DNA of 64,000 nucleotides from an uncultured Candidatus Saccharibacteria bacterium (lineage in GTDB: Bacteria > Patescibacteriota > Minisyncoccia > Phycocordibacterales > JACOZG01), in the NCBI GenBank assembly GCA_964448295.1, contig CAYUVV010000002.1:19081-83080 (forward strand), read 5' to 3'. The notes beneath the pieces are model-generated. The model was not told the DNA's origin, searched no databases, and saw nothing but the letters and a program-made list of their open reading frames with translations. The position numbers and the translations under genes were made by a program. This document shows positions 1-64,000 of the stretch, one piece after another; positions within the stretch are counted from its first letter, which is position 1, and the number at the start of each line of letters is the position of its first letter.

Positions 1-1973
1 TGCCGGTATTCCTCGGCTTCGGCTTCCAAGCGCGCTCGTTTGCCGCGAATATAACGGCCATACAAAGAACCCAAAGCTCCGCCCGCCGCGCCGCCGACCG
101 CCCCCCCAATCACCGTACCAACTCCGGGTACGATACTGCCAAGAGCTCCGCCGGCAATGAGGCCGGCTTGGGCGCTGGTTAGCCCGATTTGTGTGGGGCC
201 TTCGCCGCGATACATCCTAGCGGCAAAATCTGTGGCGACGGCGGGGCCGAGCTTGGTCTCGATATTTTTAATAACCTTGCCGGTTTCTTTTTGTTTTGCC
301 TCTTCGCTGGCCTCAAACCCGCCTTTTTGCGCCTTGCCGCCGCCGAGGCCTTCGGCTACACCCGCAAATTTCATCACCCTCTTGGCGGTTTTAGAGGCAC
401 GGAAATCAAAACTGGATTTGCCCAACTGCTCGCTGCCGCGTCGGGCCAGGCGTCCGACCCAGCCGGTAACGCCGCGCGCGTTTTCCCATTTGGCGGCCAG
501 TTTAGAGTTGGCAAATTTATGTCCCATCCGTCCAACCGTTTGCCGACCCATAAAACCAAACGACCCGGCCAGCGTTCGACCGAACGACCCGGCCAGCGTT
601 CGACCGACGGTTTTCATCGCCCAGTCGGTGCCGCCGGCGCCCATCTTTTTAGCGATAACAAGCGAGGCGACAAGAAAGATCGTCATTATGACGATTCGGA
701 AAACTGAGATGGTAAAAGCGTCTGCGCCGGTCGCGGGAGGGTTAGTTTTGAGCGCGTCGGTGATGGCGCTGCCCAAAGTGAGCGAGACGTGAATCATCAA
801 AAAAACCGTCGGGGCAAAGAAGGCATCAGAAAGTAGCATCTGCGTCCACTCTTTGCCCCATTTTTCCGTCTTGGGGTTGGTGTACGCGACGAAAGCAAGG
901 GGTGAAACCACGAGTAGAATGAGCAGGCGCACGGCCCTGATGATAAGCAAAAGGCTGATCGTCCCCAACACAAAAATAGAGATGAGAGAAAACAAAATTG
1001 CTAGGGCAGAATTAAACAAAGAAGCGACATCAACTCCGAGGGACATTATGCCGGTGTCGTTAACTGCCGGGGGCAAGCTCATCAGCTGCACCAGTTTCTC
1101 GGCGAAACCTCGGCCCGACAGATTAAAAATCCCGAGCGCAAGGACGTTGGCGGCGTCGATTACCAGCCCCACCAGAACGGCGCTGAAGTTGATGAGCAGA
1201 GCAACGATAATGACGTAAGAGATCGTTTGTTTGGCATCCAGTTTGAGATTAAAAACGAGCCCGGCCGCGGCGTAGAGGAGCATAAAAATAAGACCAAGAT
1301 TGGCAAAATTGCGGATTGTTGCCCAAGCGACATGCACTCCCCCGCTGAGATCGGCCCAAGCGCGGAATTGCTCGATAGACTGATTGATGGCGAATACCAT
1401 CACCGTTTCCCCAATCCAGCCGTTCACGTACGCCACACCTTCGGCTACTATGGTGGCGGTTTTGGCGAGGTAACAGGTGGGGCTCAAACCGCAGTCTCTG
1501 TCTCCGGCAGTGTTTTGGACTCTTATTCTTTCATTAGAAATTCGGTATAGAGATTCCACTATCCCATTTAGGTGTAGCAAGGTCTGTTCTCCCAACGCGC
1601 GCCCCACGTTATACCGCCAATTATTTGATTGATGATTCAACAATTCATCTTGGTCGCGCCGGGCTCTATCAAGTAAAATTCCTAATCGTGAATCATTGAT
1701 TGCTATATCATTTGAACTTAACGGAGATGGAAGTTGTAGCCATAAACGAGCTCTGTTTTCCAATGAATCCACTCCAAAAAATTCGCTTCCGGTCAGCTGG
1801 TCAATCGTTCTTTCCCAGTTAGAAAAGCCGTTGGGCACATTTTCTACCTCCACATCAATGGCTGTGTTTTGAGCAGATCCCTGTTTTGGTTTTGAGAACC
1901 ACAATGCACCAGCCACAGTTCCCAACAGAAGCAGGGCGATGAAGAATTTAGTGGTGGCGGTTTGTTTAGTCAT
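1..1973 (-). CDS. Polytopic membrane protein with a C-terminal glycine-zipper (GxxxG-rich) tail; possibly TrbL/VirB6-like. 3' end truncated by the window edge
   Basis: Reverse-strand frame is open from the ATG at 1973 to position 1 (my manual translation MTKQTATTKFFIALLLLGTVAGALWF..., with several hydrophobic TM stretches and a tail ...GLIAGGALGSIVPGVGTVIGGAVGGAAGGALGSLYG). Its ATG overlaps the upstream TAA (TAATG). It is absent from the ORF track because no stop lies inside the window. The plus-strand ORFs listed here are antisense low-complexity artefacts. Confidence 0.6.
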   Translation of the reverse strand, partial: MTKQTATTKFFIALLLLGTVAGALWFSKPKQGSAQNTAIDVEVENVPNGFSNWERTIDQLTGSEFFGVDSLENRARLWLQLPSPLSSNDIAINDSRLGILLDRARRDQDELLNHQSNNWRYNVGRALGEQTLLHLNGIVESLYRISNERIRVQNTAGDRDCGLSPTCYLAKTATIVAEGVAYVNGWIGETVMVFAINQSIEQFRAWADLSGGVHVAWATIRNFANLGLIFMLLYAAAGLVFNLKLDAKQTISYVIIVALLINFSAVLVGLVIDAANVLALGIFNLSGRGFAEKLVQLMSLPPAVNDTGIMSLGVDVASLFNSALAILFSLISIFVLGTISLLLIIRAVRLLILLVVSPLAFVAYTNPKTEKWGKEWTQMLLSDAFFAPTVFLMIHVSLTLGSAITDALKTNPPATGADAFTISVFRIVIMTIFLVASLVIAKKMGAGGTDWAMKTVGRTLAGSFGRTLAGSFGFMGRQTVGRMGHKFANSKLAAKWENARGVTGWVGRLARRGSEQLGKSSFDFRASKTAKRVMKFAGVAEGLGGGKAQKGGFEASEEAKQKETGKVIKNIETKLGPAVATDFAARMYRGEGPTQIGLTSAQAGLIAGGALGSIVPGVGTVIGGAVGGAAGGALGSLYGRYIRGKRARLEAEAEEYR

Positions 1974-4900
1974 TAAAATGGCGGCTCGTCTTCTGGAGGA
2001 ACACCCAAAGGAACGTTTTGGATTTGTTGGCCGACCTGCCGGCTCTCGTCGGGGCAGACGGGACCAGTGCAGATTTGGTTGTTTTTGTTGAGCGGGCTTT
2101 GGCGCGCGGTTTGCGGTTGGAGAGTCAGATCGTCCCACTGAGCTAGGGCGTTCGCCACCGCGCGGGCGATTGCGGCCTCGTTCACCTCGCTCACGTTTTT
2201 CAACTGATCAAACACGGCGGTAACGAAAGAGGCCAGTTGTTCGGCCCGAACGGCGCCGGGCGTCACTAAGCGGTATTCGCGGCAAGCTACCTGCCGACCA
2301 CCCTCCTCAATCCATTCGTCGCAGGCGATATTGGGCAAAAGGCCGTTGCCGTGAGCGAGCAGTTGGCGATAGTCGTCTTCCACTCGCGCCTCGCGTTCAA
2401 CCTTGAGTTGGTAGGTGGTGAGGGCTTGGCGGTAGAAGGGGTTAGCGTTAATCCGGTTGCGGATCTCTTTATACTCCGCCCACGTTAGTTTATGCGGCTC
2501 TTCGTAAAACCGGCGCATGTCTTCTGGGGATACCCCGATGTTATAGATGTTAAGATCCGGGTCTTGGTTTGATCCTTCCAGCGCGGTAATTAAGAGCGAG
2601 CCGTAGGGTGCGTCGAGTGATAGATTCTCGCGCAGTTCAGTTGTCAATTTTTTTAGTTCCTCTTTCTTTTTTTCCTCGAAAATTTTGCTTGGGATACCAA
2701 ATGCTTCTTGTCGGTTATCTTCGCTTTGGCTCTCGCTATCGTCCGCTATCCCAAGGTCGCTCACCAGCCGACCTCTCAAGATGACGTTTTCAACAAAGGC
2801 GTTTTGGGCGGAAAACAGGGTTTGAGCCGCCGCTTGGCGCGCCGCCGCGTCGTAGTAAAATTCTTTTTCCTCGATTGCTTCCTGAATGCGCCGAATGACG
2901 CGCAAATGAGTGCAGATCTCAACCTGTAAACCGAGCATTTTTTCCGTCATTTCGCGGATAGCGGCGCTCTCGCCTGCAATCTGGCCAGTGTTTTTGGCAA
3001 TCTGGCCAGTGTTGCTTTCGATGCCGCCGCTGATCGAGAGGAGCAGGCCGACCTCGTTCACCGCAAGACCCGGGGCGGCAGGTTTAATGGCGCCGGCGGC
3101 CGTCAGCGCAGCATCGATCGCCTTTTTGGCCGCTTGCTCCAAGATTGGTCCGACGTATGGCACGCCGCCTACCACCGAGGTGATTCCACTCGTAACCACT
3201 GAAGCAAAACCGCCGCTTAAACCGGTGAGAAAACCGTTACCCAAATCGCCCAATGTGGCCGAACCAGCCGGCGCTTGAGCGGCAACGGCGTTGTTGACGG
3301 CCGCCGCTGTTCCCTCTTCCGTCGCCGTGGCGCCGTTCGCCGCTAGGGCCTCCATTTCCGGCCCGACGAGTTGTGGTTCGTCTTCCACGATGGTTTGGTA
3401 ATCAGAGAGATGCATCTCTCCCGGACGGAGAGCAACACCGTCTGGCACGAGAGCGAAGCCGGCCGTGGCGGCGATATTGAAATCGCTTTCTCGAACGTAG
3501 TTGGGCGGGAACGGCCCAACAGTGGTGTCAAAAAAGTCGTCTGGAACCACCACAACCTCTGGCCGGGTCCAGATGGCATCGTGAAGAGCAAAGCCGGCGG
3601 TATTGATACTGCCGGAGAGGCGATCGCCGATACTGATTGCGCTAGCGCTGATGTTGCGGGCAATACCCCAAGTAGATGGGTCGTCTGGATTAATCTGATC
3701 GGCCGGCGGGTAGAGAAATTGTCCCAGTGTGTCGTCAATTGTTTTGGCAACGGTGTCGCCGATACTGTCGAGCAGTTGGTCGGCGCTGTCGGTAATCGAG
3801 TTGATGAAAAGATTGAGCTGATTGTCTACCGCTGATGACACCAGATCCACAATGATGTCATCGAAGGTGTCTATTGCCGTTTCCAAAGCGGCGATCGGCT
3901 CGAAAACGGCGTCAATTACTTTATCAATGTTCTCCTCGATCGAGGCGTTGATCGGATCGGTGAGGGCGTTGCCGATGGCATCGGCCAAGCGGTTGATGTT
4001 TTTCGGGTCAGTTAAGACTTGGGTCATCTGGAGCGCCATTCCCTCAATGATGTCGTCCACCAGTTTGTCGGCGTCGAGCTGCTCCAGCCACTTTAAGAAT
4101 TTGCCGAGTGCGTCAATCTGGGCGACAAGATTGTTGAACAGACCGGTGATCCGCTCAATCGTGTCTGGTACCGAGGCCAGACCCTCGATCAGACCCAAGA
4201 TTGGCCCGAGAAACCCGAGACCGGATGGCCCGGCAAAAATACTTTTCAGATTTTTTATTGCCGCCTCGATGCCGATTTTGGTGCCGGTGAGGGTGTCCGT
4301 CAGGCTTTGTACATGCCCCTGGATGGCGTCGGGAATGGTTTTAGCAATCATTTCTACCAACATCGGGCGATAGTAAGTTTCCAACGTCGGGCGGGCAATC
4401 TGATTGAATTCAAACGTCAGACTATCTTTGAGTGAGTCGCGGAATGCGCCATCAAGCGCCGATGAAATTTCGTTACCGATGAAATCCTCGTTCAGCTCGG
4501 AGGGAAAGCTCTCGCGGAGCGAGGCGCGCACGAGATCAGTAAAGCGTCCGCGATCGCGGCTCGCTTCCGCCAAGGTCAGGTTTTCGCTCGCCAGTCGGCG
4601 CTGGAAATTGCTGGAGAAATTTTGTTCCACTCGTTCAAACATCGTCTCCAGCTTAGGTCGCATATTGGTCCGCAACCTTTCCGACACGCCGTGTTCGAGG
4701 GTTTGGCCGGTCGCCGTGTCAAGTGCTCGCGGGACCGCCTGGAGCTGGATCGCTTCGTCAATTCGGGTTTTAAGGGGCGTGATAATGGGTTCGGTAATCA
4801 GTTGGCCGAGAGTCGGCGGCCGGCCTCGAGCTTCCGCCTGGCAGACGAGATAATCATTTTGCCGGCGTTGACTTAAGACCTGCCGCGCTTTGGCGGTTTG

Positions 4901-5116
4901 GCCGCCGTCGCCTGTGCCTCGCCGCGCCTCAATTAAAGTCCGGGTGTATTCGGGGATATTAAGCGGGTTGTCGGCCTCTCCGCCCAAGCGACGGCTGGTT
5001 GGCGATGGCGGAATGGGTGGCAGAGCGGCGACCACAGTTTGCGGAACGATCATTACCAAGAGACCGAGGCTGGCGACAAGCTGTTTCCCAATAAGTTTGT
5101 TGTTTTTAAAACTCAT
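1973..5116 (-). CDS. Large secreted protein (1047 aa) with signal peptide and long alpha-helical Asp/Ile-rich repeat region; function unknown
   Basis: ORF track. N-terminal MSFKNNKLIGKQLVASLGLLVMIVPQTVVAA looks like a signal peptide. Repetitive D-x-I/L helical segments. Coupled 4-nt (ATGA) to the upstream gene and 1-nt (TAATG) to the downstream gene. Confidence 0.65.
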   Translation of the reverse strand: MSFKNNKLIGKQLVASLGLLVMIVPQTVVAALPPIPPSPTSRRLGGEADNPLNIPEYTRTLIEARRGTGDGGQTAKARQVLSQRRQNDYLVCQAEARGRPPTLGQLITEPIITPLKTRIDEAIQLQAVPRALDTATGQTLEHGVSERLRTNMRPKLETMFERVEQNFSSNFQRRLASENLTLAEASRDRGRFTDLVRASLRESFPSELNEDFIGNEISSALDGAFRDSLKDSLTFEFNQIARPTLETYYRPMLVEMIAKTIPDAIQGHVQSLTDTLTGTKIGIEAAIKNLKSIFAGPSGLGFLGPILGLIEGLASVPDTIERITGLFNNLVAQIDALGKFLKWLEQLDADKLVDDIIEGMALQMTQVLTDPKNINRLADAIGNALTDPINASIEENIDKVIDAVFEPIAALETAIDTFDDIIVDLVSSAVDNQLNLFINSITDSADQLLDSIGDTVAKTIDDTLGQFLYPPADQINPDDPSTWGIARNISASAISIGDRLSGSINTAGFALHDAIWTRPEVVVVPDDFFDTTVGPFPPNYVRESDFNIAATAGFALVPDGVALRPGEMHLSDYQTIVEDEPQLVGPEMEALAANGATATEEGTAAAVNNAVAAQAPAGSATLGDLGNGFLTGLSGGFASVVTSGITSVVGGVPYVGPILEQAAKKAIDAALTAAGAIKPAAPGLAVNEVGLLLSISGGIESNTGQIAKNTGQIAGESAAIREMTEKMLGLQVEICTHLRVIRRIQEAIEEKEFYYDAAARQAAAQTLFSAQNAFVENVILRGRLVSDLGIADDSESQSEDNRQEAFGIPSKIFEEKKKEELKKLTTELRENLSLDAPYGSLLITALEGSNQDPDLNIYNIGVSPEDMRRFYEEPHKLTWAEYKEIRNRINANPFYRQALTTYQLKVEREARVEDDYRQLLAHGNGLLPNIACDEWIEEGGRQVACREYRLVTPGAVRAEQLASFVTAVFDQLKNVSEVNEAAIARAVANALAQWDDLTLQPQTARQSPLNKNNQICTGPVCPDESRQVGQQIQNVPLGVPPEDEPPF

Positions 5117-6042
5117 AGGCCAAGATTGATTTCTGCCCCCTCGTCTGGATTAAAAATAAGACCGTTGGCGCGAAGATAGAGATTTACATTGTTAACGGCA
5201 GCGAAAAAGTTTTCAAAACGTCCAGCCTGCATTTGGCCAGCGGCCAAGGCGACGGCCGGCTCCGTTTCTATTTCTGCCATCAAGGCGGCGCCCGCGGCGA
5301 GTTGCGACAAACTGTTTACTAAATGGAGTTGGAGTGGCGCCGCCGTACGTGGGGTGGCAACGGCGAGCAGTTGCGCCACAGTTTGGCGATAGAGCGCGGC
5401 GGCGATTTCCAGTTTGGTCAGCGCGAGTTCGTCCCCCTCCACCGCGCGGGAGAGCAGAGCGAGCTCGTTTTCTCCAGAAGAGCCATAGACCCGCAGAGAT
5501 GCGGCGATTGCCTCACCATAACGCCGGAGAGATTCTTCATTTTCGCTGTCAGTTAGAAGCAAATCGCTTTCGGTATATTGTTTGGCGGCTTGCCAATTCA
5601 CACCTTCGAGCGGGAGTAATGGCTGGTTCTTTTTGGCAATGGCGTTGCCGACAAGAACGATGGCTTGACCATCGTTGCTAAGGGCTTGGTTACCGTTTGC
5701 CGCTAGGGGGTCACTCCCCCGCTCAATCTCCGGTCCATCTTGTTCGCCGTCGCCGTCGCTATCCGGATTAAGCGGGTCGGTGCCCCATAGATCGGTTTCT
5801 TCCCAGTCGGCCAAGCCGTCGCCGTCGCCGTCGCGCTGTTTTTGCCGGCGAATCACGGTCGGAGTATCGGCTGGCCCACCACGCGCGATTAAGCTATTAT
5901 TGTTTGCACGCTCGGCACTTTCTCTCAACGCCTGATCGCCCAGCCACCACAAGTACGAGCCGCCGGCAACGACGAGCGTAATCAGCAACCAAACCAGCCG
6001 CTTCATCTTCTCAATTATAGTATAGTCAGCGCCGCGTCTCAC
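5113..6042 (-). CDS. Membrane-anchored protein with thrombospondin-type-3-like Ca-binding repeats (DGDGDG...DPLNPDSDGDGEQDG) followed by a helical domain
   Basis: ORF track. N-terminal TM segment (LVWLLITLVVAGGSYLWW) and Asp-rich DxDxDG motifs. First gene of a 3-gene minus-strand operon. Confidence 0.6.
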   Translation of the reverse strand: MRRGADYTIIEKMKRLVWLLITLVVAGGSYLWWLGDQALRESAERANNNSLIARGGPADTPTVIRRQKQRDGDGDGLADWEETDLWGTDPLNPDSDGDGEQDGPEIERGSDPLAANGNQALSNDGQAIVLVGNAIAKKNQPLLPLEGVNWQAAKQYTESDLLLTDSENEESLRRYGEAIAASLRVYGSSGENELALLSRAVEGDELALTKLEIAAALYRQTVAQLLAVATPRTAAPLQLHLVNSLSQLAAGAALMAEIETEPAVALAAGQMQAGRFENFFAAVNNVNLYLRANGLIFNPDEGAEINLGL

Positions 6043-6045
6043 GCT

Positions 6046-6543
6046 CTAATCTGTGGATGATGATATTTGCCAGTTTACTCGTTCGCCAATTTGCAATTTG
6101 TCGGTGAGGGGGTGTGCGGCATTAATTTCGAGCACCCACTTGACAGGCGCGGGGGGAGAAAATGTTTGAGGATAGGTTTGGGGTTTTACGTCGTTTTCCC
6201 AACCAACAACTGTTTGATCCGGCCCGATCCAAATGATATCGAGAGGGAACTTCATCTCTTTCATCCAAAAAGCCGGTTTTTCCGCTCGGTCGAAAATAAA
6301 TAGCATTCCGGTTTCTGCTGGCAGAAACGCCCGGCCCGATAAACCCTGCCGCCGCTCGTTGGGACTGTCGGCGATTTCTACCTTAATCTTCTCGTGGCCA
6401 ACCGTCAGCCAGCCGGTTTCGCGCCCGGCTTGATTCGGCCAGAGAGCGAACAGGGCGGTTAGTGTGGCAAAGATGATTCGTTCAGACAAAACCATTGCTC
6501 TAATGTTAGCGTTTCCGCTCGCGCTTGGGGAGAGAGGCCACAA
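6046..6543 (-). CDS. DUF192 (COG1430) family protein; true start probably the internal Met at about 6495
   Basis: Motifs IADSPNERRQGLSGR ... GMLFIF ... FWMKEMKFPLDIIWIG match DUF192. Overlaps the ksgA 3' end. Confidence 0.7.
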   Translation of the reverse strand: MWPLSPSASGNANIRAMVLSERIIFATLTALFALWPNQAGRETGWLTVGHEKIKVEIADSPNERRQGLSGRAFLPAETGMLFIFDRAEKPAFWMKEMKFPLDIIWIGPDQTVVGWENDVKPQTYPQTFSPPAPVKWVLEINAAHPLTDKLQIGERVNWQISSSTD

Positions 6544-7235
6544 GCGGCAAATCGGCCCGCCAATTCAGGCAGTTTGCCTCCGAGCATTTTCCGCGGATTG
6601 GCAAAGCCACGATGGAGAATGTCAAAAAACCGGTTTTCTGCCGTCGCTGTTGGGAAACGTGCTCGGGCAATGTTATCAATTGCCAGCACCGCTGAATCTA
6701 CTTTTGGCGGTGGCGAAAACTGGCCGCGTTTGACGATTTTTACCAATCGCGGATGGCCATAGGCCTTGATCGAGATCGAGAGCAAGCTTTCCCGTTCGCG
6801 TCCGATAACGCGCTGGGCGACTTCTTTTTGAACCAAGACGACGATAGTTTGAGGCGGATTCTTGCTCGGCAGAACTAAGCGGAAAAATTCGCCGGTGAGA
6901 TAATACGGGAGATTGGCGATTATTTTATAACGTTTACCGAGGATTGATTGATGTTCCGCCGCGCGCCACCAATCACGGAAATCTTGTGTCACAACGGTTA
7001 GCGGCGCAGGAGAACCAATAGCCGCGGCTAGCGCGGCGGCCAAGCGCTCGTCTTTTTCCACCGCGATCACTTGTTTGGCCTTATCAGTGAGAAGGCGGGT
7101 GAGGATGCCGTGTCCCGGGCCTATCTCGAGGACGATATCGTCGGCGTTGAGTTGGGCGGCTTCAACCATCAGCCGGGGAATAGCGTCACGGGTGAGAAAG
7201 TGTTGGCCGAGAGGTGGCGGGCGATGGCGAGTCAT
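6459..7235 (-). CDS. rsmA: 16S rRNA (adenine1518/1519-N6)-dimethyltransferase RsmA/KsgA
   Basis: GQHFL, EIGPGHGILT and NLPY motifs. Confidence 0.9.
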   Translation of the reverse strand: MTRHRPPPLGQHFLTRDAIPRLMVEAAQLNADDIVLEIGPGHGILTRLLTDKAKQVIAVEKDERLAAALAAAIGSPAPLTVVTQDFRDWWRAAEHQSILGKRYKIIANLPYYLTGEFFRLVLPSKNPPQTIVVLVQKEVAQRVIGRERESLLSISIKAYGHPRLVKIVKRGQFSPPPKVDSAVLAIDNIARARFPTATAENRFFDILHRGFANPRKMLGGKLPELAGRFAACGLSPQARAETLTLEQWFCLNESSLPH

Positions 7236-7236
7236 T

Positions 7237-9084
7237 TTAATCGACGGCCAGGTGATTCAAAAATTCCGACGGCCAAGAGGATTGACGACCACCGGCGATC
7301 GCGCGACTCTCGGCGTAAGCCAACGTGAGCGTCTGCCGTGCGCGGGTGACGGCAACGTAGAAGAGCCGTCGTTCCTCGGCGGCGGCCTCGGCCGGGCCGC
7401 GTTCATCGTTATCGCGTGGTCGGCTGGGAAACAAATCTTGTTCCAAACCGGTGATGAACACATTGTCGAATTCGAGACCCTTGGCCGCGTGAATCGTCAT
7501 TAGGCGGACGGGGTTAACTGCGCGCTCGCCCTCCCCTTCTTCGAGGCTGTCTTGGTCCGACACGAGAGCGGCTTCATCGAGCAAGCGCCATAGACCGTCT
7601 GGGGTGGGGTCGGCGTCATAGCGGCCAGCGAGAGCGATTAATTCTTCAAGGTTGCGCCGGCGGTCCAACCCGTTTTCGTCTGGTTCGTCATAAAATTTCA
7701 TCAAACCGGAACGCTCGAGGGTTAGTTTGATTACCGCCGAAGGCGGCTGGTTTGCGGCAGCGGCGATGTCTTCGAGCCGGTTGCGCAGTTCTTGCCAGCG
7801 GCGGCGAGCGGCGGGGCCGAGAGCGCCACCGTCTCCGGCGGCGATTTTGGCAAGCGAGCTTTTGCCGAGTCCGCATGGAGGTCGCGTCGCCGCCCGGGCC
7901 AAACTAAACCAGTCTCCGGGGTTTAACGCCAATTTGAGGTAGGCCAAAGCGTCGCGAATCTCCTGACGGTCGAAAAAGCGCGTGCCGAGCACCTGATAGG
8001 ACAGACCGTGGCGCAGGCAGGCCTCTTCGAGCGCTCGCGATTGGAAATTGGCGCGGTATAAGATGGCCGACGAGGCCGCGGGATTTGTAGCGCGTTGGCT
8101 CAAAATTTCGGCCACCACCAGGTCGGCTTCTTCTGTTTCGTCGGTAGCGATCAATAATTTCACCGGTGCGCCGCCGGTTTGGCGGGTATAAAGATTTTTC
8201 GGTGGACGGTTCGGGTTAGCCGCGATCGCTCGATTAGCCAGATCAAGAATGGGTTTGGTGGAACGATAATTTTCTTCCAAAATAATAATAGTGGTGCCCG
8301 GAAATTCTCGTTCAAAAAGCAGCAGGTTGCGGTAATCGGCGCCACGCCAACTATAGATTGATTGATCGACGTCGCCGACGACACACACGTTGCGCCTCTC
8401 CCCTGCCAAGAGTTTCGTCAATTCATATTGTGGGCCGTTAGTGTCTTGATATTCATCCACGTGCAGATATTGCCACCGGTTTTGGTATTCGGCCAAAATT
8501 GTTGATTCGCGTCGAAACAACAGCAAGGTTTTTAAGATTAGATCGTCAAAGTCGAGTGCTTGGCGTTCGCGGAGGATTTCCTCGTATCTTTGCCAAATTG
8601 GCGACAATCTCTTATTCTCCCACGATTGCGGGTTGCTTTGTCCGCGGTTTTTTTCCCGCGAGATGAGCCGTTGGATTTTTCCTTTAGGGAAAAGCTTACG
8701 ATCAAAACCGAGATTTTGCAGGGCTTGGCCAACCAGTGCCTCCGATTCGTCCCGATCGAGGATTGTAAAATGACGTTTCAGACCGATCAAACCGCCGTGG
8801 AGACGCAAGATTTTTGCTCCGAGCGCGTGGAATGTCGCTATCGTTGGCCCGCCGCCCTCACCGCTCTGGCGACCAAGAGCCTTAACGCGATTGGCGAGTT
8901 CCCGCGCTGCTTTGTTGGTGAAAGTAACGGCGAGGATGCGCTCGGCCGGAACGCCACCGGCGATCAGATTGGCGATCCGGTGGACGATTACCCGCGTTTT
9001 GCCAGCGCCAGCGCCAGCGACCACGAGGAGGGGGCCGTCGCGGTGCTCACTTGCGCTCCTTTGTGCGGGATTGAGGGCTGTCAT
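7237..9084 (-). CDS. uvrD: UvrD/PcrA-family ATP-dependent DNA helicase
   Basis: Walker A AGAGAGKT. UvrD/Rep motifs (TFTNKAA, DEYQDTN, YRS). Confidence 0.85.
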   Translation of the reverse strand: MTALNPAQRSASEHRDGPLLVVAGAGAGKTRVIVHRIANLIAGGVPAERILAVTFTNKAARELANRVKALGRQSGEGGGPTIATFHALGAKILRLHGGLIGLKRHFTILDRDESEALVGQALQNLGFDRKLFPKGKIQRLISREKNRGQSNPQSWENKRLSPIWQRYEEILRERQALDFDDLILKTLLLFRRESTILAEYQNRWQYLHVDEYQDTNGPQYELTKLLAGERRNVCVVGDVDQSIYSWRGADYRNLLLFEREFPGTTIIILEENYRSTKPILDLANRAIAANPNRPPKNLYTRQTGGAPVKLLIATDETEEADLVVAEILSQRATNPAASSAILYRANFQSRALEEACLRHGLSYQVLGTRFFDRQEIRDALAYLKLALNPGDWFSLARAATRPPCGLGKSSLAKIAAGDGGALGPAARRRWQELRNRLEDIAAAANQPPSAVIKLTLERSGLMKFYDEPDENGLDRRRNLEELIALAGRYDADPTPDGLWRLLDEAALVSDQDSLEEGEGERAVNPVRLMTIHAAKGLEFDNVFITGLEQDLFPSRPRDNDERGPAEAAAEERRLFYVAVTRARQTLTLAYAESRAIAGGRQSSWPSEFLNHLAVD

Positions 9085-9256
9085 ATTGGCTTGTTATAGC
9101 AAATTGGCGGCCTATTGGCTTATCCCCAGCGTCCGATTGTCGGCTTTGACCGAGTCCTCTTTTTCGGCTAGGATGATCCCTATCCCCTGTTTTTGTTCCT
9201 AATTTAGGCTTATTTTACCTAACTTACAATTAATTTCTGGCCTGTTTGCCCTGTCC

Positions 9257-10186
9257 GTGCTGGCGGCGACCATTCGTCCTCATTTTGCCCTGTCTGCTCC
9301 GGCGGCGGTTGGTCGGGTTGGCAATTCTCAAACCATCTCTTTGCCCGATGGGTTGCCCTCCTATTACCTTCTGGCGCGGGGCGGAGGTGAAACACTGATT
9401 ATTGATGACAGCGTTCTCGCGGCCGAGGTGACGGCGCCGAACCGTCCCCTCTCGACCAGTGGCACGAGTGGTCAGGTTAGTTTGTATGTTGTGCGCCCGG
9501 GCGACTCCCTCTCGCAAATTGCTGAAATGTTTTCCGTGTCGGCAAACACCATCATTTGGGCCAACGACCTAGACCGCGCCGGAGAACTGATTGCGCCCGG
9601 GCAGGTGCTCGTTATTTTACCGATCTCGGGCGTTCAACATACGGTGGTCAAGGGCGATACGCTAGCCGGTATCGCCAAAAAATACGAAGGCGATTTGGAC
9701 GATCTGGTTAAGTGGAACGGGCTGGACCCCGATGCCCCGCTTGCTTTAGGCGCGGTGGTGACGATTCCCGACGGTGTGATGGCCACACCGGCGCCGAGCG
9801 CGGGGAGTAAGGGGGTGCCGGCAGGTAGCGGCCCTGAGTACGCCGGTTATTACCTCCGTCCGATTGATGGCGGTGTGCGGACGCAAGGGATTCACGGTTA
9901 CAATGGAGTAGATTTGGCCACGGCCGCCGGTTCGCCGATCTACGCCGCCGCCGCCGGCACGGTCATCGTCAGCAAAACTGGCGGTTGGAACGGCGGCTAC
10001 GGCAATTACATCGTGATCCGTCACAACAACGGCACACAAACACTCTACGCTCACAACCAGAAAAATCTTGTAACGACCGGCGAGCGGGTGGCGCAAGGTG
10101 ATGTGATCGGGTACATCGGTTCGACCGGCAAATCCACCGGTCCCCACGTCCATTTCGAAATCCGTGGGGCCAAGAATCCGTTTTAG
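9257..10186 (+). CDS. Peptidoglycan hydrolase: two LysM domains followed by an M23 (LytM) peptidase domain
   Basis: LysM segments (YVVRPGDSLSQIAEMF..., HTVVKGDTLAGIAKKY...). M23 catalytic motifs HxxxD and HxH (GPHVHFEIR). The real start is likely upstream (hydrophobic leader in frame). Confidence 0.85.
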   Translation: MLAATIRPHFALSAPAAVGRVGNSQTISLPDGLPSYYLLARGGGETLIIDDSVLAAEVTAPNRPLSTSGTSGQVSLYVVRPGDSLSQIAEMFSVSANTIIWANDLDRAGELIAPGQVLVILPISGVQHTVVKGDTLAGIAKKYEGDLDDLVKWNGLDPDAPLALGAVVTIPDGVMATPAPSAGSKGVPAGSGPEYAGYYLRPIDGGVRTQGIHGYNGVDLATAAGSPIYAAAAGTVIVSKTGGWNGGYGNYIVIRHNNGTQTLYAHNQKNLVTTGERVAQGDVIGYIGSTGKSTGPHVHFEIRGAKNPF

Positions 10187-10274
10187 CCCAAGCTTTTTAA
10201 TCAAAAAAATAACAGCGCCGGCTCGGAACGAGTGGGCGCTGTTTTGAATCAAGCAAGGAAAGACAGAGAAACGA

Positions 10275-11105
10275 TTACCACACTCGCCAGCCGAAGAACT
10301 TAACCGTTTCTACTTGTGGTATCAAGTGGCGGGCGAGCTTGAACTCGAGGGCTCCGCAAAACAGAGCGATGAGTCCGCCGCCGGGCGCCATTACCGGGTT
10401 TCTGGTAAGCAGATAACCAGCTGTGGCGCCGACTCCGGCCGATAAAGCGTAAAGCCAACGCGCATCGGAATGAATGGCCTTAATGGTAAGCCACACGACT
10501 CGTTTCAACATCACGCCGAGCCAACAACCGACGGCGATGATGATAAGCCCTAGGGCAACGGCCATGATCAGCATTACCCACGGCATCCAAAACAAGCAAA
10601 CGGGGATGAGCGCCACCATTACGATTTGGGCTTTCAGCCAGTTATCACGACCAAAAACATCATATTGTCTGTCTAGTTCCATACCTATGATCAAATTATA
10701 CACACAAAAAACAACTAAAATCGCCGCGGTGCCAACTGGTTCGTTGCTTATTACAAACCAGTGATCTGTTGGCACCCACCAACACAGAATACTGCCAAGT
10801 AACAGGGTTGGTATTGCTCCAAAAGCAAAAACGGCCAGGGCGATAACCAACCATGCAAGAACATCCTGCGATACCGCCGCGATACTTTGCGTAACGGCAC
10901 TACGCTGAAACGTCTGTTGTCCGGCTCGTTTAACAGCCCTCACTACTGCTTGTTTGTCGTAAACGAGATAAGCGCCGGTCATCGCCACGGCTGTTCCCAC
11001 CCAGCAGAACCAGGTGGAAAGTAGGTACTGACCGATGGCGGTACCCGCCGTTCCCCAAGTGAATAACCACAACCAAAAACCCAACTCCTTCGTTTTGTTG
11101 TTCAC
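10275..11105 (-). CDS. Integral membrane protein, unknown function
   Basis: ORF track. Multiple hydrophobic segments. Confidence 0.45.
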   Translation of the reverse strand: MNNKTKELGFWLWLFTWGTAGTAIGQYLLSTWFCWVGTAVAMTGAYLVYDKQAVVRAVKRAGQQTFQRSAVTQSIAAVSQDVLAWLVIALAVFAFGAIPTLLLGSILCWWVPTDHWFVISNEPVGTAAILVVFCVYNLIIGMELDRQYDVFGRDNWLKAQIVMVALIPVCLFWMPWVMLIMAVALGLIIIAVGCWLGVMLKRVVWLTIKAIHSDARWLYALSAGVGATAGYLLTRNPVMAPGGGLIALFCGALEFKLARHLIPQVETVKFFGWRVW

Positions 11106-11185
11106 GTCTAAACCCTCTCTTTCTTTGGAAAAGGACTAACACACCCCTCTCGCACGTTATCACATATTTTAAATTATTGCAATGG

Positions 11186-12748
11186 CTACTGCATCACCCG
11201 TGGGCGATATTGTATGGCCTCGAGGAGATGGGGCGCGGCAATTTGCTCGGCGCCTTCGAGGTCGGCGATGGTTCGCGCCAGTTTGATTACCCGATGATAG
11301 GCGCGGGCCGAGAGATCCAGTTTGCGCGCTGATTGATTTAGGAGTTCCGTGCTCGGCCCATCGAGCGCCGCGAAGCGGCGCAACTCCTTCAAGCCCATCT
11401 CGCTATTAGTGTTGATGGTGAGACCGGCTTGGCGGAAGCGCTGTTTTTGCCGAGCTCGAGCGGTTGCGATTTTGGCTCGGACGGCGGCCGAGCTCTCCCC
11501 TGTCGGTAGGCCGGAGAGTTTGCTCGGGTCAATTTGCGGCACGTCGAGCCAGAGATCGAGCCGGTCAATGATCGGGCCGGAGAGTTTGCGTCGGTAACGC
11601 GCGAGAGCCGCGGGCGAACAAAGGCATTCCCGACCCCGGGTGCCGAAGTGGCCACAGGGGCAGGGATTCATCGTGGCGATGAGGATGAAACTTGCCGGAA
11701 AGCGGGCCGCGCCCCGGGCGCGGCTGATGTGGATGACGCGATCTTCAAGCGGTTGGCGCAGGGCCTCGATCACCCGCTTGTCGAACTCTGGGAATTCGTC
11801 CAAAAAAAGGACGCCGCGATGCGCGAGCGTAATTTCTCCCGGGCGTGGATTAGCTCCGCCGCCAACGAGTGAAACGTAGGAGGCGGTGTGGTGTGGCGCG
11901 CGGAAGGGCGGGGCGGTGACGAGACTGTCTGTTAACGTGCCCGCCGCTGAATGAATGCCGGTTACCTCCAAGACCTCTTCGGCATCAAGGGCGGGCAGGA
12001 TGCCGGTAAGCGCTTTGGCAAGCAGGGTTTTGCCGGTGCCGGGTGGACCCTGCATCGCGAGATTATGCCCGCCGGCGGCGGCGACGAGCAGGCCGCGTTT
12101 GGCTGTTTCCTGCCCGCGTATTTCGGCTAAATCCACTCCGGCCGGATGCGGTTGGAATATAATCTTGGTCGGCGCTTGGACGTTTAGTTTGCTTGCCGTC
12201 CTTACCTCTTCTCTACCGGTGTTGGTGTCAGTCGGCGGCGAGAGATGCCCCGCTAATTCTTTCAAATTGTTTATCGGGAAAATTTCCAGCCCGGTTGTTA
12301 ACGCGGCCTCGGCCGCATTTTCCGACGGCAAATACAGCTCTCTACACCCTATTTTTTTTAAGGTTTGAGCAATCAGTAGCGCGCCTTTTATTGGCCGCAA
12401 GCGTCCGTCTAGCGCCAGTTCTCCCAAAAAAGTCTTGTCTGGCGTGGCAAACTGAACGAGGCCGGTGGCGAGCAAATAGCTCATCGCAATCGCCAAATCA
12501 AAAATCGCCCCCTCTTTGCGTAAATCCGCCGGTGCGAGGGAGACGATTATTTTTTTGTTGCCTTTTTTGGGAGAGGGAAAACCTGAATTTTTTATAGCGG
12601 CGGTAATCCGGTCGCGTGCCTCCTCCACCGACTTGTCGGGTAAGCCAACGATAGTGAAAGATTGTAGGCCGCGGGAAATATCTACCTCCACCTCGACGGG
12701 CTCGACCGCGAGGCCAACAACTTGCGCGGCTTTAACGCGGGCGAGCAT
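11186..12748 (-). CDS. comM: YifB/ComM family Mg-chelatase-like AAA+ ATPase
   Basis: N-terminal MLARVKAAQVVGL...VEVDISRGL (Lon-like domain). Walker A GPPGTGKT and a ChlI-type C-terminus. The ORF track begins 36 codons upstream (12856); the internal Met is the more likely start. Confidence 0.85.
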   Translation of the reverse strand: MLARVKAAQVVGLAVEPVEVEVDISRGLQSFTIVGLPDKSVEEARDRITAAIKNSGFPSPKKGNKKIIVSLAPADLRKEGAIFDLAIAMSYLLATGLVQFATPDKTFLGELALDGRLRPIKGALLIAQTLKKIGCRELYLPSENAAEAALTTGLEIFPINNLKELAGHLSPPTDTNTGREEVRTASKLNVQAPTKIIFQPHPAGVDLAEIRGQETAKRGLLVAAAGGHNLAMQGPPGTGKTLLAKALTGILPALDAEEVLEVTGIHSAAGTLTDSLVTAPPFRAPHHTASYVSLVGGGANPRPGEITLAHRGVLFLDEFPEFDKRVIEALRQPLEDRVIHISRARGAARFPASFILIATMNPCPCGHFGTRGRECLCSPAALARYRRKLSGPIIDRLDLWLDVPQIDPSKLSGLPTGESSAAVRAKIATARARQKQRFRQAGLTINTNSEMGLKELRRFAALDGPSTELLNQSARKLDLSARAYHRVIKLARTIADLEGAEQIAAPHLLEAIQYRPRVMQ

Positions 12749-13127
12749 TGTCCTCGCCCGCGTCGTTTTCCATATGCCGACGGCAGGTGCGAGCGGCCGG
12801 ATTGGCCTCGAGGCGTTCGCGGCTGATTTCCTCACCACCAATTTCACAAACGCCATAAGTTCCGTTAGTTATGCGCGCTAGGGCTTCGTTTACCTCGCGC
12901 AGGCGGGTTTCGAGCGGAGTGGTCAAACCCTCGCGAGCGTCTTGTTCTTCCAGACGATCGGCGACTTCGTCGCGAAAATCATCCCCGCCTTCTTTGGGTG
13001 GGATGGCTTGCCAGTTATCCGGATTGTGCGGATCTTGCTGGGCAATGCTGGAAAGTTGTTTTAACAATTCCGCTCGTTCTTGTTCCAGTCGAACCCGCAA
13101 TGATTCGATATTTAACGAGTTGTTCAT
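12732..13127 (-). CDS. DksA/TraR-family protein (degenerate zinc finger, partial Cys loss)
   Basis: Coiled-coil N-terminus and C-terminal GTYGVCEIGGEEISRERLEANPAARTC resembling the DksA C4 finger with two Cys missing. Confidence 0.6.
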   Translation of the reverse strand: MNNSLNIESLRVRLEQERAELLKQLSSIAQQDPHNPDNWQAIPPKEGGDDFRDEVADRLEEQDAREGLTTPLETRLREVNEALARITNGTYGVCEIGGEEISRERLEANPAARTCRRHMENDAGEDNARPR

Positions 13128-13147
13128 GTTGCCATCTTATCAGACTC

Positions 13148-14398
13148 TTAATTTTCTGCCAGTGGCTCTAGGATGCGCCGAGTGATTTCCGTTAAGGCCT
13201 CCGCGGTTTCGGCAATCACTACAATTTCTTCATTGACAAAGCCGTAGACGAGACGTGGAACGCCACCAATCAACGCTTCGCGGATTTCCAGATTGTTTTT
13301 GAGCTGGTTGCGAAAATCGGGAGTTGGCAATGGTCCAGTGTCGATCCGCCAGCTACGGAGGAGATCGTCTGGCAGATTTGACTCCCAAGCGCGGAGACCG
13401 GCGAGCGCGCGCTCAAACTGTTTGGATCGGAGGATTAACCAGCCCGTCGGCGGCTCGCTGGCCGCCGACGGTTGATACCAACCCGTTTGCCAATCCGGTT
13501 CTAGGTTGGTGAGCAGATCTTCAGGCGTTTTCCAACCCAGTCTTTGGTGCAGAAATCTCGGAGTTACTGGCGCGGTGGACACAATCTCGATCGCGGTCAA
13601 ACCGTGTGGCGCGGTGCTCGCCGCGCTTCGGCTTTTCGCAATTGCTTGTGCCAGATCAGCTGTTGGCGTGTCGTTTAAATTGATCACCAGGGTTTCATCG
13701 GTGCGCACGAATTTATTGCCGGATTGTCTAGTGGTAGAACCAAGGCCGGCAAACGGATTAGGAGTCGCGGAAATTAGTTTGATGACGGTATTAGGCCAAA
13801 CGTCGCGGTACCAGTAGAGCGCCACGCCCGCTCCTGTGGCGAGGAGAATAAAAATGATTTGGGCGGCACGGCGGCGCCAGACTTTTGGCGCGGGGGCGAC
13901 GATTTTAGTGATGGTTTTGGTTGTTTGGATTCGCCGGGCCTGTTCGGCGATCGCGATGCTCGCGAGCGAGGTTTCTTTTTTTTCCACCGTCGATTCCATA
14001 TCACGCTTAAGAGTGCGCACTGGCTCTAAATTGATTTCCGGCATTTGGCGCAAACGTTCTATCAAATTGCCGGTGTTTTCCGCTTGTTTTAGGCGTGCCG
14101 CTTCCTTAGTTTCGGCCATCGCCGCCGCCGCTACCGCCGCGGCGGCTCGGCGCGCCGTTTCCTCTTCGTTTGCTGCCGCCTGCGCCGCCGCCGCGGCACG
14201 TTGTTCGGCCACAGCCCGCTCGGCCTTTTCAGCCGCTAGGCGCGCCGCCCGTCGCCGTTCGTCCTCCATTGCCCGCCTCGCTTCCTGCCGGCGAGTGGCG
14301 AGGCGGGCGCGCGCGGCTTCGCGCGCCGCCTTGTGCTCCGATGTTTCCATCGCCTGTCTGGCCTCTTCCCGTCGGGCGTCGAGATCCTTTTCCATCAT
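13148..14398 (-). CDS. Hypothetical membrane protein: Ala/Arg/Glu-rich coiled-coil N-terminus, one TM segment, C-terminal globular domain
   Basis: ORF track. Low-complexity charged coiled-coil, then IIFILLATGAGVALYWY. Confidence 0.45.
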   Translation of the reverse strand: MMEKDLDARREEARQAMETSEHKAAREAARARLATRRQEARRAMEDERRRAARLAAEKAERAVAEQRAAAAAQAAANEEETARRAAAAVAAAAMAETKEAARLKQAENTGNLIERLRQMPEINLEPVRTLKRDMESTVEKKETSLASIAIAEQARRIQTTKTITKIVAPAPKVWRRRAAQIIFILLATGAGVALYWYRDVWPNTVIKLISATPNPFAGLGSTTRQSGNKFVRTDETLVINLNDTPTADLAQAIAKSRSAASTAPHGLTAIEIVSTAPVTPRFLHQRLGWKTPEDLLTNLEPDWQTGWYQPSAASEPPTGWLILRSKQFERALAGLRAWESNLPDDLLRSWRIDTGPLPTPDFRNQLKNNLEIREALIGGVPRLVYGFVNEEIVVIAETAEALTEITRRILEPLAEN

Positions 14399-14401
14399 AG
14401 A

Positions 14402-14929
14402 CTATTCCCCACTGAGATCGGCCAGTTCGGTGCGGGTTTTGTCTTCTTCGCTTAACAGCGCGCGATATTGTTTGGTAGTTTCTTCAATTTTTTGTTCTAG
14501 TTTCCACAATTCTTCTTGAATCACCCATTTTTCCTGCTCAAGGCCGTGCCGCTTAGTTTGCGTTACCCAACGCTCCGCTTCAATTTTTTGTTTTTCTGGC
14601 GGAGAAATCGTTTTGCTCTCCGTCAGTTCGCTTTTGGCTTCCAGTTCTTCCGTCTCTTTTTCCTTAGCGAGAATCGGTTCTAGTTTTTGCCGGGCCACGC
14701 GGCGTTTTTCGTCGAGATCAACCCACGCCAGCTCCAACGTTTCTTTTTGTTTTTCTAAATCAGCCAGACGCTTATTTAATGCCTCCAATTGTGAGCGTTT
14801 TTTCGCCTTCTCTTCGTCCGCTAGCCGTTTGCGCGCATGTTCTTCGCCCTCGAGCGCGCGCCGCGCCGTCTCCAATTTTTCTTCAATTGATGGCACAACC
14901 TCTTTGGCTTCTAGTTGTTCGTGTTCCAT
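14402..14929 (-). CDS. Hypothetical coiled-coil protein (Glu/Lys-rich)
   Basis: ORF track. Ends 4 nt before the downstream gene. Confidence 0.4.
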   Translation of the reverse strand: MEHEQLEAKEVVPSIEEKLETARRALEGEEHARKRLADEEKAKKRSQLEALNKRLADLEKQKETLELAWVDLDEKRRVARQKLEPILAKEKETEELEAKSELTESKTISPPEKQKIEAERWVTQTKRHGLEQEKWVIQEELWKLEQKIEETTKQYRALLSEEDKTRTELADLSGE

Positions 14930-15022
14930 TGCCGGTAATTATAAAAGAAAAAGTTTTAGATGCCCATAGTAAAACCCCCCGGCCAAAGGGCCGGGGGGTT
15001 GGCGAGAACGATTGGTTGTAAG

Positions 15023-16579
15023 TTAGAAGCAGTAAGCTTCGCAAGTGATGCCGCTAGCCGAGTCACGTGAAGTGGCGACGAGAACCCAGTTGCCGGCGTT
15101 GCCGCCGGTGCGGTCAATTTTGCACTCACCATACGGCTCACCCACAACCGCGCCGCTGGCACGATCCACCCGACTTAAGCCACAAAAGTTATAGTTGCCC
15201 ATCGTTTCCGTGTCAGAACTTACTCCGCTGGCTGAGGCCGAGTATTTGGTGGTGGTTAGATTTAAACCGTTATTTTTAACCGCTCCCCAGTTGGTAGTGA
15301 CGCCGTTACTAACTAAGGCTTGCCCGTTTTCTCCCAAGGAGCTGTTGGCATAAAAAGCCAGGTTGCCGGTTGATAAAAAGGTTAAACCTTGTCCGCCACC
15401 AGGAAGAGCGGCAATAATAGAACCAACGTGTCCCGATTCACCGCGTAGGTTACCGAAGCTGATGGCCTTGTTTTGCATGTTTAAGTCTAGCGTCGCCGTA
15501 TGATTCCCCAAATTGTCGCCGCCGGAGCCACCGGAGCCACCAAAACTACTAACCGGGTATTTTCTAATTCCTAGGGCAGGATCGTAGACCGCGATCTGTC
15601 CGGACTGCGGGGGGGTACCGCCTTGGGTTAATTTGTTAATATCCATGCTTACCGTTACCGCGCCCGTTGCTGCCGAAGTGCTTATTCCGGTGCCGGCGGT
15701 CAAGCTTGATACTCCAGCCACACCGCTACCCCCGCCGATCATCTCATCAATACAAGAGATTTGATTGCCGGCTGCGTCCCAAACCATTTTTGTTGTGTTT
15801 GGATCAGCTGTAAAGCATTGAGAATTTATTTTAAGCCACCCGCTACGACAATTATCGGCCACCGTCGGGTCGCCGATGCACACCTTGCCATCGCCAAGAA
15901 CACTAAATTTACTTGCAACCGATGAGATGTTGCCGCTTCTTAGATCAAGTATTTTGGTATTGTTTCCATTGGACAAAGTTTTTACCACCAACCCATCTCG
16001 AGTTGTTCCTGACGGGGCCGCGCCAGAATTTTCGAAATAGGCGACCTTGTCATCGGTTGAAGTTTGAACAACTAATTTTGAGCGATTAGTAAAATTGGGA
16101 TTATCCACCGAATTTCCGTAAAGTCCTATGGCAACAGTTCCTGGTAGAGAAGAGTATTGATTGTTGCCAGACGGCGTTACTGTCCAGCTCCCACTCCCAC
16201 CCCCCAGCTCGGAAATTGACTTGCAAACGGTGCCGGTTAAATCGCAGTACTTGTTGGCCCCAATGTTGCCATTAACACCAAAGTGCAAATTTGCGGGCAG
16301 GACATAGTCAGATTGAGTTATCTTGCCCAACTGCCCCAAGAGAAAACCACCGTAAAGACTATTATTAACTTGCAATGAACCCTTTTTGACTTGTGTATTA
16401 TCGGCCGTATTGATCGGCGGGTTGCAACCCGGGATATTGGGGTCCGTGCACGATGGAGGGTTATTGGGCGGATCAACCCAACCGGTAGTCTGGGCCCAGA
16501 CGGGGACGGTGGCAATTAACGCCAAACCGGCCAGAACAAGGATTAACGCCGCGCGAGAAATTTTTTTAAACTCGATCAT
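15023..16579 (-). CDS. Secreted beta-rich protein with conserved N-terminal Cys motif (C-x6-GC-x-PPI) and C-terminal Cys-rich domain; paralogous at its N-terminus to the 34594 and 36420 proteins
   Basis: Signal peptide MIEFKKISRAALILVLAGLALIATVPVWA. Motif PSCTDPNIPGCNPPINTADNTQVKKGSLQV aligns with the N-termini of the two Hep_Hag proteins. Gly/Ser/Asn/Thr-rich repeats. C-terminal CGLSRV...CKIDR...CEAYCF. Confidence 0.6.
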   Translation of the reverse strand: MIEFKKISRAALILVLAGLALIATVPVWAQTTGWVDPPNNPPSCTDPNIPGCNPPINTADNTQVKKGSLQVNNSLYGGFLLGQLGKITQSDYVLPANLHFGVNGNIGANKYCDLTGTVCKSISELGGGSGSWTVTPSGNNQYSSLPGTVAIGLYGNSVDNPNFTNRSKLVVQTSTDDKVAYFENSGAAPSGTTRDGLVVKTLSNGNNTKILDLRSGNISSVASKFSVLGDGKVCIGDPTVADNCRSGWLKINSQCFTADPNTTKMVWDAAGNQISCIDEMIGGGSGVAGVSSLTAGTGISTSAATGAVTVSMDINKLTQGGTPPQSGQIAVYDPALGIRKYPVSSFGGSGGSGGDNLGNHTATLDLNMQNKAISFGNLRGESGHVGSIIAALPGGGQGLTFLSTGNLAFYANSSLGENGQALVSNGVTTNWGAVKNNGLNLTTTKYSASASGVSSDTETMGNYNFCGLSRVDRASGAVVGEPYGECKIDRTGGNAGNWVLVATSRDSASGITCEAYCF

Positions 16580-16612
16580 GTTATTTAGGAAATTATTTTT
16601 AATTGTTAATTT

Positions 16613-16960
16613 TTAAAGTGTTTCCAACACCCGTCCGCGTTCGGCCGGAGTAAGTTTGGTTTCCGTCTCGCCGCTTTCGAGGTTGTCGAGCACGCGCGCC
16701 TGCTCGGCGGGCGTGAGTTCGTCACTCGCGCCGCTTTGCCCTTCCAAGTTTTCCAGAATTCGCGCCTGCTCGGCGGGCGTTAAGTTGGCTCCGTACCCTG
16801 TAACAGGCGTTCCCTCGTTATTTTCATTCCCGCTTGTGGCGAGATAATAGGAAACGACACCAATAATTACTAGGACGCCGGCCAGCGCGAGCGCGATCCA
16901 AGCCGCGCGCGGTGTGCGGACGTCCGTTTTAACATCAGCGACATTATTAATCTCATCCAT
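16613..16960 (-). CDS. Small membrane protein with three LTPAEQAR(I/V)L-x-NLE repeats
   Basis: ORF track. One TM segment (AAWIALALAGVLVIIGVV). Tandem peptide repeats are visible in the translation and in the DNA (16660-16800). Confidence 0.45.
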   Translation of the reverse strand: MDEINNVADVKTDVRTPRAAWIALALAGVLVIIGVVSYYLATSGNENNEGTPVTGYGANLTPAEQARILENLEGQSGASDELTPAEQARVLDNLESGETETKLTPAERGRVLETL

Positions 16961-16987
16961 ACCCGGCCATTATACCGGGTTAACGCT

Positions 16988-17557
16988 TTAAGAAGTTTTG
17001 CCGTTGTTGATAACTTGGCCGTTTTCGGCGTGATTTTGGCCGTTGGTGGCGCGCCGGCGCAAGAGGAATTTACGCGGCTGATGACCGAGATCGAAAAAAT
17101 CGTCGGCCGCCTCTTTGAGGCGGCCAGAAGTGCTCTTGCCGAAAGCGGCCACTTCTACCTGTCGCCCGTGCCACTTTAAATATTCCACTAGGGGAACGAA
17201 GTCGCCGTCGCCGGAAAGAATAATAATTGTGTCGAGCTGGCTCGAAAGCTTGATCGCGTCTACCGCCAAACCAACGTCCCAGTCGGCTTTTTTCATCCCC
17301 CCCGGGTAAATTTGCAAATCTTTGGTTTTGATTTCAATCCCGATCTTGCCGAGGGCGTCAAGAAAATTTTTCTCTTCTCCCGATTCGGTCGTAACCATAT
17401 AAGCCATAGCGCGCACCAACTGTCGCCCGCCGACGACTTCTTTAACAATCGCGCCGAAGTTGACGCGGGCTTGGTAAAGGTTTTTGGCGCAATGATAAAG
17501 ATTTTGGGTGTCAATAAAAACGCCGACCCGCTGGCTCGGATGTTTAATGATTGGCAT
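16988..17557 (-). CDS. NYN-domain (LabA-like/DUF88) putative ribonuclease
   Basis: VGVFIDTQNLY...ILSGDGDF pattern typical of the NYN/LabA fold. Confidence 0.75.
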   Translation of the reverse strand: MPIIKHPSQRVGVFIDTQNLYHCAKNLYQARVNFGAIVKEVVGGRQLVRAMAYMVTTESGEEKNFLDALGKIGIEIKTKDLQIYPGGMKKADWDVGLAVDAIKLSSQLDTIIILSGDGDFVPLVEYLKWHGRQVEVAAFGKSTSGRLKEAADDFFDLGHQPRKFLLRRRATNGQNHAENGQVINNGKTS

Positions 17558-17565
17558 AAAAAAGA

Positions 17566-17802
17566 TTATTTGGCCCCCGTCTTTTTCTGTTTTTCAATAT
17601 ATTTGAGATGCGAGCGGCGATCAGCCACCATTTTGAGGAGGCCGCGGCGCGAGTGATCATCTTGGCGATGCGTTTTCAAGTGCGTCGTCAATTCTTTGAT
17701 TCGCTCGCCCAAAACCGCCACTTGAATAGCGGAGGAGCCGGTATCGGACTCATGCAGGCGATGCTTTTTTATCAAGCCCTGCTTTTTCTTTTTGGAAATC
17801 AT
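17566..17802 (-). CDS. rpsO: 30S ribosomal protein S15
   Basis: DTGSSAIQVAVLGERIKELTTHLKTHRQDDHSRRGLLKMV matches the S15 consensus. Confidence 0.9.
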   Translation of the reverse strand: MISKKKKQGLIKKHRLHESDTGSSAIQVAVLGERIKELTTHLKTHRQDDHSRRGLLKMVADRRSHLKYIEKQKKTGAK

Positions 17803-17864
17803 AAAAGACGGTATTTGCTTATAAAAACGTTAACCTTGCTCATCCTAGCACATCCCGATCAAAT

Positions 17865-18785
17865 TTGCAATATAATGATCTAATGGACCTGACGAAATGG
17901 AAAACTGAATTTCTCGAGTATTTGGAGATTGAACGTGGTCGGAGTTTGCAAACGACGGCCAATTATGACCGCTATTTAAGCCGGTTTTTTGAATTTGCCA
18001 AAATTAAAAGGCCTGCGGAGATCACGGCGGAACTTGTGCGCCGTTATCGTCTCTGGTTGAATCGTCAATCGGCCCCGGGCGCCCACCAGACGCTTAAGAA
18101 AAATACCCAAAATTACCATCTAATTGCCCTACGCTCATTTCTCAAATTTTTAGCGCGGCGCGGAGTTGACTCCCTTTCCCCTACCGAGATTGATCTAGCA
18201 AAAACCGGCGCGCGCGATCTCGATCTTATATCACCGGCCGAGCTCCTGCGTCTGCTTGAGGCGCCTGACGTTTCCACTCCATCCGGCCGACGCGATCGGG
18301 CGATTTTAGAGCTTTTATTTTCTACCGGTTTGCGGGTTTCCGAGCTGTGCGGTCTTAACCGCGACACGATAGATCTAAAACAGGACGAGTTTTCTATTCG
18401 GGGCAAGGGGTCGAAGGTTCGGGTTGTTTTTGTGTCCCCCGCCGCCAAGCGGGCGCTTAAAAATTATCTGGAAAAACTTGATTTGCCAGGAGAGGCGCTT
18501 TTCCCCAATTTTCACCGCGGTGGTGAACGCCTGACCCCGAGAAGCATTGAACGGCTGGTCCGACATTATTCCGTTAAGGCCGGCATTAGCCGCAAAGTAA
18601 CGCCGCATGTCATCCGGCATAGTTTTGCCACCGACCTGCTACGCAACGGCGCCGATTTGCGCTCTGTCCAGATGCTCTTGGGTCATGCCAACATTGCCAC
18701 CACCCAGATTTACACTCACCTGACAGACAAACAGTTGAAAAAGGTCCATTCTCGGTTTCATCGACGGCCACCTGTGGATAACTGA
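17865..18785 (+). CDS. Tyrosine site-specific recombinase XerC/XerD family
   Basis: C-terminal catalytic motifs HVIRHSFAT...LLGHANIATTQIYTH (R-H-R-Y signature). Confidence 0.85.
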   Translation: MQYNDLMDLTKWKTEFLEYLEIERGRSLQTTANYDRYLSRFFEFAKIKRPAEITAELVRRYRLWLNRQSAPGAHQTLKKNTQNYHLIALRSFLKFLARRGVDSLSPTEIDLAKTGARDLDLISPAELLRLLEAPDVSTPSGRRDRAILELLFSTGLRVSELCGLNRDTIDLKQDEFSIRGKGSKVRVVFVSPAAKRALKNYLEKLDLPGEALFPNFHRGGERLTPRSIERLVRHYSVKAGISRKVTPHVIRHSFATDLLRNGADLRSVQMLLGHANIATTQIYTHLTDKQLKKVHSRFHRRPPVDN

Positions 18786-18920
18786 TATTGTCTTATAGGT
18801 CGTCTTTGATTATCTTATAGGACAGATATGATTTGGCCTTTAACCAGCTGCTGATGTGCCACTGGTTGTCTCATAAAACGCTTCTTCGGCAGCTATAACC
18901 ACCCAACCGTCACGGGTGGT

Positions 18921-20423
18921 TTATTTTACTCCGTATTTGTCGCGTATTTCTTTTAACTCGTTGTTTTCTCGCTCTTCTTTACGCTCTCTGCCTTTTTTGC
19001 CTAATTTTTCTAGAGCTTCGTCTGACAAATTAGCCATTTCTTTGGCTTTTTTTGTTAATTGTTCGTTGGTGTTAATTTCTGGATAATCAAGCGCCTCCTC
19101 CAGTAAGGCGTGGAGAATTTGACCTATTTTAGGCCCAGGTTTTAGTCCGGTTTCACGTAAAACATCTTCTCCGCTTATTTTGAGCATCGCCACGGATGTG
19201 GGAGACCTCATTGCTTCTTCGATCATTGATTCGTATTTTCTTAAGCGGTAAGGATTTTCTTTTGGCCGACCCATACCGATCCGATCGCAGTTTCGAACTT
19301 TCATCAAATCCCAAACGTTTTCTGGCCCGACATTTCTTACTATTCGTCTTACAGCCGAAAGGGTTATTCGATCGATATCGGTGAAAAACATATGATAACG
19401 AACCAGTTTCTTAACAACCTCTTCTGTTTTTTTGGCTAAGCGCAGGTTGGTACGCATAATCTGGGAGGCAATTTTTTCACCCACCACATCATGCCCGTAG
19501 AATGTCCAATCTTTTTTGTCTTCGCTCCAGCGTCTGGTTGAGGGCTTACCAATATCATGAAAAAGTACGGCCAGTCTCACGTGAAACGGAAAATTTTTGT
19601 CAGCCGAGTGCTGTAGAGCGCGCAAGGTGTGTTCCCAGACATCATACTTATGGTCGCCGTTTTGCTCTAAGCCGATTCCCTTTTCCAGTTCCGGAGCGAT
19701 GATCGAAAAAGCGCCTATTTTTTGAAGAAAAATTATGCCAACCATTGGTTGAGGCGACATTATTATCCGTTTAAATTCCTCGGTTACCCGCTCTTTAGCG
19801 AGATTACCTAATAAGGGCGATTTGATCGCCATGGCCTGCATCGTTTCGTTGTTTAACGTGAAACCCAGTTCAACCATTAAGCGTATTCCGCGCATAATAC
19901 GCAAAGGATCCTCTTCAAAACGCTCTTCCTGATTACCTACCGCTCGAATTATGCCCCGGCCCAAATCTTCCTGTCCTTTATGCGGATCGGTCAATTTCTG
20001 TTTAGAGACATTAAAAGACATCGCGTTAATAGTAAAGTCGCGCCGCGCCAGATCGTCCAATAGATTGGCGCCGAATTTTACGCTGTCGGGGTGCCTTTTG
20101 TCGGAATACTTCGCTTCCAGACGAAACGGAGTTATTTCAATATTGCGCAAACTTTGGTCTGTTGTGCTTTCGTCAATTACCGTTACTGTTCCAAACGCGT
20201 TTTCATAAATTGTTTTGGGAAAAAGGGTCGTGATTTGTTCCGGTATGGCATCGGTGGCCACATCCCAGTCTTTCGGGCTTTTACCTAGAAGCAGGTCGCG
20301 GACGCAACCCCCGACGAGTTCGGCTTGAAAACCGGCTTGTTCCAAGGTTTTGGTTACTCGTGAAACCTGAATTGGTAGACCTTCTGACCTTATTTTTCCA
20401 AGATTTTTGCCCATTTTTGCCAA
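18921..20423 (-). CDS. cca: CCA-adding tRNA nucleotidyltransferase with HD domain
   Basis: GGCVRDLLLGKSPKDWDVATDA (Pol-beta NTase head). HD motif (LFHDIGKP). Confidence 0.85.
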   Translation of the reverse strand: MAKMGKNLGKIRSEGLPIQVSRVTKTLEQAGFQAELVGGCVRDLLLGKSPKDWDVATDAIPEQITTLFPKTIYENAFGTVTVIDESTTDQSLRNIEITPFRLEAKYSDKRHPDSVKFGANLLDDLARRDFTINAMSFNVSKQKLTDPHKGQEDLGRGIIRAVGNQEERFEEDPLRIMRGIRLMVELGFTLNNETMQAMAIKSPLLGNLAKERVTEEFKRIIMSPQPMVGIIFLQKIGAFSIIAPELEKGIGLEQNGDHKYDVWEHTLRALQHSADKNFPFHVRLAVLFHDIGKPSTRRWSEDKKDWTFYGHDVVGEKIASQIMRTNLRLAKKTEEVVKKLVRYHMFFTDIDRITLSAVRRIVRNVGPENVWDLMKVRNCDRIGMGRPKENPYRLRKYESMIEEAMRSPTSVAMLKISGEDVLRETGLKPGPKIGQILHALLEEALDYPEINTNEQLTKKAKEMANLSDEALEKLGKKGRERKEERENNELKEIRDKYGVK

Positions 20424-20480
20424 TTGTAGTCTTTTTGTTATACTCTTGCCAGTTGTTTGTAAGTTTGGCTTTCGGTGGTT

Positions 20481-20552
20481 GCCCCTGTGGTGAAATGGAT
20501 ATCACGACGGTCTTCGGAACCGTTGTTGGGGGTTCGAATCCCTCCGGGGGCA
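20481..20552 (+). tRNA. tRNA-Arg (anticodon TCG); no encoded CCA
   Basis: Manually folded cloverleaf: acceptor GCCCCTG/CGGGGGC with one G-U pair, D-stem GTGA/TCAC, anticodon stem ACGGT/ACCGT with loop CTTCGGA, T-loop TTCGAAT. Coordinates checked against the overlapping ORF frame. Confidence 0.8.
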
Positions 20553-20564
20553 CAATGAATATAA

Positions 20565-20635
20565 GCGGCCATGGTTTAGTGGTAGAACACGTCCTTGCCA
20601 AGGATGAGACGGGAGTTCGATTCTCCCTGGCCGCA
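20565..20635 (+). tRNA. tRNA-Gly (anticodon GCC); no encoded CCA
   Basis: Acceptor GCGGCCA/TGGCCGC, anticodon loop TTGCCAA, T-loop TTCGATT. Confidence 0.8.
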
Positions 20636-20781
20636 CCGTCCTTAAAAAACCCTTGTTTTGTGGATAATCTTGGGGACATGGTGGATAAAAGACGACCAGC
20701 TTCCTTTATTTTATCGGTCTTTGAGATGTTTGTCCCTATGTTTCTTACGAAACGGTTGTCCTAGATTTTCACGTGTAACAT

Positions 20782-21192
20782 ATGCCCGAGACTGAAAAGC
20801 AAATCGCTGGTCGGATCGGGGAAGAAGCCGTTTGCCGTTTTTTGAAAAACAAAAACTGGACGATTATCGATCGTAATTACCGCCGGTCGTGGGGAGAAAT
20901 AGACGTAATAGCTCGTGAAAACGGGGGAGAAGGGATGCTGGTTTTTGTAGAAGTCAAAACTGTTGTGCGAGATAATTTGGAGCAAGTTTCACGCGAAACA
21001 GATAATTACGAGCCGGAAGACAACATCCATCCTTGGAAACTGAAACGCCTGTCGCGGGTAATTCAGACTTATCTTTTTGATAAAAATATCCCAGACGAAG
21101 CCGATTGGCGGTTCGATGTCGCCGCTGTTTATCTAGATCGGGGATTGAAACTATTGAAAATAGACCACCTCGAAGACCTAGAGTTGTGCTAA
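20782..21192 (+). CDS. yraN: YraN/UPF0102 family endonuclease
   Basis: GEIDVIARENG...LVFVEVKT pattern typical of YraN. Confidence 0.75.
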   Translation: MPETEKQIAGRIGEEAVCRFLKNKNWTIIDRNYRRSWGEIDVIARENGGEGMLVFVEVKTVVRDNLEQVSRETDNYEPEDNIHPWKLKRLSRVIQTYLFDKNIPDEADWRFDVAAVYLDRGLKLLKIDHLEDLELC

Positions 21193-21680
21193 ATCAAACA
21201 ATACACCGGCCCCCAGTCTCTCAACATCAAACTGACAGTCTACAATCAAGATGCTTCCCAATCACAAGAAGCCACCAAACGGATCTGGGTGGGGGAGGGG
21301 GTGCGGGCGCTTGGTGTGTTGCCGCTTGATGGTTCCCCGAAAGAAGCCCGAACCGCCGCCATTGACGGCAATCTGGCCTGGGTTCAGCGTCTTAACCCTC
21401 AAGAAATCGTCGCGATTGATATTTCCGACCCCTCTAATCTCGAACGTCTCTTCACTTTCAGCACCTCTCCCCGTGTGGCCTGGTCTTTGGCCGCCGAACA
21501 CGGTCGGATCTATGCCGCCAATGGCGGCGGCGGGTTTGATATTTGGATTAATCCCACTAATCCTCAAACCCGCGCTAAATACAGCTATGACCCCAACGCT
21601 TATGTTGGTAATCGTAGCTACTACGGCGTATTCGTCTTGGCCGATCCTTACAATCCTTATATTCAGGAGACAATAATTAA
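21193..21680 (+). pseudogene. 5' part of a host gene (LVIVD/beta-propeller-like repeat protein) interrupted by the IS1595-family element
   Basis: The frame is open from the yraN stop. It reads ...AIDISDPSNLERLF...RIYAANGGGGFDIWINPT...YNPYIQETIIK and runs straight into the element's left inverted repeat. Its continuation (…TNPDPGPYPGGDIKEGYYRDGVIYWGNYTHDFFTTSTQ*) resumes in frame after the right-hand TSD at 25087-25204. Confidence 0.6.
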
Positions 21681-21836
21681 GGTGACTATCCCTTGACAGC
21701 AGGTACGCTGTGAACTAGGATTGAGAGATGATTTTCGTAAAAATACACTTCCAACTGTGGATAAGATTTTCAAAAACTATATTTCTAGCCATTTTTCAGG
21801 ACTAGTCAAATCGTCTTGGTTTGCTAGAATTGTAGT

Positions 21837-23705
21837 ATGCCTCGATCAAGAAACAGCGAAGTAGATGCATACATTTTTATAAAAGAAACGCTTGAAAGCC
21901 TTGGATGGAATGTAAAAAATCCTGCTCGAAATCCGAATGGACAAGTTTACACCCAAACGGAATGCCAAGACCATCCTGAAATAAAAAAACGCCTTGACAG
22001 GCTCACTCCTGAAAATATAGTGAAATTGTCCGAGACTAAGTTCTGGGTCATCGAATCGAAGAAAGAGCACAAACAACTACAGCAGGCCCTTGAAGAAGCG
22101 AAAAAGGACTATGCGGAAAAGATAAACCAAAGCTCTACGATAAAAGCTGTTCTAATCTCTGGCGTCGCTGGCAATAGGACTGACAGTTATTTCGTTGAGA
22201 ATGAATACTTTGATGGGGTTAAATGGAAGCCTGTAACTATCAACGGAAAGAAGGCGTCGGCTCTTTTGTCGCCCGAAGAAGTGAAGACGATACTTGGTCA
22301 AAACTCCGCTGAGATCAAGGATATAATCATTGACGAAAATCTGTTCTTAGAAAAGGCGGAAAAGATAAACGAGATTCTTCATCTCGGAGCCATAAACAAA
22401 AACTACCGCGCACGAGTAATGGCGGCGATTCTCCTTTCCCTTATAGACGAGACGCCCCCGAATATAGAAGCGGCTCCCGTTACTCTGATGAAGGATATAA
22501 ACTCTCGTGTCGAGAGTGTCCTACAGAAGGAAGGAAAAAGGGATTTTGCCAGCCAAATAATGATTGAGCTTCCACCATCAACAGATAATCATGTGAAGTT
22601 CAAGAAGGCACTCGTTGATACCATCCAAGAATTGAATATCCTCAATATCCGATCCGCGATGAACTCTGGCACCGACGTGCTCGGCAAGTTCTACGAGGTG
22701 TTTTTGAAATACGGCAACGGAGCAAAAGAGATCGGTATCGTCCTTACACCTCGGCATATCACTCAATACGCTGTCGAGATTTTGGATGTGGGGCCGAACG
22801 ATATTATCTTCGACCCTACTTGCGGCACGGGAGGATTCCTCGTCGCCGCGTTCGACTATGTGAAGAAAAAGGCCAGCGAAAAGCAAATAGACAAGTTCAA
22901 GCAAAAAAACATATTCGGTATAGACCAAGAGCCTCCAGTCGTTGCTTTGGCAATCGTCAATATGATATTCAGAGGCGACGGCAAGAACAACATCATCGAG
23001 GGTAATTGCTTCCAAAAGAACCTGATCGCGAGTGGGGACACTGCGAAGTATGTAAGCGAGTATAAGAAAGACGAGCAGGCAATAACCAAGGTACTTATGA
23101 ATCCTCCCTTTGCGCTCAAAAGCAGTGATGAAAAGGAATACAGGTTTATTGATTATGCCTTAAAGCAGATGCAGGATGGCGGTACGCTTTTCTGCGTGTT
23201 GCCTTATTCAGCCATGTCGAAATCGTCGGGCTACGATGAATGGAGAAAGACGCTCGTACAGAACAACACCCTGCTTTCTGTAGTAACTTTCCCCGAAGAC
23301 CTTTTCTATCCGGTCGGTGTCTTTACAGTTGGCATCTTCGTCAAGAAAGGCATACCGCACCCGAAAGGGCAAAATGTCTTGTGGGTTAGGGCCATTACGG
23401 ACGGCTATGTGAAGAAAAAAGGCAAAAGACTGGTACCTGATAGGCCGGTTACAAACTTTCTCTCTGAATCAAAAGAGAATGTCCGATCATTTGTCTCGAA
23501 CCCTGAAATCAAACTAGAAAGCAGGCCGAAGCTCATAAAGGAATCGCCAATCAACTGGACTGACCCGCGCCTTGAATTGGTGCCCGAAGTCTATTTGGAT
23601 GACAATGACATGACAGCCGATGCTGTGAAGAAAGAGATAAAGTATTTGGTCAAGGAGGTCGCCTCGTTCAAAATTAAGTACAGCGATCTATTATACGAGA
23701 AATGA
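21837..23705 (+). CDS. N6-adenine DNA methyltransferase (HsdM-like / Type IIG-like gamma-class), cargo of the IS element
   Basis: SAM motif I FDPTCGTGGFLVAA and catalytic motif IV NPPF (MNPPFALK). N-terminal about 200-aa HsdM_N-like region. AT-rich codon usage unlike the host. Confidence 0.8.
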   Translation: MPRSRNSEVDAYIFIKETLESLGWNVKNPARNPNGQVYTQTECQDHPEIKKRLDRLTPENIVKLSETKFWVIESKKEHKQLQQALEEAKKDYAEKINQSSTIKAVLISGVAGNRTDSYFVENEYFDGVKWKPVTINGKKASALLSPEEVKTILGQNSAEIKDIIIDENLFLEKAEKINEILHLGAINKNYRARVMAAILLSLIDETPPNIEAAPVTLMKDINSRVESVLQKEGKRDFASQIMIELPPSTDNHVKFKKALVDTIQELNILNIRSAMNSGTDVLGKFYEVFLKYGNGAKEIGIVLTPRHITQYAVEILDVGPNDIIFDPTCGTGGFLVAAFDYVKKKASEKQIDKFKQKNIFGIDQEPPVVALAIVNMIFRGDGKNNIIEGNCFQKNLIASGDTAKYVSEYKKDEQAITKVLMNPPFALKSSDEKEYRFIDYALKQMQDGGTLFCVLPYSAMSKSSGYDEWRKTLVQNNTLLSVVTFPEDLFYPVGVFTVGIFVKKGIPHPKGQNVLWVRAITDGYVKKKGKRLVPDRPVTNFLSESKENVRSFVSNPEIKLESRPKLIKESPINWTDPRLELVPEVYLDDNDMTADAVKKEIKYLVKEVASFKIKYSDLLYEK

Positions 23706-24139
23706 AACTCAAAGACATATTCACAATAGAATACGGACAGAGGGAGTATCACTCAAAGGAGGGCCTTAAAAAGGGCAAGACTATCATGATCTCCTCTCAA
23801 TCAACCGATAACGGATGCTACGGATTTTTCGATGTGCCCGTGAGATATAAGGCTCCGTTCATAACGATACAGAGTACGGGAAGCGTCGGCGAGGCTACAG
23901 TGCAGGAGTTTGATTGTTGTGTTGATGATAATTGCCTGATACTCACACCGAAAGAAAAAATGGACTTGACCGAGCTGTATTTCATAGCCGCCGTTCTTCG
24001 ATTAAGCAAGTGGCGTTTCAGTTATGGAGGCAGAAAAGTTACCCCTCCTCGCATCGAGGAGATGGAGATTCCTGACATCAATCCGCCAATTAAGTACGAA
24101 GAGGTCGTGGCGGAATTGTCCGCCGTCCTGAAACGATAA
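23702..24139 (+). CDS. Putative single target-recognition domain (HsdS-like half specificity subunit), translationally coupled (ATGA) to the methyltransferase
   Basis: 145 aa, ITIQSTGSVGEATV pattern reminiscent of Type I S-subunit target-recognition domains. Assignment is tentative. Confidence 0.45.
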   Translation: MKLKDIFTIEYGQREYHSKEGLKKGKTIMISSQSTDNGCYGFFDVPVRYKAPFITIQSTGSVGEATVQEFDCCVDDNCLILTPKEKMDLTELYFIAAVLRLSKWRFSYGGRKVTPPRIEEMEIPDINPPIKYEEVVAELSAVLKR

Positions 24140-24168
24140 AATGAACAAAAAGAAATTCCAAAAACTAA

Positions 24169-25029
24169 TTAGGCTCGCTTCACAACCTGTCCAAGCATGG
24201 CCTCGAAAAGCGAAGCGTCCCCATGACGCTGATTCCAGCGATACACAAACTCATCAACGTAAGACTGCAAATACTTCGGCGAAACAACGCGGTGTGTCCC
24301 GTCCAAAGAACGCTTAAGCAAGCTCCAAAAACTTTCAATCGTGTTGGTGTGGATTTTGCCACGGACGTACTCTTTGACAGCGTGTTTTATGTACTGGTGA
24401 TTGTACCCCTGTCGGGCGATTTGATTGTAAATGTTAAACTCGTCTGTCATAACATTGCTACCTTTTCGTACGGATGAGTTTATGATCGGCTGTATCGTCA
24501 ATGTTTTTACGTTTGGCACAACTGATGCTTTAACTTTTCCAGTACGGCTTGCGATACCAAAGACAGGCGTTTTATTTTCCGCTCCACGGCCACGTTTATT
24601 GTTTCGTCCTTTACCTCCAACATACGTCTCGTCTATCTCAACTGTGCCACTAAACATATTGCCGTTTTGGGCAAAGAGTAATCGTATCTGCTTTGCCATT
24701 CTCCAAGCACACTTATAAGTTACGCCGATCTGGCGTTCAATTTCTTTAGCGGATACTCCGTTACGGCTTGAGGCAAACAAGAAGATGGCATGAAACCAAT
24801 CATGCAGTGACGTAGGAGACTTGTGGAATATGGTGCCAGCGACAGGATGAACAGAATGGCCACACTGACAATCATATCGCTTACGACCCTCTATGAGATG
24901 ATGGCTGTTCTTTTTGCCACAGTCGGGGCATTTATAGCCCTTTCCGTAGCGATTAGTAAATATAGCTTGTAAGCAGGCGTTATCGTCTGGGTAATCCTTA
25001 TTGAAGTCCTTTATGGTATACTTTTTCAT
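24169..25029 (-). CDS. IS1595-family (ISXO2-like) DDE transposase with N-terminal zinc ribbon
   Basis: N-terminal C-x2-C...C-x-C (YKCPDCGKKNSHHLIEGRKRYDCQCGH). Central DDE region (DEFNIYNQIARQGYNHQYIKH...E). The ORF track starts at TTG 25047; Met-7 (25029) is the likelier start. Confidence 0.85.
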   Translation of the reverse strand: MKKYTIKDFNKDYPDDNACLQAIFTNRYGKGYKCPDCGKKNSHHLIEGRKRYDCQCGHSVHPVAGTIFHKSPTSLHDWFHAIFLFASSRNGVSAKEIERQIGVTYKCAWRMAKQIRLLFAQNGNMFSGTVEIDETYVGGKGRNNKRGRGAENKTPVFGIASRTGKVKASVVPNVKTLTIQPIINSSVRKGSNVMTDEFNIYNQIARQGYNHQYIKHAVKEYVRGKIHTNTIESFWSLLKRSLDGTHRVVSPKYLQSYVDEFVYRWNQRHGDASLFEAMLGQVVKRA

Positions 25030-25078
25030 ATACAGACAGTCTAGCAAATAGGCTACCTGCTGTCAAGGGATAGTCACC

Positions 25079-25204
25079 ATAATTAAAACCAATCCCGACC
25101 CGGGCCCTTATCCGGGCGGCGATATCAAGGAGGGCTATTATCGTGATGGCGTAATTTATTGGGGCAACTACACCCACGATTTCTTCACCACCTCAACACA
25201 ATAA
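25079..25204 (+). pseudogene. 3' part of the same interrupted host gene (resumes in frame after the TSD)
   Basis: Removing the element and one copy of ATAATTAA restores ...QETIIKTNPDPGPYPGG...TSTQ* as one continuous frame. Confidence 0.55.
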
Positions 25205-25268
25205 CTTTTGGTTTGTGCTAGTCTGGTGTGGGCGGGCTTGCCCGCCGTAGTCAGTCGGCGAGCGGAGG

Positions 25269-25341
25269 CGGGGCATAGTGTAACGGCTAACATACTCGCT
25301 TTGGGAGCGAGCGACTCCCGGTTCGAATCCGGGTGCCCCGA
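25269..25341 (+). tRNA. tRNA-Pro (anticodon TGG); no encoded CCA
   Basis: Acceptor CGGGGCA/TGCCCCG, anticodon stem CTCGC/GCGAG with loop TTTGGGA, T-loop TTCGAAT. Confidence 0.75.
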
Positions 25342-25441
25342 TACTTGACTTTTTAACTGCTTTTTGCTACAATAGAAGAGGAGTTTGGTAAGTACCTTGA
25401 TTTTCCTACCTTTTTTCGGCCTTAGGCCGGAGGAGATTGCC

Positions 25442-25660
25442 GTGAAAAACAACCGTTTTTTGGCTATTTTGGGTCTTCTCGTCCTCGCGCCAATTTTTGG
25501 CATGGGATGCGACGAAGGCCTGACCATCGTTTTCGATGATGGTTACGGATATGGTTCGTCATACTCCTACACGGAGTATGATGAGGATTGTGATTTTTGG
25601 CACGGATGTACGTACACGTACACCACCCGCTACTATTCCTATAAAGGGGGCGCGCGATGA
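25442..25660 (+). CDS. Small secreted/lipoprotein-like Tyr-rich protein (72 aa)
   Basis: GTG start 7 nt after the AGGAG ribosome-binding site. Signal-like NNRFLAILGLLVLAPIFGMGC, then Tyr/Gly/Asp-rich YGYGSSYSYTEYDEDCDFWHGCTYTYTTRYYSYKGG. ATGA overlap with the next gene. (ORF track: 25385 TTG.). Confidence 0.5.
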   Translation: MKNNRFLAILGLLVLAPIFGMGCDEGLTIVFDDGYGYGSSYSYTEYDEDCDFWHGCTYTYTTRYYSYKGGAR

Positions 25661-26016
25661 GAAAGTCCGTTTTTTGGGCCATAATTATTACGGTCGCGTT
25701 CTGGCTCGGGGGATCTTGCGGTTGCGCGATTTCTCGCGTAACCGACAAGGTTCGCATCCAAGGACGGGAACGGACCGAGGAAACCTCCGGCGTGAAGTTT
25801 TGGTCGCAGGAGGCGACCACGACAGTTACCGCCCCTGACGGGTCGTCTTATACCGAGACCCGTCCGGTGGGTTTGATGGGGGCGATTTTCGGGACGACCA
25901 ATTGGTACGGCGTCCCGCCCCCGGAGATCTACATTTATCGCGGCGGCGGTAGTCATTGTTACTCCAACCACCGCGAAGTAGTATGGCGGCGAACGATTTA
26001 CGTTCGTCGTCGTTAG
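25657..26016 (+). CDS. Small lipoprotein-like protein (119 aa)
   Basis: MRKSVFWAIIITVAFWLGGSCGC (signal plus Cys). A purine-rich AAAGGGGGCGCGCG ribosome-binding site lies just upstream. A poly-G run (10-11 G) follows the stop. Confidence 0.5.
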   Translation: MRKSVFWAIIITVAFWLGGSCGCAISRVTDKVRIQGRERTEETSGVKFWSQEATTTVTAPDGSSYTETRPVGLMGAIFGTTNWYGVPPPEIYIYRGGGSHCYSNHREVVWRRTIYVRRR

Positions 26017-26074
26017 GTAGGGGGGGGGGGAGTGGATTCGGCTGGCGGGCCGGATCCAACTGCGGACCCGTCGT

Positions 26075-26112
26075 TGGCTTTCGAGCTGACGGCGGGTCTA
26101 TTTTTTTAAGTT
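26075..26112 (+). terminator. Putative rho-independent terminator after the small-lipoprotein pair
   Basis: Inverted repeat GACCCGTCG...CGGCGGGTC followed by a T7 run. Confidence 0.45.
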
Positions 26113-26142
26113 AAACGATGTGGTAATCTGATTTAGCTGAGG

Positions 26143-26214
26143 CGGAGCGTAGTGTAACGGTAACATGCACGATTCGGGTTCGTGTGACTCCGGGTTCAAA
26201 TCCCGGCGCTCCGA
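26143..26214 (+). tRNA. tRNA-Pro (anticodon CGG); no encoded CCA
   Basis: Acceptor CGGAGCG/CGCTCCG, anticodon stem CACGA/TCGTG with loop TTCGGGT, T-loop TTCAAAT. Confidence 0.75.
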
Positions 26215-26320
26215 TATTTTGAGGTAATTTGCGCTCCGGCCTACCTTTTGTTTATAATCAAAAGTGGAGTCAATTGGCATTGGGGCTGATTGGCGCGCAG
26301 TTTTTGCTTTAGGAGGATTT

Positions 26321-26593
26321 ATGAAAACTTCTATGGCAGTTGACGATTTGAGGCAATCTATTAGGGACGGCGATCCCGAACGTGTTCGGGAGGGGTTGGA
26401 CGTTTTGCGCCAAGCGGCTCAAGATTTCGTTAGTGCTTATGAGAATATGTGGGCGGCGTGCTCGATCCCTTTCCGAGACGAGCTAAACACAAGATATCCT
26501 CGACTTATGACAGATGTTTGCGATTTTCGGAATTTTATTGCCACGAAGGCGAAAGAAGGAGATCTGTGTCAGCCCGAACTCGATTTTTCCTGA
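26321..26593 (+). CDS. Small hypothetical cytoplasmic protein (90 aa)
   Basis: ATG 6 nt after an AGGAGG ribosome-binding site. The ORF track begins at an upstream GTG (26264), which is probably not used. Confidence 0.45.
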   Translation: MKTSMAVDDLRQSIRDGDPERVREGLDVLRQAAQDFVSAYENMWAACSIPFRDELNTRYPRLMTDVCDFRNFIATKAKEGDLCQPELDFS

Positions 26594-26673
26594 CAAGACG
26601 ATCTCGATAGAACTTGGCCCCCCGCACATTAGTGTCGGCGAAACGCCGTGGTGTGTTGTGGGGGTCTTATTTT

Positions 26674-26744
26674 CGGGACGTAGTATACCGGTAGTACGCG
26701 CCCATGGGGTGGGTGTAGACCGGGTTCGATTCCCGGCGTCCCGA
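26674..26744 (+). tRNA. tRNA-Pro (anticodon GGG); no encoded CCA
   Basis: Acceptor CGGGACG/CGTCCCG, anticodon stem CGCCC/GGGTG with loop ATGGGGT, T-loop TTCGATT. Coordinates set from the overlapping ORF frames. Confidence 0.75.
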
Positions 26745-26756
26745 TTGTTGGCTCGG

Positions 26757-26827
26757 GCGGACATCGTATAGTGGTAGTACGACTGCCTTCCAAGCAGTAA
26801 GCGCGAGTCCGATTCTCGCTGTCCGCA
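26757..26827 (+). tRNA. tRNA-Gly (anticodon TCC); no encoded CCA
   Basis: Acceptor GCGGACA/TGTCCGC, D-stem CGTA/TACG, anticodon stem ACTGC/GCAGT with loop CTTCCAA. Closely resembles E. coli tRNA-Gly(UCC). Confidence 0.8.
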
Positions 26828-26830
26828 TCT

Positions 26831-27994
26831 ATGCTTATAAAAAAATCAGAATTGGCTAAAGCTACGGAGGCTCTGCGCACTTGGATCACGATTGACACCA
26901 AGGCCGTGCGGCACAACTTTCGGCTGTTTCGGCGGTATTTGCCGGCGGGTGCGAAATTGATGCCGGTGGTTAAGTCCAATGCCTATGGGCACGGCTTGGT
27001 TCAGTTTTCACAATTGATGGAAAGTTTGGGGGCGGACTATTTGGGCGTCGATTCTATTACCGAGGCCAGGCGCCTGCGGCGAGAGGGAATTAAAATTCCG
27101 ATTTTGGTTTTGGGCTATACGCGTCCAGCCTGTTACGCCGAGGCCTTAGAGATTGGGGTTGATCTAACCGTTTCTTCTTTTGAATCTCTGCTTACCCTCA
27201 ACCGTTTTCTGGCTGGGCAACCGAATGGTCATCGTCTGCCAATTCACTTAAAAATTGATACCGGTATGCACCGCCAAGGTTTTGTGGCGGGGGAGTGGGG
27301 GAGATTGTTGCGTTTGTTGCCCAAACGCCATCCGGCCTTATTTGTTGCCGGCGTTTATTCTCATCTGGCCGCCTCCAATTCGGGCGAGCATCTGGCGGCG
27401 ACCCGTCGGCAGTTAACCAGTTTTCACTCGTTTCTCGACCGATTGGCGGCGGTTGACATTAAGCCGGCCCTGATTCATTGCCTAAGCACCGGTGGCGCTT
27501 TGGGTTATCGCGATCAGCGCTTCAACTTGTTTCGCGTTGGCCTCGGTTTGTATGGGGCTTGGGTTTCTCCCGAATGGCAGAAAAAGTTTGGCCAGTCTTT
27601 TCCCTTGCGGCCAGTATTAAGTTGGCAAACAATTGTGAGCGAGATCAAGACTGTGCCGGCGGGGGAGGCCGTGGGCTACGGATTTTTGGAAACCTTAAAT
27701 CGGCCGACCACTTTGGTAATTTGCCCCATCGGCTATTGGCACGGCTTTCCTTTACCCCTTTCCTTGCGCGGCGAAGTGGTGGTCGCCGGTCGTCGCGCCC
27801 GCGTTGTGGGTCGTGTGTCTATGGATATGATTGCGGTTGACGCCACCGATTTGCCCCGCCGGCCGCGCGTGGGGTCTACTGTTACTCTGATCGGCCCGGA
27901 GTTGCGGGCTGAAGAATTCGCCCGCTGGTCGGGGACCCATCCACACGAAGTGCTCACTCGTATCAACCCCCTAATTAAAAAGTTTTATCTCTGA
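26831..27994 (+). CDS. alr: Alanine racemase
   Basis: PLP-Lys motif VVKSNAYGHG. C-terminal beta-domain conserved. Confidence 0.9.
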   Translation: MLIKKSELAKATEALRTWITIDTKAVRHNFRLFRRYLPAGAKLMPVVKSNAYGHGLVQFSQLMESLGADYLGVDSITEARRLRREGIKIPILVLGYTRPACYAEALEIGVDLTVSSFESLLTLNRFLAGQPNGHRLPIHLKIDTGMHRQGFVAGEWGRLLRLLPKRHPALFVAGVYSHLAASNSGEHLAATRRQLTSFHSFLDRLAAVDIKPALIHCLSTGGALGYRDQRFNLFRVGLGLYGAWVSPEWQKKFGQSFPLRPVLSWQTIVSEIKTVPAGEAVGYGFLETLNRPTTLVICPIGYWHGFPLPLSLRGEVVVAGRRARVVGRVSMDMIAVDATDLPRRPRVGSTVTLIGPELRAEEFARWSGTHPHEVLTRINPLIKKFYL

Positions 27995-28049
27995 AAACAA
28001 AACCACCCGCCGGTGGCGGGTGGTTTTGGAAACAGTTTTTCTGGCGTTA

Positions 28050-28322
28050 TTACTTAACCGCGTCCTTAAGGGCTTTCGCCGCGCGGAATTTAGGCGCGCG
28101 CGTGGCCGGCACCTGAATCGTCTCTCCCGTTTTGGGGTTGCGGGCCGTGCGGGCCGCTCGATCCTTGACGGAAAAGATGCCCAAACCAGCAATCGAAACC
28201 TCTTCACCCTTGCGTAATGAGGCAACAATGGAATCAATGACCGTGTCTACCGCTTGCTCGGCGGAAACCTTCGTCCCGCCGATTTTCTCATAAACCGCGT
28301 CTACAATTGATGCTTTATTCAT
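28050..28322 (-). CDS. hup: DNA-binding protein HU
   Basis: GLGIFSVKDRAARTARNPKTGETIQVPA (HU arm). Confidence 0.9.
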   Translation of the reverse strand: MNKASIVDAVYEKIGGTKVSAEQAVDTVIDSIVASLRKGEEVSIAGLGIFSVKDRAARTARNPKTGETIQVPATRAPKFRAAKALKDAVK

Positions 28323-28422
28323 AATTTTCTCAATATTAATTGCGACCGAAATTAAACGCTGGCTAGATTATAACGTTAGGGCGTTTGCAAATCAATGTTT
28401 TTCAACATTGACCATTTCTATT

Positions 28423-29952
28423 TTATTTTGCGTATTCTACAACGCGGGATTCACGAATTACCACGACTTTAATCTCCCCCGGGTACTTGAGTTCGCTCTC
28501 AATCCGTTTGGCGATCTCGCGGGCTAATCTTCTGGCTTCGAGATCGCCCACTTTTTGCGGCTCGACGAAAACGCGGATTTCACGCCCGGCTTGAATCGCG
28601 TAAACCTTTTCAATTCCCGGGAAATTACTCGCTAGTCCTTCCAATTCTTTCAACCGGTTTAGATAATTTTCCGCCGAATCGCGGCGGGCGCCCGGACGCC
28701 CGCCAGAAATCGCGTCGGCGGTTTGCACAATAATGGATTCAAGCGTTTCATACGGATATTCTTCGTGGTGGGATTGCATCGCTTTGATGATTTCCTCCGC
28801 CACACCAAATTTTTTCAAGATCCGTCGCCCGATTTCCACATGGGTGCCAGGCACTTCGTGATCTACCGCTTTGCCGATGTCGTGGAGCAGGCCGCCGGCG
28901 CGGGCCACAACGGCGTTCGCCCCTAACTCCTCCGCGAGCATCCCCGCAAAATTGGCGACCTCCACTGAATGTTGCAAAACGTTTTGGCCGTAGCTCGTGC
29001 GGAAATGTAGGCGCCCGAGAATGATAATAATCCGTGGGTCCAGATTAAAAACACTTGCCTCATAAGCGGCTTGTTCCCCGCGCTCTTTGATGACGCGCGA
29101 AACGTCCTCCTTAACGCGAGCAACCGTCTCTTCAATTTTTGTTGGGTGGACGCGGCCGTCGGCGATGAGTTCCTCCAGAGCGCGGCGGGCGATTTCTCGC
29201 CGCACGGGATCGAAAGAGGAAATAACGATTGAACCGGGGGTGTCGTCAATTACCACCTCGACCCCGGTTTCTTTTTCGAGCGCGCGAATATTCCGACCCT
29301 CTTTACCGATGATTTTGCCTTTTAAATCATCGGAGGGAATAGAGACGATGGTGGCGGTAAGCGCTTGGGTGGTCGGGCTGGCTAGACGCTGGATGGTGGC
29401 GGTTAAGATCGAGCGGGCGCGGCTCTCTAGTTTTTCTTGGTTATTTTGTTCGAATTTTCGCAGGCGTTCGGCAAAACTTTCTTCTTCCTCGGTGAGCAGG
29501 CGGCGCATTAATTCCTCACGGGCCGCGGCTGTGGAGAGTTGGGCGACGCGTTCTAATTCCGCGGTTTGCTTCTTTTCTTTTTCTTCTAAGTGCGCGCGGG
29601 TCTTTTCTATTTCTTTCAGTTGATTTTTAAGATTTTCCAGCTCTTGATCGAGGTCAAGCTGGCGCCGGTCAAGCAGTTCGTCTTTTTTCAACAAACGATC
29701 CTCGCGTTTTTTCAAAAGTTGCTCTGTTTCTTTTTCTTTGTGTTTGATTTCCTTGAGAATCGTTTCGGACTGAGCTTCGGCCCGATCAACTATTTTCTGG
29801 GCCTGATCTTTGGCCTCGAGGATTGTTTGTTTGACCGTCAGTTCGATTGACCCCTTTTGCCCGAGGGTGATAAGCCAACGGAGAAAATAGCCGAGCAGAG
29901 CGCCAAAAACCAAGGCGCCGCCGCCGACGAACAAGAGAGTGAGCAGGTCCAC
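28423..29952 (-). CDS. rny: Ribonuclease Y (TM anchor, coiled coil, KH and HD domains)
   Basis: KH GKIIGKEGRNI. HD LLHDIGKA. Confidence 0.9.
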   Translation of the reverse strand: MDLLTLLFVGGGALVFGALLGYFLRWLITLGQKGSIELTVKQTILEAKDQAQKIVDRAEAQSETILKEIKHKEKETEQLLKKREDRLLKKDELLDRRQLDLDQELENLKNQLKEIEKTRAHLEEKEKKQTAELERVAQLSTAAAREELMRRLLTEEEESFAERLRKFEQNNQEKLESRARSILTATIQRLASPTTQALTATIVSIPSDDLKGKIIGKEGRNIRALEKETGVEVVIDDTPGSIVISSFDPVRREIARRALEELIADGRVHPTKIEETVARVKEDVSRVIKERGEQAAYEASVFNLDPRIIIILGRLHFRTSYGQNVLQHSVEVANFAGMLAEELGANAVVARAGGLLHDIGKAVDHEVPGTHVEIGRRILKKFGVAEEIIKAMQSHHEEYPYETLESIIVQTADAISGGRPGARRDSAENYLNRLKELEGLASNFPGIEKVYAIQAGREIRVFVEPQKVGDLEARRLAREIAKRIESELKYPGEIKVVVIRESRVVEYAK

Positions 29953-29955
29953 GGT

Positions 29956-30537
29956 TTAGCGCTGTGGGGTGATGATGGAATCGATGAGGCCGTATTTAAC
30001 CGCTTCGTCGGCTGTCATAAAGTAATCGCGGTCAGAGTCCTTCTCTACTTCCTCGGCGGATCGCCCGGTGTGTTTGGCAAGAATGCCATTTAACCGCTGT
30101 TTCAGCCGCAGAATATATTTGGCGTTACGCTCGATATCTGATGCCTGGCCTTGAAAGCCAGCGCTCACCTGGTGGATCATCACGTCAGCGTTGGGGAGTG
30201 CTAGGCGCTTGCCTTTGGCGCCGGCGGCGAGCAAAACCGAACCCATCGAAGCGGCCATACCAACGCAAATGGTCTTAATATCCGGTTTGATGTGCTGCAT
30301 TGTGTCGTAAATGGCGAGCCCTGACGTAACCGAGCCACCCGGAGAATTGATGTAGAGATTGATGTCTTTTTTGGCGTCTTCCGATTCCAAGAATAATAAT
30401 TGGGCGATGACGATGTTGGCGAGATTGTCTTCAATCGGCCCGCCCAAGAAAACGATACGCTCTTTAAGCAAACGGGAATAAATATCGTAGGCGCGTTCGC
30501 CGAATGGAGATTTTTCTATAACCGTCGGGATGAGCAT
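29956..30537 (-). CDS. clpP: ATP-dependent Clp protease proteolytic subunit
   Basis: [11 protein letters not shown] (Ser) and MIHQ (His) catalytic motifs. Confidence 0.9.
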
Positions 30538-30552
30538 ACGAGCTTATGCTAC

Positions 30553-30582
30553 TTGACGACCACCTGTCTGTCAAATACTATC
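30553..30582 (+). promoter_or_regulatory. Sigma70-like promoter (TTGACG-N17-TACTAT) reading toward the 30608 ORF, divergent from clpP
   Basis: Seen directly in sequence. Followed by the strong ribosome-binding site AAAGGAGGTG, 7 nt before the ATG. Confidence 0.5.
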
Positions 30583-30607
30583 TTTTTCAGAAAGGAGGTG
30601 GCGCGAG

Positions 30608-30985
30608 ATGGGCTTTTTGCTCATAGCGAGTTTGCGGCCTGAGGACCGTGCGCACCATGAACAATTTATGTCTCTTTTGGTGCGCAATCCTCGACGTCGT
30701 TGGTACCGATTTGATCCGCCGGTAGAATTGACTCCGATTGAGTACTTTCTCCGGTACGACGATCTCTACCGACGCAGTCAGGTGATTGAGGTTAGCCGGG
30801 CCCGGTTTCTCCGCTACCGTAATCTTGGGATGTTCCAAGATGCCTTGTTCCAGGTTGATGCGCCCGTTTCTAGAAACGGGCGAACGAGAAACGGTCAGGG
30901 TGAAGGGCCGTTCACAGTTTCTATATTATTTCATCGAGGATTTTCTCTTGTTCATCCTAACATCATCCGCTTCACCGAAAGATAA
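30608..30985 (+). CDS. Hypothetical highly basic (Arg/aromatic-rich) 125-aa protein
   Basis: Near-consensus promoter plus ribosome-binding site upstream. No recognisable family. Local GC is lower than the surroundings. Confidence 0.4.
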   Translation: MGFLLIASLRPEDRAHHEQFMSLLVRNPRRRWYRFDPPVELTPIEYFLRYDDLYRRSQVIEVSRARFLRYRNLGMFQDALFQVDAPVSRNGRTRNGQGEGPFTVSILFHRGFSLVHPNIIRFTER

Positions 30986-31020
30986 GCCCCGCACGTGCCG
31001 TTAGGCGTGGCGGGGCTGAT
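30986..31020 (-). terminator. Rho-independent terminator of tig (minus strand)
   Basis: GCCCCGC-N17-GCGGGGC hairpin followed by a U-rich tract on the minus strand. Confidence 0.55.
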
Positions 31021-31081
31021 TTTATTTGAGGTTCGACGCGCTACGTACTCGGCGGTTTTTCTTTGTGGGTTTTTACTTTCT

Positions 31082-31915
31082 TTATTTCTGCCCCGTGAGA
31101 AATTCCCAAACGAGGTTATTGGTGAGAGCGTGGCGAACGTAACTGCGGACGACAGCGCGCTCGGCTTTGGGATGTTCGGCGAGAATGGCGGTAACGTCCG
31201 CTTCCACTTTGTCGGCGCTGGGCTCCAGCTTCTCCGCGCGGGCAATTTTTTCAAAAATTAAATTGATTTTAATCCTTTGTTCGGCGACGGTGCGCCAATC
31301 GGCACGCAAGCCCTCTATGGTTTTACCGGCGGTTTTTAATTCTTCTTCCAACTTTTTTCCTTCGGCGGCGGCCTTGGCCTCCAGCTCGCGAATCATTTGC
31401 TCGAGTTCGGCGTTAATGAGGATCGCCGGTAAAACAAGCGACGTCTTGTCGACGAGTTCCTCCGCGATTTTTGTTCGACGTTTTTCTGCCCCGCCGTTTT
31501 CCGTTGTCGGTTGGACGTTGCGAGCGATGGCTTGATAGTCCGGTAACTCAAACGGCGGCACGATCGCCGTCGTTAGCGTGAAGACGAGCGGGTTGCCGCG
31601 GGCGATTTTGGTAATGCTCACGTCGGGTCGTCCCAGCGCGTCAATTTTTTCTTGCGAGATGATCGTCGGATAGATGGCACCAATCGTCGCTTTGGCTGTT
31701 TCCCACAACACCGCGTCTTCGCCAAGCTCGCGCACGACAACGGCTTCGGGCGCTTGCCCGGGTCGGAAGCCGTCGAAATTGTGTTTAGTGGCAAGGGTTT
31801 GAATGGCGGCTGGTCGTTTGGCGTCGAAGTACCCGCTCTCAACTTCCACCGTCAAAGCCACCGTCGCTTCGGGCCGGTTTTGCCGGTCAATAATTTTGAA
31901 AGTGGGGGCAGGCAA
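31082..31915 (-). CDS. tig: Trigger factor, short form (ribosome-binding and chaperone arms, apparently without the PPIase domain)
   Basis: Ribosome-binding signature FDGFRPGQAP. 277 aa versus about 430 aa for canonical trigger factor. The tig-clpP synteny is classical. Confidence 0.8.
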   Translation of the reverse strand: MPAPTFKIIDRQNRPEATVALTVEVESGYFDAKRPAAIQTLATKHNFDGFRPGQAPEAVVVRELGEDAVLWETAKATIGAIYPTIISQEKIDALGRPDVSITKIARGNPLVFTLTTAIVPPFELPDYQAIARNVQPTTENGGAEKRRTKIAEELVDKTSLVLPAILINAELEQMIRELEAKAAAEGKKLEEELKTAGKTIEGLRADWRTVAEQRIKINLIFEKIARAEKLEPSADKVEADVTAILAEHPKAERAVVRSYVRHALTNNLVWEFLTGQK

Positions 31916-31923
31916 AATAAGAT

Positions 31924-32220
31924 CTAAAATTTGCCGAGCTCGCTCTCCAGATCGTTTAGGTCGGTATCGAGACTGCCGAGGTCGGTGGCGTTCAATTCAG
32001 ATTCGATTGTTTGCAGGTCGTTAGGGTTGGAAGAAGTGGCGGGTGAGACGGAGGTCGTGCCATCGGCCGGCAAACTGTTTTCTGCTGGTGTGGCGTTTGC
32101 CCCCCCATCAACTTTGACAGCGTTTTTGTTCCAGATGAAATAGATGGCGCCTAAAACGAGAATGATGACGACGATAATCGTGCCAATCACGGGACCGCGG
32201 CTATTGGTGTTGTTATCCAT
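31924..32220 (-). CDS. Small membrane protein
   Basis: ORF track. TM segment VIGTIIVVIILVLGAIYFIW. Confidence 0.4.
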   Translation of the reverse strand: MDNNTNSRGPVIGTIIVVIILVLGAIYFIWNKNAVKVDGGANATPAENSLPADGTTSVSPATSSNPNDLQTIESELNATDLGSLDTDLNDLESELGKF

Positions 32221-32229
32221 AAAATTTTT

Positions 32230-32823
32230 TTAATTTTGATTAATTGCTGTTTTAATCGCCACTAAGAGATCGCGCAGAGCATTGTGGGCCGCTTGCAAGG
32301 CCTGTTTGGCGTCTTCCAGTGCGGCGCGAAGCGGCGCGAAGGGTTGGGGAGTTTTGGCTTCTAAATTGTCGGCAATTGTTTGTTGCAGGTTTTCTCTCTC
32401 GCCCTGGAAACGGTCTAGGGATTCTTTGGCGGCGGCCAACTTGCTTTTAGCGACAGCAAGTGCGTCTCTCACCTCCGACAGATCGGTTGTTGGCTGTTCT
32501 GTGACCAGCTGTTCGATTCGACTTTCAGCTCGTGCTAAAAGATTGGTCAAACGCTCACGCGCGGCGTTTAAGCGCCGCGCCGCCAGCTCCAAGAAATTTC
32601 CGGTTCTCTCGTGCCATAAACCGCGCAGTTGGCCGCGGGCCGTATTGGCGGCCTCGCGCCGCTCTCCGAGCCGTTTGGTGGCCGTGGGTGAAATCGGTCT
32701 AGCCCGCAAGCCGCTTTCCGGAGTTGCGTTGCGATCGGGTGTGTTGGTCGTCTGTGCTTGAACCAAACTGCTAACGCCGAAGGTTAAAATTATAAAAGTC
32801 GGAGCTAAAAATTTTCGCTTCAT
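32230..32823 (-). CDS. Secreted coiled-coil protein
   Basis: Signal peptide MKRKFLAPTFIILTFGVSSLVQA. Helical heptad-like remainder. Confidence 0.45.
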   Translation of the reverse strand: MKRKFLAPTFIILTFGVSSLVQAQTTNTPDRNATPESGLRARPISPTATKRLGERREAANTARGQLRGLWHERTGNFLELAARRLNAARERLTNLLARAESRIEQLVTEQPTTDLSEVRDALAVAKSKLAAAKESLDRFQGERENLQQTIADNLEAKTPQPFAPLRAALEDAKQALQAAHNALRDLLVAIKTAINQN

Positions 32824-32827
32824 TTTA

Positions 32828-33370
32828 TTATTCTGCTATGCGCTTATTTTTTATAAATTTCTGCTGATAATTGGCTATCCCCCGCGCGAACGCTTGGCGA
32901 GCGGCCGCCGCCGGCTCGAAGCCGCTCACCGCCACCTCTTTGTTTTGCAGTTTTTTGTAGGTGCTGTAAAAGTGGGTCATCTCTTTTAGAGTGTGCGAAT
33001 TGAGGTGGGGGAGATCGCGGACTTCGTCCCAGCGCGGATCGCTTGTTGGCACCGCCACAATTTTATCATCTGGTTCTCCGCCATCAATCATTTTTAATAG
33101 AGCGACTGGCCGCGTCCTGACCAAGATGCCGGGAAGCAAGGGATAAGTGGTGAGGACCACCACGTCGAGCGCGTCGCCGTCGTCCCATAAGGTTTGCGGC
33201 ACAAAGCCGTAATCGTAGGGGAAAACCTGCGCGGTGTGCGCCGCCCGATCGAGCGTGATGAGACCGGTGGCCTTATCAATTTCGTACTTATTGCTAGAGC
33301 CGCGGGGAATCTCGATAATGACGTTCATCTCGTTTTCCGTGCCGGCGGCGATGTCGTGCCAAAGATTCAT
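32828..33370 (-). CDS. ppa: Inorganic pyrophosphatase
   Basis: DGDALDVVVL and family-I PPase motifs. Confidence 0.9.
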   Translation of the reverse strand: MNLWHDIAAGTENEMNVIIEIPRGSSNKYEIDKATGLITLDRAAHTAQVFPYDYGFVPQTLWDDGDALDVVVLTTYPLLPGILVRTRPVALLKMIDGGEPDDKIVAVPTSDPRWDEVRDLPHLNSHTLKEMTHFYSTYKKLQNKEVAVSGFEPAAAARQAFARGIANYQQKFIKNKRIAE

Positions 33371-33374
33371 AATT

Positions 33375-34490
33375 TTATTCTACCACAGGCGGGTTTTCCG
33401 GCGTGACGATGTCTATTTTCCAGCCTGTTAAGCGTGCCGCTAAACGGACGTTTTGGCCGCCCTTACCCACCGCGACAGAAAATTGATCGGCTGGCACCTC
33501 CACTCGCGCTCGACCCGACGCTTCGTCGAGTGTAATGGAGCTGATTTTGGCTGGCGCCAGAGCGTGCTCGATAAAAGTCAACTGGTTTTCGTTCCATTCA
33601 ATAATATCGATCTTTTCGCCGCCGAGCTCGCTCGTAACCGTATTGACCCGCACACCTCGTTGCCCGACGCAGGCGCCAACCGGATCAATGTTTTTATCTG
33701 TTGCGACGACGGCAATTTTGGTGCGCGATCCGGCTTCGCGGGCGATGGCGCGGATTTCCACTGTGCCGTGGGCGACCTCCGGCGCCTCAACGGCAAATAG
33801 TTGTTTTACAAATTGAGGGTGAGCGCGAGATAGGCGGAGGTTGATTGCCCGCGGTGTTTCTTCCACCTTAAACAAGTAGGCCTTGACCCGTTCGCCTTGG
33901 CGATAATGTTCTCCGGGAATCTGCTCTTCATAGGGTAAGAGGGCGGTGGCTCGGCCGAGGTCAACAAAGACGTTGCCCCGTTCAATTTTTTGTACTTTGC
34001 CGTGAACAATTTCTCCCTCGCGACCGGAGTATTCGTTGAGGATTGATCCCTTTTCGGCCTCGCGGAGACGTTGAATGATGACCTGTTTGGCGGTTTGGGC
34101 GGCAATGCGACCGTAATCTTCCTTGGTTTCCAGCGGAAAAACGAGCTCGTCGCCTGTCTTGACGTCGTTTTTGATTTTACGAGCGTCTTCCAGTTTAATG
34201 TGTTGTTCTTCGTTAAAATGAGGGAGGGTGTTTTCTTCCGATTCCGTTTCGCTTTTTTCCTGATCAAACTGGACGTTGGTTTCGTCTACCACCAGTTTAA
34301 CTTGCTCAAAACGAGTGCCCCCTGTTTCCAGATCAAAATGCGCCCGCACCAGCTGGCTTTTTTTACCATAATCTTTCTTATAAGCGGCCACGAGGGCGTC
34401 CTCAATGGCGCCAATCACTTTTTCCGGCGGTAGTCCGCGCTCTTCTTCCAATTGCTCTAAGGACGAGCGCAGAACCTTCAAGTCCATCAT
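33375..34490 (-). CDS. nusA: Transcription termination/antitermination factor NusA (N-terminal, S1 and two KH domains; no C-terminal acidic repeats)
   Basis: MMDLKVLRSSLEQLEEERGLPPEKVIGAIEDAL is a typical NusA N-terminus. KH GQNVRLAARLTGWKIDIV. Confidence 0.9.
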   Translation of the reverse strand: MMDLKVLRSSLEQLEEERGLPPEKVIGAIEDALVAAYKKDYGKKSQLVRAHFDLETGGTRFEQVKLVVDETNVQFDQEKSETESEENTLPHFNEEQHIKLEDARKIKNDVKTGDELVFPLETKEDYGRIAAQTAKQVIIQRLREAEKGSILNEYSGREGEIVHGKVQKIERGNVFVDLGRATALLPYEEQIPGEHYRQGERVKAYLFKVEETPRAINLRLSRAHPQFVKQLFAVEAPEVAHGTVEIRAIAREAGSRTKIAVVATDKNIDPVGACVGQRGVRVNTVTSELGGEKIDIIEWNENQLTFIEHALAPAKISSITLDEASGRARVEVPADQFSVAVGKGGQNVRLAARLTGWKIDIVTPENPPVVE

Positions 34491-34593
34491 AAAACGAACA
34501 AAATTTAGTAAGAATGTTAATTAAAACTTGGTTGCCAGTATATTACTTTTATATCATTAGTCAACTTATCCCCGTTTAGGCCGCGGTTGAGGC

Positions 34594-36441
34594 GTGGCCG
34601 TTTGTTATAATTATTATCAAATCAAAGTGATAATTATGATTCACACACAATCGGCGAAATTTAAATTATCAATGGTCGTTTTAATATTTGCTCTCGCACT
34701 GTGGTTTGGCAGCGTGGGTACTGGGTGGGCGGCGTGGGCGCGGCCGGTGAGCTCGCCCACCGCTTGCGTCAACGGCGATCAGGGTTGCGATCCGCCGATC
34801 AACATATCGAACGCGGCCCAAACGAAGCAGGGCTCACTTGGTATCTCCAACGTGCTGGCTGTTTTTAATGCCGCTTATGCCAAGCAGTTGGCCACTGGCT
34901 CTGGGTTTTTTGACGGTTCGGCGACACTCGATCCTAACGTTGCTCTTCACGTTGACGGCAATTTGCGTTTGAAATTTGGCAGTCCGCAGGCTGGGGATGT
35001 GTTGGTTGCGGCCGAGACTGATGGCACGCTCGGCTGGGAAGATATTAATGACGAAATGCTATGGACGCGCGCCACGGCGGACACGAACGACATTGATATT
35101 TACAACACCGCCGGCGGGGCCGTTGGCGTTCGCACCGGCAATATTGCGTTAAATGACGGCTTGACGGTGAGGGGGGCGCTGGTCCGGTATGACGCTACTG
35201 CGAGCACTTTAACCGGCAACATCGAGACCCACGTTAATTTGGGTAACAACAGTACTACCGGCAACTCTACCAGCGGTTTGTATCCAACAGTCGGCGGCGG
35301 GGACAACAATACGGCGAGCGGGGATTACTCGACGGTGGGCGGCGGCCAGTCCAATTTCGCTACCGGTAATTACTCTTTTATTGGTGGCGGGAGCAACAGC
35401 GCTCATGGTGATTACGACACGGTGGTTGGCGGGGTGGCCAGTGGGGCTGTTTTGCCGACGGTGAGCGGTAGCGTTGGTGGCTACAATTTTCTCGGCGGTG
35501 GCGATAATCTTGATGCTTTTGGCCAGTACAACGTTATACTGGGTGGATTAGACAACAAGATCGGTCAAGATGTTAATAACCGAGCCGATTTTTCCGTCGT
35601 TGGCGGTGGCTCTGGCACCAACACTGTGTATAGCGATTATGGTTCGATATTGGGTGGTAGCAACAACGTGTTAAGCGCTTCGGCGGATTATTCGGTCGTC
35701 GGCGGCGGTTTTAGCAATCAAACTGAATCTCCTCACTCAATAATCCCGGGCGGTGAAAATAACGGAATTGGTTTGGCTAGTCCCTATAGTTTTGTCGGCG
35801 GTAAGGATGCCAACATCGTTGACAACGCTCCCGGAGCGTTCGTGTGGGGCGGCGCGGGCGGGGCGACGGTGGCGACGTCGAATTCATTTGTGATTCATCC
35901 CAACGCCGGGCCGACGGAGGGCTATGTGGGTATTGGTACTGCCGCGCCCACCGCCAAGCTTGATGTGAACGGCAATGTGCGGATTCGGGGCTCGACCGCT
36001 AAACCGCCAGCAGCCGGTTATGTTTTAACGGCGGCTTCAGACAACGGTGATGCCTATTGGGAATCGCCAACAGCGCCGGTTGGGGCTAAGCCGGGGGAAG
36101 GGATTATCACTGTTCGCAATTACTGTTCCGGCACTCCCTTAATCGGCGGCTGTGATGTTGCTTATCAAATCCCTAGTTGCCCGTCAGGTTGGATGGCAAG
36201 CGCGGTGATGTATGAAAAATATGGTTCTCAATACAACCGTGTGGTAACTTGCCACACCGACGCCAATGTCCAAGTGATGACACTGGTTGGTCTAAACAAC
36301 GGCTCTAATCCGGCGCCCAGTTGCCCATCCGCTGATTGGACGGCATGGCCGTCAAGCGGCGTTTGGACTCCCGCTTCTGGTAGTGGCGCGGTGCCTACCG
36401 GCCTTAATCAGGCGCGTCATTGCTACAAGCTAAATACTTAA
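34594..36441 (+). CDS. Secreted adhesin-like protein with Hep_Hag/YadA-head-type repeats (N-x-A-x-G-x-x-S-x-V-G-G), conserved N-terminal Cys motif and C-terminal Cys-rich domain
   Basis: Signal peptide (likely start at Met15, MIHTQ...). N-terminal TACVNGDQGCDPPINISNAAQTKQGSLGIS. Repeats such as NTASGDYSTVGGGQSNFATGNYSFIGGGSNSAHGDY. Overlaps the next gene by 22 nt. Confidence 0.7.
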   Translation: MAVCYNYYQIKVIIMIHTQSAKFKLSMVVLIFALALWFGSVGTGWAAWARPVSSPTACVNGDQGCDPPINISNAAQTKQGSLGISNVLAVFNAAYAKQLATGSGFFDGSATLDPNVALHVDGNLRLKFGSPQAGDVLVAAETDGTLGWEDINDEMLWTRATADTNDIDIYNTAGGAVGVRTGNIALNDGLTVRGALVRYDATASTLTGNIETHVNLGNNSTTGNSTSGLYPTVGGGDNNTASGDYSTVGGGQSNFATGNYSFIGGGSNSAHGDYDTVVGGVASGAVLPTVSGSVGGYNFLGGGDNLDAFGQYNVILGGLDNKIGQDVNNRADFSVVGGGSGTNTVYSDYGSILGGSNNVLSASADYSVVGGGFSNQTESPHSIIPGGENNGIGLASPYSFVGGKDANIVDNAPGAFVWGGAGGATVATSNSFVIHPNAGPTEGYVGIGTAAPTAKLDVNGNVRIRGSTAKPPAAGYVLTAASDNGDAYWESPTAPVGAKPGEGIITVRNYCSGTPLIGGCDVAYQIPSCPSGWMASAVMYEKYGSQYNRVVTCHTDANVQVMTLVGLNNGSNPAPSCPSADWTAWPSSGVWTPASGSGAVPTGLNQARHCYKLNT

Positions 36442-38297
36442 AAATGCCTCGGCGGCTTTTGGTTTTTGGCGGTTTGGCAATAACAGCGGGAGCGTGGTTT
36501 TTTGCTGGCCAACCAGCGGCGGCGGATTGGGTTCCGCCACTTGATTACCCGCCTTTTTGCACCACGAGCCAACCCGGCTGTTTTCTTCCCATTGAGCCGT
36601 CGGGTATTTCCCAATTGAAGTTGGGATCGCTGGGAGTAAGTTCGCTTAACCTGCACAACCGACCCAATACGGCCGACAATTTCGATTTTTACGCGAGCGT
36701 TTTAGGTGTTGGTAACAATTTTATTAACAGCACCAATGGCGCGCCCAAGTACCCACTCGACGTCGAGGGCAATGTTCGGATCGAGCCGGGCGGGGGGGCG
36801 GTGCCGGTCGGGACGGCGCTCGAAGTTCTTCCTAACGGGGTGGACCCCGATGCGGGTGCTTTGGTTGGTTGGGGGAGCAAATATTTTTCTCTTTGGAGTT
36901 CAGCCAGCAACAGCTCGGCCAACAACGGCATTTATAATACCGACGGCGGTGGGGTGGGAGTGAGAACGGGCAACGCCAACCTCGTTAATGGTTTGACAGT
37001 GATGGGGGCGCTCGTTCGTTATGGCGGGACCGCGTTCGTGAATAACCTTTCCGGTTCGCCAACCACTCAAGTTAATTTGAGCACTCAAGGGCAAACCGGT
37101 GGCCAATATTCTTCTCTGCGCGGCGGGTATTTGAACCAAGCGACGGCCAATTATTCCACCGTGATCGGCGGTCGCTCCAATCAAGCCACTGGCGCCAACT
37201 CTTTTGTTGGTGGCGGGCAGGGTAATCGCGCCGTTGGCGTTTACTCGTCGGTGGTCGGTGGTAGTTCCAATCAGGCCAACGGCAATCGTTCGTTTGTTGG
37301 TGGTGGGCGGTCGAACATTGCCTCGGCCCTCGGGACCTATTCCGCGGTGGGTGGTGGCCAATCAAACGTGGCAAGTGGCGCGGGGGCGGTAGTGCTCGGC
37401 GGCCAATCAAACACCGCGAGTGGTGCGAGCTCGGCCGTGCTTGGTGGACGGAGCAATATCGCGAGCGGTAATTATGCCGCCGTGCTCGGCGGCCAATCAA
37501 ACACCGCGAGCGGGATTAATTCGGTCGTGCTCGGCGGCCAGAATAACACCGTGACCACCGCTTACGCCGCCGCCGGTGGCCGCTTAATGCGGGTTGGTTC
37601 GGTGGGGACGTTCGCTTGGGGAAATAATCGCGCTGAGATCGCCGCCAACACCGCCAACTCATTTATTGTACAACCTGATTTCGGCGCCGGTTCCGGCGCC
37701 GTGCCATCTTGGGGTTATGCCGAAGGAGCGATGATGATCGGCACCTCCACACCCTTTACGGCCGGTTACGATGTTCGTCTAAATGTTGATGGGCCGATAG
37801 TGATTCGAGGTGTTACCGGCGCCCTACCGCAGGTTGGCGCGCGATTGACGGCGATTGACGATGCAGGCAGAGCGACCTGGCAAATGCCCCCGGCCTCGCC
37901 GCAGACCACCTACGGCGGCTCAGTTTTTTATATGCGGCGCCAGGACCAAGCTGGCGATCCGATTTCCTGTCCGGCTTATTGGTGCGATGCGAGCAATGGA
38001 GCCGCCGGTTGTGCCGGCACTCCTGGCCAGCCGCCGGCCGCCCAGCCAACAATGACGGAAAAAAGTGGCGGTTTCTCCAACAGCGTGCGGGTTTGTTATC
38101 GCGACGATAAGCGAGTAAGGGCGGTGATGACTACCGCTGAATGTGTGCTTGGGTGCGGTGGCAGCGAAAACGCTCCGCCTAATTGCCCGAGCGGTTTTAC
38201 ATCGGTTTATTCCAACTATAATCAGGGTGGTGAGTATCTTTTGGGAAACTTAATCAAGACCCGCGTCTGTTTGAGTACCGGTTATAACACGCCATGA
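36420..38297 (+). CDS. Second secreted Hep_Hag/YadA-head repeat protein, paralog of the upstream gene; stop overlaps the pilB start (ATGA)
   Basis: Signal peptide. N-terminal PFCTTSQPGCFLPIEPSGISQLKLGSLGVS. Long run of ATGANSFVGGGQGNRAVGVYSSVVGGSSNQANG... repeats. C-terminal CPSGFTSVYSNY...RVC. Confidence 0.7.
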   Translation: MLQAKYLKMPRRLLVFGGLAITAGAWFFAGQPAAADWVPPLDYPPFCTTSQPGCFLPIEPSGISQLKLGSLGVSSLNLHNRPNTADNFDFYASVLGVGNNFINSTNGAPKYPLDVEGNVRIEPGGGAVPVGTALEVLPNGVDPDAGALVGWGSKYFSLWSSASNSSANNGIYNTDGGGVGVRTGNANLVNGLTVMGALVRYGGTAFVNNLSGSPTTQVNLSTQGQTGGQYSSLRGGYLNQATANYSTVIGGRSNQATGANSFVGGGQGNRAVGVYSSVVGGSSNQANGNRSFVGGGRSNIASALGTYSAVGGGQSNVASGAGAVVLGGQSNTASGASSAVLGGRSNIASGNYAAVLGGQSNTASGINSVVLGGQNNTVTTAYAAAGGRLMRVGSVGTFAWGNNRAEIAANTANSFIVQPDFGAGSGAVPSWGYAEGAMMIGTSTPFTAGYDVRLNVDGPIVIRGVTGALPQVGARLTAIDDAGRATWQMPPASPQTTYGGSVFYMRRQDQAGDPISCPAYWCDASNGAAGCAGTPGQPPAAQPTMTEKSGGFSNSVRVCYRDDKRVRAVMTTAECVLGCGGSENAPPNCPSGFTSVYSNYNQGGEYLLGNLIKTRVCLSTGYNTP

Positions 38298-40048
38298 CGG
38301 CCGACAACGAACGGCTAAAAGTTTTTCTCCGCGATGCCGGCTTAGTAGGGGAGAAGGATTTGACGGCCCTGATCGAGAAAGCGGAATCATCCGGCCAGCC
38401 GCTCGATCAGGTACTCCTTGCCAGCGGCAAGGTCTCGGAAGACGAGTTCCGGCGCCTGCACGCCTATCTCCTCGGTATCCCTTTTATCAGTCTACGGAAT
38501 TTGAAGGTGCCGCGCGACGTTCTTTTTTTGATTCCGGAACCGATTGCCCGTCGGCACAACATCGTGGCTTTCAATCGCCGCGGTGAGGTGCTTGAGGTGG
38601 CAATGCTTGATCCAGAGGATCTCGCTTCAATCGAGTTTATCAAGAAAAAAGTTGGTTTGAAAATCCAGTCGCGGTTAACGGACACCGAGTCCATCCGCAA
38701 CCTCCTCCTCCAATACCAGAAAAGTTTGAAAGCCGAATTTGGCGACATCATTCAGCGCGAAACGGCAGCGATCGAGACGAGCACCGCGCGGGGCGGAGCG
38801 GAGCTTGAGGCCAGCCCGAGCGAACTGAAAAAATTGGCCGAGGGTGTACCCGTCGTTAAGATCGTCGACACCCTTTTGTCGCACGCGATTATCCAAAAGG
38901 CGTCCGACATTCATCTTGAGCCCTACGAAAAAGAATTGGTGGTGCGCTATCGCATTGACGGCGTGCTCCACGACGCGATGATTTTGCCGATAATATTGGC
39001 CGCCGGTCTGACGGCGCGAATTAAAATTTTGGCCAACTTGCGTCTGGACGAGAAGCGTTTGCCACAAGATGGCCGTTTCAAGATCGAGGCGCCGGAACGG
39101 GTGTCGTTTCGCGTTTCCGTTTTGCCTACGTACTATGGCGAGAAGGTGGTAATGCGTTTACTGCCGGATACGGTCGAGGGGTTTACTTTGGAGCAATGCG
39201 GTTTTCACGGTGGCGGTTTAGAGCGCTTGCACGAGGGGATGAATTATAAAGCCGGGATGATCCTTGTGACGGGCCCGACCGGTTCGGGCAAATCCACCAC
39301 GCTCTACACCATTCTTGATATTTTGAATAAGCCCGACGTCAACATTTCCACGATTGAAGACCCGATCGAGTATCAGATCAAGCGGATTAACCAAACTCAA
39401 GTTAAGCCGGATATTGGGCTGACATTTGCCGCCGGCCTTCGATCGTTGATGCGTCAAGACCCCGACATCATTATGGTGGGCGAGATCCGCGATGAAGAAA
39501 CGGCGAATCTCGCCATTAACGCCGCCCTCACTGGCCACCTCGTGCTCTCGACCCTGCACACCAACTCGGCGGCGGCCACCGTGCCGCGTTTGCTTGATAT
39601 GGGCGCGGAGGCCTTCCTTTTGGTTTCTACCCTTCGGGTCGTGATCAGCCAGCGTTTGGTGCGCAAATTGTTGCCCACGCGGGAAAGTTATTTCTTAAAC
39701 AAAACGGAAACAAAAATATTGGGCGAGAAGGTTGATCTGGGGCGCGTGCTTGAGGCCTTGCGGAGAGAGCGAGTGGTGTCGCCGGACGCCACCTGGGAAA
39801 AAATCCCCTTTTATCGTCCCAAGCCGTCCGACGAATCAACAGACGGTTTTGCTGGGCGGGTGGGGATTCACGAGGTGATGAAAATTTCGCTCGCGGTGCG
39901 CGAGCTGATTCTTGCCGGCGCGAGTCATGACAAGATCGAAGCGCAAGCCAAGCAAGAAGGAATGTTTACTATGCTCGAAGATGGAATTTACAAAGCGGCG
40001 CAGGGTATTACCAGTTTGGAGGAGGTTTATCGGGTGGTGTCAGAATAA
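38294..40048 (+). CDS. pilB: Type IV pilus assembly ATPase PilB (GspE family) with N-terminal GSPII_E_N domain
   Basis: Walker A GPTGSGKST. Asp box and His box. Typical PilB N-terminus. Confidence 0.9.
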   Translation: MTADNERLKVFLRDAGLVGEKDLTALIEKAESSGQPLDQVLLASGKVSEDEFRRLHAYLLGIPFISLRNLKVPRDVLFLIPEPIARRHNIVAFNRRGEVLEVAMLDPEDLASIEFIKKKVGLKIQSRLTDTESIRNLLLQYQKSLKAEFGDIIQRETAAIETSTARGGAELEASPSELKKLAEGVPVVKIVDTLLSHAIIQKASDIHLEPYEKELVVRYRIDGVLHDAMILPIILAAGLTARIKILANLRLDEKRLPQDGRFKIEAPERVSFRVSVLPTYYGEKVVMRLLPDTVEGFTLEQCGFHGGGLERLHEGMNYKAGMILVTGPTGSGKSTTLYTILDILNKPDVNISTIEDPIEYQIKRINQTQVKPDIGLTFAAGLRSLMRQDPDIIMVGEIRDEETANLAINAALTGHLVLSTLHTNSAAATVPRLLDMGAEAFLLVSTLRVVISQRLVRKLLPTRESYFLNKTETKILGEKVDLGRVLEALRRERVVSPDATWEKIPFYRPKPSDESTDGFAGRVGIHEVMKISLAVRELILAGASHDKIEAQAKQEGMFTMLEDGIYKAAQGITSLEEVYRVVSE

Positions 40049-40051
40049 TCA

Positions 40052-41266
40052 ATGAAATTTAAATTTCGCGCAAAAAATCAAGCCGGAGCGATGGTGGAGG
40101 GTGAGCGAGAAGCGGCTGATCGTTTGGCGCTTGCCCGCGAGTTGCGCCCCGGTGGCTTGACGCTGTTTTGGGCCGAACCCGTCGCCGCACCAGTTGGTTG
40201 GCAAAAACTGGTTGCTCGTTTGACCTTTGGCCGCGTTAAACTCAAAGACAAAATTTTGTTTGCTGGCAACCTGTCGTCAATGCTAGAAGCTGGGTTGCCG
40301 CTCGCGCGAACGCTTGATGTGATTGGGCGTCAAAACACCAACAAGGTGTTTCGGCCAATTCTCGAAACCTTGGCCCAAAAGATTCGCAACGGCGAGAGTT
40401 TTAGTCAGGCGCTCGGTTCTTTTCCGGAAACTTTTCCGGCAGTGTTTGTGGCGATGGTTGCGGCTGGCGAAGAGTCGGGCAAATTGACGGAAGCGTTGGG
40501 AATTGTGCGCCGGCAAATGGAGCGAAGTTACAATCTGCGTCGGCGCGTGCGCGGGGCGATGCTGTACCCGCTGATCATCGTCATTGCCATCGTCATTATC
40601 GCGGTGTTGATGATGATTTTCCTCGTGCCGACACTCACTGGTTTGTTCACCGAACTTAAGGTTGATTTGCCCGTGAGTACGCGAGTAGTGATCGCGATTA
40701 GCAATTTTCTTGCCGGTTACCCGCTAATTTTTTTCCCCAGTTTAATCTTGGTGTTCGCCGCGGGTTGGCGTTTGAGTCGAACGCGTCGCGGCAAGCGTTT
40801 TCTGGCGAGCGCCTGGTTGCGTTTGCCGGTGATCCGCGACATCACGCGCCAGCTAAACTCGGCCGTGATTATGCGCACCCTGTCTTCCTTGCTCGCTTCG
40901 GGCGTGAGTATGGTGGAAACGATTAACATCACGCGCCAAGTGGTGCCTAACCCGTTTTATCAAGAGTCGCTCAATCAGGCGGTGCTCGAAGTAACGCGAG
41001 GTCAGCCATTATCAAAAATTTTTCGCGATTATAACCGGATTTATCCGCCGCTCGTGGGCGAGCTTGTGGAAGTTGGCGAGGAGACGGGCGATTTGCCGAC
41101 CTTGCTCCACAAGGGCGCTCTGTTTTACGAGGGCGAGGTTAATCAGTTGACCAAAAATTTGTCTACCGTGATCGAGCCGGTGCTGATGGTGTTCGTCGGT
41201 TTGGCGGTCGGATTTTTTGCTATTTCGATGATTTCCCCGATTTATTCGTTGTCCAGTAGTTTTTAA
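40052..41266 (+). CDS. pilC: Type IV pilus platform protein PilC (GspF family)
   Basis: Two GspF repeats. Polytopic. Confidence 0.85.
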   Translation: MKFKFRAKNQAGAMVEGEREAADRLALARELRPGGLTLFWAEPVAAPVGWQKLVARLTFGRVKLKDKILFAGNLSSMLEAGLPLARTLDVIGRQNTNKVFRPILETLAQKIRNGESFSQALGSFPETFPAVFVAMVAAGEESGKLTEALGIVRRQMERSYNLRRRVRGAMLYPLIIVIAIVIIAVLMMIFLVPTLTGLFTELKVDLPVSTRVVIAISNFLAGYPLIFFPSLILVFAAGWRLSRTRRGKRFLASAWLRLPVIRDITRQLNSAVIMRTLSSLLASGVSMVETINITRQVVPNPFYQESLNQAVLEVTRGQPLSKIFRDYNRIYPPLVGELVEVGEETGDLPTLLHKGALFYEGEVNQLTKNLSTVIEPVLMVFVGLAVGFFAISMISPIYSLSSSF

Positions 41267-41737
41267 ATGACGAGCAGTTACCGAGGATTGACGGCGGTGG
41301 AACTTCTCGTGGTGGTGGCGATTGTCGCGCTTCTCGCGACGGTAGTGATTATTCCGTTTCGTCGTTTTTACGAAGAACAATCTTTGCGGGCGGCGGCGGA
41401 AACGGCGTTGGCTTTTCTGGCGGAAGCGCGCGCGGCCACTCTGTCTTCGGCGGGCACGGTGGGCGAACAATACGGAGTTCAGTTTGAAAGTGATCGGCTG
41501 ATTAAATTTGCCGGCACCACTTATGGCGGTTTAGGGGCAAACGACGTCGAATATTTGTTACCCGACGGAATAGAACTGACGGGGCCCAGTCTCTCAAGCG
41601 GCGGACGCGAGATTGTATTTGCGCGGCTGACGGGCGCGGCGAGCGCCATCGGCACCATTACCTTTCGTCTGGTCTCCAATCACGGCCGCTTTATCACAAT
41701 CAGGGTTGAACAATGGGGGGTGGCTTATTTAGAATAG
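41267..41737 (+). CDS. Type IV prepilin/pseudopilin (class III signal, G|LTAVE)
   Basis: RGLTAVELLVVVAIVALLA matches the prepilin cleavage/methylation motif with Glu at +5. Confidence 0.8.
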   Translation: MTSSYRGLTAVELLVVVAIVALLATVVIIPFRRFYEEQSLRAAAETALAFLAEARAATLSSAGTVGEQYGVQFESDRLIKFAGTTYGGLGANDVEYLLPDGIELTGPSLSSGGREIVFARLTGAASAIGTITFRLVSNHGRFITIRVEQWGVAYLE

Positions 41738-42222
41738 TGGTTATGAGGTCACGCGGGCGAGGATTTGGTTTGGTGGAGGTGGTCGTCGGCGCGGCGATCA
41801 TCGCGGGACTTGTGGTGGGCGGGGCCTCGGCTTTAGCGCGTTTAACGCGGACGGCGCAGGTTACTTGGCAGGAGAGTCGGGCCTCGTGGTGGCTCGAAGA
41901 GGGAGCCGAGGCTGTTCGCTGGTGGCGAGACGCCGCTTGGGCCAATGTGAGTGATCTGCAGCCGGGGACGCGCTATTACCTAACTTGGTCGGGGAGCAAT
42001 TTTGCCACCAGCACCACCGCGACGCCCCTTAATCCAATTTTTACCCGTTGGCTTGAAACGGCCGAAGTTTACCGCGATGGCAACGGTGATGTCGTGTCGA
42101 GCGGCGGGACGCTTGATCCCGAAACGCGGTTTATTACGCTTGCCGTGGAGTGGTCCGATTTTACCGGCGGGTTGAGAACCAAAAATCTGTCCTTTTATTT
42201 GACCAACTTGTTTGACAGTTAG
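41713..42222 (+). CDS. Type IV pseudopilin/minor pilin (G|FGLVE)
   Basis: RGRGFGLVEVVVGAAIIAGL. Confidence 0.75.
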   Translation: MGGGLFRIVVMRSRGRGFGLVEVVVGAAIIAGLVVGGASALARLTRTAQVTWQESRASWWLEEGAEAVRWWRDAAWANVSDLQPGTRYYLTWSGSNFATSTTATPLNPIFTRWLETAEVYRDGNGDVVSSGGTLDPETRFITLAVEWSDFTGGLRTKNLSFYLTNLFDS

Positions 42223-42739
42223 AATGTTTAAATTTATTCATCGTCGCTCCGCCGCTGGCTTCACTCTGCTTGAGGCCTTGATCTATGCCGCCCTGACGAC
42301 GATTTTGCTCACGGCGACCATAACACTCTTTCTCTCTTTTTCTCGCACCTTCGCTGATTATCGTTTAGGCCGGGCACTCAACCACTCGGCTCGGATCACT
42401 CTCGAATCGTTTGCGCGCGAGGTGCGGCGGGCGGCGAGCGTTGATCTTGGCCAGAGCACTTTTGCGAGTCATCCCGGGCGGTTGGTGTTAAACGATGCTC
42501 TCGGGCATACCCAGGCCGATTTTACTTGGCAAGACGGGACGATTTTCTTAGCGACGGATGGTGGTGCTATGGCATCCACGACGGCCGCCCGAGTGACGGC
42601 GACGAATGTTGTTTACCACTACTTAAGTTCCAACGCGTCGACCGCCGTTCGTCTGGAATTGACCCTCACGGCGAACCAGGGCGATTTAATTAAGAGCGAA
42701 AACTATAGCGCCACCGCGGTTTTGCGCGGTGCCTATTGA
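42212..42739 (+). CDS. Type IV pseudopilin/minor pilin (G|FTLLE)
   Basis: AAGFTLLEALIYAALTTILL. Confidence 0.75.
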   Translation: MTVRMFKFIHRRSAAGFTLLEALIYAALTTILLTATITLFLSFSRTFADYRLGRALNHSARITLESFAREVRRAASVDLGQSTFASHPGRLVLNDALGHTQADFTWQDGTIFLATDGGAMASTTAARVTATNVVYHYLSSNASTAVRLELTLTANQGDLIKSENYSATAVLRGAY

Positions 42740-44504
42740 CCAAACTATGCGAAAAACCGAATTAACAACACGCGGCGGCCAAGTAATTTTGGCGACAGTG
42801 TTGGCTGTGATTATGGCGGCGACGGTAATGGTCGGCGGTTTGGCCTGGCCGGTGGTGCGCGAGTTTAAGGCGGCGCGCGAGGTTTATCAATCGCGAGCCA
42901 GTTTTTTCGCCGCTGAATCTGGTTTGGAAGATGCCTCGTTTCGCATCAAGCGCGGTTTGCCTTACTTATCCGCTTATACGCTGGCAGTGGGATCAAATCA
43001 GGCGGAAATCCGGATTGAGGGAACTGGCCACCTTCGTACCGTGCAATCGGTCGGCGAGGCTGCCACGCGCTTCCGGCAGTTGGAATCCAATCTTAGTCTC
43101 GACGAGACGAGCGCCGAATTTTTCTACGGCGTGCAGGTGAGCGATGGCGGGGTGCAAATCGCCAATAACGCGCGCGTTTTGGGCAACGTTTATTCCAACG
43201 GTAATATTATTGGTAGTAGTAGTGGTTCGGCGTTTATCTCGGGTGACGCGGTGGTGGCCGGCGGCTTGAATTACCCGCCGAACGTTAATTTCGCCGCTCA
43301 CAACAACGATCAACTGTTCGCCAATCTTAATTCGCAAGAGGATTTGGCCCAACCCTTTGTGGCACCGGTGAGCGGCGTCCTGTCTCGGGTTTCGGTGTAT
43401 CTCGCCAAGGTTGGTAATCCCAACACCATCACACTTAAAATTGCCGCTAATAGCGCCACTGATGGTGGTACGCCGGGTGGAACCATCAGCGGCGGTTCGG
43501 CGTCTGTCGCCGCCGCGGGAGTTGGCACCACGCCTTCTTGGGTGCATGTGGCGTTTGCTTCACCACCAACGCTGGTTGCTGGCACCAAATATTGGATCGT
43601 GTTGGACGCAAGCACGGTGAGCGCGATTAATCATTGGAATTGGCGCAAGGATAATAGTACGGGCGAGTCGGGCAGTAATACTTATAAATCATGGAGCAAT
43701 ACTGCCCGGAGATGGTCATCGCCCGGCACCGGTTTTCTCGCTCATCAAGTGTGGATCGGTGGGGCTAATACCCGAATTGAAAAAGTCACAGTTGGGGATG
43801 CTAACACTGGCACCGCCCGAGCGAACCAATTTGAGAGCGTTGTTGTTCATGGCGCTAGTTGCCCCAACAGTTACTGCGTAGTTGATAATCCACCACGCGC
43901 TGAATTGCCGATTTCCGACGGAACGATTCAGGATTGGCGCGATGCGGCGCTTTTGGGCGGAACCTGCGCCGCTCCTGTTTGCGACGCTGGTGGCAATTAC
44001 CACTTATCTAATGGCGCGAGTGGTAGTTTGGGACCTCTGTATGTCCCCGGCGATTTGGAGGTGGACAATAACGCCACCCTTACCCTTACAGGCACAGTGT
44101 GGGTGCGCGGCAATATTGATTTGTCTAATAATTGCCGTCTTAATCTTGATTCTGGTTATAGCCGCAATTCTGGCGTTTTGCTCGCCGATGGTAAGATCAC
44201 GGTTTCCAATAATTGCGGCCTTGATGGCTCGGGCGATCCCGACAGTTATTTAATGTTGCTGTCGGCGCTCGACGCGCCGAGCGAAGACGCGATTGTGGTG
44301 GATAACGGCGCGACGGGTGTAATTTATTATGCCGGCAAAGGTCGAATCCGTTTCTCCAATAATGCTTATGCCAAAGAAGCGACGGCCTACGGTTTGACGC
44401 TTGATAATGGCGCGACAGTCGAGTACGAAAGCGGGCTAGCCAACATCAACTTTACTTCCGGCCCCGGGGCCTCATTTGAATTACTTGATTGGTATGAATA
44501 TTAA
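42729..44504 (+). CDS. Large pilus-associated protein (591 aa), N-terminal TM helix but non-canonical prepilin motif; beta-helix-like repeats, possible tip adhesin or PilX/PilY-type
   Basis: TTRGGQVILATVLAVIMAATVMV lacks Glu at +5. Gly/Asn/Ser repeats (NNARVLGNVYSNGNIIGSSSGSAFISGDAVVAGG). Last gene of the pilus operon. Confidence 0.5.
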   Translation: MPIDQTMRKTELTTRGGQVILATVLAVIMAATVMVGGLAWPVVREFKAAREVYQSRASFFAAESGLEDASFRIKRGLPYLSAYTLAVGSNQAEIRIEGTGHLRTVQSVGEAATRFRQLESNLSLDETSAEFFYGVQVSDGGVQIANNARVLGNVYSNGNIIGSSSGSAFISGDAVVAGGLNYPPNVNFAAHNNDQLFANLNSQEDLAQPFVAPVSGVLSRVSVYLAKVGNPNTITLKIAANSATDGGTPGGTISGGSASVAAAGVGTTPSWVHVAFASPPTLVAGTKYWIVLDASTVSAINHWNWRKDNSTGESGSNTYKSWSNTARRWSSPGTGFLAHQVWIGGANTRIEKVTVGDANTGTARANQFESVVVHGASCPNSYCVVDNPPRAELPISDGTIQDWRDAALLGGTCAAPVCDAGGNYHLSNGASGSLGPLYVPGDLEVDNNATLTLTGTVWVRGNIDLSNNCRLNLDSGYSRNSGVLLADGKITVSNNCGLDGSGDPDSYLMLLSALDAPSEDAIVVDNGATGVIYYAGKGRIRFSNNAYAKEATAYGLTLDNGATVEYESGLANINFTSGPGASFELLDWYEY

Positions 44505-45270
44505 AAATAAAAAGCTGATCGTTGCGAATTGGAAGATGAATCCCGAAACTCCGCGCGAGGCGCAGGAGTTGTTGAGTCGGACGAAAGCGGTGGCCCGTCG
44601 CGCGCGGCGGGCGCAGGTGGTGGTTTGCCCGCCCGCGGTGTTTTTGAGCCGCTTGCGCGCCGGTGAGAATTTGCAACTAGGCAGTCAAGATGTTTTTTTT
44701 GAACCCGTTAGTTCCGGCCCGCACACTGGCGCCGTGTCTGCCGTTCAGTTGAAACACACCGGCGCCGAGTGGGCGCTTCTTGGTCACTCGGAGTCACGAG
44801 CGCGCGGCGAGACAGATGAATTGATCAATCGAAAAATTAAGGCGGCGCTAAAAGCGGGTTTGCGCATAATTGTCTGCGTGGGAGAACGAGCGCGGGATGC
44901 CGCTGGTGATTATCTGCAGGCCGTTCGTCAAAATTTGGAAGCGGCTACCGCGGATCTTCGTCGAGCAGACTTTACTCGTCTCGTCGTGGCTTACGAACCG
45001 CTCTGGGCGATTGGCGATCAAGCCGTCGGGGCCGATACCCCCGCCGGTTTTCTCGAGCAAGCCATTTTTATCCGTCGGGTGATGAGCGCTTATCTCTCAC
45101 CGCGGCAGGCGAGCGAACTCTCGGTTCTCTATGGCGGTTCGGTTGACGAAAAAAACGCTGCCGCTTTTTTGAGTGTGGCTGATGGCTTGCTTGTTGGTCG
45201 CGCCTCGTTGCGAGCCGACAAATTTTCGTTGATTGTGCGGGCGGCCGACGAATTGCCAAACAATGCTTGA
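44494..45270 (+). CDS. tpiA: Triosephosphate isomerase
   Basis: ANWKMN, GHSESR and catalytic EPLWAIG. The ORF track starts 6 codons earlier. Confidence 0.9.
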   Translation: MNIKNKKLIVANWKMNPETPREAQELLSRTKAVARRARRAQVVVCPPAVFLSRLRAGENLQLGSQDVFFEPVSSGPHTGAVSAVQLKHTGAEWALLGHSESRARGETDELINRKIKAALKAGLRIIVCVGERARDAAGDYLQAVRQNLEAATADLRRADFTRLVVAYEPLWAIGDQAVGADTPAGFLEQAIFIRRVMSAYLSPRQASELSVLYGGSVDEKNAAAFLSVADGLLVGRASLRADKFSLIVRAADELPNNA

Positions 45271-46417
45271 TCTCAAGCGTTTCTCGCTCTCCCAACTGGA
45301 ACATCAAGACCTTGCGGGCCAGCGGGTTTTGGTGCGACTTGATCTCAATTTGCCGTTAGCTAACGGCCAAATCACTGACGATTTTCGTCTGGCACGGAGT
45401 TTGGGCACTTTGCGGTTTTTGCTTGCGCGCGGTGCGAAGGTTTTGGCGGTGAGTCATCTAGGTAGTGACCCGCGCGCCTCGCTGTCGGGTGCCGCTAAAG
45501 CGTTAAATCAATATCTGCCGACCGAGTTTGTGCCCGACTGGAGAGACGGATTGCCCGCCGCACCGCGCAATCGGCCGTCGGGCGCTATTTGGCTGTTGGA
45601 AAACCTGCGCCGCGATCCGGGTGAGGAAACGAATGACCCCGCTTTCGCTGGTTCTTTAGCCGCCCTGGCTGATATTTTTGTTAACGAGGCTTTCGCCGTT
45701 TCGCACCGACCGCACGCTTCCGTTGTGGGTCTGCCTCGTCTCCTCCCGTCTTTTGTGGGAGAAAATTTTGCCGCGGAAGTGGCTGGGTTGTCGGGTCTTT
45801 TTTCTCCTGCCCACCCCTTCATCATTATTCTTGGCGGGGCCAAGTTTGGCACCAAACTTCCTCTGGTGGAAAAGTTTTTGCCGTTAGCCGATAAGATTTT
45901 TATCTACGGCGCGCTGGCTAACGTTTTTTTCCGTTCTCTGGGGATCGAGACCGGCCAATCTTTGGTGGACGGTGGAGCCGTGATTGATCGTAATCTTTTG
46001 CGCCACCCCAAAATCATTTTGCCGGTGGACGTGCGCGTGCGGGTTGGCGCTCGGGTAGCTATTAAAAAACTGTCGGCGATTGAAGCGTCCGACAATATTC
46101 TCGATATCGGCTTGGAGTCAATCGAAAAATTGGTGGATGAGATCGCGTTGGCCCGCACGATTCTCTGGAATGGTCCAGTGGGATTGTGCGAGCAAGGTTT
46201 CACCGGTGGAACGAAATCTTTGGCTCAACTTGTGGCCGCGAGCCGGGCCCGTACCGTTATCGGTGGCGGCGACACCGTCGCCGCCGTGGCCGGCCTCGGC
46301 CTGCTCGATCAATTCGGTTTCGTCTCTACCGGCGGCGGTGCCATGCTCGATTTTCTTGCTCGGGGCACTCTCCCGGGGATTGAGGCCTTGGCTCAATCGC
46401 CCACGTTTAAAATTTAA
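45263..46417 (+). CDS. pgk: Phosphoglycerate kinase
   Basis: VRLDLNLP...KVLAVSHLG. The internal Met (MLDLKRF) is the likely start; the ORF track starts at 45233. Confidence 0.9.
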   Translation: MLDLKRFSLSQLEHQDLAGQRVLVRLDLNLPLANGQITDDFRLARSLGTLRFLLARGAKVLAVSHLGSDPRASLSGAAKALNQYLPTEFVPDWRDGLPAAPRNRPSGAIWLLENLRRDPGEETNDPAFAGSLAALADIFVNEAFAVSHRPHASVVGLPRLLPSFVGENFAAEVAGLSGLFSPAHPFIIILGGAKFGTKLPLVEKFLPLADKIFIYGALANVFFRSLGIETGQSLVDGGAVIDRNLLRHPKIILPVDVRVRVGARVAIKKLSAIEASDNILDIGLESIEKLVDEIALARTILWNGPVGLCEQGFTGGTKSLAQLVAASRARTVIGGGDTVAAVAGLGLLDQFGFVSTGGGAMLDFLARGTLPGIEALAQSPTFKI

Positions 46418-46782
46418 ATCAAGTTTTTTCTAATTTTCTCCCCGTTACTCTTAAAATCGGTTTTGGAGCCAGTGGTTGATTGCGGTGCGGGGAAAATCCA
46501 GATATGGGCGTGGGGAACTTCGTCACCGACGATTTTGGATAAAATCATCTCTTGCTCAAAGGCCCGCTGTTGCGCTCGGGCAATCTTAGCGACCGCCTCA
46601 AAGTATTTGCCGATATTTGGCACTTGCCACACCCAGCGGTAATGTGTTTTGGGGATCACTTGGCAGTGCCCGGGGGATTGAGGGTGAATATCGAGGAAAG
46701 CCAGAAAATTATCGTCCTCATACACAATTTCCGCCGGGATTTTTTTGGTGGCGATTTGGCAAAAAATGCAGTTTTCAATCAT
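46414..46782 (-). CDS. HIT-family hydrolase
   Basis: Histidine triad HAHIWIFP. N-terminal CxxC. Confidence 0.85.
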   Translation of the reverse strand: MIENCIFCQIATKKIPAEIVYEDDNFLAFLDIHPQSPGHCQVIPKTHYRWVWQVPNIGKYFEAVAKIARAQQRAFEQEMILSKIVGDEVPHAHIWIFPAPQSTTGSKTDFKSNGEKIRKNLI

Positions 46783-46815
46783 ACAACAATCATTCTATGT
46801 TAAAATCTGACTTTT

Positions 46816-48519
46816 ATGAAGCATTGGCGGCTCCGTCCTGAACCACCGGCCGATTTTTTGCCCACGGAGTTGCCGCTCTTGCGTCGCTTGCTCCACACTC
46901 GTGGCGTTGCCAATGACGTTGCGGCTCGCACTTGGCTTGAGCCGGATTACGGGCGCGATCTCCATGATCCGTTCTTGCTTACCGATATGGTGGTGGCGAC
47001 AGAACGCCTCCAACGCGCGCTTGCGATAGGAGAAAAAATCGCAATTTTTGGCGATTATGATGCCGATGGAGTTTTGGCCACGGCTGTGCTCGCTGAGGCT
47101 TGGCGGCAGTTAGGCGGGAGCGAGCCGGAAATTTATATCCCTGATCGCCATGAGGAGCAGTATGGTTTGAGTGAGACAGTTATTCGCCGTCTCGCGGCGC
47201 AGGGGATTAAACTTTTGGTAACGGTTGACTGCGGCATTAGCAACGAAACCGAAGTGCGACTGGCCAACGCGCTCGGTTTGGAAGTGATCGTGACGGATCA
47301 CCACCTGCCGCCGCCGGTTCTACCGTCCGCTTTGGCTGTGATCAACCCTAAGCGTGAAGGTGATCGGTATCCCGAGAAGATGCTCTGTGGGGCGGGAGTG
47401 GCGTTCAAGTTGGTTCAGGCGCTCGCAATGTCAAGGTTAAACCTTGACATAAAGGAGGGGTGGGAGAAGTGGCTACTGGATTTAGTGGCTGTCGCGACTG
47501 TAGCGGATATGGTTCCTATCACTGGCGAGAACCGCGCCCTTGTCCATTTTGGTCTAAAAGTTTTGCGCCAAACGCGCCGACCTGGTTTGCGCGCGTTAAT
47601 TCGCGAACTGCGTTTGCCGTTTTCAGCTATTAGCGAGGACGACATTGGTTTTATGATCGGCCCGCGGTTAAACTCAGCCTCGCGGATGTCGCACGGTTCG
47701 GAAGCCTATCGCTTGGTGACGACGCTGGATGAAAGTGAGGGGGCGGCGTTGGCGGCTCATCTGATGGCGAAAAATCAGGAACGTCGAGATCTGGTATCCG
47801 TCATTTTGGAAGCTCTGAATGGCTACGCGGCGACCATGGGCGATCGGCCGGTTTTGGTAGCTGGTGATGCCACGTGGTCGCTTGGCGTGCTCGGCTTAAC
47901 CGCCAATCGGGTGGTGGAGAAAATTGGGCGTACGACATTCCTCTGGGGTAAAAACGGTCAAGGATTAGTGCGTGGCTCCTGCCGCTCGGCAGGTGAGGTG
48001 AACGTGGTCGAATTGATGCGGGCCGCTGGCGGGCGCGAATTTTTCACCGATTTTGGCGGTCATCGGTTGGCCGGCGGTTTTTCTCTTCCGGCCGAACGCT
48101 TGCCTGAACTTGCCCCGCGCTTAAACGAAGCTCATGCCAAACTCGAACCCCTACCTGCCACGGACGATGTTGTGCTCGCTGATGCGGAACTGTTTCCCCC
48201 GGACATTACTTGGACTTTCTACGATCAGGTGGCGCGATTGGCGCCGTACGGATTGGATAATCCCAAGCCAATTTTCTGGTTGCCGCGTTTGACGATTGCG
48301 CGCGTTCGGGTGTTTGGGCGCGAGCAGGCTCATCTTGGGCTGGAATTTGCCGGTTTTCCTGTTGAAGCGATCCGGTTTTTTGCCGGACAAAACGAGTTTG
48401 CCAGTGTGCGTCTGGCGATGGGCGAGCGGATTGATCTTTTAGCCAATCTGGAGAAAAGCTTTTTCCGCTCGCGGCCGGAATTGCGTTTGCGGATTGTGGA
48501 TCTGCGCCCCGCCGAGTAG
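46816..48519 (+). CDS. recJ: Single-stranded-DNA-specific exonuclease RecJ
   Basis: DHH motifs (DYDADGV, TDHH) and DHHA1 (GGGH-like). Confidence 0.9.
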   Translation: MKHWRLRPEPPADFLPTELPLLRRLLHTRGVANDVAARTWLEPDYGRDLHDPFLLTDMVVATERLQRALAIGEKIAIFGDYDADGVLATAVLAEAWRQLGGSEPEIYIPDRHEEQYGLSETVIRRLAAQGIKLLVTVDCGISNETEVRLANALGLEVIVTDHHLPPPVLPSALAVINPKREGDRYPEKMLCGAGVAFKLVQALAMSRLNLDIKEGWEKWLLDLVAVATVADMVPITGENRALVHFGLKVLRQTRRPGLRALIRELRLPFSAISEDDIGFMIGPRLNSASRMSHGSEAYRLVTTLDESEGAALAAHLMAKNQERRDLVSVILEALNGYAATMGDRPVLVAGDATWSLGVLGLTANRVVEKIGRTTFLWGKNGQGLVRGSCRSAGEVNVVELMRAAGGREFFTDFGGHRLAGGFSLPAERLPELAPRLNEAHAKLEPLPATDDVVLADAELFPPDITWTFYDQVARLAPYGLDNPKPIFWLPRLTIARVRVFGREQAHLGLEFAGFPVEAIRFFAGQNEFASVRLAMGERIDLLANLEKSFFRSRPELRLRIVDLRPAE

Positions 48520-48522
48520 AAT

Positions 48523-48981
48523 GTGGCGATGGAAAAACTGATTCTCTATACCGACGGTGGCGCGCGCGGCAACCCCGGCCCCGCGGGGGCCGGGGCGGTA
48601 GTGTATAATTGTCAAGGCGAGACCTTGACAGAGATGCATCACGCTCTCGGCGAGATGACGAACAACGAGGCCGAGTACCAAGCTCTTCTGCTTGGCCTGG
48701 AAACAATAAAAAAATTGGTGGGTAAAGAAAAAACGCGCGAGACGGAGATAGAAGCGCGATTAGACAGTGAGTTGGTGGCCAAGCAATTAAATGGCGAATA
48801 TCAAATTAAAGAAGCGAGTCTCCAGCCGCTTTTCATCAAAGTGTGGAACCAGAGGGTGGCTCATTTCCCCAAACTCACTTTCCAGCACATCCCGCGTGAG
48901 CAGAACCGCCGGGCCGACGAACTAGCCAATCAAGCCATGGACGAGGCCCAAGCCGTCAGCGTCAAAAAACCCTTATTTTAA
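48523..48981 (+). CDS. rnhA: Ribonuclease HI
   Basis: YTDGGARGNPGPAGAGAV ... NNEAEY ... catalytic DEDD residues. Confidence 0.85.
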   Translation: MAMEKLILYTDGGARGNPGPAGAGAVVYNCQGETLTEMHHALGEMTNNEAEYQALLLGLETIKKLVGKEKTRETEIEARLDSELVAKQLNGEYQIKEASLQPLFIKVWNQRVAHFPKLTFQHIPREQNRRADELANQAMDEAQAVSVKKPLF

Positions 48982-49106
48982 AATACCCGCCAGCTGGCGG
49001 ATGAGGGGGACTCATGAGTACAGGATTAGCATCTGCCGGTCTTGTCCAGCCTTACGGAAAGAGTGATACATGGGAATGAGTATAAAGCACCAATTACTGC
49101 CAGAGT

Positions 49107-49484
49107 CTAATTTCTAAAATAGTGGCGAGTATGAGCGCGGGCGGCTCGGAGAAAGTCGTGGCAGAAGGTTTCCGCCACGCTTGGTTCGAAAAATTTGCAA
49201 GAGAAGATATCAACGAAGGCGCGGTTCTTAACTTCGTCGAAGTGCATAGTGATGGACGATGTTTCGATAAACTGCATCGCCGAGTAGCCCTCAAGCTCTC
49301 CCTCGGCAAAACGCTGGATGAGTGGCGCGCCGAATTGTTTCATCGCGATGGTGGCGCACAAACCATCTATTAACCCGCGGATTTTTTGCGGGTCGCGAAT
49401 AGTCGGGGGATGGCAGTCGTAGAGATCAATCGAGGCCACCATCCCCCAACACTGTTCCGATTCGTAGTCTTCTTTTAGACTCAT
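49107..49484 (-). CDS. speH: S-adenosylmethionine decarboxylase proenzyme (SpeH-type, pyruvoyl-dependent)
   Basis: GMVASIDLYDC ... FIETSSITMHF (Ser processing site) ... VDIFSCK. Confidence 0.8.
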   Translation of the reverse strand: MSLKEDYESEQCWGMVASIDLYDCHPPTIRDPQKIRGLIDGLCATIAMKQFGAPLIQRFAEGELEGYSAMQFIETSSITMHFDEVKNRAFVDIFSCKFFEPSVAETFCHDFLRAARAHTRHYFRN

Positions 49485-51033
49485 GGGGCTGGGAAATCTG
49501 ATTATAGAAAAAATGTCGGCAGAAGTTAAGACTGTTGATAACCTTAACCGGGTCGACTGGCGTTTTACGGCCGCGGTAATTGGCTTAAGTTTGGGCGTGT
49601 TTGGCGCCGGTGTTTTCCCGGCTGGCGGTTTGGGCCTTGCGCTCTTGTGGCTGTGGTTAGCTTTGTTGTTTGGGCTGATCTGGCCGCGGCCAATTTTGGG
49701 CGTTTTCTTTTTGTGCCTTGCCCTGGGTTGGGGTCGTTGGCTGTGGTACGAGGAGCAAAGACCGCCCGCCTCTTGGCCGGCGGGGGAAACGCGTGAGTTT
49801 GCTGCTTTCGTAGCCGAACCGCCCGAACCGCGGGAGACGGGGCAACGTCTGACTTTGCGCCCGCACGGTGAGCAATTCTTGGTTCACGTCTACGCGCCCA
49901 CTTATCCGCCGATCGCTCTTGGTGATGAGTTGCTGGTCTCGGGTGAGCCGGTGCGGCCAGAGGTGTTTGAGAGCGGAACGGGGCGGGTAGTTGATTACCC
50001 GGCTATTCTACGCCGCGCCGGTGTTTATTATCAAATGTTTAATCCGCGCTTGACTGTGACGAAACCAGCCGCCGCCTATCCCATGCGCCGCACATTGGAT
50101 AGAATCAAGAATATATTTGAAAACGCCGTGGGAAAAGTTTTCCCCGAGCCGAGCGCCGCTTTACTTCACGGCATACTTTTGGGTAGCCGCGCGGCTCTTG
50201 GCGTCGATTGGCAAGAGCGCTTTCGCGTTACCGGCTTAATTCATATTGTTGTGCTTTCTGGCTATAACTTAACGGTGGTGGCGGAGGGCTTGCGTCGCCT
50301 GCTCGGTTTTTTACCCCGCCATTTTTCTGCCTTATTTTCTCTGAGCGCGCTCGTCTTGTTTACCTTAATGACCGGGGCGGGTCCGGCGACGGTGCGGGCG
50401 GCGCTGATGGCCGGTTTGGCTCTCGTTGCTGGCGCTCTGGGTCGCGCGCCGGCGGCGCGCCGTGGCCTGTGGGCCGCGGGCCTGCTGATGGTTTGGCACA
50501 ATCCGGCGATTCTGCGCGACGACCTCGGCTTTCAACTCTCGTTTCTCGCGACGGCCGGTTTGCTCTATCTCTCGCCGGTTCTCGAGAACTTTTTAGTTCG
50601 CTCGCGATTTTTATCTGGCTATTTGCCACGTTCGTTTGCTGGTCTCGCGGCGGCGACTCTCTCTGCCCAGATTTTTATCTTGCCGTGGGTGGTGTACCGG
50701 ATCGGCGCGTGGCCGACTTACGCGCTTTTCACCAATTTACTCGTTTTGCCTTTTGTGCCGGCAATTATGTTTGGCGGATTTTTCGCTGTTTTGGCCGCGC
50801 TCACGAGTGTGGTTTTGGGCCCGGTGGGAACAGCGCTCGCGTGGATTACAATGACCCCGGTTTATTTTATGTTGCTGGGTTTACTTACGTTAGTGCGGTG
50901 GGTGGCGCTCTGGCCGTGGGCCAACCTTGAGTTGCCGCCAATCCCGTGGACGTTTGTCGTTATCGCCTACTCTCTTTTGGGCTGGTGGGCGATAATGAAA
51001 AACAATGTTGGGCATTCCACGCGCCGAACTTAA
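49483..51033 (+). CDS. comEC: DNA internalization competence protein ComEC/Rec2, membrane channel part (DUF4131 plus competence domain)
   Basis: LLHGILLGSRAALGVDWQERFRVTGLIHIVVLSGYNLTVV. Polytopic. Confidence 0.85.
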   Translation: MGLGNLIIEKMSAEVKTVDNLNRVDWRFTAAVIGLSLGVFGAGVFPAGGLGLALLWLWLALLFGLIWPRPILGVFFLCLALGWGRWLWYEEQRPPASWPAGETREFAAFVAEPPEPRETGQRLTLRPHGEQFLVHVYAPTYPPIALGDELLVSGEPVRPEVFESGTGRVVDYPAILRRAGVYYQMFNPRLTVTKPAAAYPMRRTLDRIKNIFENAVGKVFPEPSAALLHGILLGSRAALGVDWQERFRVTGLIHIVVLSGYNLTVVAEGLRRLLGFLPRHFSALFSLSALVLFTLMTGAGPATVRAALMAGLALVAGALGRAPAARRGLWAAGLLMVWHNPAILRDDLGFQLSFLATAGLLYLSPVLENFLVRSRFLSGYLPRSFAGLAAATLSAQIFILPWVVYRIGAWPTYALFTNLLVLPFVPAIMFGGFFAVLAALTSVVLGPVGTALAWITMTPVYFMLLGLLTLVRWVALWPWANLELPPIPWTFVVIAYSLLGWWAIMKNNVGHSTRRT

Positions 51034-51892
51034 ACTCTGGATCACTCCGCTTGTTTTGGTTTTTTTGGTGGGCGCGAATTGTCTTGTCTGGTTTTCTTGG
51101 TGGCGGGCTGAGCGTGGCGAGACGCGGGTTGTTTTTCTAAACGTTGGACAGGGGGACGCGATCTTGATTGAGGGCGCGCGCGGTCGCCAATTGCTGGTTG
51201 ATGGCGGCCCCGGGCCAGCTTTGCTCCGCGAGTTGGGCGAGCTTTTACCTTTTTACGATCGTTCACTTGACGTGGTCTTACTCACGCACCCCGATGCCGA
51301 CCATTTGGGTGGTTTGCCCGGCCTGCTTGACCGTTATGAGGTGGAAACGGTTTTGCAAACCGATGCGCGGGCGGAAACGGCCGTCGCTCGCGCGTGGTAT
51401 GAGGGGGTAACCGGGCGCGGTTTGCAGGTTTTGCCCGCGCGGCGCGGCCTCGTGGTGTGGCTTGAGGCCGGTTTGGCTCTGCGGCTTTTGTTCCCAGACC
51501 GGCTCGTGGCGGGAATGGAGACGAATGACGGTTCCGTCGTGGCCGAGCTTTGGCACTGGCCGTCAGCTGATGCCGCGCCAATCAAATTCATTCTCACCGG
51601 CGATGCGCCGGTGAAAGTCGAGCGTTATTTACTTAGCACGGGAGGCGGCGGGCTCGCGGCCAACGTGCTTAAGGCCGGCCACCATGGTTCGAGAACTTCC
51701 ACCTCGCCCGAGTTTGTAAACGCCGTCGGGCCCGATTATGCCGTCATTTCGGCCGGCGCCAAAAATCGCTATGGCCATCCACACCCCGAAGTGTTGGAAA
51801 CCTTAACCGCCGCCGGCGTCAAAATTGTGGAAACCAAAAACGGCCGAGTGGAATTTCGTCTCGGCCCCAACGGCTTGCGCTTGGTAGATTAG
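51005..51892 (+). CDS. comEC: ComEC C-terminal metallo-beta-lactamase domain encoded as a separate, frame-shifted, overlapping ORF
   Basis: VVFLNVGQGDAILIE...DVVLLTHPDADHLGG (HxHxDH). Overlaps the preceding ORF by 29 nt in a different frame. Confidence 0.75.
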   Translation: MLGIPRAELKLWITPLVLVFLVGANCLVWFSWWRAERGETRVVFLNVGQGDAILIEGARGRQLLVDGGPGPALLRELGELLPFYDRSLDVVLLTHPDADHLGGLPGLLDRYEVETVLQTDARAETAVARAWYEGVTGRGLQVLPARRGLVVWLEAGLALRLLFPDRLVAGMETNDGSVVAELWHWPSADAAPIKFILTGDAPVKVERYLLSTGGGGLAANVLKAGHHGSRTSTSPEFVNAVGPDYAVISAGAKNRYGHPHPEVLETLTAAGVKIVETKNGRVEFRLGPNGLRLVD

Positions 51893-51969
51893 TATGATAT
51901 AATCCAGCCGGATGGTGTAGAAATCGTTTCTACGCCAAGGTTTTTCGGGTCTTTCACAGGAGACTTGTC

Positions 51970-52722
51970 ATGACGGATAAATCTGTCGCCGACAAAGTGT
52001 TGGGCCAAATAGCTCGCAAACAAAATGACTTGTTTCGCAGGGTGCGCGAAGGAACACTGGAACCGGACTTGGTTTTGTCTGGTCTCCAAAATCTGATCGA
52101 GGGTCGGTTCCCGCAACTGGCGAGCGGCAGTAGCTCTGTCATTCTTAGCCCTGGTGTTTGCGAGAAGGTCTACGCGCTTCTGGACTCCAGCACTAAAGTC
52201 CTTGAGACACTGTGGGTACCACCCATCGCCGGTTTCTGGGAAGTTTATGTCCCGCCAGGTGTTACCCCCGACCGCGTTATCGCAGCGATGCGCAGGGCTG
52301 GGATGACGGTTTGTACCTGGACCGGAGGCGGCGTGGACGAGTATATCGCTCACAACGACCGTAGTCCTAACAACGGTGCCTACCGTGCTCGTTTTCGGGC
52401 CAACGTCGAGGCTGACCCTGAATTTGCCAAAAAGTCGACCAACGACCTGGTCAAGTTCGGCTACCAGGGTATTACCTTAACCGAGCGTCTGTTGTTGGGG
52501 TTGGCCTACTTTCTGGCCACCGAGAACAACGATGACCTCAACCAGCGTCATCTTGACGTCGAAAACGCGACGCTCTGTGCAGGCTCTCGTCTCTCTGGCG
52601 GCGCTGTCCCGCGCGTGCACTGGGATTCGACGTTCCGCAGGGTCTACGTCGACTGGTACTACGTTGATAGTGCCAGCCCACGCCTCCGTTCTCGTCTCGC
52701 AGTTGAGTACACTGGTAACTAG
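51970..52722 (+). CDS. DGR target protein (250 aa) with C-terminal variable region (VR)
   Basis: The C-terminal about 120 nt (52585-52704) is near-identical to the downstream template repeat apart from substitutions at TR adenines. No signal peptide evident. Confidence 0.8.
   Translation: MTDKSVADKVLGQIARKQNDLFRRVREGTLEPDLVLSGLQNLIEGRFPQLASGSSSVILSPGVCEKVYALLDSSTKVLETLWVPPIAGFWEVYVPPGVTPDRVIAAMRRAGMTVCTWTGGGVDEYIAHNDRSPNNGAYRARFRANVEADPEFAKKSTNDLVKFGYQGITLTERLLLGLAYFLATENNDDLNQRHLDVENATLCAGSRLSGGAVPRVHWDSTFRRVYVDWYYVDSASPRLRSRLAVEYTGN
52585..52704 (+). repeat. DGR variable region (VR) inside the target gene 3' end
   Basis: Aligned by eye to TR: 20 differences at positions where TR has A (TR AAC/AAT codons correspond to VR CGC/CAC/GAT/TTC/GAC/TAC/AGT/AGC/CTC) and one non-A difference. 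A conserved GC-rich 3' end (IMH-like CTCCGTTCTCGTCTCG) is followed by a hairpin at 52737-52768. Confidence 0.85.
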
Positions 52723-52969
52723 AGACTTGTCCCCTTGCCCCCAATCAGTCAAATGGCTGGTTGGGGGCTCTGTGTGTAAAATGATTTTGGGTTGTTAAAC
52801 CGGCTTCGCACAATGTGAGGTAGCGGTTTACCCACTGCTAGAAACTGCTTGTTCAATCCTAGCGAGTTTAGACTCGGCACACTGCTCCCGAGGAGGAGAA
52901 AATTCAGATGATTTTGCTTGTTTTTTCAGGTAAGGTCGTCGGTGCGATTGACGGGGTGGGGCAAAAGGC

Positions 52970-53091
52970 GATCTCGTAACTCTGACGGCAATGTCCCGAA
53001 CGTGAACTGGAATTCGACGAACCGCAAGGTCTACGTCAACTGGTACAACGTTGATAATGCCAACCCGAACCTCCGTTCTCGTCTCGAAGTT
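52970..53091 (+). repeat. DGR template repeat (TR)
   Basis: About 122 bp homologous to VR, rich in in-frame AAC/AAT codons. Followed by the hairpin GGCCGGC-ttatcc-GCCGGCC and a T-run. The overlapping ORF 52918-53166 is an artefact of TR. Confidence 0.85.
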
Positions 53092-53107
53092 TCGCGAACG
53101 GGCCGGC

Positions 53108-53518
53108 TTATCCGCCGGCCTTTTCGTTGTTTAAGGTATATTTCCTCCACCCCGCGGCCATTTTAGAAACTTCTTCTAGTTTTTCTACCAGAGACAGGTA
53201 AGTTTGATCGGCCACCAACTTTATTTCGTAACAAATCCTAATGAGTCTTTTAGCTATCTCGATTTTAAGCGACAACTGTCTTAAAATTTCTGTTTTTCCA
53301 TTTGCTGGTGATAAAGCGGCCAGTGTCGCAAGCTCAAGACAAGCGAGATTGGTGTTTTCTACTCGCGACCAGACGCCCAATTTGTCGGCCTTGTTTAGTT
53401 TCTTTCCCGCCAGATACACCCGCTTGTATAATTCACCCAACCCATGAACAATTGGCAACTTGACGCTTGCGGGGGGGCACTCAATGGTCGCTGTGGCACC
53501 ATATAATTTCACTCCCAA
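53108..53518 (-). CDS. avd: Avd-like four-helix-bundle accessory protein of the DGR (TIGR02436-like), encoded antisense between TR and the reverse transcriptase
   Basis: 136 aa. ...EILRQLSLKIEIAKRLIRICYEIKLVADQTYLSLVEKLEEVSKM fits the four-helix-bundle/Avd pattern. Position is typical for avd but orientation is opposite. The 5' end overlaps the RT start. Confidence 0.5.
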   Translation of the reverse strand: MGVKLYGATATIECPPASVKLPIVHGLGELYKRVYLAGKKLNKADKLGVWSRVENTNLACLELATLAALSPANGKTEILRQLSLKIEIAKRLIRICYEIKLVADQTYLSLVEKLEEVSKMAAGWRKYTLNNEKAGG

Positions 53519-54477
53519 ATTTACTCCACGCGTGGCGTGAATTCAAGCGCGGAAAAACTAGAAAACCAGACGTTCTAGAATTCGACTTCAGTCTCGAAAG
53601 CAATTTACTCGCTCTCCACGACGAGTTACTCAACCAAACTTATTGTCCTGGTCCGTATCAAACCTTTCTCGTCCGCGACCCCAAATTGCGCCACATCCAC
53701 AAGGCCCCGGTCCGCGATCGGGTGATTCATCAAGCTCTGTTTCGGGTTCTTTACCATCTGTTCGACCGCCACTTCATCCACGACTCTTATTCTTGTCGTT
53801 TTAATAAAGGCGTTCATCGGGGAGTGGAACGATTGGAGGCTTTTACCAGAAAGGTTAGCAAAAATTACTGTTATCCTGTCTGCGTTCTCCAAGGTGATAT
53901 CAGAAAATTTTTCGACAATATTTCCCATCGTATCTTATTAAACTTGATTAAGCAGCAAATAACCGACCCCGATGTTCTCCAACTAATCAAGTTCATTATC
54001 TCCAGTTTTGAAATTGGCCCCGGTCGTGGTTTACCCCTCGGCAACGTGACCAGCCAACTATTTGCCAACATTTTCTTAAATGAACTGGACCAATTTGCCA
54101 AACACCAACTCCGAGAAAAACATTACCTCCGCTATTGCGACGACTTCGTGATTTTGCATTTCAGCAGAGATCATCTTGAAATCTTGCCAGCAAAAATTAA
54201 CCACTTTCTCCAAACTCGACTTGGCCTTGAACTCCACCCTCAAAAACTGACCATCAGAAAATTAAGCTGGGGCGTTGATTGGTTGGGGTACATCGTTCGT
54301 CCTCATTATCAGATTCTGCGCACCAAGACCAGAAGACGAATTGAAAAACGTCTGAAAAGAGATGAGATTAACGAGAAAAATTTACCGTCTTATCTGGGGA
54401 TATTGAAATGGTGTCGGGGGTATAAGTTACGTAGCACTTTAGATCAGATTAGGCCACCAAATGCTTTCCCCGTTTGA
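53467..54477 (+). CDS. DGR reverse transcriptase
   Basis: RT motifs: RHIHKAPVRDRVIHQAL, the DGR-specific LPLGNVTSQLFANIFLNELD (GxxxSQ in motif 4), and YCDDF (YxDD). TTG start. N-terminus NLLHAWREFKRGK typical of RTs. Confidence 0.9.
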   Translation: MRGGTQWSLWHHIISLPNLLHAWREFKRGKTRKPDVLEFDFSLESNLLALHDELLNQTYCPGPYQTFLVRDPKLRHIHKAPVRDRVIHQALFRVLYHLFDRHFIHDSYSCRFNKGVHRGVERLEAFTRKVSKNYCYPVCVLQGDIRKFFDNISHRILLNLIKQQITDPDVLQLIKFIISSFEIGPGRGLPLGNVTSQLFANIFLNELDQFAKHQLREKHYLRYCDDFVILHFSRDHLEILPAKINHFLQTRLGLELHPQKLTIRKLSWGVDWLGYIVRPHYQILRTKTRRRIEKRLKRDEINEKNLPSYLGILKWCRGYKLRSTLDQIRPPNAFPV

Positions 54478-54499
54478 GGCAACGAGTGCAGAGGAGGAT

Positions 54500-54529
54500 G
54501 CGCTCACCCTGCGGAGTGAGCGCGTTTTG
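54500..54529 (+). terminator. Rho-independent terminator after the reverse transcriptase
   Basis: GCGCTCAC-cctgcgga-GTGAGCGC followed by GTTTTGG. Confidence 0.5.
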
Positions 54530-54686
54530 GAGATTGGGGTATTTGCGTTGTTTGCCCGTGGGATTGAATTTGGTGGCGCGGACGCGGTTCGAGTAACCGC
54601 CCGCGACGCGACTCCATTTGGCGCAACCTACACATTGTTTCATAGGTTCCGTATGCTAACATACGAGAGACTCGTTCGCAAATCCA

Positions 54687-55337
54687 ATGGAAACTGTTTT
54701 TTTCTTGCTCATCCTGATTTGTGCTGTCGTCATACACGAAGTGGCGCACGGGGTGGCGGCCGACGCTCTCGGCGACCCGACGGCTCGACTCGCCGGGCGC
54801 TTAACCTTGAATCCGATTTCGCATCTCGACTGGGTTGGTTCCGTCTTGGTACCGGGGCTGCTCGCTTTGAGCGGCTCGGGGATTATTTTCGGTTGGGCCA
54901 AGCCGGTGCCCTACAATCCCTACAATCTTAAGGCCGGCCGTTGGGGTCCGGCGGTGGTGGCCGCCGCTGGGCCGGTCGCAAACGTCGTTTTGGCGATTAT
55001 TTTCGGTTTTTGCGCCCGCTTTGGTGTGGTGCCGGAAGCGGCCTTGGGGATGATCGGCGCCGTAGTGCTCACGAACGCGGTTCTCGCGGTTTTTAATCTC
55101 ATTCCGATCCCGCCGCTTGATGGCTCGAAAATTTTGTTCAGTCTTCTACCTTATCGCTACCAACGTTTTGCCGATTTGCCTTACCGGCAGGCGGGTACAG
55201 CGAACGCGATGTCGTTTATCTTAATTCTTGTCGCGATTTTCTTTCTTTGGCCGCTTGTGAGCCAGGTTGCCATATTTCTCGCCGTTCTCCTCGCCGGCCC
55301 CGCTTCTATTGTGGCGGCAATGAATAGTTTTTCGTAG
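54687..55337 (+). CDS. Site-2-protease-like (M50/COG1994) membrane metalloprotease
   Basis: HEVAHG (HExxH) in the first TM segment. Multiple TM segments. Confidence 0.75.
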   Translation: METVFFLLILICAVVIHEVAHGVAADALGDPTARLAGRLTLNPISHLDWVGSVLVPGLLALSGSGIIFGWAKPVPYNPYNLKAGRWGPAVVAAAGPVANVVLAIIFGFCARFGVVPEAALGMIGAVVLTNAVLAVFNLIPIPPLDGSKILFSLLPYRYQRFADLPYRQAGTANAMSFILILVAIFFLWPLVSQVAIFLAVLLAGPASIVAAMNSFS

Positions 55338-55391
55338 TTCTCTTGTTTTTTTGGGGGCCTATGTTAGATTAGACCAGTTGTTAGTTTTTAT

Positions 55392-55805
55392 ATGCCGACG
55401 ATCAATCAGTTGGTAAGACGGCCCCGTCGTCACACGGCGCGCAAATCGCGTTCCGTGGCTTTAGCGCGCGGCTTTAATACTCTGAAAAATCATCCGGTGT
55501 TTTACCCGTCGCCTTTTAAGCGCGGGGTGTGCGTTCAGGTCAAAACTACGACGCCGAAAAAACCTAACTCCGCGGTGCGGAAGATTGCTCGCGTTCGTTT
55601 AACCAACGGTGACGAAGTGACGGCTTATATCCCCGGTATGGGGCACAACCTGCAGGAGCACTCCATGGTGGTGATCCGCGGCGGCCGAGTTAAAGACTTG
55701 CCCGGCGTGCGTTACCACATTGTGCGCGGCGTGCTCGATGCCGCCGGTGTGGAGAACCGCCGTCAGGGGCGGAGTCTCTATGGCGCCAAGCGCCCCAAGG
55801 CCTAG
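55392..55805 (+). CDS. rpsL: 30S ribosomal protein S12 (with an about 12-aa insertion near the N-terminus)
   Basis: PTINQLVR...[61 protein letters not shown]. Confidence 0.9.
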
Positions 55806-56318
55806 TTGTTTATGCGTCGTCCGATTAAATTTGCTCCTCGACGCCAGCCCGATTTGGTATACCAATCGGCCGAGGTTTCGCGTTTGATTAATTACGTGAT
55901 GAAGAACGGCAAGAAAGAGACGGCGCGACGGGTCGTCTATCGCGCGCTGACGCGCGCAGGCGAAGAATTAAAACGGCCACCGCTTGAGGCTCTAGAGACC
56001 GCAGTTAATAACGTTGGGCCACAAATGGAGCTACGTTCGCGGCGGGTGGGTGGTGCGAACTACCAGATTCCTTTTGAGGTTAGTCCAGTTCGCCGTTTGA
56101 CTCTCGCCCTGCGCTGGATGATCGAGGCCGCGGCCGCTCGTACTGGTAAGCCAATGGCTGAACGTCTGGCCGAAGAATTAGTGGCCGCCGCCAAGAATGA
56201 GGGTGAGGCCATTCGCCGGCGCGAGAACGTGCACAAAATGGCCGAGGCCAACCGAGCCTTTGCTCATTTCGCTCGCGCCACCAACCGTCCGAAGCGCCCG
56301 ACTCTGCCGAAAGTTTAA
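55806..56318 (+). CDS. rpsG: 30S ribosomal protein S7
   Basis: Conserved S7 C-terminus (ENVHKMAEANRAFAHF). Confidence 0.9.
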   Translation: MFMRRPIKFAPRRQPDLVYQSAEVSRLINYVMKNGKKETARRVVYRALTRAGEELKRPPLEALETAVNNVGPQMELRSRRVGGANYQIPFEVSPVRRLTLALRWMIEAAAARTGKPMAERLAEELVAAAKNEGEAIRRRENVHKMAEANRAFAHFARATNRPKRPTLPKV

Positions 56319-58457
56319 ATGCCCGCCGATTATCCGCTCGCCCGCGTTCGTAATTTAGGCGTTATCGCCCACATTGACGCCGGCAAAACGACGGTCACGG
56401 AACGGATCTTGTTTTATACTGGGGTTTCGCACAAGATCGGCGAGGTCCATGAAGGCAATACGGTTATGGACTGGATGGAACAGGAGCGCGAACGGGGAAT
56501 TACTATCACCGCCGCCGCTACCACCGCCTATTGGCAACCCACCGACGACTCTCGGCCCGAGGCCAAGGTCAAACTAAATATCATTGATACGCCCGGGCAC
56601 ATTGACTTTACGATTGAGGTTAAACGCTCCCTGCGGGTGCTCGACGGGGCGGTGGTGGTGTTTGACGGTGTTGCTGGTGCCGAGCCCCAGTCGGAAACTA
56701 ATTGGCGCTACGCCGACGACTATGCCGTGCCGCGGATCTGTTTTATTAACAAACTTGATCGCACTGGCGCCTCTTTCGAGCGCTCTTATCAATCAATTTT
56801 AGAACGTCTGTCGCCCAAGGCCGTTAAATTGCAGATTCCCGACGGCCACGAAGATCAATTCCACGGAGTAATTGATTTGTTGACGCGGCAGTACATTACC
56901 TTTAGCGGCGAACGGGGTGAAAAGATGGAGCGGCTAGCGGTTCCCCCCAGTCTCCAAGAGGCAACCGAAAAAGAGCGGGCGATTTTGGTAGAAAAAATTG
57001 TGGAGCATGATGATGCGGCGATGGCTGAATATCTGGAAGGTCGGGAAGTGCCGGTGGCGCGTTTACAAGAGATCTTGCGTCGCGCGACGATTGCCAACAA
57101 AATTTTCCCAGTTTTTTGCGGTTCGGCTTTGAAAAACAAAGGCGTCCAATTGATGCTTGATGCGGTGGCGCACTATCTGCCATCGCCGATCGACGTGCCG
57201 GCGGCTCGCGCCACTGATCCGGAGACCGGGGATGAAATTGAGATTTTAACGGACGAAGCGGCGCCGCTTACCGCCCTGGCTTTTAAAAACGCGGCCGACC
57301 CGTTTGTGGGCTCATTAACTTTTTTCCGAGTTTATGCCGGTTGTATCGAATCCGGTTCTTATGTTTTGAATACCCGAACGGGCCGGCAAGAACGGATCAG
57401 CCGGATTGTTCGTTTGCACGCCAATGAACGGCAAGAGGTCAAGCAAGTTTGGGCGGGCAATATTGCCGCCGCCGTCGGCTTGAAGGATACGAAAACAGGC
57501 GATACGCTTTGCGATCCCAAGCACGTGGTTCTGCTTGAGGGGATCGAATCGCCTGAACCGGTGATTTCCCTACGGGTGGAGCCGAAGACTAAAGCCGATC
57601 AAGAGAAAATGAGCATGGCTTTGAAAAAATTGTCAGACGAAGATCCGACGTTCCGTGTGAAAGGCGACGAGGAAACGGGCGAAACGATTATTTCTGGTAT
57701 GGGCGAATTGCACTTAGAGATTTTGGTTGACCGAATGAAGCGTGAGTTTAATGTGGAGGCAAATGTCGGCAAGCCCCAAGTGGCTTACCGTGAGACGATT
57801 GTCGGCGAAGCCGAAGTTGAGCAAAAATATATCAAGCAGTCTGGCGGTCGCGGACAGTACGGCCACGTTAAAATCCGTCTAAAACCAATGGCGCCGCTTG
57901 TTGCAGGAGCGAAAATTGGTAAGAACGTCAGCCGTGACGACCACTTCGAATTCATTAACTCCATCAAAGGCGGCATTATTCCTCAAGAATATATTCCAGC
58001 GGTGGAAAAAGGCGTAAGGGAGGGTTTGGATCGGGGAGTCGTCGCCGGTTTTCCGTTGGTGGATGTTTCTTGCGAGCTTTTTTACGGTTCTTATCACGAG
58101 GTCGACTCTTCTGAGCTCGCGTTTAAGCTTGCCGGCTCAATGGCCGTTCAGGAGGCGGCGCGGCGGGCTAAGCCGGTTTTACTTGAGCCGGTGATGAAGG
58201 TAGAAGTTGTTACGCCGGAGAAATTTATTGGCGACGTGACGGGTAGTTTGAGTAGTCGGCGCGGGCAAATTGAAGGAACGGAGGATCGCGGCTTAGCCAA
58301 GATTGTGCGGGCGAAGGTGCCTCTGGCCGAAATGTTTGGCTATATGACGACACTTCGCTCGATGACGGAGGGGCGGGCGACGTTCACGATGGAATTTGAC
58401 CGCTATCTCGTGATTCCCCCAAATGTGGCCGAAAAAATTATCAGCGCTAGAAAATAA
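56319..58457 (+). CDS. fusA: Elongation factor G
   Basis: NLGVIAHIDAGKTT ... DTPGHIDF ... 712 aa. Confidence 0.95.
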   Translation: MPADYPLARVRNLGVIAHIDAGKTTVTERILFYTGVSHKIGEVHEGNTVMDWMEQERERGITITAAATTAYWQPTDDSRPEAKVKLNIIDTPGHIDFTIEVKRSLRVLDGAVVVFDGVAGAEPQSETNWRYADDYAVPRICFINKLDRTGASFERSYQSILERLSPKAVKLQIPDGHEDQFHGVIDLLTRQYITFSGERGEKMERLAVPPSLQEATEKERAILVEKIVEHDDAAMAEYLEGREVPVARLQEILRRATIANKIFPVFCGSALKNKGVQLMLDAVAHYLPSPIDVPAARATDPETGDEIEILTDEAAPLTALAFKNAADPFVGSLTFFRVYAGCIESGSYVLNTRTGRQERISRIVRLHANERQEVKQVWAGNIAAAVGLKDTKTGDTLCDPKHVVLLEGIESPEPVISLRVEPKTKADQEKMSMALKKLSDEDPTFRVKGDEETGETIISGMGELHLEILVDRMKREFNVEANVGKPQVAYRETIVGEAEVEQKYIKQSGGRGQYGHVKIRLKPMAPLVAGAKIGKNVSRDDHFEFINSIKGGIIPQEYIPAVEKGVREGLDRGVVAGFPLVDVSCELFYGSYHEVDSSELAFKLAGSMAVQEAARRAKPVLLEPVMKVEVVTPEKFIGDVTGSLSSRRGQIEGTEDRGLAKIVRAKVPLAEMFGYMTTLRSMTEGRATFTMEFDRYLVIPPNVAEKIISARK

Positions 58458-58459
58458 TT

Positions 58460-58885
58460 ATGAAAATATTTTTTACTCTTTTTACTATAATTCTGTGGTT
58501 TGTTTCAGGACCGCTGGTTAACGCTCAGATTAAATCGAGAAAAGAGGAAAAAGTTTTGGAGCCACAACCGGTGGTCATGGTGACAACTAAACCATCAGAC
58601 AAGAAAATGTATTTGGGTGATACGGAGGTGATGATTAACCCAGCCGCGGCGACCACCAAAGCCCAGCAAAAATTGGGATTAGTTGATTTGAACAAAATCG
58701 AGCTTTATGCCAAACAAGAGATCGCCGGTGAAAATAAAATTCCTGCCTATCAAGTGACTGCCGAGCGCGAGGCCAAGCTTTTTGGGGTTTTTAAAGCCGG
58801 GGTGGCCGAAAAGGTGGAAATCAATGCACTTAACGGCCCGGTGAGTGAAGTGAAAACTCCGTGGTGGAGTTGGTTATCGTTCTAG
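58460..58885 (+). CDS. Small secreted hypothetical protein (141 aa) inserted between fusA and tuf
   Basis: Signal peptide MKIFFTLFTIILWFVSGPLVNAQ. AT-rich relative to flanking genes. Starts 3 nt after the fusA stop. Confidence 0.5.
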   Translation: MKIFFTLFTIILWFVSGPLVNAQIKSRKEEKVLEPQPVVMVTTKPSDKKMYLGDTEVMINPAAATTKAQQKLGLVDLNKIELYAKQEIAGENKIPAYQVTAEREAKLFGVFKAGVAEKVEINALNGPVSEVKTPWWSWLSF

Positions 58886-58887
58886 TT

Positions 58888-58918
58888 GACCGTCGATGAG
58901 CTGTCTGTTAGTATCTTA
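58888..58918 (+). promoter_or_regulatory. Putative sigma70-like promoter for tuf (TTGACC-N17-TAGTAT)
   Basis: Seen in sequence about 55 nt upstream of the tuf ATG. Coordinates ±2. Confidence 0.4.
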
Positions 58919-58972
58919 ATTCCAAAGCTGGAGCGAATTTTATAAACACTTAGTCTTAATTATTTTAGCAAT

Positions 58973-60166
58973 ATGGCAGACAAATTTGATCGCAGTAAGC
59001 CGCATGTGAACGTGGGAACCATTGGCCACGTCGACCACGGCAAAACGACGTTGACGGCCGCCATCCTTCATAGTTTGAAGTTGGCTGGGCGCAATGTTCG
59101 GGAAAAGAAAGTTGACGAAATTGATAGCGCGCCGGAAGAAAAGGCGCGCGGTATTACCATTGCCCTGTCGCACAACGAGTATGAGACGGAAAAGCGCCAC
59201 TATGCGCACATTGATGCGCCCGGTCACGCCGACTACATCAAAAATATGATTACCGGCGCCGCCCAAATGGATGGCGCGATCATTGTGGTGGCGGCCACGG
59301 ATGGCGTAATGCCGCAAACTCGCGAGCACATTCTCCTTGCGCGCCAAGTGGGTGTGCCGCGGATTATTGTTTTTCTGAACAAGTGCGACATGGTCGACGA
59401 CCCCGAACTGATTGATTTGGTCGAGACGGAAGTCCGAGAATTGTTGACGAAATATGAGTATGATGGCGACAAAGCTCCGATCATTCGTGGTTCGGCCTTG
59501 AAGGCTTTGGAAGCCGATAGCGCTGATGATGAGAACGTGAAAAAGGTTTTGGAGTTGGCGCAGGCCCTCGATGATTATATTCCCGAGCCCCAACGCGAGG
59601 TTGACAAGCCCTTCTTGATGCCAATTGAAGATATTTTTTCGATTGAGGGCCGGGGTACGGTGGTAACCGGACGGATTGAACGTGGCAAGGTTAAGATTGG
59701 CGAAGAAGTTGAGATCATCGGTCTTAAAGATACCGCCAAGACGACAGTCACCGGGATTGAAATGTTTAACAAGTCGCTTGACGAAGGTATCGCGGGCGAC
59801 AATGCCGGCATTCTTCTGCGTGGCGTAAAGAAAGAAGACATTACCCGCGGGCAGGTGCTCTCCAAGCCGGGAAGCGTAACACCACACACCGAGTTTGAAA
59901 CGGAGGTGTATATCTTAAAGAAGGAGGAGGGCGGACGTCACACGCCTTTTATTTCCGGTTACAAGCCGCAATTTTACATCCGGACGACGGATGTTACGGG
60001 TGAAGTGACCTTGCCGGAATCTACCAAAATGGTTATGCCGGGCGATACCGTCAGCTTCAAGGTCAAGCTGGTGGCTCCGGTGGCTTTGGAGGAAAAGCAG
60101 CGTTTCGCGATCCGCGAGGGCGGGCATACCGTGGGCGCTGGCGTCGTCTCGAAAATTATCGCTTAA
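58973..60166 (+). CDS. tuf: Elongation factor Tu
   Basis: [13 protein letters not shown] ... DAPGHADY ... NKCD. Confidence 0.95.
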
Positions 60167-60523
60167 ATGGCTACCGCTTCGACCAAGAGGAAAGAAGCCC
60201 GGCACGGGGACGAAGCGGTGCAGAAGATTCGCATTCGTGTTGCGGCTTATGAGAACAAGGTGCTCGACGCGAGCGTTAAGCAGATCGTCGATACCGCTCT
60301 TCGTTATGATGGGGTGGTAGAGGGGCCGGTGCCGCTTCCGACGGAGATCAAAAAATATACCGTTAATCGTAGTTCGTTTGTCCACAAAAACGCGCGCGAA
60401 CAATTTGAAATGCGGATCCACAAACGTCTGATTGATATCTTGAATCCCGGTCCGAAAATTATTGAGAGTTTGACTAATTTGCATCTACCATCAGGCGTGA
60501 ACATTGACGTCAAAATGCTTTAA
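60167..60523 (+). CDS. rpsJ: 30S ribosomal protein S10
   Basis: IRIRVAAYENKVLD ... PLPTEIKKYTVNRS. Confidence 0.9.
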   Translation: MATASTKRKEARHGDEAVQKIRIRVAAYENKVLDASVKQIVDTALRYDGVVEGPVPLPTEIKKYTVNRSSFVHKNAREQFEMRIHKRLIDILNPGPKIIESLTNLHLPSGVNIDVKML

Positions 60524-60538
60524 GCTTGGTTATGCCGA

Positions 60539-61123
60539 TTGTTAATTACTATGAATTTTATCTTAGGCCGGAAGAAAGGGATGTCGCAGGTGTTTACACC
60601 CGAGGGGGTAGTGCCCGTAACGGAGATCGAGGCCGGGCCGGTAGTGATTACGGCGCTCAAAACCAAAGAGCGCGACGGTTATCAAGCGGCGCAGGTTGGA
60701 TTTGAGCCAGTGTCGGACAAGCGACGATTCCGCGTGCGACGCGAGTGGCGCGCGGTTACTGACTCTTTGCCGGAATTAAGTCTCGGTCAAGAATTGACCG
60801 TTGACGGTTTTGCTGTGGGCGATATCGTTGCCGTCAGCGGGGTGTCTAAGGGCAAGGGTTTCCAGGGTGTGGTCAAACGCCACGGTTTCCGCGGCGGACC
60901 GCGTACTCATGGCCAAAAGCATAGCGAGCGCGAACCGGGTTCCATCGGCGGCGGCCTGCGAACTCGCGTGCCGAAAGGTATGCGGATGGCGGGGCGGATG
61001 GGTGGTAAAAGAGTGACGATTCGTAATCTACGGGTAGTGGCGGTGGATGCTGCCGACCGGCGCTTGCTTGTTTCGGGAGCTATCCCGGGTCGTCGCGGGA
61101 CCGTGCTTGAGATTCGCAGTTGA
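60539..61123 (+). CDS. rplC: 50S ribosomal protein L3
   Basis: ILGRKKGMSQVFTPEG...FKGVVKRHGF.GG..THGQK. Confidence 0.9.
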   Translation: MLITMNFILGRKKGMSQVFTPEGVVPVTEIEAGPVVITALKTKERDGYQAAQVGFEPVSDKRRFRVRREWRAVTDSLPELSLGQELTVDGFAVGDIVAVSGVSKGKGFQGVVKRHGFRGGPRTHGQKHSEREPGSIGGGLRTRVPKGMRMAGRMGGKRVTIRNLRVVAVDAADRRLLVSGAIPGRRGTVLEIRS

Positions 61124-61803
61124 TTGCTGATATGAAAAAAATTGAAGCGCCAATCTATAACTTGGAAGGCAAAAAAGTGGGGTCCACCACCTTGCCGTCG
61201 ACTCTGTTCGGCAGGCGTTGGAGCGCTGATTTGGTTCATCAGGTCGTGGTGGCGATGTCAGCCAATCAGCGGCGTGGTACGGCTTACGCCAAAGATCGCG
61301 GCGCGGTTTCTGGTGGTGGCCGCAAGCCTTGGAAGCAAAAAGGCACCGGTCGGGCGCGTCATGGCTCGACCCGTTCGCCTCTATGGCGGAAAGGCGGAGC
61401 TGTGCACGGTCCGACACTCGAACGATCTTACAAGCAAAAAATCAACAAAAAGATGCGCCGGGCGGCGTTGGCCTCCGTTCTCTCGCGCAAGTGGCGCGAC
61501 GGCGAGGTTCTGCTTGTTGATGATTTAAACTCGGTCGCTGGCAAAACCAAGGCCGCACGGCAGGCGCTTCTTCGTTTGGCCGCCCTCGACGGTTTCCGCG
61601 AACTCGGTTATCGTCATGGGCGTCGGGCCTTGGTGGTCGCGCCGGTTCTGCCCGCGGCGGTGTCGCGCGGGTTCCGCAACTTACCTACAGTGGCAATGTC
61701 GGCGGTGAGTAATTTAGATCCGCTCACAGCCATGCAATCGCGTTACTTGGTACTCGCCGATCCTGTTAATAGTTTAAAAATCTTGGCTGATCGCCTTGGA
61801 TAA
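61120..61803 (+). CDS. rplD: 50S ribosomal protein L4
   Basis: GGGRKPWKQKGTGRARHGS.RSP.W.KGG. Confidence 0.9.
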   Translation: MIADMKKIEAPIYNLEGKKVGSTTLPSTLFGRRWSADLVHQVVVAMSANQRRGTAYAKDRGAVSGGGRKPWKQKGTGRARHGSTRSPLWRKGGAVHGPTLERSYKQKINKKMRRAALASVLSRKWRDGEVLLVDDLNSVAGKTKAARQALLRLAALDGFRELGYRHGRRALVVAPVLPAAVSRGFRNLPTVAMSAVSNLDPLTAMQSRYLVLADPVNSLKILADRLG

Positions 61804-61806
61804 AAT

Positions 61807-62112
61807 ATGTCGCGCCTCGGAAACAAATTGCGTTCTCTGCCAGAAGTAATCATCCGCCCCTATTTGACGGAACGGACGACGACGCTGGCGACCACCCCTC
61901 ATCCGGTCTACGCTTTTGTGGTTGCGCCCACCGCCACGCGCGCGACTGTGGCACGAGCTTTTCAGGCGATTTACGGGCACCGGCCGTCGCGGGTGAACAT
62001 TATTAACGTCTCGGAGAAAAGGATTGTGGTGCGTGGCCGCGTTGGGAAACGGCCGGGTTTTAAGAAGGCCTTAGTCGCCCTGAATCCGGGTGAGAAAATT
62101 GATTTCGTTTAA
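61807..62112 (+). CDS. rplW: 50S ribosomal protein L23
   Basis: Position in the S10 operon and conserved IRPYLTERT...YAFVVAP. Confidence 0.85.
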   Translation: MSRLGNKLRSLPEVIIRPYLTERTTTLATTPHPVYAFVVAPTATRATVARAFQAIYGHRPSRVNIINVSEKRIVVRGRVGKRPGFKKALVALNPGEKIDFV

Positions 62113-62116
62113 TTTT

Positions 62117-62968
62117 ATGCCAGTCAAAAAATTTGCCCCTCGTAGCCCGGGACGTCGCCAAATGACGACGATCGGTTTCCGCGCCGCTCTGTCTGGTGCC
62201 GCGCCCTCGAAAAAACTGACGAGCGGATTTCGTCGCGCGCGTGGGCGTAATAATTTCGGTCGCATCACCACTCGTCATAAAGGTGGTGGTCACAAGCGTC
62301 GCTATCGTCAGCTTGACTTTTTTTACGCCAAGTCGGGGGTGCCGGCGCGGGTAGAGACGATCGAATACGATCCGAACCGTAGCGGTTTTATCGGCCGGGT
62401 TCTCTACGCGGATGGTGCTCGGGCTTATCATTTACTGCCCAACGGAGTGGGAGTGGGCGAAACGATTGTTTCTGGTGCGGAAGCCGAGGTCCGCCGCGGC
62501 AACCGTTTGCCGCTTGCCAAAATTCCGATCGGAACCCAGATTTACAATTTAGAAATCCAGCCCGGTTCCGGCGCGCGACTGGTGCGTTCGGCCGGAGTTT
62601 TTGCTGAAGTCCTTTCCAATGACGGTGGTTACGTTTCTGTCCGTTTGCCTTCTTCCGAGGTGCGTCGCTTGTCGGAAAAATGCGCCGCTTGCGTTGGCTT
62701 TGTTTCAAACGACGAACATCGTCTGGTATCTTATGGCAAGGCGGGGCGGTCGCGTTGGAAGGGAATCAGGCCGACTGTGCGCGGTTCGGCGATGAATCCG
62801 GTTGATCATCGTTATGGTGGCGGTGAAGGACGCCAAGGCCGCGGTACTCGTCGGGCCGTAGATATTTGGGGTAACCCAACAGGTAAAGGCCAGAAGACTC
62901 GCCGCGCCAAAAAGTATTCCAATCAATCGATCGTTACTCGCCGCGTGCCGAAACGAAAGAAGAAATAA
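62117..62968 (+). CDS. rplB: 50S ribosomal protein L2
   Basis: MPVKKFAPRSPGRR ... GGGHKRRYR ... VRGSAMNPVDHRYGGGEGR. The ORF track starts at an upstream in-frame Met (62090). Confidence 0.9.
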   Translation: MPVKKFAPRSPGRRQMTTIGFRAALSGAAPSKKLTSGFRRARGRNNFGRITTRHKGGGHKRRYRQLDFFYAKSGVPARVETIEYDPNRSGFIGRVLYADGARAYHLLPNGVGVGETIVSGAEAEVRRGNRLPLAKIPIGTQIYNLEIQPGSGARLVRSAGVFAEVLSNDGGYVSVRLPSSEVRRLSEKCAACVGFVSNDEHRLVSYGKAGRSRWKGIRPTVRGSAMNPVDHRYGGGEGRQGRGTRRAVDIWGNPTGKGQKTRRAKKYSNQSIVTRRVPKRKKK

Positions 62969-62971
62969 GCG

Positions 62972-64000
62972 TTACTCTAGGTGGGTGGTTTGATTGATCT
63001 GCGATGCCTTGGTTCGCAGTTGCGGATGTTTTTCTAGGTGCGGATCAGTATTTAATAAGCGCTCTGCTTCCTCGCGGGCGGCGGCGACCATTTTCAAATT
63101 TTGCAAGGCCTCCATCCCTACATCGGAAATACCCCACTGCTCCCGGCCGGTAAGTGAACCGGCGCCGCGCAGCTTTAAATCTAGTTCGGCCAACGCGAAG
63201 CCGTTTTTTGCTTCCACCAGAGCCCGCAGTCGTTGATTACGAGCAGCGGCATCAGTGGTGGGGAACAAGAAACAACGAGCCTGATGCTCGCTCCGGAGCA
63301 CGCGACCGCGTAGCTGGTGTAACTGGGCGAGGCCGAAACGCTCGGCGCCCTCAATCGCTATTATGGTGGCGTTGGGGACGTTAACACCGACTTCGACCAC
63401 CGAAGTGGCGACGAGAATTTGCGTTTTGCCTTCGACGAAGCGGCGCATTTCCTCTTCTTTTTCTTTCGGTTTCAGTTTGCTGTGAACGAGCCCTATCGCC
63501 AACTCCGGAAAAATTTTTTCCTGTAACCGTTTTTGCTCGGCTTTAGCCGATCGGACTTGTAGGGCCATTTCTTTCGCGGGGTCTGGCTCATCGATGCGTG
63601 GGCAAATAACGAAAGCCTGCCGACCGCTTTTTAGTTCGGCGCGGATTTGTTCGTAAGCCGCGCTCCGCCTACTTTCCGGCACCACGATGGTGATTGGTTG
63701 TTTTCGGCCCGGTGGTAATTCATCAAGCAAGGTCAAATCAAGATCGCCGTAAATGGTAAGAGCCAGCGTGCGGGGTATGGGTGTGGCCGTCATCGAGAGA
63801 AGGTGCGGTACCCGTGAGCCGCCGCGGCCCAACCGCGCGCGTTGTTCCACGCCGAAACGATGTTGTTCATCAATTATAACGAGCGCCAAATCTTTGAAGC
63901 GGACGCCTTTTTGAATCAGCGCTTGTGTGCCAACAAGAATCGGAATTTCGCCATTTCCGGCCCACTTGAGAAGTTGGCTCCGAGAAATTTTAGTTGATTC
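62972..64000 (-). CDS. recG: ATP-dependent DNA helicase RecG, C-terminal part (5' end beyond the window)
   Basis: DEQHRFGV (DEAH box), SMTATPIPRTL, QLRGRVLRS. Short C-terminus typical of RecG rather than Mfd. The frame stays open to the window end. Confidence 0.8.
   Translation of the reverse strand, partial: ESTKISRSQLLKWAGNGEIPILVGTQALIQKGVRFKDLALVIIDEQHRFGVEQRARLGRGGSRVPHLLSMTATPIPRTLALTIYGDLDLTLLDELPPGRKQPITIVVPESRRSAAYEQIRAELKSGRQAFVICPRIDEPDPAKEMALQVRSAKAEQKRLQEKIFPELAIGLVHSKLKPKEKEEEMRRFVEGKTQILVATSVVEVGVNVPNATIIAIEGAERFGLAQLHQLRGRVLRSEHQARCFLFPTTDAAARNQRLRALVEAKNGFALAELDLKLRGAGSLTGREQWGISDVGMEALQNLKMVAAAREEAERLLNTDPHLEKHPQLRTKASQINQTTHLE

Follow-up and report, generated by a model that had tools for sequence, protein, structure and literature searches.

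In the window, the whole stretch of 64,000 nucleotides that was analyzed, the following features were identified in 5' to 3' order: a target gene with a C-terminal VR, a terminator-like hairpin, a putative promoter, a leader of ∼180 nt, a TR, a stem-loop, an inverted avd gene and a reverse transcriptase (RT) gene. The core of this arrangement, with TR at 52971-53091 (+), avd on the reverse strand at 53108-53518 (-) and RT at 53467-54477 (+), corresponds to the B3 architecture TR-(avd)-RT of the diversity-generating retroelements (DGRs) of CPR/DPANN (Wu et al., 2018, PMC5758913). A complete DGR had been proposed in an earlier sequence-only reading of this DNA; its four components, the TR/VR repeat pair, RT, Avd and target, were each tested and found here, and the positions assigned to them were right to within 1-2 nt. 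The same layout and adenine-biased TR/VR mismatches were observed in 64 related Patescibacteria loci. The B3 order TR-avd-RT is kept in 63 of the 65 loci analyzed, and all 80 related loci originate from Patescibacteria-type MAGs.

The VR (52584-52704, +) comprises the last ∼40 codons of the target gene (codons 205-245 of the 250-codon ORF), ends 18 nt before the stop codon and matches the non-coding TR over 121 nt without gaps. When the end of this ORF is compared without gaps with the downstream intergenic copy, the best diagonal has an offset of 387 nt, and identity drops at once beyond 52584-52704 and 52971-53091. The differences had been described as adenine-specific, and indeed the computed alignment contains 21 mismatches, 20 of which are located at TR adenines (hypergeometric p 1.2e-13), with 32 adenines in the TR. 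Nine of these are A to G, seven A to C and four A to T; the lone mismatch at a non-adenine, TR G 53067, converts CCG to CCA and is synonymous. The in-frame AAC/AAT codons of TR, which had been singled out as recoded, number 12, and all 12 are altered in VR. The 18 mutable codons of TR correspond to ∼10^17.8 possible peptides, and the VR stretch is hypervariable across members of the target family. No second VR was detected when both strands of the whole window were scanned using the non-A TR positions only.

The target (variable-protein) gene (51970-52722, +) encodes a protein of 250 aa with an N-terminal two-helix module, an alpha/beta middle and a C-terminal part ending in the VR. A check of this C-terminus for a CLec or Ig-like VR scaffold had been proposed, and in fold prediction it models as an FGE/C-type-lectin fold on which the VR is displayed. 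At the sequence level no match to the FGE-sulfatase and DUF1566 Pfam models was obtained, and Foldseek with the target returned nothing. As had been noted before, no signal peptide could be identified, and a TM segment is absent as well. For P0020, which belongs to a second protein family with the same N-terminal module, an adjacent DGR was sought and no RT was found within 6 kb. The target family comprises ∼2,200 clusters without an annotated domain; with a predicted FGE/C-type lectin fold now assigned, it also appears to be non-secreted, and both properties bear on what CPR cells diversify, and why.

The IMH-like 3' end of the VR, CCTCCGTTCTCGTCTCGCAGTT (52683-52704, +), is 22 nt long and the same as the TR end except for C52700 in place of A53087. 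The pair GCAGTT (VR) and GAAGTT (TR) also occurs in L002, L004, L006 and many other loci. This last mismatch recurs in relatives and need not be an ordinary diversified site: it could be the first templated base, or a difference between IMH and IMH* that has become fixed. A GC-rich hairpin (52737-52768, +) with a 14-bp stem and a 4-nt loop is located 15 nt past the target stop codon and 32 nt past the VR. Its existence had been pointed out together with a likeness to the Bordetella phage hairpin; it folds with -27.8 kcal/mol (z -5.7) and its stem sequence is the same in L002 and L004. The hairpin is, however, also terminator-like: a post-VR hairpin is found in 48 of the 65 loci, at a median of 44 nt past the VR, and is provided with a T-rich tail in 39/65. 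It is regarded as a candidate DGR cruciform and/or target-gene terminator, and its role as a cruciform can only be inferred.

A -10-like hexamer, TAAAAT (52777-52782, +), ends 7 nt ahead of the first base of the leader and is the putative promoter of the TR RNA. In all 28 leader matches above 80 bits except L015 (-7), a TAnnnT hexamer is placed between -12 and -14 relative to the model start, and in 34 of the 40 leader matches it lies within 18 nt of that start. A simple sigma-70 scan did not call TAAAAT at this position because there is no -35 match, and it is from conservation that a promoter is proposed. The structured leader itself (52790-52968, +; ∼180 nt) is composed of the stem-loop P1 (52790-52832), a single-stranded motif, and the long-range helix P2 (52851-52860 with 52953-52962), which closes a domain holding the P3 hairpins (∼52863-52898) and P4 (∼52907-52941). 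The motif, GAAACUGCUU (52841-52850, +), is conserved and complementary both to (A)AGUUUC at the 3' end of the TR and to GCAGTT in the VR; within the leader GAAACUGC is single-stranded and the complement of the TR/VR 3' end. Directly past the TR follows a stem-loop with a U-run (53094-53127, +), consisting of the core GGGCCGGC-UUAUCC-GCCGGCCU and then UUUCGUUGUU, with the stop codon of avd in the loop. It was matched in a terminator scan at 53100-53121, folds with -23.6 kcal/mol (z -4.6), and its stem shows compensatory change in L006. Post-TR hairpins are present in 52/65 loci, at a median of 10 nt past the TR, with a T-rich tail in 39/65. The stem-loop is terminator-like and also a candidate Avd-binding stem-loop. 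Taken together, the TR appears to belong to a discrete small-RNA gene that has a conserved putative promoter, a leader supported by covariation and a stem-loop resembling a terminator. No description of the leader, promoter and terminator of the TR unit was found in the literature consulted.

The leader structure is well supported by comparison of related loci. RNAalifold on 18 loci resulted in 35 pairs, 28 of them with compensatory changes; pairing amounted to 94.8%, compared with 68% in shuffled and 33-49% in slid controls, and double changes were observed at all 35 pairs. P2 is 97% paired and strongly covarying, and its 3' strand ends 8 nt ahead of the TR. P3a, with 82% pairing, is tentative. 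An added helix, P3b, was only 57% paired on the model-fitted alignment and is not claimed. The covariance model R1 identified 40 matches in 632 kb, one per locus, with 120 bits for the match in the window. Each match adjoins the 5' side of TR-like sequence wherever the TR or its flank could be read, and the leader stays at the TR 5' side even at loci with a distant or inverted VR (L030, L035, L081). In Rfam 15 no match to the leader reached gathering score in the window and 18 related loci, and across 52650-53550 none was found at E<=10; the TR-flanking RNA does not fall within the Rfam RT-associated motifs (RT-1 to RT-19, including RT-10).

The complementarity between the leader 8-mer and the TR and VR ends was quantified in 30 loci as best ungapped complement counts. 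With the cognate TR end, the motif at 52841-52850 formed 7/8 Watson-Crick pairs in 18 of the 30 loci. Cognate leader-TR duplexes had a mean of -7.8 kcal/mol vs -6.4 kcal/mol for non-cognate ones, and leader-VR duplexes of -10.7 vs -8.2 kcal/mol, with permutation p<1e-4 in both cases and relatedness uncontrolled. Compensatory leader variants were identified in L020/L030 (GAAACUAC with GUAGUU), L073 (AGAGACUUC with GAAGUCUCU) and L043 (AACUCC with VR GGAGTT), and additional mismatches in the leader-TR pairing in L011, L022, L049 and L080. Both the motif and the TR end are strongly conserved, so that the apparent leader-TR covariation is supported by a small number of variant loci.

It is quite possible, and is put forward here tentatively, that B3 (CPR) DGRs use a circularly permuted DGR RNA, in which the ∼180-nt leader 5' of the TR stands in place of the Bordetella 3' spacer. 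The primer:template duplex would then consist of leader GAAACU and (A)GUUUC at the TR 3' end, with the leader giving the priming nucleotide as in a retron, and the neighboring P2 helix would be the stop duplex for the cDNA. The single leader-TR mismatch is systematic, with the leader G facing the final mutable adenine of the TR, a position at which a C or T able to pair is found in most VRs; in the permuted arrangement it might mark the first templated base or tell donor from recipient. As far as found, cDNA priming in B3 DGRs, in which antisense avd lies in place of the Bordetella spacer, is not treated in the literature consulted. The leader offers a specific, testable answer, for which the minimal RNA for reconstitution would be 52790-53130. 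If true, the permuted leader would be an undescribed RNA class that sets initiation in the most abundant environmental DGR group. A Bordetella-like stop duplex of GGGGUGGGG upstream of the TR with CCUCCACCCC downstream (53150-53160) was considered as well. It was set aside because 53150-53160 encodes the conserved Avd C-terminal M..GW on the other strand and because the GGGGUGGGG segment already lies within the strongly covarying P2.

The leader may instead not be a priming or positioning RNA at all, and act as a 5' regulatory element, a protein-binding platform or a guide to the VR IMH sense strand that marks the recipient, with the primer located 3' of the TR as in the Bordetella phage. This alternative is tenable, if somewhat doubtful. 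In 14/30 loci the VR end is a better match to the motif than the TR end is, which could mean a different role: all eight positions of the motif pair with the cognate VR end in 14 of 30 loci, against 2% for the other 8-mers of the leader, whereas full pairing with the TR end is seen in 2 of 30, the low number for TR arising because TR usually has one mismatch. In L060, L080 and L043 the perfect complement is the VR and not the TR. In addition, Handa et al. predicted Avd-binding stem-loops and stop duplexes for CPR DGRs, downstream ones included, using 40 nt of sequence 5' and 100 nt 3' of the TR (bioRxiv 10.1101/2023.10.23.563531), a placement that competes with that of the permuted leader, and a 5-bp alternative 3' of the stem-loop can be drawn between UUUCG (53122-53126) and CGAAG (53085-53089). 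However, only ∼35-40 nt of RNA follow the TR up to the terminator-like U-run, after which the RNA is antisense to avd, and the segment just 5' of the TR is already held in P2. In the window itself, moreover, the TR end is the better partner of the motif, with 7/8 vs 6/8 pairs.

The avd (accessory variability determinant) gene (53108-53518, -) is convergent with the TR and divergent from the RT gene. It encodes 134-136 aa, depending on whether TTG 53518 or GTG 53512 is the start, the latter resulting in the 134 aa on record. The minus strand of this ORF had not been stated before. An Avd-like gene had been proposed, and matches covering nearly the whole models were obtained to Pfam bAvd (29 bits, E 1.4e-6) and NCBIfam DivGenRetAVD (35 bits, E 1.3e-8), both below the curated cut-offs. 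An open frame is present at this position in 63/65 loci, and 60 of 61 positional orthologs match bAvd. P0150 and P0151, the only two Avd homologs from a word-index search, carry PF22296. A single-sequence search of the PDB with Avd gave spurious matches only and a family profile was needed, which matched 4dwl_A (E 1e-3) and the Avd 8ub7_B, entry 8ub7 including a chain named Avd.

The element might also be a relic, in which the cassette was recently inactivated and the TR/VR signature reflects past diversification. Decayed cassettes at the same chromosomal site in two relatives are in line with this: L002 retained the leader and a non-cognate TR and has lost avd and RT, and in L004 only 107 C-terminal residues of the RT remain. 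When a TR was sought by VR self-match in the syntenic relatives L002, L004 and L005 none was found, and their sequences are those of decayed cassettes. Moreover, one TR/VR difference lies at a non-adenine, and the target gene is present in two assemblies without VR variants between them. A relic is nevertheless considered unlikely. None of the three ORFs (RT, avd, target) is truncated, whereas L002 and L004 are without avd and full RT; YCDD and LGNVTSQ are intact, the leader reaches 120 bits with the family model and the IMH-like end is kept. Current diversification by the DGR is putative, as the target protein is identical in both known assemblies. Because two close relatives hold decayed copies at the same chromosomal site, the element is regarded as chromosomal and inherited.

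The RT (53467-54477, +) is 336 aa long with a TTG start, and both motifs read from the sequence before, LGNVTSQ (motif 4, residues 191-197) and YCDDF (223-227, catalytic YCDD), are located in its ORF. It matches RVT_1 (Pfam) with 75 bits. Of the RTs with a solved structure, that of the Bordetella phage DGR (bRT, 8ub7_A) is the nearest (149 bits over the full length, E 1.4e-42, residues 10-322), whereas group II RTs reach <=79 bits and retron and other solved RTs <=55 bits, in agreement with the earlier assignment as DGR-type. More than 5,400 homologs were found at E<=1e-30, those with a source name being mostly Patescibacteria; the closest one returned has 64% identity, the identical RT itself being absent from the returned list. 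Identity to annotated RTs of phages and archaeal viruses, among them ANMV-1 and five Bordetella phage records, is 35-38%. By similarity scores and the [LIV]GxxxSQ motif, which it carries, the RT is placed with the DGR RTs. That it is a group II intron, retron or defense RT beside a coincidental repeat can be dismissed with near certainty: no DGR-RT model was among the NCBIfam matches returned, the top one being a group II RT/maturase model, and some homologs are named 'retron-type RT' at source, but the 142 bits of that match are far under its cut-off of 300, bRT scores ∼2 times as high as any group II RT, no intron or retron RNA family matches were found, and the TR/VR statistics (p 1e-13) and the adjoining Avd gene with its bAvd family membership rule this origin out.

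A chromosomal, apparently intact DGR of the Patescibacteria (CPR) 'B3' type is very probably the best explanation for the locus. It is an ordinary DGR for the Patescibacteria, which are known to be rich in DGRs, with a possibly undescribed RNA component. In the proposed mechanism, a separate small RNA of ∼340 nt would be transcribed from the -10-like box at 52777-52782 via leader and TR to the stem-loop/U-run at 53094-53130. By homology to the Bordetella phage system, the RT-Avd complex would bind this TR RNA, reverse-transcribe the TR and misincorporate opposite adenines, the adenine-specific outcome being seen directly in the VR. Marked as the recipient by the invariant 22-nt IMH-like end, and perhaps by the hairpin too, the VR would then be replaced with the cDNA. 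The outcome would be a small, non-secreted protein with an FGE/C-type-lectin fold whose ligand-binding face could exist in up to ∼10^18 variants. The leader would do the work of the Bordetella 'Sp' spacer RNA from the TR 5' side.

Compared with known systems, the gene order is not that of Bordetella: avd is inverted relative to TR and RT, which is the CPR 'B3' layout. The BPP-1 DGR (mtd-avd-TR-brt) shares adenine mutagenesis, RT-bRT homology (8ub7_A, E 1e-42), Avd-Bbp7 homology (4dwl), the IMH-like invariant end, a GC-rich hairpin past the VR and a CLec-fold target. In BPP-1, however, the TR is followed by a 140-nt Sp, here by ∼35 nt and the terminator-like stem-loop, and the 180-nt structured RNA upstream of the TR is unlike BPP-1; its target is a tail fiber, here a small cytoplasmic-looking protein. 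From TvpA (2y3c), TaqVP (5vf4), Mtd (1yu0) and the FGE-sulfatase fold family, the target differs by its distinct N-terminal helical module and very small size (250 aa).

The BPP-1 Sp corresponds to the RT-10 RNA motif (Weinberg et al., 2017, PMC5737381). A shared topology with the leader is proposed, consisting of a short strand complementary to the TR 3' end, a gap of 2-4 nt, a strand whose partner is the sequence immediately ahead of the TR, then a stem-loop and an A-rich run. The strand order of Sp 53-56, 59-70 and 71-81 in the Bordetella RNA (bioRxiv 10.1101/2023.10.23.563531) would be matched by the leader with primer strand, 4 nt, stop-duplex strand, and stem-loop plus A-rich run. Sp lies 3' of the TR and the leader, whose function is putative, 5' of it (circularly permuted), and the two share no sequence or covariance-model similarity, with no Rfam match at E<=10. 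If the leader primes, it would resemble the retron msr-msd RNA, by analogy only, in having a priming RNA 5' of the template, in one transcript and base-paired to the template 3' end; the DGR differs from retrons in RT clade, Avd dependence, adenine mutagenesis and cDNA fate.

The closest likeness is to the CPR/DPANN B3 DGRs, of which the first survey is reportedly that of Paul et al. 2017. Gene order, orientation, host clade and RT clade are alike, with no structural difference, as is the single adjacent target with a C-terminal VR and without a recognizable domain. The copy described here adds a predicted FGE/CLec fold for a target family that the Wu et al. survey would leave as 'unknown VR', and a defined leader RNA, putative promoter and terminator for the TR unit. 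The value of the locus lies in being a clean, complete and chromosomally anchored B3 example with decayed syntenic copies in relatives.

The target gene, a 250-aa ORF (51970-52722), carries the VR in its last ∼40 codons (52584-52704), and the intergenic TR (52971-53091) is offset 387 nt downstream. Both repeats are 121 nt long and align without gaps, and their identity stops sharply at either boundary. They differ at 21 positions, 20 of which are TR adenines and one a synonymous G/A difference; given the 32 A in the TR, the adenine bias has a hypergeometric p of 1.2e-13, and the adenine-specific mismatches had been accurately described in the sequence-only reading. From TR to VR, A became G nine times, C seven times and T four times; the VR recodes each of the 12 AAC/AAT codons that the TR has in frame, and the 18 mutable TR codons correspond to about 10^17.8 peptides. 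The target protein was identical in the two assemblies carrying the gene. No second VR was found on either strand of the 64-kb window, nor did the window contain an additional RT, avd or target copy. Within target residues 1-47 (51970-52110; …QNDLFRRVREGTL…LQNLIEG), the N-terminal ∼45 residues share 57-75% identity with the N-terminal ends of proteins in another family, ∼190 aa long (P0017-P0029), whose C-terminal parts are unrelated yet likewise look hypervariable; for one member, P0020, no RT was present within 6 kb. This common segment may be a docking or partner-binding module.

The RT ORF (53467-54477, TTG start) matches RVT_1. Its closest solved structure was 8ub7_A (E 1.4e-42, 149 bits, residues 10-322 versus 9-316), in an alignment including IGSLTSQLFANV versus LGNVTSQLFANI, whereas group II intron RTs among the solved structures reached 79 bits at most. 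8ub7_A was assigned as the Bordetella phage DGR RT because the entry also has a chain named Avd. The top NCBIfam match was a group II RT model with 142 bits, far under its cut-off of 300, and no DGR-RT model was among the NCBIfam matches. A tblastn search of phage genomes turned up RT genes with 35-38% identity; the records, from phages and archaeal viruses, include ANMV-1 and five of Bordetella phage. The avd ORF (53108-53518, minus strand) matches nearly the whole of Pfam bAvd (29 bits, E 1.4e-6) and NCBIfam DivGenRetAVD (35 bits, E 1.3e-8), both under the curated cut-offs. In 63 of 65 loci this position and strand hold an open frame; 60 of 61 ORFs there matched bAvd (best E among related loci 5e-21), and their profile matched BPP-1 Avd 4dwl_A (E 1e-3) and 8ub7_B. 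The proposed DGR identity is thus supported by the TR/VR bias, the RT being nearest, among solved structures, to 8ub7_A and the bAvd-family ORF; the Avd-like gene is indeed present, but on the minus strand. In their longest forms, the RT and avd ORFs are divergent, and their 5' ends overlap by ∼50 nt (53467-53518) across the C/G run cggggggg (53470-53477), where GGG in RT and PPP in Avd are the family consensus over the same DNA. The conserved constraint here may be on either protein or on a DNA/RNA element. A Logan contig of DRR784963 breaks at about 53480, within the overlap.

To place the element, 80 RT-related loci from species-representative genomes were scanned for adenine-biased repeats. 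A shared layout of VR, 239-387 nt, TR of ∼120 nt, ∼370-460 nt and RT was found in 64 loci and the window, with a TR-to-RT gap of only ∼95 nt in two loci without an avd frame. In most of these, more than 90% of the mismatches were located at TR adenines. The element is a typical member of a known DGR class, that with architecture B3, TR-(avd)-RT, which makes up 90% of the CPR set of Wu et al. and is found almost nowhere else (PMC5758913). In the same study, the fold of most CPR VRs was left as ‘unknown’ (PMC5758913).

Because the VR-TR spacing is constant, the region between both repeats was studied more closely. The hairpin noted past the VR is present after the target stop codon (52737-52768, -27.8 kcal/mol, z -5.7) and has an equivalent in 48 of 65 loci, to which a T-rich tail is added in 39; this hairpin and the one after the TR may be dual in nature. 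Between stop codon and hairpin (52723-52736) the window reads CTTGTCCCCTTGCCCCC, the equivalent in L013 being CCCTTGTTCCTTATCCCTTGTTCCC, and pyrimidine-rich CTTG(T)(T)CC repeats occur here in most related loci. We infer the promoter and RNA ends of the TR unit. A -10-like TAnnnT hexamer (52777-52782) lies 7 nt ahead of a conserved GG(C/U) start and was found at the equivalent position in 27 of 28 strong leader matches; of all 40 matches, 34 have it within 18 nt. Directly after the TR, a stem-loop with a U-run (53094-53127) holds the avd stop codon in its loop; its stem is compensatory in L006, and equivalents were found in 52 of 65 loci.

Of all the element's features, only the leader upstream of the TR (52790-52968), composed of conserved sequence blocks and helices, may be previously undescribed. 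RNAalifold on 18 loci predicted 35 pairs, 28 with compensatory changes. A covariance model from these loci gave 40 matches in 632 kb, one per locus, including 22 non-seed loci and the decayed L002 and L004, and a single match in the window (120 bits). Wherever a TR was identified or the flank inspected, the match lies directly 5' of a TR-like sequence; this includes loci with a distant or inverted VR (L030, L035, L081). In the covariance-model alignment 94.8% of cells pair, compared with 68% after shuffling and 33-49% with partners slid, and all 35 pairs show double changes; as this alignment is model-fitted, the non-seed loci and an independent MAFFT result matter. P1 (a 5' stem-loop), P2 and P4 are well supported, P2 being a 10-bp long-range helix with a 3' strand that stops 8 nt short of the TR; support is tentative for P3a and absent, as aligned, for P3b. 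No match was obtained in Rfam 15, including RT-1 to RT-19, of which RT-10 is the Bordetella Sp motif (PMC5737381), and no description of the leader was found in the literature covered, which did not include Paul et al. 2017. At L009:239-431 (minus strand) a leader-TR-stem-loop unit lies ∼2 kb upstream of the RT in opposite orientation; this unit is therefore separable from avd and RT.

The element is flanked by recJ, RNase H, comEC, a metallo-beta-lactamase-fold gene, an M50 peptidase, rpsL, rpsG and fusA, and homologs with a source name were mostly from Patescibacteria/Parcubacteria. In two relatives the target gene occupies this same chromosomal position. L002 (target 72% identical) has lost avd and RT by deletion and retains, in the region syntenic to window 52723-54480 (L002:882-1546), a 125-bit leader, a TR-like sequence and a terminator hairpin. 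In L004 (Candidatus Vogelbacteria, target 46% identical) the RT is reduced to its last 107 residues and the syntenic region (L004:3365-3795) holds a weak leader (52 bits). At another place in its genome, L002 also carries a full cassette with the window's layout (L006/L007; RT 74-77%, Avd 85%). The shared site, the decayed copies and this complete cassette indicate that the element is chromosomal, inherited and prone to decay; the window copy appears intact by its sequence. The L002 TR-like sequence (L002:1128-1260, encoding NWNDGKFNVNYWNRGDANPRGG) belongs to a different VR class, resembles the TR of L006/L007 and not the adjacent VR, and has VR-type GCAGTT at its end. It could represent a TR unit that is orphaned or recombinant and perhaps acted on in trans. 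Directly after the RT lies a 64-aa ORF (54449-54643, minus strand), where syntenic loci have a 64-65-aa gene, the L004 copy of which weakly matches ribosomal protein L28. The RT stop codon overlaps the 3' end of this ORF, which leaves the cassette tightly packed among housekeeping genes. Window positions 16000-26900 have a GC content of 45-49% compared with 53-57% elsewhere and hold six tRNA genes (20481-20635, 25269-26827).

The TR end (A)AGUUUC (53088-53093) has its complement in an unpaired, highly conserved leader motif, GAAACUGCUU (52841-52850). Cognate duplexes were more stable than non-cognate ones, both with TR ends (-7.8 versus -6.4 kcal/mol) and with VR ends (-10.7 versus -8.2 kcal/mol), with permutation p<1e-4 for each, uncorrected for relatedness. 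Complementarity was kept in variant loci: GAAACUAC with GUAGUU (L020/L030), AGAGACUUC with GAAGUCUCU (L073), AACUCC with VR GGAGTT (L043) and GGGAAC with VR GTTCCC (L014). Most loci have a single TR mismatch to the motif; in the window TR adenine 53087, also the last TR/VR difference, faces leader G52847, and the VR base at this position (C or T) would pair with the leader. Full pairing of the leader 8-mer was seen with the VR end for 14 of the 30 loci and with the TR end for two, against a background of 2% of other leader 8-mers. This pattern would fit priming next to the TR adenine (53087 in the window), and it fits equally well a leader that tells recipient from donor.

Possible priming by the leader can be compared with Bordetella. 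There, cDNA synthesis depends on 20 nt on the upstream side of the TR and on 140 nt of Sp on its downstream side; TR 118-121 is paired to Sp 53-56, with A56 as primer, Sp 59-70 forms a stop duplex with the bases immediately 5' of the TR, and the RNA after this Sp strand continues with a stem-loop and then adenosines (bioRxiv 10.1101/2023.10.23.563531). Here, the P2 5' strand starts four nt after the leader motif, its partner strand lies just 5' of the TR, and a stem-loop and an A-rich run come after P2. That the leader 5' of the TR replaces the Bordetella 3' Sp is a possible reading, to which we give somewhat less than even weight. The local topology of the Bordetella Sp is echoed by this leader, but from the 5' side of the TR, and whereas 140 nt of Sp follow the TR in Bordetella, here a short RNA follows it and then runs antisense to avd.
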